The position numbers were made by a program, and so were the translations under genes. Under the pieces are notes generated by a model that had not been told where the DNA came from, did no database searches, and saw only the letters and a list, made by a program, of their open reading frames with translations. Source: a virus (lineage: Duplodnaviria; Caudoviricetes). Taken from it: a stretch of 28,499 nt of DNA. This document shows, piece by piece, positions 1 to 28,499 of the stretch. The stretch is taken from IMG/VR virus record IMGVR_UViG_3300033076_001405, positions 1 to 28,499 of that record; one strand, written 5' to 3'. Numbering within the stretch: position 1 is the first letter of the stretch; each line of letters begins with the position of its first letter.

Positions 1-74
1 TCAATGAATGCTTCCTTATATTTTTTATTAATCAAATATTCAATTTGATCTTGAGTTTCTATTAGCCAAAACAT
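1..74 (-). CDS. N-terminal fragment of a gene running off the left edge (MFWLIETQDQIEYLINKKYKEAFI...); product uncertain, possibly the start of a phage DNA polymerase A-type gene
   Basis: ATG at 74 (cat at 72-74) with an open frame to the window edge, on the same strand as all other genes. The product guess is a weak recollection from only 24 residues. Confidence 0.55.
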   Translation of the reverse strand, partial: MFWLIETQDQIEYLINKKYKEAFI

Positions 75-82
75 TTATAACC

Positions 83-104
83 TATTTTACACTAAGGTAA
101 AATA
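83..104. other. Short perfect inverted repeat TATTTTAC-N6-GTAAAATA in the intergenic gap (possible hairpin or operator)
   Basis: 83-90 tattttac and 97-104 gtaaaata are reverse complements. The repeat is AT-rich, so it could be chance. Confidence 0.35.
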
Positions 105-105
105 A

Positions 106-789
106 TTATTTCATGTCTCCAAACTTATGTGAACTTAAATCATTAAGATTATCTCTTGATAATGAACTTATATTTTTATCTGCTCCTTGATAAAATTTAA
201 TATAGTTTTCTTTTAAGAATCTAGATAAACCTTGAAAACCATTATTTTCTTCTATTTTAACTATATTTCTATTAGTTTTATATACTTTTTCTACATTTCC
301 AGATATTTGCCAAGGTATATCTACTACATTATATAATTGCCATAAATACTCACCATTGTGTTCTGCTAAGTTTTCAAAAGTTGATTGATTTATTTCAATA
401 AATTTAAAATCGTTTACCTGTTTGGCAAAATATCTTGTAAAATATCCTACTTGATATTCTTGACTTGTGGGTTGAGGATAATAAGGAACAGGAACTCTTT
501 GAGGAACAAATTGTTCTTTTAAATTTAAAGTATAATTTCCTACTTCTTGAGAATCATTAATATTAGTATTAATTTCAGTAATTACTACATCAGGAGTAGT
601 TTGAATAGAATCCTTAAGATTTATTAACAATTCAGGATACCTTAAAGATTGAGCATCTTTACCCTCATATTTTTCTCCGGTTGATAATTTATAATAAGGA
701 CCAACGTAAGGAGAAAAATCAGATGACCTAACCAATTCTCCATTTGAGAATAAATCTGTTTGAATTTTAGATTTTGGATAGTAAGGCAT
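106..789 (-). CDS. Hypothetical protein, probably baseplate-associated virion protein (227 aa)
   Basis: Long ORF directly downstream of the baseplate genes; no catalytic motif recognised. Confidence 0.7.
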   Translation of the reverse strand: MPYYPKSKIQTDLFSNGELVRSSDFSPYVGPYYKLSTGEKYEGKDAQSLRYPELLINLKDSIQTTPDVVITEINTNINDSQEVGNYTLNLKEQFVPQRVPVPYYPQPTSQEYQVGYFTRYFAKQVNDFKFIEINQSTFENLAEHNGEYLWQLYNVVDIPWQISGNVEKVYKTNRNIVKIEENNGFQGLSRFLKENYIKFYQGADKNISSLSRDNLNDLSSHKFGDMK

Positions 790-800
790 ATTTTTAATTA

Positions 801-3611
801 TTATACAGTTCTATTAGAACTAACTGATAATGTTTCTATTTTGGTTGTCCAATCGTTATTACTTATAGTATGAGAAATACCCTTAATTAAAAAGTCAATA
901 ACTCCTTTTTGAGTACCTGCTGCTCTATAACTATAAGGAAGAACATCTTCTGTTACTGAAAATCTTTCATAATTTCTCATTCCTGAAAGACCTTTCATAG
1001 TAAGAGAAAGATTAAATGGAATAAAAAATGGAGCTGGCATTTCTTTTTTTAAAGCAGCATTACCTGTTAAATATAAAGCTACATCTCTATTAGCTGAACG
1101 AGTACTTTCTATAGTATCAACTGCGAATTTTTTATTCACATAAAGATCGGTAATATTTTTTCCTACGGTTTGTATATTTTCTTGAAATATTTTATCAGGA
1201 TCTAATTTTCCACTTTGAGAACCTTCAATACTATTTTTATCTAATTTTACAGTAATTAATCTATCTACAAATCCTTTATTTAGGGCTGATAAACCGGTAG
1301 CGTTTTCTCCTACAATATTACCGGATGATTGGGCTGATATTGTTGCCATGGAAGCCATATTTGGGGGAAGTTGAACTTGGAAATCAACATTAGTTATGAA
1401 GCTTCCCTTAGGTAATGCTTCTGTCCCTCCAATTCCATATATTTGGAAAATAGCCATTTTATTATTTTTGGCTTCTGCTTCTAAGAGTAATTTTTCAATA
1501 TTTTCTAAACTACTTCCTTCTAATATTTTTAATTGATTAGATTCAGGGTCAAATATTGGTTCTAATTTATTTACATTACCTAAAGCATCATTTATACCAT
1601 TCATTACTGATGTTAAAAATTTGAGTAAATTAGTTTTACCATTTACATCAGTATTTTGATCTAAACATCCAGCTGTAAAGTCAATATTGACAAACATATT
1701 CATCAATCTTCCAGTATAGGCATTATCATTTACTAAGTATCCTTTTAATTCTGGGAGAACATCCCAAGAAGTATTTTTATCAGAATATTTACTAGGAATT
1801 ACACACACTCTAGGATCTGATGAGAATTGAGAAGGGAATCTTAAACAAAAATTTGTTTCAACATTTGTATCAATTGTGAATATTGGATTTCCTGGAGGGG
1901 GGAAATCTGTTGTTGGAACATCTGCTTTTTTAGTATCATCATAATAAAGGATGTTTCCTTGAATCCAATCTAATAAATATCCTAATCGTACATAATAAAA
2001 ATCTAAACTTAATGTTTTTGTTCCGGTTGTTGCTGAATTAGCTGAGTTGGCTATAAAATTTAATTTTAATAAATTATTAGGGTTTTTACCAGCTATTGCA
2101 TCTTGTCTCCAATTATATAATTGAAGATTTAAAGCTGTTTTGTTTTTAGTTTCAACGGAAGTATTAGGAGATAATTGATTTATTTCTTGAGCTTTTGCTA
2201 CATTTTGAGCAGCAGCGGTATAAGCTTTTTGAGCATTTACAGCATCTTGAATAGCTTTATCAGCAGCATTTTCTGCATCTTCTTTTGCTTTTTCTGCTCC
2301 TTTAACTTTACTTTGTTGTGTGTATAAATTTCCTAATAATGTCGATATATTATTATAATTATTTTTAATAGCTAACGACTTTAAAGTAGAAATTCTTTTT
2401 AATATTGCAGAAGCACCAGAAGCTGAATCTGAAAATGTGGAAATATCTTTAGTGTAAATTCCTGATTTTTTAACTAAGTTTTCTGTTTTTACTAAAAGAT
2501 CATACTGTTTATCATATTCTTTTCGAGCAGCATCAATACTTGTCTTATAAGCATCGTTAGCATCTGTTTTAGCTTGATTAGCATTTGATTCCTGAGTAGA
2601 TGCAGCTTGTTTACCTTTTTCAATTGCTTCTTGTTTCTTTTTAAGATCTTCAGTAGTATTTTTTTCAATTACTGGTTGTGCGTTTGGATCTTTTAAAACG
2701 GAAGTATTGATTTTAAGAGTTTCAATTACATCTCCTAAACCTACTAAATTTAATGTAATATCATAAGATCCATCTTCATTAAAAGTCCAAGAAAAATTTG
2801 TTACTTTACCCAACATACCATCATAATTGTAACAATCTTTTTTTCTTTGAGATTGAATTGCTTTAATTATATCTTGTTGAGATGTACCTTCTTTAAAAAA
2901 TAAACCAAAAGGTTCAGTTACAAATTCTTTTCTTTCTACTAAAGGATTATTAGTAGGATCATAAGGAAGTTGTGCTTTTTTAGAATCTAACCAAAGATTA
3001 TGACCCCATTCTAAAAGCATTGTGTAACCTATTCTAAAATATAAAGCATCAAATATTTGAAGTTGTTCAACTGAATAAACTTTGATTTTAACTGTTGCTT
3101 TAGATAATGCTCCTCTATTATAAAATCCTACATCAGCTGCTTCAATTGAAGGCATAGGAACAAAACCTTTAGATGAAATTCCACCCCATCCATAAGCAGC
3201 AATAGTACTTACATAATCATAATTTGTAACACCATTATTATTTACAATACCAAACTTACGATTTGGTTGAAGAGAATTATCAATACCTACTACTCCACCG
3301 AATAAAACACAAGCTTTAGCTAATTCCATTCCTGTGAGATTTTCATCAATTCCTCTATCTTTAAGTTGATTCTGTCCTTGAGTTTTAAGTCTTTCTAATG
3401 CTTGAGCTTCAGGATCTGTAGGATTAGTTGGAGTTTTATCAGTTCCAACATTAACGGATGATGCTAAACGAATAAAAGCATTATTGTTATTTCCATAAAT
3501 TAAATGAGCATCATGTTTATAACGTGCTCCCATAAAAATTTGTCTAGCAGTTATTTGATCTGTAACTGCTTCATCAAAAACCTGGCCAGTGATGTTTCCA
3601 TTTTTTGGCAT
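801..3611 (-). CDS. Putative baseplate hub protein (gp27/gpD-like) with an internal coiled-coil insertion (936 aa)
   Basis: Follows the LysM gene. Has the N-terminal PMPSI...KATVKIKVYS...LLEWG block, GKVTNFSWTFNEDGSYDITLNL and C-terminal FLIKGISHTISNNDWTTKIET, which resemble hub beta-barrel segments. Confidence 0.6.
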   Translation of the reverse strand: MPKNGNITGQVFDEAVTDQITARQIFMGARYKHDAHLIYGNNNNAFIRLASSVNVGTDKTPTNPTDPEAQALERLKTQGQNQLKDRGIDENLTGMELAKACVLFGGVVGIDNSLQPNRKFGIVNNNGVTNYDYVSTIAAYGWGGISSKGFVPMPSIEAADVGFYNRGALSKATVKIKVYSVEQLQIFDALYFRIGYTMLLEWGHNLWLDSKKAQLPYDPTNNPLVERKEFVTEPFGLFFKEGTSQQDIIKAIQSQRKKDCYNYDGMLGKVTNFSWTFNEDGSYDITLNLVGLGDVIETLKINTSVLKDPNAQPVIEKNTTEDLKKKQEAIEKGKQAASTQESNANQAKTDANDAYKTSIDAARKEYDKQYDLLVKTENLVKKSGIYTKDISTFSDSASGASAILKRISTLKSLAIKNNYNNISTLLGNLYTQQSKVKGAEKAKEDAENAADKAIQDAVNAQKAYTAAAQNVAKAQEINQLSPNTSVETKNKTALNLQLYNWRQDAIAGKNPNNLLKLNFIANSANSATTGTKTLSLDFYYVRLGYLLDWIQGNILYYDDTKKADVPTTDFPPPGNPIFTIDTNVETNFCLRFPSQFSSDPRVCVIPSKYSDKNTSWDVLPELKGYLVNDNAYTGRLMNMFVNIDFTAGCLDQNTDVNGKTNLLKFLTSVMNGINDALGNVNKLEPIFDPESNQLKILEGSSLENIEKLLLEAEAKNNKMAIFQIYGIGGTEALPKGSFITNVDFQVQLPPNMASMATISAQSSGNIVGENATGLSALNKGFVDRLITVKLDKNSIEGSQSGKLDPDKIFQENIQTVGKNITDLYVNKKFAVDTIESTRSANRDVALYLTGNAALKKEMPAPFFIPFNLSLTMKGLSGMRNYERFSVTEDVLPYSYRAAGTQKGVIDFLIKGISHTISNNDWTTKIETLSVSSNRTV

Positions 3612-3612
3612 A

Positions 3613-3933
3613 TTATATTCTATTAATTGTGTTGTAAAGTGTATTAACTAATGATATATTATACGGAATTCTTATTTCAGTTCCAACAGGAATGAATAAA
3701 GAATTTTGAGGAATTATATCAGGATTAGCAGATGCTATAACCCAATAAAGATCTGTATTTCCATAAAATTGTTGAGCTAATAAATCTAATCTATCTCCTT
3801 CAGTAGTAATAGCATATATATCATTTACATCCTTAGGAATTTCAGGATATCTAGTACTTCTTTGAATGGGAAAAAATTTATTTCCATCAGCTTCTGAAAA
3901 TGGTATTAATGGGGTTGATGTGTATCTACTCAT
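3613..3933 (-). CDS. LysM-domain baseplate wedge protein (T4 gp53 / P2 gpX-like)
   Basis: YAITTEGDRLDLLAQQFYGNTDLYWVIASAN...GTEIRIP is a LysM-type motif, in the canonical position after tape measure and tube initiator. Confidence 0.85.
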   Translation of the reverse strand: MSRYTSTPLIPFSEADGNKFFPIQRSTRYPEIPKDVNDIYAITTEGDRLDLLAQQFYGNTDLYWVIASANPDIIPQNSLFIPVGTEIRIPYNISLVNTLYNTINRI

Positions 3934-3935
3934 TA

Positions 3936-5225
3936 TTATAGATTTGTTGAAGTTGGTGAAGTTGTATTTTTATATCCTCCTGCATTGTTATTTGGATCAC
4001 CAGTTTTACCAAATGATATAAATGGAGCATTTACTTGAGTACCATCTATTGATATAGGTGAATTTACTGATGGAAGAACAAATGAGCTATTAACCGTTTC
4101 AGGAATGAAGTTATGAATTGGTGTAAATTTAATACTTTTAATATCAATTAATTTAGGCATAATATAACTACCAGATACTCTTTCACCTAAATCATTTCTA
4201 GCTATATCCCAACCTCCTTCATCAGGAAAGTCAAAGTTAATACCTCTAATTATACCTGGAAGATTGGTTATGTAATCACCAATAGTTATTTTAACTAAAT
4301 TTCCTCTCATAAAACCACCATCTGTATAGTCAGGGGCCATTAGTGATGCTAGGTAATTTAATTTACTATATACTGCTGATTGTTCGTCTTTAGACAATAC
4401 AGGAACCTGAAGGCTGAATCCTAAGTCTCTACTGAATCCATTATATGAATAAAACTTTTCTCCTCTACCCATGTATTGAATTTCTTTCCAATCAGCACCA
4501 TAACTATCAGATAATCCTGTTATGTAAGCTCTGAAGTGGATGTAAGTATTATTTCCAGATCCATCATTATTAATTTTTTGGATATAAAAAGGAACAGTAT
4601 CTGTTAAATAATCTTTTTCAGGACCTGTTTTACTTTCATATAGTGGACTTACAGTTATTTTATCAACTAATCCTTCACTTCTCGCCGCTCGGGCTGCTTT
4701 ACGTTGAACATTTGTTCTATACGTTGGCATTTCACCATAAGTACCTTCACGTGTAAATGTTGGGTTTAAACCAAATGTAAAAGTATTTGGTACACTTATT
4801 CCTGTTGGTGCTAAGGCTGTATTTTCAACGTAAGAAGCAGGATTAATATATCTCCATCTTTTAAGATCACTCCCATATAAGCTAATATTTTGAGAGATCA
4901 TTAAAGCTTGTTCTTTTGCTAAAAATTGAAGCCCTTGTTCACTTATTAAAAATTTACTAATCCTTTCAGTGTCTTGGATAGTTGCTCTAGTTAAAACACC
5001 TTGTCCTCTATATAAACTATCAATTAAAGTTTGAGGTGATTGAGCAGTATCTAAGGATGGAATTGGTGTTGTAATTAAAGGTTTTGATTTTGCTCCATTA
5101 CCCATAACTCCATCATTATTAGGAGTTCCGGCATCCCAAGAAACTTCCCTAGGATTATAAGTATAACCCTTTCCTCGGTAAAATTTAAAAGATTCCGGTT
5201 CTGTAAGTAATGTAACTAAACCCAT
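3936..5225 (-). CDS. Baseplate/tail tube initiator protein (gp48/gp54-like tube fold in the C-terminal half)
   Basis: HFRAYITGLSDSYGADWKEIQYMGRGEKFYSYNGFSRDLGFSLQV...LVKITIGDYITNLPGII motif; synteny between tape measure and LysM genes. Confidence 0.65.
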   Translation of the reverse strand: MGLVTLLTEPESFKFYRGKGYTYNPREVSWDAGTPNNDGVMGNGAKSKPLITTPIPSLDTAQSPQTLIDSLYRGQGVLTRATIQDTERISKFLISEQGLQFLAKEQALMISQNISLYGSDLKRWRYINPASYVENTALAPTGISVPNTFTFGLNPTFTREGTYGEMPTYRTNVQRKAARAARSEGLVDKITVSPLYESKTGPEKDYLTDTVPFYIQKINNDGSGNNTYIHFRAYITGLSDSYGADWKEIQYMGRGEKFYSYNGFSRDLGFSLQVPVLSKDEQSAVYSKLNYLASLMAPDYTDGGFMRGNLVKITIGDYITNLPGIIRGINFDFPDEGGWDIARNDLGERVSGSYIMPKLIDIKSIKFTPIHNFIPETVNSSFVLPSVNSPISIDGTQVNAPFISFGKTGDPNNNAGGYKNTTSPTSTNL

Positions 5226-5231
5226 TAATTA

Positions 5232-5396
5232 TTATTTAGGTAAATTAGCAGTATATTTTGTTGGTTCTGAGGTCAAATCTAATTTTGATGCTTCTTTATA
5301 CTGTTTTTCCAATTTTGATTTTTGTTGATTTTCAATTTTTGGAGTCTGTCCAGATAAGCTTAATGTGCTTGTTTTTAATAAATCTAAAAGTGCCAT
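5232..5396 (-). CDS. Small hypothetical protein (54 aa) not in the ORF track: MALLDLLKTSTLSLSGQTPKIENQQKSKLEKQYKEASKLDLTSEPTKYTANLPK
   Basis: ATG at 5396, TAA at 5232-5234. It fills the gap between the tape measure and initiator genes and is preceded by the ATATTTATA motif. Confidence 0.8.
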   Translation of the reverse strand: MALLDLLKTSTLSLSGQTPKIENQQKSKLEKQYKEASKLDLTSEPTKYTANLPK

Positions 5397-5406
5397 AGTT
5401 TTTATT

Positions 5407-5415
5407 TATAAATAT
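5407..5415 (-). promoter_or_regulatory. Putative late promoter motif ATATTTATA (inside palindrome TATTTATAAATA)
   Basis: Same 9-mer recurs upstream of several structural genes; 10 nt before the ATG at 5396. Confidence 0.6.
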
Positions 5416-5429
5416 TTAAAAATTAAAAG

Positions 5430-8400
5430 TTATTGTTGTTTATATGAACCTAATACTAGCGCTTGGCCTACTTTCTGTCCATCTAGCATTACTACTCCTC
5501 CTTTTTCTATAACAGCAATTAATCTATCTATTTTAGCTTCTAATGCTTTAGTATTAACATTCATAGACTTATCACTATTAAGAGGAACAACTGCTTCAGG
5601 TCCTGCTTCACCAATAAGAGCATTTGTTGGTTTAGAAACTATACCTCCTTCTGCTAATTTTACTTTAGGGAATTTTACTTCTGGGATTGTATCACCTCCA
5701 AATCCTGGAACGTAATCCAACATAGCGTTAATTGCTTTAATTGGGAGGTTTAGTAAAAATTCAAATGATTTAATTACTAAATTAATAAGTCCTTCAGCAA
5801 TTGATTTCAAACCTTGTGCTACTTTGCTAAAATCACCACTAAGGATACCACCAATTATTTGGGCTATTCCTGTGAATATTTGAAGGATTGGTTGTAATAA
5901 AGGTAAAATCATTTTTATTAAATTAACAATTGTCGGTAATAAAAATTCTGCTAATTTAATAAATATTCCTAATATTGGTTTTAAAATAGGAGCAATAAGA
6001 TTAAGTATTTCTGTTACAAGAGGCATTAAAGCATTAATTATTTCCATTGCTATAGGAATCAATTGTTGAAATAGATCTAAAATTATTGGAAGTAATTCTT
6101 TAACAGCATCTAAAATTACATCCATGATAGGTTTTAATGCTTCAAAAATAGTTTGAATTATAGGCACTAAAGCCATAAACAAGTTTTTTATTGGAGGTAA
6201 TAATTGTTTTACCAAATCCATAAAAATACCTGCAATTTCTTGTAATATAGGTTGCATTACTTTTAAAACATCAGTAATAATAGGAACTAAAGCTTTAAGT
6301 ATATCTTGAATAACGGGAAGAAGGGTAGCAAATAAATCTTGTATTATTGGAAGGAAATCTTTAGCCATTTGGATAAAGATATCTAATATTGGTTTAACAG
6401 CATTTAGTATCTCAATAATAAAAGGAACTATCATTTGTAAAGCACTAGATAGATTTTGAGCTACCATTATTACAATTTCTCCAAACACATCTACAATAGG
6501 AGCAATAAGATCCATTAGATTTTCAATAACAGGAGCTAATGATTCAAATATTTGTTTAATAATAGGAAGTAATTTTTCCATTATTTCCTTTAATATAGGA
6601 GCTAATTTTTCAACAATAGGTTTAATTAACTCTATTACTAAAGGACCCATATCTTTGAATAATTCTACTATGGGATGTAATAATTCAAATATTTCAGCAA
6701 ATTGGTTTGCTCTTGCTTCTTCAGCAGCAGCCATTGCTTCAGACATTTTAACAGCTGATTGCATTGCTGCAACTCCTTTATCTTGTTCACTAACCATATC
6801 AGTGTTAGCGGCTGCATTTTCTTTAGCTGATACCAACATGTCTGCTAATCCATCACGAGACATACCAATAGATTTAGCAAATGCTTCTTGCTGAACGCGG
6901 TTCATCTTTTGGTAATCTTCAATAGAACCAAATTGATTAGCAATTTCAGTCATTAAAGTTTTAGTATCATTATTTAAAGCTGCTTCTCTTGCTTTTTCAA
7001 GATTTAATTCTTTACCAGTAAGCAATTCTGCTTCCATTTCTGCAGCAAGTGAATCTTCAATATTTAATAAACTGTTAGCTACATCTTCTACTTTAGATAA
7101 TTCTAAACCTAATTTTTTAGATTGAATAAAGGCATCAGTTAATCCTACAGCTGAGCCTGCAAAATTAAGTTTCATGGTGTTAGATACTTTAGTAACACCA
7201 TCCATAACTTGTCTTAAACTAACGTTAACCTTTTGAGTTTTAATAGATGATTGGGCGGTTCTAGCCATTTCATCGGCTACTTTTCCAGCATCTTCTCCAG
7301 TTAATTTAGACATTTTTTGGATTCCTGCTATACTTTCAGCTGACATTCCAGCAAAAACATTTAATTTCATAAATGTTTGAAGTGTGCTTTTTGATAATTT
7401 TTCAGCACCATCTAATGACGAATATATAGCTCCGGCAGCTGCTGTAGCTTGACCACCAGTAATACCCATAGCACCTCCTATTGCTCTAACATCTCCTAAT
7501 AAACCATTTGCTGTTTTTTGAGAAACACCTAATGTTCTAGCAAAATCAACGTTTTCATCACTTAATCTTATAGCAGCTTCATGTCCTTTTTCATAGGCTT
7601 TTGTAATAGCTCCTATAGCACCTAAAATAAGTCCCATAGGACCTAAAGCTGATTTTAAAGTAGCACCAAAAGATTTAGCCATTACTCCTAATTTACCAAA
7701 AGCACCAAGAGTTTTTTTCCCCCCATCTGTGGCTTCGTAAGCAAATTCTTTTGTTTTTTCTGATAATTTGGACATGGTTTTACCTAAAAAGGTATTTTCC
7801 ATTCCTAATTTTTCCATTATTTTAGAACCAGCTTCTAAAGATCGCCCAAAGGTTCCTTGAGCTTTATTTATATTTTCTTGTCGTTTTAAATGATCATCAA
7901 GAAATTCTTTATTTGTTTCTAATAATTTAGAAGTTTCTCCAAGAATAGAATATTGTCTTTCTTCAAGAGTTAACTCCTCTTCCATTTGAGCCGTTAATTG
8001 TTTTTGTAAGAATAATTCTTGACCTAATTCAGCCACCATATCTTCGGCTCCAGCTACACCAGCAGCTTCAGCTTCTCTAGCTTTAGAAAGAGTTGCTTCA
8101 ATATCTTTTAACTTAGATTCTTGAGCTTTATAATTAGCAATATTTTGTTTTCCCTGGTCTCCTATTGTTTTACTTAAGGAAATTTGTTGTCTTGCTAATT
8201 CGTTTTGTAATTTTTTATTTTTGGCAAGTTCTTTTTCAATGTCTTTAACATTAGAAAATTCAGAACTTAAATTTTGTTGAATTTTAACTGCTTGTTTAGA
8301 TAAATCTAATGATATTTTATCTGAAGTACCTTTATCTTTGGCTATTTTATTAATATAAGCCATCTGGTCAGCTAACTGTCCAGCTAAATCTATACTTTCT

Positions 8401-8459
8401 GAAAGAATCTCATTGGATTCTCTCATGTTTTTATTTCTTTTATCTTCAGCAGAGGCCAT
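5430..8459 (-). CDS. Tail tape measure protein (1009 aa)
   Basis: Helical Ala/Lys/Glu-rich N-half, periodic amphipathic L-x-P-I-I repeats, C-terminal LAEGGIVSKPTNALIGEAGPEAVVPL motif; lies downstream of tube and chaperone genes. Confidence 0.9.
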   Translation of the reverse strand: MASAEDKRNKNMRESNEILSESIDLAGQLADQMAYINKIAKDKGTSDKISLDLSKQAVKIQQNLSSEFSNVKDIEKELAKNKKLQNELARQQISLSKTIGDQGKQNIANYKAQESKLKDIEATLSKAREAEAAGVAGAEDMVAELGQELFLQKQLTAQMEEELTLEERQYSILGETSKLLETNKEFLDDHLKRQENINKAQGTFGRSLEAGSKIMEKLGMENTFLGKTMSKLSEKTKEFAYEATDGGKKTLGAFGKLGVMAKSFGATLKSALGPMGLILGAIGAITKAYEKGHEAAIRLSDENVDFARTLGVSQKTANGLLGDVRAIGGAMGITGGQATAAAGAIYSSLDGAEKLSKSTLQTFMKLNVFAGMSAESIAGIQKMSKLTGEDAGKVADEMARTAQSSIKTQKVNVSLRQVMDGVTKVSNTMKLNFAGSAVGLTDAFIQSKKLGLELSKVEDVANSLLNIEDSLAAEMEAELLTGKELNLEKAREAALNNDTKTLMTEIANQFGSIEDYQKMNRVQQEAFAKSIGMSRDGLADMLVSAKENAAANTDMVSEQDKGVAAMQSAVKMSEAMAAAEEARANQFAEIFELLHPIVELFKDMGPLVIELIKPIVEKLAPILKEIMEKLLPIIKQIFESLAPVIENLMDLIAPIVDVFGEIVIMVAQNLSSALQMIVPFIIEILNAVKPILDIFIQMAKDFLPIIQDLFATLLPVIQDILKALVPIITDVLKVMQPILQEIAGIFMDLVKQLLPPIKNLFMALVPIIQTIFEALKPIMDVILDAVKELLPIILDLFQQLIPIAMEIINALMPLVTEILNLIAPILKPILGIFIKLAEFLLPTIVNLIKMILPLLQPILQIFTGIAQIIGGILSGDFSKVAQGLKSIAEGLINLVIKSFEFLLNLPIKAINAMLDYVPGFGGDTIPEVKFPKVKLAEGGIVSKPTNALIGEAGPEAVVPLNSDKSMNVNTKALEAKIDRLIAVIEKGGVVMLDGQKVGQALVLGSYKQQ

Positions 8460-8478
8460 TTAAAAAAATGTTATATGT

Positions 8479-8487
8479 TATAAATAT
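8479..8487 (-). promoter_or_regulatory. Putative late promoter motif ATATTTATA
   Basis: Exact 9-mer 19 nt upstream of the tape measure ATG. Confidence 0.65.
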
Positions 8488-8488
8488 T

Positions 8489-8517
8489 AAAGGGTACCAA
8501 AATTTATGATACCCTTT
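8489..8517 (-). terminator. Stem-loop (AAAGGGUAUCA/UGGUACCCUUU, one G-U pair) after the chaperone genes; possible terminator or processing site
   Basis: aaagggta 8489-8496 pairs with tacccttt 8510-8517. The single mismatch becomes a G-U pair only on the minus-strand transcript. Confidence 0.5.
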
Positions 8518-8529
8518 TAAATATTTGAT

Positions 8530-8779
8530 TTATTTACTTTTTTTCGGTGGTACCCAATCTAAAGTTTCTTTTCCACCTGGTTTGTTTTTATTGATGGCTT
8601 TTTCTTGGGCTTCATTTTCTCTAGAAATAGAATCGGCAATAAATTTATATGTAGCAGTTCTTAACCATATAGGCATGTTATATACTGTTTCAAAATCATA
8701 TCCTCCTCTTCCATTAAAAACTATCTCATGTATAGTTTTAAACACAAGTAATCTATACTCTGGCGTCAGGCCAAAAAAA
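8530..8779 (-). CDS. gp51-like / lambda-T-like C-terminal extension of the tail assembly chaperone, probably expressed by frameshift from the upstream ORF
   Basis: FFGLTPEYR...GGYDFETVYNMPIWLR resembles the NM-x-P-W-x-R-type motif of gp51-like proteins. It overlaps the upstream ORF in the +1 frame across a T7 run and lies between chaperone and tape measure. Confidence 0.65.
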
Positions 8780-9502
8780 TTGAACCTGTAGAGGGATAGT
8801 GACCTCCTCATCACCGTTTGTACCCTCATACATAAATACCATTCTGATATCTGGATTGATTGATTTTAAATGTGATCTAAAAGCGGATGCGTCTTTAGCT
8901 AAAAGATAATTATCAATAAATTCTCTAATGTTTTTAGCATCAGTATCTCCATTTATTGAAAGAATTTGATGTTTTAATCTAGTAGAAAATTCAGGGGAAG
9001 CATTTTTATTAAGACGTTTCATACCCTTAACTTCAGCTTCAATAGCTTTTTCTGTTCTACCATCTAAAAGTTTAAAAGTTATTTTATTTTTAGAATGAGG
9101 TAATTCGAATTCAAATTCATTAATTCCTTTTTCTAAAACTAACGATTCATTAAAATCAACAGTTGGTAATTCAGATAGATCTACTGTTATTTCTTCATTA
9201 TTATAGGTAAATGTATAATCTGCTCCATAACCTAATACACGAGCAGCAACCATTATTGCATTTTTATCACCTAATAATAGATCATCATAATCAAATTTAG
9301 TAACTAACAAAGATTGTAATAGTTTATCGATTACAACTCCTTGTTTAATATAATTTTGGTTAGTAAGAATATCTTCTTCTTTTGCGGTCATGTATTTCAT
9401 TTCAACAACACCGCTTGCTAGAGGATGACCTTCGGGATAAAGTAAACCTTTTGAAGGCAATTCTACAGTTTCTGTAGGGAATTTAAATTTTTTTTCTTCC
9501 AT
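8753..9502 (-). CDS. T4 gp26-like baseplate hub assembly protein / tail assembly chaperone (249 aa)
   Basis: FPTETVELPSKGLLY...MKYMTAKEEDIL...DLLLGDKNAIMVAARVLGYG...FELPHSKNKITFKLL motifs; immediately downstream of the tube gene. Confidence 0.8.
   Translation of the reverse strand: MEEKKFKFPTETVELPSKGLLYPEGHPLASGVVEMKYMTAKEEDILTNQNYIKQGVVIDKLLQSLLVTKFDYDDLLLGDKNAIMVAARVLGYGADYTFTYNNEEITVDLSELPTVDFNESLVLEKGINEFEFELPHSKNKITFKLLDGRTEKAIEAEVKGMKRLNKNASPEFSTRLKHQILSINGDTDAKNIREFIDNYLLAKDASAFRSHLKSINPDIRMVFMYEGTNGDEEVTIPLQVQFFWPDARV
8773..8779 (-). other. Candidate programmed ribosomal frameshift site CAA TTT TTT TGG (U7)
   Basis: Frame 0 reads Q-F-F-W-P-D-A-R-V-stop; the +1 frame reads N-F-F-G-L-T-P-E-Y-R and stays open to 8530. 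Confidence 0.6.
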
Positions 9503-9533
9503 AATTTTTATTTAAAATAACTTTATTGTCGTA

Positions 9534-9542
9534 TATAAATAT
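9534..9542 (-). promoter_or_regulatory. Putative late promoter motif ATATTTATA
   Basis: Exact 9-mer 31 nt upstream of the ATG at 9502, just downstream of the tube terminator. Confidence 0.65.
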
Positions 9543-9546
9543 ATGA

Positions 9547-9578
9547 GAAAAAAAGAAGCTCGCAAAAATTTGCGAGCT
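9547..9578 (-). terminator. Rho-independent terminator after the tail tube gene
   Basis: Stem AGCTCGCAA / TTGCGAGCT (9557-9578) followed on the minus strand by TCTTTTTTTC. A T-rich tract on the plus side suggests it may be bidirectional. Confidence 0.85.
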
Positions 9579-9597
9579 CTTTTGATTTTCTTTTTAA

Positions 9598-10086
9598 TTA
9601 GAAGTTTAATACACAGTAATCAGGTTGAACTACCATTGTAAGGTTTACTGCTGTATCTGCTGTATCCCAGTTATATTCACCAAAGTTTGCACTTGTAATA
9701 AAACATCCTTTTAAAATCCATTCTGATACGATATCACCTACAGGGCCTAATACGTTAAATGTTAGATCTTTTTTATACATATCTGAGTATCCATCACGAC
9801 CTGTTACTGATTCGTGGTGTAAACGTACCCATTCCATTACCGCCTGAGCACCTGATGGTGTAATAGGATCAAATAATGTAAATGTAATAGGATCCCATTT
9901 TGTCACACCTTTAACGTAACGTTGAACGTTAATGTGATTTAATTGAACCGTACCTGAATTTAATGTGATTGCACTAACTCCTTTGATTTCATAAGAAGGG
10001 ATACCATCAATATACATGATAAATCGGTTCGCCTGTTTCGGTTCAAAGGCTGTGAAAAATATTTCGTTGGAATCTAATATTGCCAT
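9598..10086 (-). CDS. gp19: Tail tube protein (T4 gp19-like)
   Basis: FEPKQANRF...KWDPITFTLFDPI...QAVMEW...YKKDLTFNVLGPVGDIVSEWILKGCFITSANFG; 162 aa; follows the sheath gene. Confidence 0.92.
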   Translation of the reverse strand: MAILDSNEIFFTAFEPKQANRFIMYIDGIPSYEIKGVSAITLNSGTVQLNHINVQRYVKGVTKWDPITFTLFDPITPSGAQAVMEWVRLHHESVTGRDGYSDMYKKDLTFNVLGPVGDIVSEWILKGCFITSANFGEYNWDTADTAVNLTMVVQPDYCVLNF

Positions 10087-10108
10087 TTTGTTATTTATTT
10101 AATTCTAT

Positions 10109-10117
10109 TATAAATAT
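10109..10117 (-). promoter_or_regulatory. Putative late promoter motif ATATTTATA
   Basis: Exact 9-mer 22 nt upstream of the tube ATG. Confidence 0.65.
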
Positions 10118-10133
10118 TTAATTTTTAAATTTT

Positions 10134-11858
10134 TTATCCAGGGAATGTAGCACCTGTTGGTAAGATGTTGAAATCTAGATAAATAAATTCTGCTGTTTTA
10201 GTTGGTTGGATATAAATCTGACCTACCATCTGATTTCTATCAACTACATCAGCTGGGTTATTACTATCATCCATAATTACTTTGAAAGCATATAAACCTT
10301 GTTTTTGTTGTACTGTTTCTAAGTACGGGTTTACAGCTGCTAAAAACGCATTTCTTGTAGCTATTGTATTTTGTTCGAATACTAAGTTTTGAGCTACTCC
10401 TGAAATATAGTTTTTAAGAGCAATTAATAAACGACGAACATTTACACGATCAAGAGCAGATGCTTTTTTCTGTAATGTTTTCTGACCATATACTACTACT
10501 CCATTTGCAGGGAATGTAGCTATTGGGTTTACAGCTCCTGTATAAAGGTTATCTCTTTGTGTTTGAGTTAATTTAGTTTCAGCTCTAACTACAAGATTTA
10601 AACCACCTCTATTAATACCAGCTGGTGCAAACCATGGTTCAGATACTGTATCGTTGTAAGCATATACACCTGGGATTACTGTAGATGCTGGGATCCATAC
10701 TAATTGACCTGAATCTGGTTCTGTAATTTGAACCCAAGGCCAATAAGAAGCAGCATATGATGTATTTCTAGTTCCTGCTTGTTGAGTAACAGCGGCAACA
10801 CTTGAACTATAAGCTACTAAATCAGCTACATAAATATTATCACCTCTATTTTGAGTATTGTTAATAATAGTAGTCATTACACCACCGTAATTAGTATCAG
10901 AGTTATATAAACCAGGAGTTACTAATACATTAAATTTGTAAGCATCAGCATTTGCTAAAGCAGCAATAGAAGCTGTATAATTATCTGCTACTAATCCTTG
11001 AGTATTTGTTGATGAAATTTTATCATAAAATAATGCTCCAGCTTTTACCGCACCCGTACCGGCTCCAAAAGATCCACTAGTATTAGCAGGCATATAATCA
11101 GCATATGCTGGGTTTGGATAACCACCGTTAGTAAAGTAATTAGGCATTAAGAAATCTTGGTCAATAGATGATACGTAAACATATCTTGATTGACGAGGAT
11201 AATTACCATATGTTTGAACAGCAAATGTGTTAGGATCAAGAGCTTCATATTGATCACCTATTACTTTAGAAATAAAGTTTGGTTGAGTTGGGTCTAAAGA
11301 TAAATTAGTCCAAGTTTCTAGAATAATTGGGTTATTAGTAGTATCATTACCTTGTCTAATCAATAAATCAAAAGTACCAGATGCGGTATTTGAACTTTGA
11401 ATTTGCCATCTAAGGTTATAATTAGAACCTGATGCTAATGAACCACTAGCGTCTAATGAACTTGAACTGTTCATAATAGCACCTACAGAAACAGTAGTTA
11501 AAGTAAATGCACTACCACTAGCAATAGCACCGGCTGTACTTCCTGAAACAAATGAAGATGTAGCGCTTGTATAAGAACCACTGACTACTCTAGTTACTAA
11601 TAAAGTTTCACCCCCGTTTGCGAAGAAATTATAAGCTGCAATAGATGTAAAGAATGAATATACATTACTAGCACTTAAAAAAGTTGAACCAAATTTGCTT
11701 GTATAATCACTATACGAAGTAACAATAGTTGGAACTTCTTTAGGTCCTATTACTGTAGGTCCAACAATAGCTGCACTATTTCTAATAGGTCCAGTAGATA
11801 CAAATGAGTTATCATTTTCTCTTGCAAGTACACCTGGGGATATTAATGTTTCTGCCAT
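10134..11858 (-). CDS. gp18: Tail sheath protein (T4 gp18-like)
   Basis: SPGVLAREND, YAASYWPWV, PWFAPAGINRG, VNPIATFP, GQKTLQ, LDRVNVRRLL, FEQN, IQPTKTAEFI are hallmark sheath motifs. Confidence 0.96.
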   Translation of the reverse strand: MAETLISPGVLARENDNSFVSTGPIRNSAAIVGPTVIGPKEVPTIVTSYSDYTSKFGSTFLSASNVYSFFTSIAAYNFFANGGETLLVTRVVSGSYTSATSSFVSGSTAGAIASGSAFTLTTVSVGAIMNSSSSLDASGSLASGSNYNLRWQIQSSNTASGTFDLLIRQGNDTTNNPIILETWTNLSLDPTQPNFISKVIGDQYEALDPNTFAVQTYGNYPRQSRYVYVSSIDQDFLMPNYFTNGGYPNPAYADYMPANTSGSFGAGTGAVKAGALFYDKISSTNTQGLVADNYTASIAALANADAYKFNVLVTPGLYNSDTNYGGVMTTIINNTQNRGDNIYVADLVAYSSSVAAVTQQAGTRNTSYAASYWPWVQITEPDSGQLVWIPASTVIPGVYAYNDTVSEPWFAPAGINRGGLNLVVRAETKLTQTQRDNLYTGAVNPIATFPANGVVVYGQKTLQKKASALDRVNVRRLLIALKNYISGVAQNLVFEQNTIATRNAFLAAVNPYLETVQQKQGLYAFKVIMDDSNNPADVVDRNQMVGQIYIQPTKTAEFIYLDFNILPTGATFPG

Positions 11859-11880
11859 TTTAAAATTAATTTTGTTTTGT

Positions 11881-11889
11881 TATAAATAT
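11881..11889 (-). promoter_or_regulatory. Putative late promoter motif ATATTTATA
   Basis: Exact 9-mer 22 nt upstream of the sheath ATG. Confidence 0.65.
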
Positions 11890-11906
11890 GTAAAAATTTT
11901 TCAAAA

Positions 11907-12146
11907 TCAGGTTTTTACAAATGTACCTGTATTTAGGTTTATTATTCCTTCTCCATATTTTTGTTGTAACAAAACACCTAATTTTTCTTGAATGGTGTTA
12001 ATTTCTTGTAACTGGTTTAAAAGATTTAATTTTTTAGTTTGGTATTCTGTTTCTAGATGTCCGAAACTATTAATTAATAAATCTTTTTTACTTTTTAAAT
12101 CTAATATAGTTGATAACTCTTCTGGGGATAAAATAATATTATCCAT
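11907..12146 (-). CDS. Small coiled-coil protein (79 aa from MDNIIL...), possible fibre chaperone
   Basis: ATG at 12146 lies 1 nt after the heptosyltransferase stop, a more plausible start than 12182. Heptad-like Leu pattern, then KYGEGIINLNTGTF. Confidence 0.7.
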   Translation of the reverse strand: MDNIILSPEELSTILDLKSKKDLLINSFGHLETEYQTKKLNLLNQLQEINTIQEKLGVLLQQKYGEGIINLNTGTFVKT

Positions 12147-12147
12147 A

Positions 12148-13347
12148 TTAATAAATATTAAGGACTTTATTAAGAGATTCAATCACTCTAAAAGGTTTGA
12201 TTGTTTTTGTACATTCAAATTGTTTGTATGTATTTTTGTTTTCAGGACACCATTCCCAATCACCTGGGTTGAGCCAATGTTTATTAAAACATCCTGTACA
12301 TACATTAGTATCATAATTAAAAATACGCTCACAATCAGTAAATTCACTATAAGGTAAACTAAATCCTGAAATTAAAATTACACGGGTACCAATAGACCAT
12401 GCTAGCCAAGATAACCCACTACCAACACCTATAAAAGCATCAGCATATTTTATATCGGTCATTCTATCTTCAAGTGGATAATTTCCGGTTTTATCAATTA
12501 CATTTTTTAAGGTTCCACCTAATTTAGAATCATGCCATTTATCTCCTAATTTTTCATGAGTAATCATTACTACTTTGTAACCTTGCTCATTTAAATAATC
12601 AATTACAGCTTGCCAACCACCCTTATGATTCCAATACTTAGCATGAGCAGAAGCATGAGGAGCAATAACTACATATTTACCATCAATTTGTTTAGTTTTA
12701 GTAGGTATTGTTATTTTAGGTTTAATTTCATTATATTTTAATCCTAAAACAGATGATGCTGTTTCACCAAGAGGATGTTGTTTAAAATCAATTGGAATTT
12801 TTGTTTTAACAACCTCTTTATTATCATAAAACCAACCTATATTATACATGGCATATAAATCATGTACTTCAGTTCCAGGACTAACAAATTCTAATTCAGG
12901 ATATTCTTTTTCAAACCATTCATTATGGAATGTAGAACAAATTACGTGACATTGATGTTTTTTTCTAAATTCATCAATAAAAGGAAACCATGCTAATGTA
13001 TCTCCAATAGCTGATGATTCTAAATGAATATAAACTCTTTTATTTTGAGCATTATAATCATGTTCAAATACTAATTCATTATTTTCTTTATCATATACTT
13101 CAATTCTCCATTCTATAAAATATTCAATACCGGGTTGGGTCCACATATTGTTTGTAATTTCGGTTTCGTAAATGATTTTATCATTTACTTTATCGATAAA
13201 TCTAATAATATATTTTTTAGATTCAGAACCTAATATTTCTAAAAATGCCCCTTTTAAAAAATGGAAATTGAATTTATTTACATCTTTTTTATAAGGTAAA
13301 TTTAATTGAATAATATTATTATACTCTTTAATTAAGACTTCTTTCAT
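12148..13347 (-). CDS. Aah/TibC-like (autotransporter strand-loop-strand) protein O-heptosyltransferase homologue, GT-B fold, with 4-Cys iron finger
   Basis: N-terminal beta module (FNFHFLKGAFLEI...YFIEWRIEV), SSAIGDTLAWFPFIDEFRKKHQC, AKYWNHKGGW, FIGVGSGLSWLAWSIG..LISGFS..YSEF, and CTGC-x13-WCP-x9-FEC. Confidence 0.88.
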   Translation of the reverse strand: MKEVLIKEYNNIIQLNLPYKKDVNKFNFHFLKGAFLEILGSESKKYIIRFIDKVNDKIIYETEITNNMWTQPGIEYFIEWRIEVYDKENNELVFEHDYNAQNKRVYIHLESSAIGDTLAWFPFIDEFRKKHQCHVICSTFHNEWFEKEYPELEFVSPGTEVHDLYAMYNIGWFYDNKEVVKTKIPIDFKQHPLGETASSVLGLKYNEIKPKITIPTKTKQIDGKYVVIAPHASAHAKYWNHKGGWQAVIDYLNEQGYKVVMITHEKLGDKWHDSKLGGTLKNVIDKTGNYPLEDRMTDIKYADAFIGVGSGLSWLAWSIGTRVILISGFSLPYSEFTDCERIFNYDTNVCTGCFNKHWLNPGDWEWCPENKNTYKQFECTKTIKPFRVIESLNKVLNIY

Positions 13348-14278
13348 ATATAACTTGTAATTCTTTTGAACGATTAAACCATGATAATTCTCTAGATGTA
13401 TTGAAAACTCTTTGTCTATATGATTCCCAATTTAATACAATATCTTTTAAACCTTTATCCATTTCAAATATATCTCTAGGAGCTCTCCAAGCACCATGAA
13501 AATCTGTTTCTCTTTCCCAATCAGCAATAATAGGTAAACCAGCAGCTGCTGCTTCAACCATTGTTAAATTAGGATGTCCAGCTTCTAACATAGTTGGATG
13601 GACAAAAATATCATGTTCATGATATAATTCTAACAATTTAGTATTAGGAGTATCAAATACCAAATTTAATTTAGAATAATTTAACATCCATAAATGATCA
13701 TTAAAAAATCTTTTATTATCTGAGGGGCCTGCTATGGTTATTTCAAGATTATTTAGCATTGCTAGTCCTAAACCATATGTAAATCCTTTTCTATCAAATG
13801 TAGCATTGCCTGCTAAACCATTATTTGCTACCATCAATAATTTTGGATTTATTGGTGTAGGTTTTTTGATTGGATAAAAATCATTTGTGTTTACACCATG
13901 AGAAAAATATACACATTTTGGATGTTCAAAATAATCAACTAAAAAACGAGCAGGCATTAAAGATATAACAGAACCTTCAATTGCTTTTAGATTTTCCTTA
14001 TAAACATAAGAATCTTTACCATAATGATAAGCATGATGATCATGTAATTGATATATATAAGGAATCCCTCTTTCAGCTAATTGGATTGCTAAGTTAGCAA
14101 CATGGCAATGTACAATATCATATTCTCCTGGTTGGATATGAGAGGTCATTTTAATATCTACTTCATGCCCTAATTCTCTTAAATTATTATAAAATTCCCA
14201 TACTATTTTTTCAATAGCTCCCCATGCTGGAGGAGGAATAGGGATACCACAACCTGGATCTACTTGGCAAATTTTCAT
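13328..14278 (-). CDS. Glycosyltransferase family 4 (GT-B)
   Basis: PIPPPAWGAIEKIV, GHEVD, DIVHCH, HGVNTNDFYP, RKGF, HDIFVHPTMLEAGHPNLTMVEAAAAGLPII. Confidence 0.9.
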   Translation of the reverse strand: MKICQVDPGCGIPIPPPAWGAIEKIVWEFYNNLRELGHEVDIKMTSHIQPGEYDIVHCHVANLAIQLAERGIPYIYQLHDHHAYHYGKDSYVYKENLKAIEGSVISLMPARFLVDYFEHPKCVYFSHGVNTNDFYPIKKPTPINPKLLMVANNGLAGNATFDRKGFTYGLGLAMLNNLEITIAGPSDNKRFFNDHLWMLNYSKLNLVFDTPNTKLLELYHEHDIFVHPTMLEAGHPNLTMVEAAAAGLPIIADWERETDFHGAWRAPRDIFEMDKGLKDIVLNWESYRQRVFNTSRELSWFNRSKELQVIYERSLN

Positions 14279-16935
14279 TCTTGAACGAATATTAATGGGT
14301 TATCAGTTTTACTATCTTTAATGGTTTGTTCTATAATACTAAAACCAGGAAGGTGTTTTGTGTATATTTTTTCGGCTGTTCCTATTTTTAATTGAGCAAC
14401 ATTACACATCCATAAATCAATAGCATCCCAAGGAAGTATTTCTAATAATTCTTTAATTTTTTTAGTTTTAAGATTATTAATCAAATATGATTGTGCTGGG
14501 ATAAATGGGGTTACATTTGTATAAATGTCTTCAATTTTAGGGCCATTTAAATTTCTATCTTGCCATGGATTACCAAAACCAATTACATCCATATCTGTTT
14601 GGTAGGATAATCTATTAAATCTGATTAAGGATTCATATAATTCTTGATAACTGCTATCAATTATAACATCACCTTCAACAATTAATACAAAATCATATTC
14701 ATTATTATCTTCAGCACATATAGCATTTTTATGTGCTAAATAACACCCATAATGCCCAGGGGCTAATTTATAATATCCAGGTTTATCTTGAACATCTTGA
14801 GGTCTAGCGCAAGTATCTACTGGGGGTAATTCTGTCCAAATTTTATTTATTCTTTGTTCGTATTTAATACCTGTTTTACTACAAAAATCTTTAATATTTT
14901 CTACTGAACGAATTTCTTTAGGATTAGTTTCGGGTTCAGTAACCAAATGCATTAATTTAATTTTTGTATTTGGGTTTTTTATTTCTAATTTACCATTAAA
15001 TTCCAAGTTTGTTACCTGAATGGTAATTTTTTTAAGGATTTTATGATAATTGCTAATTTTATATTCGACTTCCATTCCTTCTTCATATGAAAGAACTTTA
15101 TAATAATCTATTTTACTTTCTACATTTAGTTCATCAAAGAATACTTCATTTTTATCTTTATCACGTACTGTAATTTGAATAAGTCTTGATTCTTTACTAT
15201 TAGAAATTCTAATATAAGGAGCAAATGTATTTGGAATATTAGTAGGTAAAACTGTAAAGTATTCTACTTGAGAAAAATCATGATGGTTAAAAGTTTCTAA
15301 ACTTTTTTGTTCAAACAATTCAATATCTTCAAAATGAATTTTATCTGAACTTCTTTTAAATATATGATACCACATATTTTCAAGTCCATTACTTTCACTT
15401 CCTAATTGATAACGTAAATGTTCATATTCTTCAGCATTAAATATTTGATGAACATGATCAAAAAAGAAATCAGAATTAACAGCACAAAAATAAGTATGTA
15501 AAGCATCACCTTCCGAAGCTTTATATTTACCAAAATATGCTTTTTTGTTATCTAATATTTTTGAAATTTTATCTATGTGATGTACCGATTGTATTGTGTA
15601 ATCAAAATTAAGGAAAAATAATTTTTTATATCCTAAATTTTTAGCTAACGCAGCTCCATTTACGTAATTAGAATGTACACTAGGTCCATGATAAACATCA
15701 TTATCATTTCCTCTTAAATTAATATATACTTTATGGTCTAAATGGTCAGCCCAATAATTACAATAATAAGTATGTTTTGTTAAAATATTATTATTATCTA
15801 CAACAACATAATCTGCTTTTGCTTCAATTTCAAAAGGAACAGGAATATGAGATGTAACTAATACTTTAGTTCCTCGAGCATGAATTGAATCTATTGTTTT
15901 TAATGTAGTTTCAATTACAGCATCACTTATTGGAAATGTCGATAAAATAAATATTTCTTCATTTGGATTTGATTCTTTAATACCTAATTTTTCAGCAATT
16001 TTATCACAATTAGTTTTAAAGTCATCAAACTTTAAATAATTAATAGTTTCAAATTTATCAAAATAATCTAAATAAACAGGAAGATTATATATTAAAGTAG
16101 GAATTTGATAAGAAATTGCTTCTCTAATAACTAAAGGCATTGTTTCTTTATCTTTATCATGTCCACGAGATGTAAATAAAAATAAATCCATTGCCTGATA
16201 AAAAGCATCTACATCTGAGCGTTCATTCCACCAGGTTAAATTTGATGGTTGATTTTGAGCTAAAGGTTCCCAGTACCATTTAAAATTATCGGCTCTGTTT
16301 CCTAAACTATGAAATTCTACATCTGGGAATGATTTGGCGTATTCAAAAAATTCTGCTTGGTTTTTTCTTGATGTATATAAACCAACGTGTAAAACATGTT
16401 TTTTATTAGGATCTAATCCCAATTTAAGTAATGCTTCTTTTCTATCAGGGCGATTAATATATTCAATTGGATATTCTACTAATACTTTAGGAATATTTAA
16501 ATCTTTATATTGTTGAATTTGCCAATTTGATACAAACATAAATTTATCCGGGAAAAATCGTTTGTTATCTGTATCAAAAGATGAATCATGAGATGTTTCT
16601 ACTAATGAATAATTTCGATTTTGCACGTATATTTGACGAGCAATTTCATCATCCATAAAGAATTCGGGAATTTCCTCTAAATGAATTATATCCGGTTGAA
16701 TTTGTTGTATAATGTTAATTAATTCATGTTTATTATCACCTAAGGTAAAGAATTTATTAGAATCAATTAAATTTACTATTTTATTTCTTGTAACTACAAG
16801 AACACCTCCTGTACAATCTACCCATTCTACAAGATAAATTTCAAATTCATCTTTAAGTAATTCTATTTTTTTAGTTAAATATTGTGGGAGTCCGCCTGTT
16901 GATAAATGTGGGGCAATAAATAACAATTTTTGCAT
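14275..16935 (-). CDS. Multidomain glycosyltransferase: N-terminal GT4-like domain, uncharacterised central domain, C-terminal GT25-like domain (886 aa)
   Basis: PHLSTGGLPQY, HVGLYTSRKNQ, DLFLFTS..ETMPLVIREAIS (GT4). GHYGCYLAHKNAI...VLIVEGDVII...AQSYLI...DAIDLWM (GT25/LgtB-like). Confidence 0.85.
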   Translation of the reverse strand: MQKLLFIAPHLSTGGLPQYLTKKIELLKDEFEIYLVEWVDCTGGVLVVTRNKIVNLIDSNKFFTLGDNKHELINIIQQIQPDIIHLEEIPEFFMDDEIARQIYVQNRNYSLVETSHDSSFDTDNKRFFPDKFMFVSNWQIQQYKDLNIPKVLVEYPIEYINRPDRKEALLKLGLDPNKKHVLHVGLYTSRKNQAEFFEYAKSFPDVEFHSLGNRADNFKWYWEPLAQNQPSNLTWWNERSDVDAFYQAMDLFLFTSRGHDKDKETMPLVIREAISYQIPTLIYNLPVYLDYFDKFETINYLKFDDFKTNCDKIAEKLGIKESNPNEEIFILSTFPISDAVIETTLKTIDSIHARGTKVLVTSHIPVPFEIEAKADYVVVDNNNILTKHTYYCNYWADHLDHKVYINLRGNDNDVYHGPSVHSNYVNGAALAKNLGYKKLFFLNFDYTIQSVHHIDKISKILDNKKAYFGKYKASEGDALHTYFCAVNSDFFFDHVHQIFNAEEYEHLRYQLGSESNGLENMWYHIFKRSSDKIHFEDIELFEQKSLETFNHHDFSQVEYFTVLPTNIPNTFAPYIRISNSKESRLIQITVRDKDKNEVFFDELNVESKIDYYKVLSYEEGMEVEYKISNYHKILKKITIQVTNLEFNGKLEIKNPNTKIKLMHLVTEPETNPKEIRSVENIKDFCSKTGIKYEQRINKIWTELPPVDTCARPQDVQDKPGYYKLAPGHYGCYLAHKNAICAEDNNEYDFVLIVEGDVIIDSSYQELYESLIRFNRLSYQTDMDVIGFGNPWQDRNLNGPKIEDIYTNVTPFIPAQSYLINNLKTKKIKELLEILPWDAIDLWMCNVAQLKIGTAEKIYTKHLPGFSIIEQTIKDSKTDNPLIFVQE

Positions 16936-16949
16936 AACAGTCTATTTCC

Positions 16950-16958
16950 CATAAATAT
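16950..16958 (-). promoter_or_regulatory. Variant late promoter motif ATATTTATG upstream of the glycosyltransferase operon
   Basis: 8/9 match to the recurring motif, 14 nt upstream of the ATG at 16935. Confidence 0.55.
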
Positions 16959-16988
16959 ACGTAAAATTACTTAGAATACCAAGTTATA

Positions 16989-19900
16989 TTATCCGTTAGT
17001 ATAATATATTGTATCAGGATTAAATCTTATAGTATAATAAGATCCATTAATAGCAATTACTTGTCCTACTCCTTTTACTAATGAAGCTGATGTTGTAGGA
17101 GCAACACCTGTAACGTTACCTGTTGTTTCAGATACATAAACTGGATCTCCTGCTATTGATACGTTATTAACATATGTTGTACTATATATACCATCAATTA
17201 ATACTGAAATTGCTGAAGATCCTGCTCCTGCTGTTTTTAGTACTATTCCTAATAAATAATCAGTAGTTGCTCCTGAATTAGCATCTGCTAATGCCCATGT
17301 TCCTGTACCGGCTTTATAATATACTAATTGACCTGCACTCATAGCTGAATCAGATAATTGACCTGAAATTATTGTTCCTTGAACAAATAAAGATGCTTGG
17401 TTTGGACTAGTAAGTATTGAAGTTGTTCCTGGGTAAAATTTAGCTGTTAATGCAAGACCTGGTCCACTAGTATCACCTGTTATAAGAGAGTCATAAACTG
17501 GATCCCAGTATACTAAATCACTAGAGAAACTTACTTCTCCATTTACGTCTAATAATCTACCAGGACTTGCAGTGTTAATACCTAATCTACTATTAGTAAC
17601 ATCAGCATATAAGAATGATACACTTTGTACTGTTGTTGTACTTGTAGTTCTTACTAAGTAGTTAGGTTGGTTAGTAAATACACCACCACTAATACCGGAT
17701 GTACCGTTAATTGATTGACCACTTGTACCTGCTACACCACTTGTACCATTTGTTCCATTTATTCCTGAGGTACCACTAGCACCACTTGCACCACTATTAC
17801 CGTTGTTACCATTTGAACCATTAGATCCATTAGTTCCTGATACTCCTGATAATCCTCCGGCTCCATTAGCACCATTATTACCATTAGATCCATTTGAACC
17901 ATTGGTTCCTGAAATTCCTGAGTTTCCAGAGGCACCATTGTTTCCAGCATTACCTGAAGAACCATTTGAACCTGTAGTACCACTTACTCCTGATACTCCT
18001 GAGTTACCTGCGTTTCCATTGTTACCATTAGATCCTGAGGAACCATTTGTACCAGATACTCCTGACAATCCTGAGTTTCCGTTATTTCCTGCATTTCCAT
18101 TAGATCCGTTTGAACCTGAAGTTCCTGATACTCCACTTACTCCTGAGTTACCTGAGTTACCATTGTTTCCTGAGTTACCTGAAGAACCGTTTGAACCTGT
18201 AGTTCCTGATACTCCACTTACTCCTGAGTTTCCTGCATTTCCATTGTTACCATTAGATCCTGAGGAACCATTTGTACCAGATACTGCACTTATACCATTT
18301 CCACCAACAATACCACTTGATCCTGCTGAACCTGATGAACCTGAGGTTCCACTTACAGCAGAAGCTCCTGAGTTACCAGCGTTTCCGTTGTTTCCATTAG
18401 AACCATTTGAACCATTAGTTCCTGATATTCCTGAGTTACCTGAGTTACCATTGTTTCCAGCATTTCCTGAAGTACCATTTGAACCTGAGGTACCATTAGT
18501 ACCGCTTACTCCTGATACTCCTGAAGCTCCGTTGTTACCATTGTTTCCGTTTGAACCATTTGAACCATTGGTTCCTGAAATTCCTGAGTTACCAGAATTA
18601 CCATTAGCTCCTGAGTTTCCTGAAGTACCGTTTGAACCTGAAGTTCCGTTAGTACCGCTTACACCGCTATTTCCTGAAGCTCCATTGTTTCCTGAGTTTC
18701 CTGAAGTACCGTTTGAACCTGAGGTACCATTAGTACCGCTTACTCCTGATACTCCTGAGTTTCCTGAGTTACCTGAATTTCCTGAAGTACCGTTTGAACC
18801 AGTTGTACCTGAAGTACCACTTACTCCTGAATTTCCAGAAGCACCAGCATTACCATTAGATCCATTTGAACCATTAGTTCCACTTAAACCTGATACACCA
18901 CCGGCTCCATTAGCACCATTAGCACCATTAGATCCATTTGAACCATTAGTTCCACTTATTCCTGATACACCTGAGTTTCCGTTGTTTCCTGCGTTTCCGT
19001 TTGATCCATTAGATCCAGATGTTCCTGATACTCCACTTACTCCTGAGTTTCCTGAGTTACCAGCGTTACCTGAAGTACCATTTGAACCTGAAGTTCCGTT
19101 TGTTCCTGATACAGCACTTGCACCTGAATTTCCTGCAGCTCCTGAAGTACCATTAGATCCTGATGAACCTGAAGTAGCACTTATTGTACTAACTCCTGCT
19201 ACAGCAGCACCTCCTGAAGTACCGTTAGATCCTGTTGAACCTGAAGTTCCTGAAACTCCTGAGTTACCTGAGTTACCATTAGCACCATTGTTTCCTGAAG
19301 TACCATTAGAACCAGTAGTACCATTAGTACCACTTACTCCTGATACACCTGAGTTTCCAGCGTTTCCTGAAGTACCATTAGATCCTGTTGAACCTGAAGT
19401 TCCACTTACAGCACTAACACCATTAGTACCTGCATTACCTGAAATACCATTTGAACCTGAAGATCCAGATGTTCCTGAGAGTGCACTTACACCTGAAGTA
19501 CCAGCTACACCATTTATACCATTTGAACCATTAGATCCTGATGAACCTGAAGTAGCACTTATTGTACTAATACCGGCTGTTGCTGCTACACCTGATGAAC
19601 CGTTAGTTCCAGTTGAACCTGAAGTTCCAGAAGTTGCGCTTAAACCTGAGTTTCCAGCATTTCCTGAGGTACCATTTGAACCTGTTGAACCACTAGTTCC
19701 ACTTACAGCTGATGCTCCATTATTTCCAGCATTTCCATTTGAACCTGAAGATCCTGAAGTACCTGAAGTTGCACTTAATCCTGAGTTTCCTGCGTTTCCA
19801 TTTGAACCATTTGAACCTGATGTACCACTTGTTCCACTTAATGCGCTAGCACCATTATTTCCAGCTACACCTGAAGAACCTGTAGTTCCTGATGAACCAC

Positions 19901-22900
19901 TAGATCCACTTACAGCTGATGCTGTACTTTGACCTGAAGTTGCTGCTGCTCCTGAAGTACCTGATGAACCTGTTGATCCACTAGTACCAGATGTTGCACT
20001 TAATCCTGAGTTTCCTGCGTTTCCATTGTTACCATTAGATCCACTTGAACCTGTTGTACCGGAAGTAGCACTTAAACCACTGTTTCCTGCTATACCTGCA
20101 GCACCATTTGAACCATTTGAACCTGAAGTACCTGAAGTACCACTTATATTTGAAGTTCCACTGTTTCCAGCGTTACCATTTGTACCATTTGAACCTGATG
20201 AACCTGAGGTTCCACTTAATGCACTTGCTCCTGAATTCCCAGCATTACCTGATGAACCTGAAGTACCTGATGAACCTGAAGATCCTGAAGTTCTACTTAA
20301 TCCAGAATTACTTGTATCACCTGAAGAACCATTAGTACCAGTTGAACCACTTGTACCTGAAGTACCACTTATATTTGAAGTACCATTAGCACCTGCATTA
20401 CCATTTGAACCATTTGAACCTGATGTGCCACTTGTTCCACTTAATGCACTTGCCCCACTATTTCCAGCAGCACCTGACGAACCGTTAGTTCCTGATGAAC
20501 CTGAAGTTCCACTTGTAGCACTTAATCCTGAATTTCCGGCTACACCTGCATTACCAGATGAGCCATTTGTACCAGTTGATCCTGAAGTTCCTGATGTTGC
20601 ACTTAATCCTGAGTTTCCAGCTACTCCAGCATTTCCACTTGAACCGTTTGAACCTGAAGTACCTGAAGTACCGCTTATGTTTGAAGTTCCACTTGCACCT
20701 GCAGCTCCATTTGAACCTGATGAACCTGTAGAACCTGATGTTCCGCTTATGTTTGAGGTACCACTATTTCCAGCAGCACCTGAAGAACCATTTGTTCCCG
20801 TTGAACCTGAAGTTCCACTTGTAGCACTTAATCCTGAATTTCCAGCAGCACCTGCAGATCCGTTTGAACCTGAAGAACCACTAGTGCCTGAAAGTGCACT
20901 TGCTCCATTATTTCCAGCTACACCATTAGTTCCTGATGAACCAGTTGTACCTGAAGTACCACTTAAACCACTATTTCCAGCAGCACCTGATGAACCATTT
21001 GAACCTGAAGAACCACTAGTACCTGAAAGTGCACTTGCTCCATTATTTCCAGCATTACCTGAGGAACCATTAGAACCTGATGTTCCACTTGTTCCACTTA
21101 TATTTGAAGTACCACTGTTTCCAGCAGCACCGTTTGAACCATTAGATCCTGTTGAACCTGAAGTTCCACTTGTAGAGCTTAAACCACTATTTCCAGCAGC
21201 ACCTGTTGATCCTGAAGTTCCTGATGAACCTGAAGTACCTGATGTACTTGATAAAGCACTTAATCCATTAGAACCAGCATTTCCTGAGGTACCATTTGAA
21301 CCTGAGGTTCCGCTTGTTCCACTTATATTTGAAGTTCCATTATTTCCGGCAGCACCTGATGAACCGTTTGAACCTGAAGATCCTGAAGTACCTGATAAGG
21401 CACTTAAACCTGAGTTTCCGACTACACCATTTGAACCGTTTGAACCTGAAGATCCAGTTGTACCTGAAGTAGCACTTAAACCACTATTTCCTGCTACACC
21501 AGCATTTCCTGAGGAACCGTTTGAACCAGATGTACCTGAAGTACCACTTATATTTGAAGTACCGCTGTTACCAGCAGCACCATTTGAACCGTTTGAACCT
21601 GAAGATCCTGAAGTACCTGATAAGGCACTTAAACCATTGTTACCAGCATTTCCAGATGAACCATTAGTTCCTGAAGAACCAGATGAACCTGATGCTTGGC
21701 TTAAACCATTTGTTCCTATATTTCCTGAAGTTCCTGCTGAACCACTTGAACCTGATGTTCCACTTAAATTACTTGAACCATTACTTCCTGCTACTCCTGT
21801 AGTTCCTGCTGATCCACTTGAACCTGAAGTCCCGGCTACTTGGCTAGTACCATTTGTACCAGCAGCTCCTGATGATCCGTTTGAACCTGAAGATCCGGAT
21901 GAACCACTTAATCCGTTTACACCGTTAAATCCATTTAATCCTGATGAACCACTAGTACCTGAAGTAGCACTTAAACCACTTGAACCAGCAGCACCTGATG
22001 AACCATTTGTTCCTGTTGATCCTGAAGTTCCAGAAAGTGCACTTAAACCATTTGTTCCTGCTGCTCCACTAGAACCATTAGATCCAGTTGAACCTGAAGT
22101 GCCAGATAAAGCACTTACACCATTAGTACCAGCAGCACCACTTGAACCGTTTGAACCTGAAGTACCACTTGTAGCGCTTAAACCACTATTTCCAGCATTA
22201 CCTGTTGATCCATTTGAACCTGAAGATCCAGATGTTCCTGAAAGTGCACTTACACCTGAAGTACCAGCAGCACCGCTTGAACCATTTGAACCTGTAGAAC
22301 CTGAAGTACCTGAAAGAGCACTAGCTCCACTATTTCCGGCTGCACCATTTGAACCATTAGTTCCTGTTGAACCTGAAGTTCCTGAAGTAGCACTTAATCC
22401 TGAATTTCCAGCGTTACCTGCAGCACCATTACTACCGTTTGAACCTGAAGTACCTGATGTACCGCTTATGTTTGAAGTACCGCTGTTTCCAGCAGCACCA
22501 TTTGAACCGTTTGAACCTGAGGTACCTGAAGTACCTGAAAGAGCACTAGCTCCACTATTTCCAGCATTACCTGAGGAACCATTTGAACCAGATGAACCTG
22601 AAGTTCCAGATAATGTACTTAAACCATTTGTTCCTGCTGCTCCACTAGAACCATTTGAACCTGTTGAACCTGAAGTTCCACTCAATGCGCTTAATCCTGA
22701 ATTACCAGCTGCTCCTGAAGAACCATTTGAACCCGTAGAACCTGAAGTACCAGATAAAGCACTTACACCATTAGTACCAGCAGCACCACTTGAACCGTTT
22801 GAACCTGAAGTTCCACTTGTTCCACTTAAGGCACTTATACCATTTGTTCCTGCTGCTCCACTAGAACCATTTGAACCGGTTGAACCTGAAGTTCCACTTA

Positions 22901-25259
22901 CAGCAGAAGCTCCTGAATTACCAGCATTACCACTTGAACCATTTGTTCCAGTTGAACCTGAAGTTCCACTTGTAGCACTTAATCCTGAATTACCAGCGGC
23001 ACCATTTGAACCATTTGAACCTGAGGTTCCACTTGTTCCACTTAATGCGCTAGCACCATTATTTCCAGCGGCGCCTGAAGTACCATTTGAACCTGAAGAA
23101 CCAGATGTTCCTGAGAGTGCACTAGCACCATTACTTCCAACAGCACCTGAAGTACCATTAGAACCTGTAGAACCACTAGTTCCACTTATATTTGAAGTAC
23201 CGCTGTTACCTGCGTTTCCTGAGGAACCGTTTGAACCAGTTGTACCTGAAGTACCTGATAAGGCACTTATACCATTAGTACCAGCAACTCCTGAAGATCC
23301 ATTTGAACCTGAAGTACCTGATGTACCTGAAAGATTACTTATTCCGTTAGTTCCAGCTATACCACTTGAACCATTTGAACCAGATGTACCTGAAGTACCA
23401 CTTATATCTGAAGAGCCACTGTTTCCAGCAACACCATTTGTACCATTTGAACCTGAAGTACCAGATGTACCTGATAAAGCACTAACACCAGCATTACCAT
23501 CAACACCTGAAGAGCCATTGGATCCACTTGAACCTGATGAACCTGAAGTTGAACTTAAACCAGCAGTACCTGCATTTCCTGAAGTACCATTAGATCCACT
23601 TGAACCTGAAGTTCCACTTAATGCACTTAAACCATTAGTACCTGCATTTCCAGATGAACCATTAGATCCTGAAGAACCACTTGTGCCTGATAATGCACTT
23701 AAACCGTTTGTCCCGGCTGCTCCACTAGAACCATTTGAACCTGTTGAACCTGATGTTCCACTCAATGCGCTAGCACCACTATTTCCAGCATTACCTGAGG
23801 AACCATTAGTTCCTGAAGAACCTGATGAACCAGAAGTTGCACCTAAACCAGAAGTTCCAGCATTACCTGAAGCTCCATTTGAACCAGATGAACCTGAAGT
23901 TCCGGAAGTAGCACTAATACCTGAAGTACCTGCGTTTCCTGATGTACCATTAGATCCAGTTGTACCGGAAGTACCTGAAGTTGCACTAGCACCGCTATTT
24001 CCTGCTACTCCTGAAGAACCATTAGTTCCTGTTGAACCTGAAGTACCGCTTATATTTGAAGTACCGCTACTTCCTGCAGCACCACTTGAACCATTTGAAC
24101 CTGTTGAACCTGAAGTACCTGAAAGTGCACTAGCACCTGAATTACCATTATTACCACTTGAACCATTAGTTCCTGATGAACCTGAGGATCCAGATGTAGC
24201 ACTAGCACCACTATTTCCAGCTGCTCCTGAGGAACCGTTTGAACCAGTTGTACCTGAAGTACCTGATAAAGCACTTAAACCACTACTTCCAATAGCTCCT
24301 GATGAACCATTAGTTCCTGATGAACCTGAAGTACCACTTAATGTACTTACACCATTTGTTCCGGCAGCTCCTGATGAACCTGCTGAACCTGTTGATCCTG
24401 AGGTACCAGATATTGCACTTGCTCCATTGTTCCCAGCATTTCCACTAGAACCATTAGAACCAGTTGAACCGGACGTACCTGATACTGCTGAAATACCTGA
24501 ATTTCCAGCATTACCTGATGATCCATTAGTTCCAGTTGAACCACTTGTACCAGATGTTGCACTAAGTCCACTGTTTCCAGCATTTCCACTAGAACCATTA
24601 GTTCCAGTAGTACCTGAAGTACCACTTGTTTTTGAGTCTCCACTAGTACCTGCATTACCTGATGATCCATTAGTTCCAGTTGAACCTGATGTTCCTGAAG
24701 TAGAACTTAAACCACTGTTTCCAGCAACACCATTTGAACCATTAGTACCTGTTGTACCTGAAGTTCCGCTTGATGCACTTGCTCCTGAATTTCCATTATT
24801 ACCTGAAGAACCAGCTGTACCTGAAGAACCAGCTGTACCTGAGGTACCTGCTACTCCGGCAGTACCATTAGTACCAGAAACACCACTTGTACCTGAGGTT
24901 GAATTTACATATCCAACAACTCCTGTTGTTGGGTTATAAGTTACAACATAAGGACCTGATTGAACAGGTAAAGTTTGTAAAATAATTGGTTGAGAAGATC
25001 CTGAAATTACTAAAGAACCAGTAATTACTGCGGATCCTGAAAAAGGGAAACCAACTCCTTGAACAAAGATAGTTACACCATCATTTGTTCCCATAGGAGC
25101 AAAACCGGAAACGGTTGCTGAACCGCTAATATTAATGTAAGGTACACTAGCACTTACTAATGTACCATTTTGATAAATATCAATTGTACCACCACCATTT
25201 GTGGGATCTATATTATATACGCCTACCGGAACCTGGTCTAGGAATCTTACTTGAGCCAT
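16989..25259 (-). CDS. Giant Gly-X-X repeat virion fibre protein (2756 aa), collagen-like or polyglycine-II-like
   Basis: About 120-aa N-terminal domain (FPFSGSAVITGSLVISGS), about 2400 aa of G-X-X repeats, fibre-type RLGINTASPGRLLDVNG segment and a globular C-terminal domain. Located in the structural module with the late motif upstream. Confidence 0.85.
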   Translation of the reverse strand: MAQVRFLDQVPVGVYNIDPTNGGGTIDIYQNGTLVSASVPYINISGSATVSGFAPMGTNDGVTIFVQGVGFPFSGSAVITGSLVISGSSQPIILQTLPVQSGPYVVTYNPTTGVVGYVNSTSGTSGVSGTNGTAGVAGTSGTAGSSGTAGSSGNNGNSGASASSGTSGTTGTNGSNGVAGNSGLSSTSGTSGSTGTNGSSGNAGTSGDSKTSGTSGTTGTNGSSGNAGNSGLSATSGTSGSTGTNGSSGNAGNSGISAVSGTSGSTGSNGSSGNAGNNGASAISGTSGSTGSAGSSGAAGTNGVSTLSGTSGSSGTNGSSGAIGSSGLSALSGTSGTTGSNGSSGAAGNSGASATSGSSGSSGTNGSSGNNGNSGASALSGTSGSTGSNGSSGAAGSSGTSNISGTSGSTGTNGSSGVAGNSGASATSGTSGTTGSNGTSGNAGTSGISATSGTSGSSGSNGASGNAGTSGLGATSGSSGSSGTNGSSGNAGNSGASALSGTSGSTGSNGSSGAAGTNGLSALSGTSGSSGSNGSSGNAGTNGLSALSGTSGSSGSNGTSGNAGTAGLSSTSGSSGSSGSNGSSGVDGNAGVSALSGTSGTSGSNGTNGVAGNSGSSDISGTSGTSGSNGSSGIAGTNGISNLSGTSGTSGSNGSSGVAGTNGISALSGTSGTTGSNGSSGNAGNSGTSNISGTSGSTGSNGTSGAVGSNGASALSGTSGSSGSNGTSGAAGNNGASALSGTSGTSGSNGSNGAAGNSGLSATSGTSGSTGTNGSSGNAGNSGASAVSGTSGSTGSNGSSGAAGTNGISALSGTSGTSGSNGSSGAAGTNGVSALSGTSGSTGSNGSSGAAGNSGLSALSGTSGSTGSNGSSGAAGTNGLSTLSGTSGSSGSNGSSGNAGNSGASALSGTSGTSGSNGSNGAAGNSGTSNISGTSGTSGSNGSNGAAGNAGNSGLSATSGTSGSTGTNGSNGAAGNSGASALSGTSGSTGSNGSSGAAGTSGVSALSGTSGSSGSNGSTGNAGNSGLSATSGTSGSNGSSGAAGTNGVSALSGTSGSTGSNGSSGAAGTNGLSALSGTSGSTGTNGSSGAAGSSGLSATSGTSGSSGLNGFNGVNGLSGSSGSSGSNGSSGAAGTNGTSQVAGTSGSSGSAGTTGVAGSNGSSNLSGTSGSSGSAGTSGNIGTNGLSQASGSSGSSGTNGSSGNAGNNGLSALSGTSGSSGSNGSNGAAGNSGTSNISGTSGTSGSNGSSGNAGVAGNSGLSATSGTTGSSGSNGSNGVVGNSGLSALSGTSGSSGSNGSSGAAGNNGTSNISGTSGTSGSNGTSGNAGSNGLSALSSTSGTSGSSGTSGSTGAAGNSGLSSTSGTSGSTGSNGSNGAAGNSGTSNISGTSGTSGSNGSSGNAGNNGASALSGTSGSSGSNGSSGAAGNSGLSGTSGTTGSSGTNGVAGNNGASALSGTSGSSGSNGSAGAAGNSGLSATSGTSGSTGTNGSSGAAGNSGTSNISGTSGSTGSSGSNGAAGASGTSNISGTSGTSGSNGSSGNAGVAGNSGLSATSGTSGSTGTNGSSGNAGVAGNSGLSATSGTSGSSGTNGSSGAAGNSGASALSGTSGTSGSNGSNGNAGANGTSNISGTSGTSGSTGTNGSSGDTSNSGLSRTSGSSGSSGTSGSSGNAGNSGASALSGTSGSSGSNGTNGNAGNSGTSNISGTSGTSGSNGSNGAAGIAGNSGLSATSGTTGSSGSNGNNGNAGNSGLSATSGTSGSTGSSGTSGAAATSGQSTASAVSGSSGSSGTTGSSGVAGNNGASALSGTSGTSGSNGSNGNAGNSGLSATSGTSGSSGSNGNAGNNGASAVSGTSGSTGSNGTSGNAGNSGLSATSGTSGSTGTNGSSGVAATAGISTISATSGSSGSNGSNGINGVAGTSGVSALSGTSGSSGSNGISGNAGTNGVSAVSGTSGSTGSNGTSGNAGNSGVSGVSGTNGTTGSNGTSGNNGANGNSGNSGVSGTSGSTGSNGTSGGAAVAGVSTISATSGSSGSNGTSGAAGNSGASAVSGTNGTSGSNGTSGNAGNSGNSGVSGVSGTSGSNGSNGNAGNNGNSGVSGISGTNGSNGSNGANGANGAGGVSGLSGTNGSNGSNGNAGASGNSGVSGTSGTTGSNGTSGNSGNSGNSGVSGVSGTNGTSGSNGTSGNSGNNGASGNSGVSGTNGTSGSNGTSGNSGANGNSGNSGISGTNGSNGSNGNNGNNGASGVSGVSGTNGTSGSNGTSGNAGNNGNSGNSGISGTNGSNGSNGNNGNAGNSGASAVSGTSGSSGSAGSSGIVGGNGISAVSGTNGSSGSNGNNGNAGNSGVSGVSGTTGSNGSSGNSGNNGNSGNSGVSGVSGTSGSNGSNGNAGNNGNSGLSGVSGTNGSSGSNGNNGNAGNSGVSGVSGTTGSNGSSGNAGNNGASGNSGISGTNGSNGSNGNNGANGAGGLSGVSGTNGSNGSNGNNGNSGASGASGTSGINGTNGTSGVAGTSGQSINGTSGISGGVFTNQPNYLVRTTSTTTVQSVSFLYADVTNSRLGINTASPGRLLDVNGEVSFSSDLVYWDPVYDSLITGDTSGPGLALTAKFYPGTTSILTSPNQASLFVQGTIISGQLSDSAMSAGQLVYYKAGTGTWALADANSGATTDYLLGIVLKTAGAGSSAISVLIDGIYSTTYVNNVSIAGDPVYVSETTGNVTGVAPTTSASLVKGVGQVIAINGSYYTIRFNPDTIYYTNG
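17685..24900 (-). repeat. Degenerate coding tandem repeat: 9-nt G-X-X triplets grouped into about 72-nt (24-aa) units
   Basis: Consensus GTS GST GSN GSS GAA GNS GLS ALS with 21- and 27-residue variants; synonymous codons vary between units. Confidence 0.95.
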
Positions 25260-25277
25260 TCTTTAGTGTTTATCTCG

Positions 25278-25286
25278 TATAAATAT
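25278..25286 (-). promoter_or_regulatory. Putative late promoter motif ATATTTATA
   Basis: Exact 9-mer 18 nt upstream of the fibre ATG. Confidence 0.65.
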
Positions 25287-25295
25287 GATAAAGGA

Positions 25296-26249
25296 TCATA
25301 TTGCATTTACTTTTTTCTTAACTTCTAGAGCTTTTATTGTCTCTGGAGTTGTTATTGATCCATTGCCATTATCTTGGCCATTATACAAGGCATCTACTGA
25401 AGAGGCTTCAACTGAGAATATAATTTTTGTTGTATCTGAGAATTTTTTTAATGAATTTATATCTTTTTGTAAAATTTCGGGAACTATATAACCATTTAAT
25501 TTTATATTAAATGTACTTCTAACCATACGTTCATCATTATTAACCAATTCAGTTTGGAAACCAAAAGAATCAATCATAGCTCTAAATTTAAAACGTTCAG
25601 GATCACCCCAATACGCATCTGAAGCATAATTTATTGCTTCAACTATTTTATTTAATTGTTCTACATAATAAGTAAAAGCAATACATGTATAATTTATAGT
25701 AACATAATCAGGAATTACTGTAGCGTAAAATTGTTTTTCAGGAATTCTATTAGTTAATACTTTAAAGTTATCATATGAATTTCGAGCATCATATTTTTTC
25801 TGAGAGACACTATAATTATGAGGATTATTAGCATCTAATTTATTACTAATAGATCTAACTTTATCCATTGATTCACGTTTAAACATAATCAAAGGAGCCA
25901 TAATTTTTCCATTTTGATCTCTATAATAACCATCCTTTTGAAATGATTTCCATTTTTCAGGAGAACCATATATTACAGGTACAGGTAATCTTTCTCCGTT
26001 TTGATAAACAGAAGGTTGAATTACATTTTCAAAGTAATAAAATACGGCTTCATCAATATCTTTAATACCAACGCTAAATGGTTTTGTATTATCATCGCGA
26101 AATGATGTCTGTAATGCACGGTTAACACCAGGGACATTAGGATCGGCGTAATTTGGATTTCCCGCTGGTACATACGTTGATTTATGCTGTTCGACGCTAA
26201 TCTCACGTTGCGTCTTGGGTGTTGGTTTATTTAATCTATTAGTTGCCAT
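25296..26249 (-). CDS. Tail terminator / sheath stabiliser (T4 gp15-like)
   Basis: VPVIYGSPEKW...PLIMFKR...IPDYVTINY...EQLNKIVEAI pattern; follows the neck genes with a TAATG overlap. Confidence 0.75.
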   Translation of the reverse strand: MATNRLNKPTPKTQREISVEQHKSTYVPAGNPNYADPNVPGVNRALQTSFRDDNTKPFSVGIKDIDEAVFYYFENVIQPSVYQNGERLPVPVIYGSPEKWKSFQKDGYYRDQNGKIMAPLIMFKRESMDKVRSISNKLDANNPHNYSVSQKKYDARNSYDNFKVLTNRIPEKQFYATVIPDYVTINYTCIAFTYYVEQLNKIVEAINYASDAYWGDPERFKFRAMIDSFGFQTELVNNDERMVRSTFNIKLNGYIVPEILQKDINSLKKFSDTTKIIFSVEASSVDALYNGQDNGNGSITTPETIKALEVKKKVNAI

Positions 26250-26833
26250 TACATTCTAGATAATATTATATTTACTCGATCTGATGGTACATAATGACAA
26301 TCACATCTTACTTCTACATCCCATCCAAATTTTTCTAAACCTGGGTTTAAAGGGTTATTCCCAGCAGCATCGTAGTAAGGATATTCAGGATCTTTACCAA
26401 CGGTAAATTGGGTAGCATTTGTGTTATCTACTTCCCAATATCCATTTTGATAATTAATAATATCACCTACTTCTGGATGGATTTCAGCACCATATTGTAA
26501 TAATGGGTTTTGAAAAGTACCAAATGATCCTTGATTTATAGGATTTAATTTACTTAATAAATCATCACGTAAAAATCTAAAAGTCATAGTCCATGTAAAA
26601 TCAACACCTAAATCACTTGTTGGAGATTCTTGAGGGCCAACTTCTATTAAAGCAAATAACATTACGGGATCAGCAAAATTTCTACCTTCATAAGCTTCAC
26701 CGTACATATTTGTTTTAGTTTCACCTATTTTATATTTGTAATAAATAACTTCTTGAGATATAATATTTCCCATCAACTCTCGGTTGACTCTTCGGAACAT
26801 ACTTATATCTCTACCTTCACCGTATAATGCCAT
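26249..26833 (-). CDS. Head closure / neck protein (T4 gp14-like)
   Basis: QEVIYYK...NMYGEA...PEVGDIINYQNGYWEV pattern; sits between gp13-like and gp15-like genes. Confidence 0.7.
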   Translation of the reverse strand: MALYGEGRDISMFRRVNRELMGNIISQEVIYYKYKIGETKTNMYGEAYEGRNFADPVMLFALIEVGPQESPTSDLGVDFTWTMTFRFLRDDLLSKLNPINQGSFGTFQNPLLQYGAEIHPEVGDIINYQNGYWEVDNTNATQFTVGKDPEYPYYDAAGNNPLNPGLEKFGWDVEVRCDCHYVPSDRVNIILSRM

Positions 26834-26834
26834 A

Positions 26835-28064
26835 TTATCCTATAAAAATTGTCATTGGTACATTATTAATTTCAGCAACACGAGCTATTGATTCTGCTGC
26901 TCTTCTTTCAAGCAATGCTTGACGAGAAGTTTGATCAAAATATTCTCTCAATCTGGTGATTAATGCTTCTTTTTCTGCTTCTGCTGAAGATACTAAAGAA
27001 TCACCATTTAAAGTTACTTCTGCTCCTGGAATAGGAACTGTTGCATATTTATTTCTTACTAAACCTAATACTTCTTTAGCTTTAGCTAATGTATATTCAA
27101 ATATCCAACTTCTACCTATTGAATTAATTTGAGAATATGTTGGATTTTGATAAGGTACATTAGATGTATTTGAAATTTTATTAGTTCCATTAGCAAAAGC
27201 AGCATCTACTCTATCTTGAATTTTGATAAAATCAAATACTAAATAATGTCCATACCCTAAACCACCACCATCATCAATTCCTAAATCAAAATCACCAGTT
27301 CCAGGAATTGGAAATACTGAAATGATGTTATTAACTATGTTAAATGTATAATTAGAAAGTGTTACTGTGTTATTCATTTCAATTGCTTGAATGTTTTGCA
27401 TAGTAAAACTTGTTGGCATCATTAAGTAATTGGAATACCCATAACCTAGACCATAAACACCAGCTGCAGGAACACCTCCTAAACCATTACCAGCTCCTGT
27501 TCCTAACATAGGAGCATACATTTGACTAACTGCTGGAGGTGGTTGATAAAATACATTTTTAATTTCAATACCTCCAACAATACCATTAGCTTCTGCCCAA
27601 GCTGATAAATCATAGTCTTGAACACCTGGTTGAAGGACTAATTGACCTTTAAACCAAGTTACATTACCACCTGCTCCTGCTTCTTCACCATATTGTTGAG
27701 ATAATCTAACAATACTAGAAAATGTAGGAGTAACAACGTCTGTGTTAACATCCACAGATGTTGGGGCGCCTTCTAAAGATAAGTAATTATCTCGAGTTTG
27801 AAAAGCATATAATTCATTACCATATATGGTAACAGCTTCTTCAAATCCTGCCCAAAAATTAATATCTTGTAATTCTACGTTTTCAATAGGATAACCTAAA
27901 CGTAAAGCACAAAAATTAGCTACTTTATTAGCATCTGCTTGGAATTGAGAATCATTATCATAAAATCCAAAAGGTGTTGGTGGCGGCCAAGCCCCAGACA
28001 CATAGTATGATTGTGATACTTGTGCAAATGAAGATGAACCAGGCCATATTGGAATGTTTGCCAT
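26835..28064 (-). CDS. Neck / head-tail adaptor protein (T4 gp13-like)
   Basis: LRLGYPIENVEL and WIFEYTLAKAKEVLGLVRNKY..PGAEVTLNGD motifs typical of gp13. Confidence 0.82.
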   Translation of the reverse strand: MANIPIWPGSSSFAQVSQSYYVSGAWPPPTPFGFYDNDSQFQADANKVANFCALRLGYPIENVELQDINFWAGFEEAVTIYGNELYAFQTRDNYLSLEGAPTSVDVNTDVVTPTFSSIVRLSQQYGEEAGAGGNVTWFKGQLVLQPGVQDYDLSAWAEANGIVGGIEIKNVFYQPPPAVSQMYAPMLGTGAGNGLGGVPAAGVYGLGYGYSNYLMMPTSFTMQNIQAIEMNNTVTLSNYTFNIVNNIISVFPIPGTGDFDLGIDDGGGLGYGHYLVFDFIKIQDRVDAAFANGTNKISNTSNVPYQNPTYSQINSIGRSWIFEYTLAKAKEVLGLVRNKYATVPIPGAEVTLNGDSLVSSAEAEKEALITRLREYFDQTSRQALLERRAAESIARVAEINNVPMTIFIG

Positions 28065-28073
28065 ATTTTTTTA

Positions 28074-28496
28074 TTAGGTTGTTACAATATAATATTCTAT
28101 ACTAGCAGCACTACTTGAAGGTTGAACTTTTACTGATTTAATATCATCAAAAGATAAACCACTTGTACTTCCTGTCATTTTACTTGTAGATAACATATAT
28201 GAACTACCAGTAGCAATCATGTAACTCATTGCTTCTGTTGAAGAAGATATAATTAATTTAATAGGAGTAACAGTTGAATTATTAGTTACCCTAACATATT
28301 GTACACTACTTGTTACAAAAGTACCGGCACCTGGAACTGAATCCATTGAAAATAATGTTGTAACTGAACCTGTAGGAACACTTAAAATTCTGTTATCTAC
28401 GTAATTAACGTTATTAATTGTATTAGTAACAGAAGATCCTACATTATCTCCATTCAGTGTTAATATCTCAAATATTTGTGAGGTGAAAGTTGCCAT
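28074..28496 (-). CDS. Hypothetical Ser/Thr-rich beta-strand protein, probably virion structural (140 aa)
   Basis: ORF immediately upstream of the neck gene; beta-rich composition (VQYVRVTN); no catalytic motif. Confidence 0.7.
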   Translation of the reverse strand: MATFTSQIFEILTLNGDNVGSSVTNTINNVNYVDNRILSVPTGSVTTLFSMDSVPGAGTFVTSSVQYVRVTNNSTVTPIKLIISSSTEAMSYMIATGSSYMLSTSKMTGSTSGLSFDDIKSVKVQPSSSAASIEYYIVTT

Positions 28497-28499
28497 GCT

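Follow-up and report, generated by a model that had tools for sequence, protein, structure and literature searches.

Our results suggest that an uncultured aquatic myovirus (Caudoviricetes; IMG/VR record IMGVR_UViG_3300033076_001405) encodes a glycosylation system for its own virion fibre: a TibC-like enzyme would O-glycosylate fibre serines late in infection, other glycosyltransferases (GTs) would extend the glycan, and the resulting glycan coat would stabilize a collagen-type fibre. We assign this whole reading a probability of about 0.7. It draws on the gene organization of the window (the whole stretch of DNA that was analysed, 28,499 nucleotides or 28.5 kb), on the encoded proteins, and on the distribution of the enzyme and of the fibre repeat among phages and bacteria.

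All genes of the window lie on the minus strand in the open reading frame (ORF) listing, in the order neck adaptor, two small genes, fibre/GT stretch, sheath, tube, hub, tape measure and baseplate genes. The placement of the fibre gene, the three GT genes and the small gene ending at 11907 in the first-pass annotation agrees with ours (Table 1), as do the overlaps it described (ATGA at 14275-14278 and 20 nt at 13328-13347). The ORF at 26835-28064 matches a PHROG head-tail adaptor family. The label 'gp15-like', given earlier to the 317-aa gene, is in line with gene order, but the gene has no Pfam or NCBIfam match and a weak PHROG match of unknown function.

Table 1. Features of the fibre/GT stretch and its flanks, with positions in the window
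Feature	Position	Strand	Basis
317-aa gene after the neck genes, gp15-like by position only	25296..26249	-	no Pfam/NCBIfam match
ATATTTAT upstream of fibre gene, putative late promoter	25279..25286	-	motif scan
Giant fibre gene, 2756 aa	16989..25259	-	ORF; Pfam Collagen (PF01391) E 5e-255; PHROG tail-fibre families
Gly-X-Y repeat, residues about 122-2520	17700..24896	-	triplet count, autocorrelation
C-terminal cement-like domain match	17202..17387	-	PF09956 E 1.1e-4, 23 bits, just under the cut-off of 24
ATATTTAT upstream of GT operon	16951..16958	-	motif scan; conservation in relatives
886-aa three-domain glycosyltransferase	14275..16935	-	PF00534 E 3.4e-10; model pLDDT 78; fold matches
316-aa GT4 glycosyltransferase	13328..14278	-	PF00534 E 5.6e-6 at cut-off, PF13439 E 4.5e-5; PHROG glycosyltransferase
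399-aa Aah/TibC-family (BAHT, GT9) protein O-glycosyltransferase homologue	12148..13347	-	TIGR04414; TibC 4RAP
ATATTTAT upstream of small gene, overlapping the end of the TibC-like gene	12151..12158	-	motif scan
79-aa conserved pre-sheath gene	11907..12146	-	30% identity to Immutovirus gp042, E 6e-8 pairwise
Contractile tail sheath (flank), motif at 11882-11889	10134..11858	-	PF04984, PF17482

The motif ATATTTAT occurs 14 times in the window against 7.1 expected, a count reached in 2 of 100 shuffles, and seven of its 13 minus-strand copies fall in the 60 nt before a start codon, although zones of this kind cover 3.6% of the window (p about 1e-7). These start-proximal copies precede the fibre gene, the GT operon, the small gene, sheath, tube, hub and tape measure, which upholds the earlier statement that the fibre gene and GT operon share an upstream motif with sheath, tube and tape measure. 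In relatives, the motif core precedes the sheath in 75 of 81 and the tube in 92 of 95; for the first GT gene this holds in 16 of 25 distinct relatives. The two inner genes of the operon have the core upstream in 0 of 30 and 1 of 38. We infer that the motif is a late promoter; a sigma-70 scan of the window found no enrichment (58 matches, 61.9 expected). Since the GT operon carries the motif of structural genes, it appears to be co-expressed with them. The closest cultured sheaths are those of Flavobacterium phage immuto (53.7% identity) and Microcystis phage Mel-JY01 (48.9%), and the same cassette is present in a contig of a Flavobacteriales metagenome-assembled genome (MAG; L409), so that a Bacteroidota host is likely.

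The 79-aa gene, which probably starts at ATG 12146, had been counted as part of the glycosylation system. It is instead an ordinary tail-module gene, because it is present in Immutovirus and in 17 neck-to-sheath intervals without enzyme and without fibre, of 27 scored (the interval table excludes fibre-bearing intervals by size and is used for this gene only).

The fibre protein consists of an N-terminal domain of about 120 aa, a proline-free Gly-X-Y region of about 2400 aa and a C-terminal region of about 235 aa. Its composition (G763, S739, N338 and T313) confirms the hundreds of Ser/Thr residues reported at first pass, and the strict Gly-X-Y repeat is absent from that description. Gly opens 714 of 809 triplets in one frame; position 2 is mainly Thr (225), Ser (222) or Asn (131), and position 3 is mainly Ser (474), followed by Asn (177), Ala (98) and Thr (44). 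The former term 'mucin-like' is therefore not supported: what the gene encodes is a Gly-X-Ser repeat of the collagen type, flanked by end domains of the trimer type. With at most one Pro and at most two charged residues per 150 residues, the repeat is nearly free of both, and its composition offers neither Pro/Hyp nor Lys-Asp/Glu salt bridges for stabilization. If a helix forms, an extra stabilizer is thus needed.

Over most of the region, a 24-residue super-repeat is superimposed on the triplets (autocorrelation 0.61 at lag 24). It comprises 61 exact units, each of seven Gly-X-Y triplets and one non-Gly-X-Ser triplet (mostly Ala in place of Gly), with Ser at unit positions 3, 21 and 24 in 59, 60 and 61 of the 61 units, respectively. 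The loss of Gly in every eighth triplet, with neither Pro nor salt bridges present, disfavours triple-helix formation. Near the C-terminus there are unbroken Gly triplet runs of 83 and 63. The units average 66% DNA identity, identical residues between units share their codon in only 52% of cases, and no exact DNA repeat of at least 80 nt is found within the gene, which indicates selection on the protein and makes misassembly unlikely. The junction between fibre and GT genes (16667-17635) is spanned by one contig from a public sequencing run that may represent the source sample, and the contigs of this run are too fragmented to cover the whole fibre.

Two long plus-strand ORFs (17803-19932 and 20026-24939) were rejected as genes, being Pro/Glu-rich shadows of the repeat. 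A PDB sequence search with the repeat returned generic collagens only, matched by composition, and a single-sequence AlphaFold model of the first 520 residues was uninformative (pLDDT 28). N-glycosylation of the fibre was also rejected: its 118 N-X-S/T sequons follow from composition, and many relatives are without Asn.

The end domains bear on how the fibre may fold. Besides the cement-like match at the C-terminus of the present fibre, a Peptidase_S74 chaperone (PF13884, E 5.8e-17) occupies this place in a close relative (L006). Both the cement-family and the Peptidase_S74 chaperone domains are trimer-type modules, which favours three-chain folding from the C-terminus. Three other repeat proteins have the same N-terminal domain, and in two cases the gene comes immediately after the gp15-like gene; the domain may be an anchor. 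It seems rather likely that the fibre protein forms a triple helix of three identical chains, with nucleation at the C-terminal domain; as a collagen-type helix, at 0.286 nm per residue, the repeat would span about 690 nm. An alternative is that the fibre is glycosylated without forming a triple helix, either as a disordered mucin-like brush or as a single-chain polyglycine-II bundle in which the 24-residue period marks the turns. The regular loss of Gly every eighth triplet over 61 units and the scarcity of Pro and charge would suit such structures, and the short repeat tracts on bacterial lipoproteins may be simple linkers. We nevertheless consider this improbable, because Gly keeps one frame over about 2400 residues with its 83- and 63-triplet unbroken runs, the C-terminal domains are of the trimer type, and the 24-mer is missing from many relatives. 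Moreover, in the accessible part of the preprint on the fibril TLP-3, such triplets are shown to make a glycan-stabilized triplex (bioRxiv 10.1101/2025.09.30.679562).

The last gene of the GT operon encodes a full-length homologue of the TibC/Aah family (TIGR04414, 323.9 bits against a cut-off of 200, model positions 5-374; TibC 4RAP, E 1.5e-56). The residues assigned catalytic, donor-binding and iron-binding roles in TibC, as far as the consulted part of PMC4358343 gives them, are largely retained: Asp110, Thr226, Lys230, Arg286 and Trp305 correspond to D116, S233, K237, R295 and W314, with Thr226 replaced by Ser, and Pro300 is replaced by Gly. All Cys of the predicted iron-binding finger are present (C350, C353, C367 and C379). 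Among 49 non-redundant viral homologues, the Lys, the Trp and the four Cys are invariant and the Asp is found in 48 (one is truncated), while the adenine-contacting Arg is often lost, being present in 28, including the clade of the present phage, and absent from 21. TibC is an E. coli enzyme that glycosylates an adhesin; its family, the bacterial autotransporter heptosyltransferases (BAHT), transfers heptose from ADP-heptose to Ser and forms a dodecamer ring. Heptose synthesis is encoded by few phages: among 37 enzyme-bearing records, rfaE domain II and gmhA each exceed the cut-off in one, and HldE-like genes that score below the cut-offs directly follow the enzyme in L052. In the order of a Flavobacteriales MAG, gmhA-like genes are present in 45 of 101 genomes.

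According to the same part of PMC4358343, TibC acts on Ser and not on Thr. Of 63 long repeat proteins, 61 have over twice as many Ser as Thr residues at position 3, which together with the TibC preference suggests a match between enzyme and acceptor. The adjoining gene is not an autotransporter with beta-helix motifs; it is the Gly-X-Y fibre, in which Pfam and NCBIfam detect no autotransporter domain.

The other two GT genes bring the domain count of the operon to five (one TibC/Aah-type, two GT4 and two GT-A); the first-pass annotation was right about multiple GT domains but had put them at 'at least four'. In the 886-aa protein, (i) residues 1-320 form a GT4 domain of the GT-B fold; (ii) residues about 324-580 form an unnamed GT-A domain, for which the ESM Atlas gave no family and the fold search gave GT-A (WrtF fucosyltransferase, Z 13.7, rmsd 3.1, 167 aligned); and (iii) residues about 655-866 form a GT25-like GT-A domain (mimivirus R655, Z 14.9, rmsd 3.4, 184 aligned), which has no Pfam match and for which 20 of 30 ESM Atlas matches are PF01755 (GT25) clusters (score 0.97). 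The top Foldseek match of the tandem GT-A part is human COLGALT1 (E 2e-11, rmsd 19.7 over the two-domain span); being a fold match only, it was rejected as evidence for the substrate. The cassettes of relatives further include FkbM methyltransferases, a carbamoyltransferase or sugar-nucleotide enzymes, as one would expect if the glycan is diversified.

These enzyme families could also point to other substrates. The GTs might modify host lipopolysaccharide (LPS) or other surface glycans and so block superinfection, given that GT9, GT4 and GT25 include LPS enzymes, that WaaG and WaaB are among the nearest GT-B folds and that sugar-nucleotide enzymes are added in relatives. We regard this as very unlikely, because the GT9 enzyme scores at most 33 bits to LPS heptosyltransferases against 324 bits to the protein-modifying family, the operon has the motif of structural genes, and a role in LPS leaves the tie to Gly-X-Ser genes unexplained. 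Hypermodification of phage DNA, which the available text of PMC12619734 describes as frequent for phage GTs, has T4 alpha-glucosyltransferase among the GT-B fold matches in its favour (1y6f, Z 15.5, tied with many others). It appears the least plausible substrate of all, since the operon is placed like structural genes and has their upstream motif, the target of the TibC family is Ser in proteins, and Pfam and PHROG reveal no base-modifying gene in the window.

We then compared the distribution of the enzyme and the repeat in phages. Starting from the enzyme (56 IMG/VR loci, redundant ones included), 29 of 34 loci with at least 5 kb upstream have a Gly-Ser/Thr repeat gene. Starting from the repeat, by a pattern scan blind to the enzyme, 40 of 44 contigs of at least 50 kb were searched and 26 contain the enzyme (25 over the cut-off). 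The proportion depends on completeness: 14 of 16 contigs at least 50% complete have the enzyme and 12 of 24 below 50%. At 90% completeness or more (genomes of 63 to 548 kb) it is 8 of 9, and the sole miss has Gly-X-Thr, not Gly-X-Ser. The controls were 49 sheath-motif contigs, obtained from 50 of 124 listed stretches (11 by length and 39 in order), of which one contains the enzyme and none the repeat. Among controls of at least 50 kb, to which three sheath-selected contigs and Immutovirus were added, the enzyme is found in 1 of 13 against 26 of 40 (Fisher p 3.5e-4), in a comparison where the controls fall short of the cases in completeness (1 of 49 reaching at least 90%) and the genomes are phylogenetically non-independent. 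The repeat itself is widespread, with an estimated 6,300 or so matching IMG/VR stretches (from 2 of 64 parts).

Exceptions to this coupling run both ways. In GenBank phages, the enzyme is present in 4 of 50,697 records (3 distinct) and the repeat gene adjoins it in two of the three, namely a 735-kb genome with two enzyme copies and Mel-JY01; in the complete 636-kb record LR756504 the enzyme is present and no Gly-X-Ser gene was found. Marine relatives (L052-L056 and L099) and also G073 have the enzyme without a Gly-X-Ser gene in view, and in three contigs (L032, L077 and L097) the enzyme adjoins Gly-X-Gln or Pro collagens instead. Conversely, a 148-kb contig, 84% complete (G033), contains the repeat and GT4 genes with no enzyme found, and two contigs about 30% complete (G004 and G058) have the repeat without the enzyme. 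The co-occurrence of fibre and GT genes, proposed at first pass as a check, is thus a strong coupling but not a strict one.

A possible explanation of such exceptions is that the cassette glycosylates other virion proteins (capsid, sheath or neck). In that case, the fibre would share a variable slot with it and be an incidental or minor substrate. The neck-to-sheath interval is indeed a general variable slot, cassettes without a Gly-X-Ser gene occur in it (L052-L056, L099 and L120), in L040 and L041 the cassette comes directly after the major capsid gene, and glycosylation of capsid and tail tube is known, as stated in the parts consulted of PMC12619734 and PMC11256854. However, L040 and L041 also have a large Gly-X-Ser gene, the enzyme is present in all eight near-complete Gly-X-Ser contigs, and in bacterial chromosomes, where there is no virion, the partners of the enzyme are secreted proteins with the repeat. 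We therefore consider other virion proteins an unlikely main target, although the most credible of the alternatives weighed here.

The bacterial loci were selected by the enzyme only. The best 80 of 627 GTDB loci fall into two branches (FastTree, midpoint root, support 1.00 and 0.83), and a Gly-Ser/Thr-repeat gene lies nearby in 20 of 31 loci of the branch that contains the phages against 0 of 49 in the other; about ten of these 31 'bacterial' loci resemble phage contigs binned into MAGs (GC 24-37%). The chromosomal repeat proteins are short, with a signal peptide or lipobox and Gly-Thr-Ser and Gly-Ser-Ser tracts. At 10 chromosomal loci, 91 neighbouring ORFs (91 of 105 listed, after one near-duplicate locus and three shadow frames were dropped) include no GT4, GT2 or GT25 and one GT87, which indicates that the repeat is the only partner of the enzyme at these loci. 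Our strongest argument that the repeat may be recognized by the TibC homologue itself comes from this finding. Taken with the phage distribution, it makes the fibre a quite probable acceptor, and the first sugar is probably added by the TibC homologue, not by a GT4 enzyme.

The proposed glycosylation of the fibre would proceed as follows: (i) late in infection, the TibC homologue would add the first sugar to position-3 serines of the new fibre chain; (ii) the GT4 and GT-A domains would extend and branch the glycan; and (iii) three chains would zip from the C-terminal domain into a collagen-type helix, in which the glycans would hold the chains together. A heptose from the host pool is a tentative candidate for the first sugar, at slightly less than even odds. 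We see an even chance that the structure requires the glycan, which would then have shielding or adhesion as a second role. The earlier proposal of Aah/TibC-like initiation on the fibre and GT4/GT25 extension is supported by the enzyme conservation, the late-type motif and the co-distribution, except that the acceptor it assumed was mucin-like.

Virion glycosylation, viral collagen GTs and BAHT enzymes are each known separately. Among the closest systems is TibC-TibA/Aah-AIDA-I (TIGR04414; PDB 4RAP and 4RB4; PMC4358343, in part), in which, as in the phage, a full-length homologous enzyme stands beside a large Ser-rich repeat protein. By contrast, the presumed phage acceptor is a Gly-X-Ser collagen-type repeat and not an autotransporter beta-helix, the enzyme is phage-encoded and belongs to a separate tree branch, and four more GT domains suggest extended glycans. 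In mycobacteriophage Che8 (Freeman 2023, as cited in PMC12619734 and PMC11256854), phage GTs decorate virion proteins, as proposed here, but the targets are the capsid and tail tube, and the consulted passages mention neither a TibC-type enzyme nor a collagen-like acceptor. Core GTs are noted in the moraphage paper, whose accessible text does not name their substrates. Mimivirus collagens with L230, R699 and R655, described together with human COLGALT1 (PMC9546862, in part), resemble the phage system in that viral collagen-like proteins have their own GTs; these GTs act on hydroxylysine, however, and the phage fibre has 5 Lys in all. Flavobacterium phage vB_FspM_immuto (Immutovirus) has the closest cultured tail module. 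It too has the pre-sheath small gene, and its fibre carries the C-terminal domain of the present one, but it is without a TibC homologue and without the Gly-X-Ser repeat. In a literature search with most subscription papers outside its coverage, no pairing of a TibC-type enzyme with a phage collagen-like repeat was found.

Glycosylation in place of hydroxyproline has parallels elsewhere. The available part of PMC11923368 reports that glycosylated Thr substitutes for hydroxyproline, and BclA, a collagen-like spore glycoprotein, and vent-worm cuticle collagen (cited there) replace it by a glycosylated hydroxy-amino acid at Gly-X-Y position 3. Both of these use Thr, whereas the phage fibre has Ser and no Pro. 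Among phage contigs with Gly-X-Thr, L149 and L204 are without a TibC homologue. The Thr repeats of BclA and of the cuticle collagen also contain Pro.

The fit of the phage family to TLP-3, which PMC12956863 does not mention, is the new element here. As described in the accessible part of the preprint, TLP-3 is a 4-nm fibril from pond water, imaged by cryo-EM (CryoSeek), with three tripeptide-repeat chains, whose source the authors did not find; each triplet has two small residues followed by an O-glycosylated Ser/Thr bearing a branched glycan with eight modelled sugars, and interlocking glycans stabilize a helix with a rise of 2.9 angstrom and a twist of 105.6 degrees (bioRxiv 10.1101/2025.09.30.679562). 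The likeness to the phage family lies in the small-small-Ser/Thr triplets and in the freshwater setting, and the eight-sugar glycan would need several GTs. The rise and twist of TLP-3 are close to collagen helical values. The present fibre differs in that position 2 is small in 86% and position 3 is Ser/Thr in about 60% of triplets. Eleven of 63 relatives reach at least 90% Ser/Thr at position 3, and the best residue fits are L106, L136 and L176, with 95-98% Ser there. In TLP-3, as the preprint text consulted has it, the Ser3-to-Gly1 hydrogen bond differs from canonical collagen. The phage fibres are likened to TLP-3 by residue pattern, and eukaryotes or bacteria could be its source; a link between phage Gly-X-Ser fibres and TLP-3 is thus a speculative idea that we consider rather unlikely. 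The same doubtful standing applies to the broader proposal that this TibC-family branch is the dedicated Gly-X-Ser serine glycosyltransferase of aquatic phages of 60 to 735 kb, which would bear sub-micrometre, glycan-stabilized, proline-free triple-helix fibres and be the source of TLP-3-type glycofibrils.

The question is testable now, because the cultured phage Mel-JY01 (PP395634) has both genes. If the proposed system is real, it would (i) make a very common class of aquatic phage proteins glycoproteins produced by an enzyme family of pathogen adhesins; (ii) add a third route to a stable collagen helix, by Ser glycosylation without proline or salt bridges; (iii) supply a soluble enzyme set for glyco-engineering of simple peptide repeats; and (iv) provide a concrete candidate for the origin of TLP-3.

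Among phages with both repeat genes and the glycosyltransferase (GT) cassette that includes the TibC homologue, two relatives (loci L040:3006-20852 and L041) have a cassette downstream of the major capsid gene, with a carbamoyltransferase included, that is convergent with an opposite-strand Gly-X-Ser gene of 2,700 aa. The 735-kb phage LR756501 (L058), with 1,662 genome-wide matches to the Gly-Ser/Thr pattern, has a divergently transcribed GT cassette in which the TibC domain is fused to GT4. In two marine relatives (L052:375-4414 and L053:5162-13703), the same neck-to-sheath slot lacks a Gly-X-Ser gene and is occupied by GTs and sugar-nucleotide enzymes (i.e. HldE-like halves, C-methyltransferase, dehydratase and RmlD-like). 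Contigs L149 and L204 contain a Gly-X-Thr or Gly-Pro-Thr repeat and no TibC homologue, and L204 encodes a GT4-domain protein; this suggests a separate Thr-type system.

On bacterial chromosomes, a lone TibC homologue is paired with short secreted or lipobox proteins that bear Gly-Thr-Ser and Gly-Ser-Ser tracts (loci L413, L422, L424, L426-L429, L431, L432, L434, L438 and L439). These pairings occur in Methylococcales, other Gammaproteobacteria, one Burkholderiaceae and one Bdellovibrionota MAG. A DUF6502 gene precedes the TibC homologue in L428, L429, L434 and L439.

Other window ORFs are tabulated below. The shortest has its own ATATTTAT motif, a putative late promoter, at 5408-5415. The overlapping 249-aa gene and 99-aa ORF occupy the position, just before the tape measure gene, where a tail-assembly chaperone pair is usually located. 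Long Pro/Glu-rich antisense ORFs (17803-19932 and 20026-24939, plus strand) were rejected as genes, being shadows of repeat codons.

Other ORFs in the window
Feature	Position	Strand	Remark
Unlisted ORF, about 54 aa	5232-5396	-	Between tape measure and 429-aa gene
249-aa gene and 99-aa ORF	8530-9502	-	77-nt overlap; just ahead of tape measure

In phage Mel-JY01 (PP395634; L057, 1-9986), repeat genes flank on both sides a GT4-FkbM-TibC fusion whose sole annotation is methyltransferase. This phage is in culture and is the obvious experimental system.

Follow-up and report, generated by a model that had tools for sequence, protein, structure and literature searches.

The analysed window is a whole virus record of 28.5 kb, with all of its long genes on the minus strand. 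We take it as phage DNA because its ORFs match tail sheath, tube, tape measure, baseplate and head-tail adaptor proteins in profile searches. The gene order begins with the head-tail adaptor (26835-28064, minus strand; phrog_211, E 1.2e-9, and context) and two further conserved genes, followed by a 2756-residue fibre, an 886-residue glycosyltransferase, a 316-residue GT4-type glycosyltransferase, the enzyme considered here and a 79-residue protein. The contractile tail sheath (10134-11858, minus strand; PF04984, PF17482 and context), tube, tape measure and baseplate genes come next, and the glycosyltransferase cassette is placed between the neck and sheath genes. From the fibre to the sheath, the intergenic gaps are 53, -4, -20, 1 and 48 nt, and we therefore read these genes as one operon. 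Promoter-like sites occur at chance level (42 observed vs 42.3), a terminator was not found, and the Rfam and tRNA scans returned no matches.

The largest relatives are T4-like phages of 150-164 kb. The sheath gene is present in 77 of the 86 related loci with enough downstream DNA. Two observations hint at a Bacteroidota host: a T9SS type B sorting domain above the cut-off in the relative G048, and a copy of the enzyme with 59% identity whose phage-like contig was binned with Winogradskyella. Ribosomal S21, tried as a host marker, is carried by none of five relatives. The relative G001 contains QueC, QueD-like, radical SAM and FolE genes (L063, 12718-18056), which suggest a 7-deazaguanine DNA modification pathway, as well as a weak Acb1-like match in the same stretch.

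The ORF at 12148-13347 (minus strand) encodes a protein of 399 residues and is confirmed as a member of the Aah/TibC family, a GT9-type, iron-finger protein O-glycosyltransferase. It matches the TIGR04414 profile over positions 5-374 of 374 with 323.9 bits against a cut-off of 200, and two TibC sequences are the only matches in the PDB sequence search (E 1.5e-56). The more general GT9 profile PF01075 is matched with E 2.6e-12. An AlphaFold2 model, obtained from a 40-row alignment, has a mean pLDDT of 90 and comprises an N-terminal all-beta module and a GT-B core. The module (residues 25-97; 13057-13275, minus strand) is delimited by strands in the model and aligned with the TibC barrel. The predicted fold agrees with TibC (4RAP/4RB4) at TM-scores of 0.79-0.81, compared with 0.37-0.50 for the GT9 LPS enzymes WaaC, WaaF and a Veillonella GT9. 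An earlier note, made from the DNA letters, had assigned the ORF to the Aah/TibC family with an N-terminal beta module and had suggested a profile search and a comparison with the TibC structure; both agree with that assignment. The note had also considered that the best matches might be LPS-core GT9 enzymes. This is not what is found, as LPS heptosyltransferase models give the enzyme 25-33 bits against cut-offs of 170-467. An identity as WaaC, WaaF or WaaQ was rejected on these scores, on TM-scores of at most 0.50 and on a tree that excludes these enzymes with a support of 100/100.

The motifs singled out in the note are present as well: AIGDTLAW begins at residue 113 and SGLSWLAW at residue 310, and four cysteines span exactly 12300-12211. 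The TibC residues reported as tested experimentally include Asp110, Lys230, Arg286, Trp305 and Cys339/342/358/370 (PMC4358343). In the alignment, Asp116 (13000-13002, minus strand) is the equivalent of the catalytic base Asp110, while Lys230, Arg286 and Trp305 correspond to K237, R295 and W314. Phe368 is kept as F377 and Thr226 is conservatively replaced by S233. Among 161 family domains, the Asp is found in 157 (with a gap in the other 4), the Lys in 154 and the Trp in 156. The Arg286 position is kept in the phage enzyme, but in only 54 of the 161 domains. The stereoselectivity residue, Pro300 in TibC and Ser294 in Aah, is a Gly in the phage enzyme. The iron finger corresponds to Cys350, Cys353, Cys367 and Cys379 (12211-12300, minus strand), which align with TibC Cys339, 342, 358 and 370 and are invariant in the 40-row alignment. 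It is assigned by its cysteine motif, and zinc is a possible bound metal. The Cys339 position is lacking or uncovered in 15 of the 161 representative domains, and one family member (L445, 6328-7446) is without the finger cysteines at the aligned positions.

The dodecameric state that the earlier note gives for Aah/TibC is not supported for the phage enzyme. TibC has a beta-hairpin thumb with a hydrophobic tip (Phe265, Val266), and its F265D and V266D mutants are reported as inactive dimers (PMC4358343). This feature is absent from the phage enzyme. The segment that replaces the thumb (residues 264-276; 12520-12558, minus strand) carries D269 and K270 at the F265 and V266 positions and is modelled by AlphaFold2 as a helix (residues 270-276). 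As the ring-forming thumb is not kept, the alignment and the model make a dodecameric ring doubtful for the phage enzyme. By pattern match, a TibC-type thumb occurs in 2 of the 161 domains of the representative search.

The start of the enzyme gene is overlapped by 20 nt by the 316-residue GT4-type glycosyltransferase (13328-14278, minus strand), which matches PF00534 at the cut-off and has a homologue in 69 of the 73 related loci with enough upstream DNA. The 886-residue multidomain glycosyltransferase (14275-16935, minus strand), homologues of which occur in 53 of 56 loci, contains a GT4 domain (PF00534, E 3.4e-10), a middle part without an assigned domain and a weakly GT25-like C-terminus (PF01755, E 0.0014, below the cut-off). 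In relatives the enzyme is often fused to GT4 domains, with 129 of 149 representatives exceeding 500 residues, and the cassettes add FkbM methyltransferases or a carbamoyltransferase. Directly after the enzyme lies the gene of a conserved 79-residue protein (11907-12146, minus strand), which matches no family at the cut-off; 42 of 58 loci contain it, with 47 copies in total. In some relatives a copy immediately follows the fibre gene, and we would guess that the protein is a fibre chaperone.

The candidate acceptor is the 2756-residue fibre (16989-25259, minus strand), recognized by collagen and tail-fibre profile matches and by synteny, and encoded three genes from the enzyme in the same operon. 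Its repeat region (17688-24893, minus strand) consists of 800 triplets, 713 of them Gly-initial, and contains 698 Ser, 271 Thr, 6 charged residues and no Pro. The repeat forms 70 units of 24 residues, each made up of seven Gly-X-Y triplets plus a single non-Gly triplet, which breaks the glycine register regularly over most of the length. The non-Gly triplet is flanked by near-invariant Ser residues (positions 21 and 24, in 68 of the 70 units). Unbroken Gly-X-Y runs of 83 and 63 triplets are located near the C-terminus of the fibre. Most relatives' fibres show the 24-residue period again. Related triplet fibres have open frames of 3,700 to more than 4,600 residues (L150, 2-13903; L119, 3833-14959; L166, 4412-15466). 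AlphaFold2 reached a pLDDT of 40 on the repeat, which may be a triple helix, a polyproline-II bundle or a solenoid. N-linked glycosylation of the fibre was rejected, since N-X-S/T sequons are not enriched (112, compared with 107.6 +/- 6.2 in register-keeping shuffles). Long ORFs on the plus strand over the repeat (17803-19932 and 20026-24939) are most likely shadows of the codon pattern.

The C-terminal region of the fibre (16992-17690, minus strand) is a predicted trimer with a capsid-cement-like end. The prediction for the last 276 residues scores 0.93, with 0.00 for the best control, a result that may stem from similarity to trimers of known structure. True homo-pairs attained the mark in 20 of 30 cases and single chains in 1 of 23. 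At least 71% of contacts are shared between the prediction runs, with a pLDDT of at least 83, and some Gly positions of the last triplets are in contact in the predicted trimer. PF09956 reaches 23.4 bits against a cut-off of 24, and phrog_122 matches with E 4e-4. Three of five close fibre homologues carry PF09956, and many relatives have a different C-terminus. Because the cement-like domain is swapped in many relatives, the fibre may attach either to the head or to the neck and tail. The gene position and the weak domain matches suggest that the fibre is located on the virion.

The association of the enzyme with this type of fibre extends to related viruses. In a set of 101 related viral loci with near-copies kept, 46 extend for 6 kb or more upstream, and 37 of these 46 include an ORF with Ser/Thr Gly-X-Y repeats. 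Nine loci have no triplet ORF nearby, and in all four of these that were checked the repeat lies further along the contig. A further contig of 17.6 kb (L053) encodes the enzyme in fused form and shows no match to the repeat. The linkage to the sheath gene is lost in 9 of 86 loci, and in at least six of these the enzyme gene faces the triplet-fibre gene.

In the reverse direction, we compared 50 contigs with Ser/Thr triplets (of 53 distinct contigs from the first 80 of 171 loci matching the pattern) with 49 control contigs (of 74 distinct contigs from the first 80 of 127 Gly-Pro-Gln loci). The enzyme scores over the cut-off in 25 of the 50 Ser/Thr-triplet contigs and in 1 of the 49 Gly-Pro-Gln collagen contigs (Fisher p 1.8e-8, a value that overstates independence because the contigs are related and the pattern was drawn from the present fibre, which favours its kin). 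Among contigs of at least 30 kb the counts are 20 of 33 and 1 of 20. The sole control contig with the enzyme has a large Ser/Thr repeat itself, with 266 triplet matches. The enzyme is absent in half of the repeat-bearing contigs, mostly short fragments, and a larger one (G032; 187 kb, 64% complete) has the repeat without the enzyme. A six-triplet search pattern failed to pick up the known fibre of G002, and its negative results are therefore uninformative.

Upstream of the cassette at four loci (L032, L081, L088 and L090), the Ser/Thr fibre is separated from the glycosyltransferases by the gene of a Gly-Pro-Gln collagen fibre. In the phage Mel-JY01 (PP395634), a Ser/Thr triplet ORF (L057, 2-3049) runs off the record start and is annotated only from 2519. 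Opposite-strand ORFs are called over it, and the record names a Microcystis host and lists an RpsU gene.

To place the enzyme in its family, we used GTDB relatives. A first scan with the phage protein alone as query gave no match; a later one yielded 592 relatives. We took the best 80 and added four plasmid loci. The tree contains 82 of these 84 enzymes, two with short or split matches being left out, and 24 phage enzymes. For this selection of the best 80 of 592 relatives with the plasmid and phage enzymes, the family splits into two branches. The autotransporter branch comprises 20 enzymes beside AIDA-like repeat proteins, 16 without a called partner and none beside triplet tracts, and its members show TibC-like thumbs. 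Its sister branch comprises 34 enzymes with triplet neighbours, the 24 phage enzymes and 12 enzymes without a partner, and it is the branch in which the present enzyme falls. It has no AIDA neighbours, including among its 46 loci from the bacterial collections. With the thumb columns removed (31 rows) the split stays at 100/100. With an outgroup of LPS GT9 enzymes, the BAHT family forms one group (100/100) and the LPS enzymes fall outside; the two branches appear as sisters with weak support for the triplet branch (69/78). The AU test refuses a single clade of phage enzymes (p 8.5e-43), a sign that phages and bacteria have exchanged the gene. Given this scatter and the weak root separating the branches, we do not claim a donor for the transfer. 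At 50% identity, 904 clusters reach E <=1e-30 against the phage profile, both branches included.

Twelve of the sister-branch loci are low in GC and probably include binned phage contigs, and the other 34 are of chromosomal type. A (GTS)n/(GSS)n gene lies within 1.5 kb in 28 of these 34 loci, compared with 0 of 36 in the AIDA branch. The bacterial tract partners are mostly short, most have signal-peptide- or lipobox-like starts as judged by eye, and they fall into several visibly different protein types with only the tract in common. Tract proteins flank the enzyme at L421 (8986-9834), L442 (9912-10235), L450 (8489-8926) and L453 (8510-8953 and 11235-11855). Such pairs occur in Methylococcales, Polaromonas and Arenicellales-type genomes, and in four bacterial loci the gene immediately upstream of the enzyme encodes a DUF6502 protein. 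A Pfam scan covered 79 of the 138 ORFs within 5 kb in 13 bacterial loci, leaving aside the majority of the enzymes and tract proteins and some of the outer ORFs. The 79 scanned ORFs contain one other glycosyltransferase, a GT87, and no GT4. Since other glycosyltransferases are nearly absent among them, it is suggested that the enzyme itself acts on the tract, and the sister branch is likely to act on Gly-Ser/Thr-Ser tracts. The earlier note had proposed a virion protein as a new class of acceptor without naming the fibre at 16989-25259. The virion-protein part is supported by the candidate fibre in the same operon, while the class is not specific to phages, as free-living bacteria pair enzymes of this branch with (GTS)n proteins.

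ADP-heptose is our best guess for the donor sugar, with a slight lean in its favour. The ADP-heptose contacts are mostly kept in the phage enzyme; the Gly at the residue 300 position leaves room for other sugars. No match to heptose-pathway families was found among the 18 ORFs scanned in the window, as the earlier note had stated, and none to an autotransporter, which it had also reported as missing nearby. Of 18 bacteria with a triplet-branch enzyme, 17 carry HldE-II (16 over the cut-off) and 17 a GmhA-like gene with E <=1e-50 (one over the cut-off). HldE-II is over the cut-off in 51 of 151 Flavobacteriales genomes. Among fourteen larger phage records, a strong GmhA-like gene is found in one and HldE-II-like genes, all below the cut-off, in five, and none of the five phage records that are at least 90% complete has GmhA. 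In G001 and G048, genes resembling HldE-I and HldE-II score below the cut-off, and the C-termini of these HldE-like proteins do not match the (F/L)XXGXSTT motif. As judged by GmhA and HldE, a phage-encoded ADP-heptose pathway was not found in the relatives, where the pathway genes are incomplete, and the donor would have to come from the host.

Further sugar genes were seen elsewhere in the relatives. A second cluster lies far from the fibre in G001 (L064, 10498-20000, and L065, 403-3719) and in G048 (L503-L504). It contains GT4s, a GT2, a DegT aminotransferase, epimerases, RmlC, an HldE-I-like kinase and a nucleotide-sugar dehydrogenase. A phage cluster in G016 (L506, 4298-14734) has GmhA-like, NeuB-like, CMP-sugar synthetase-like, Gmd and Fcl genes.

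We think it reasonably likely that the enzyme adds the first sugar, probably a host-made heptose, to Ser residues of the Gly-Ser/Thr-Ser repeats of the fibre. The family, the fold, the active-site and cysteine residues, the operon and the repeat pairing in phages and bacteria are the observations behind this reading. The fibre and the enzyme would be produced together in the host cytoplasm late in infection. Asp116 would activate the fibre Ser, with the ADP-sugar held by Lys237, Arg295 and Trp314, and the working enzyme may be smaller than, or unlike, the TibC ring. The neighbouring GT4 and GT25-like domains could then extend or decorate the glycan, as could methyl- and carbamoyltransferases in relatives. 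On the virion, the glycan may stiffen or solubilize a trimeric fibre that is free of proline and nearly of charge. At the rise per residue that we assume, 800 triplets would presumably give a fibre of up to about 0.7 micrometre. As to the purpose of the glycan, stabilization of the fibre, shielding and changed adhesion are conjecture. Among the points against this explanation is that the acceptors of TibC are beta-helix loops, a different fold from that of the phage fibre.

A neighbouring GT4 could instead add the first sugar, with the TibC-like enzyme extending or branching the glycan. GtfA-type enzymes add the first sugar to serine-rich repeat adhesins. The two GT4 domains are almost constant in the cassette (69/73 and 53/56 loci) and often fused to the enzyme, and sugar acceptors are what GT9 LPS enzymes use. 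However, TibC acts on bare peptides as described (PMC4358343), and in bacteria the enzymes of this branch have (GTS)n proteins as neighbours and no GT4 within the set of scanned ORFs, which makes this order of events unlikely. It is quite unlikely, too, that the target is not the fibre but the capsid, the sheath, another virion protein, or a host surface protein or LPS modified for superinfection exclusion. The triplet tract is the partner that follows the sister branch into unrelated bacteria, the enzyme gene faces a triplet-fibre gene in at least six of the nine loci with lost sheath linkage, and its fold and profile are far from those of WaaC and WaaF. On the other side, the enzyme gene is close to the sheath gene, which has Ser-rich stretches, and capsid and tail tube are glycosylated in mycobacteriophages (cited in PMC12619734). 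A superinfection-exclusion role was also proposed for pelagimyophage glycosyltransferases (PMC7029224), and glycosyltransferases that phages encode close to fibre genes have been interpreted as modifiers of the host surface.

We consider a non-catalytic role as an iron-binding fibre chaperone improbable. Such a role is conceivable because the family member BimC is reported without transferase activity (PMC6439308) and because the thumb required for TibC activity is missing here. The active-site Asp, Lys and Trp are nevertheless kept in 157, 154 and 156 of the 161 domains, and the enzyme is embedded among, and fused to, sugar-modifying enzymes. Glycosylation of phage DNA, in the manner of the heptose-adding phage GT-B enzymes that act on 5hmC, is the most improbable of the readings. 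DNA heptosylation by phages exists, with kinase and nucleotidyltransferase partners (bioRxiv 2023.12.21.572611), and HldE-like halves are encoded at other genome positions in two relatives. The DNA-heptosylating enzymes are described there as resembling T4 beta-glucosyltransferase, whereas the present enzyme matches TibC and its gene sits in a structural operon.

With modification of the fibre by the TibC-like enzyme as the preferred reading, a wider proposal can be put forward tentatively, as one that may well not hold. The enzyme would be the type member of a large, thumb-less second subfamily of iron-finger enzymes that reads Gly-Ser/Thr-Ser tracts as a portable glycosylation tag, on sugar-stabilized, proline-free, sub-micrometre collagen-like phage fibres and on small exported proteins of free-living Proteobacteria. 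The BAHT family has been described as virulence enzymes acting on autotransporters, and here a diverse branch of it is found alongside another candidate acceptor, both in phages and in bacteria from the environment. If the fibre is indeed modified, virion glycosylation by phages would extend to large T4-like phages, and a stable collagen-like fibre could be built with no proline. The (GTS)n/(GSS)n tracts, similar to common Gly-Ser linkers, would then constitute a simple glycosylation tag. Cultured organisms with the system include the bacterium Methylobacter luteus IMV-B-3098, in which the enzyme has a 283-residue GTS protein as its neighbour, and the phage Mel-JY01.

In the literature accessible to us, in which subscription journals are poorly covered, we found no description of a phage Aah/TibC enzyme or of a triplet acceptor, and the gene tables of PMC12619734 might list such enzymes. 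Further background is given in PMC11461863, PMC7602432 and bioRxiv 2023.11.25.568672. Phage homologues with 41-44% identity are present in databases (UniProt A0A6J5SVC1, 'Glycosyltransferase Aah/TibC'; JGI names; Mel-JY01, PP395634) under automatic names that do not give an acceptor. In Mel-JY01 the domain lies inside a protein named 'methyltransferase FkbM'.

Several known systems bear comparison. In mycobacteriophages, virion proteins are glycosylated by enzymes that the phages encode, at the C-termini of capsid and tail tube proteins as cited (Freeman et al. 2023, cited in PMC12619734), whereas the present phage combines a TibC-type enzyme with a fibre that offers hundreds of Ser residues. 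BimC is likewise an iron-binding protein of the BAHT family, but is set apart by its description as non-catalytic and autotransporter-paired (PMC6439308). WaaC, WaaF and WaaQ share the GT-B fold and the PF01075 match (E 2.6e-12) with the enzyme, but differ from it in fold detail (TM 0.37-0.50), score far under their cut-offs and lie outside the BAHT group (100/100). The BAHT enzymes TibC and Aah, described for autotransporters (TIGR04414; PDB 4RAP, 4RB4; PMC4358343), come closest. The profile, the fold (TM 0.8), the beta module, the catalytic Asp, the Lys, Arg and Trp contacts and the four-Cys finger are alike, and so is the position of the gene near a Ser-rich repeat protein. Unlike them, the phage enzyme has a Gly-X-Y triplet fibre as partner and no autotransporter, a changed thumb tip, a Gly at the stereoselectivity position, a separate branch in the tree and an operon with further glycosyltransferases. 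It is an enzyme that would work like TibC and belongs to the TibC profile family, but fails two of its defining features, the thumb and the autotransporter partner.
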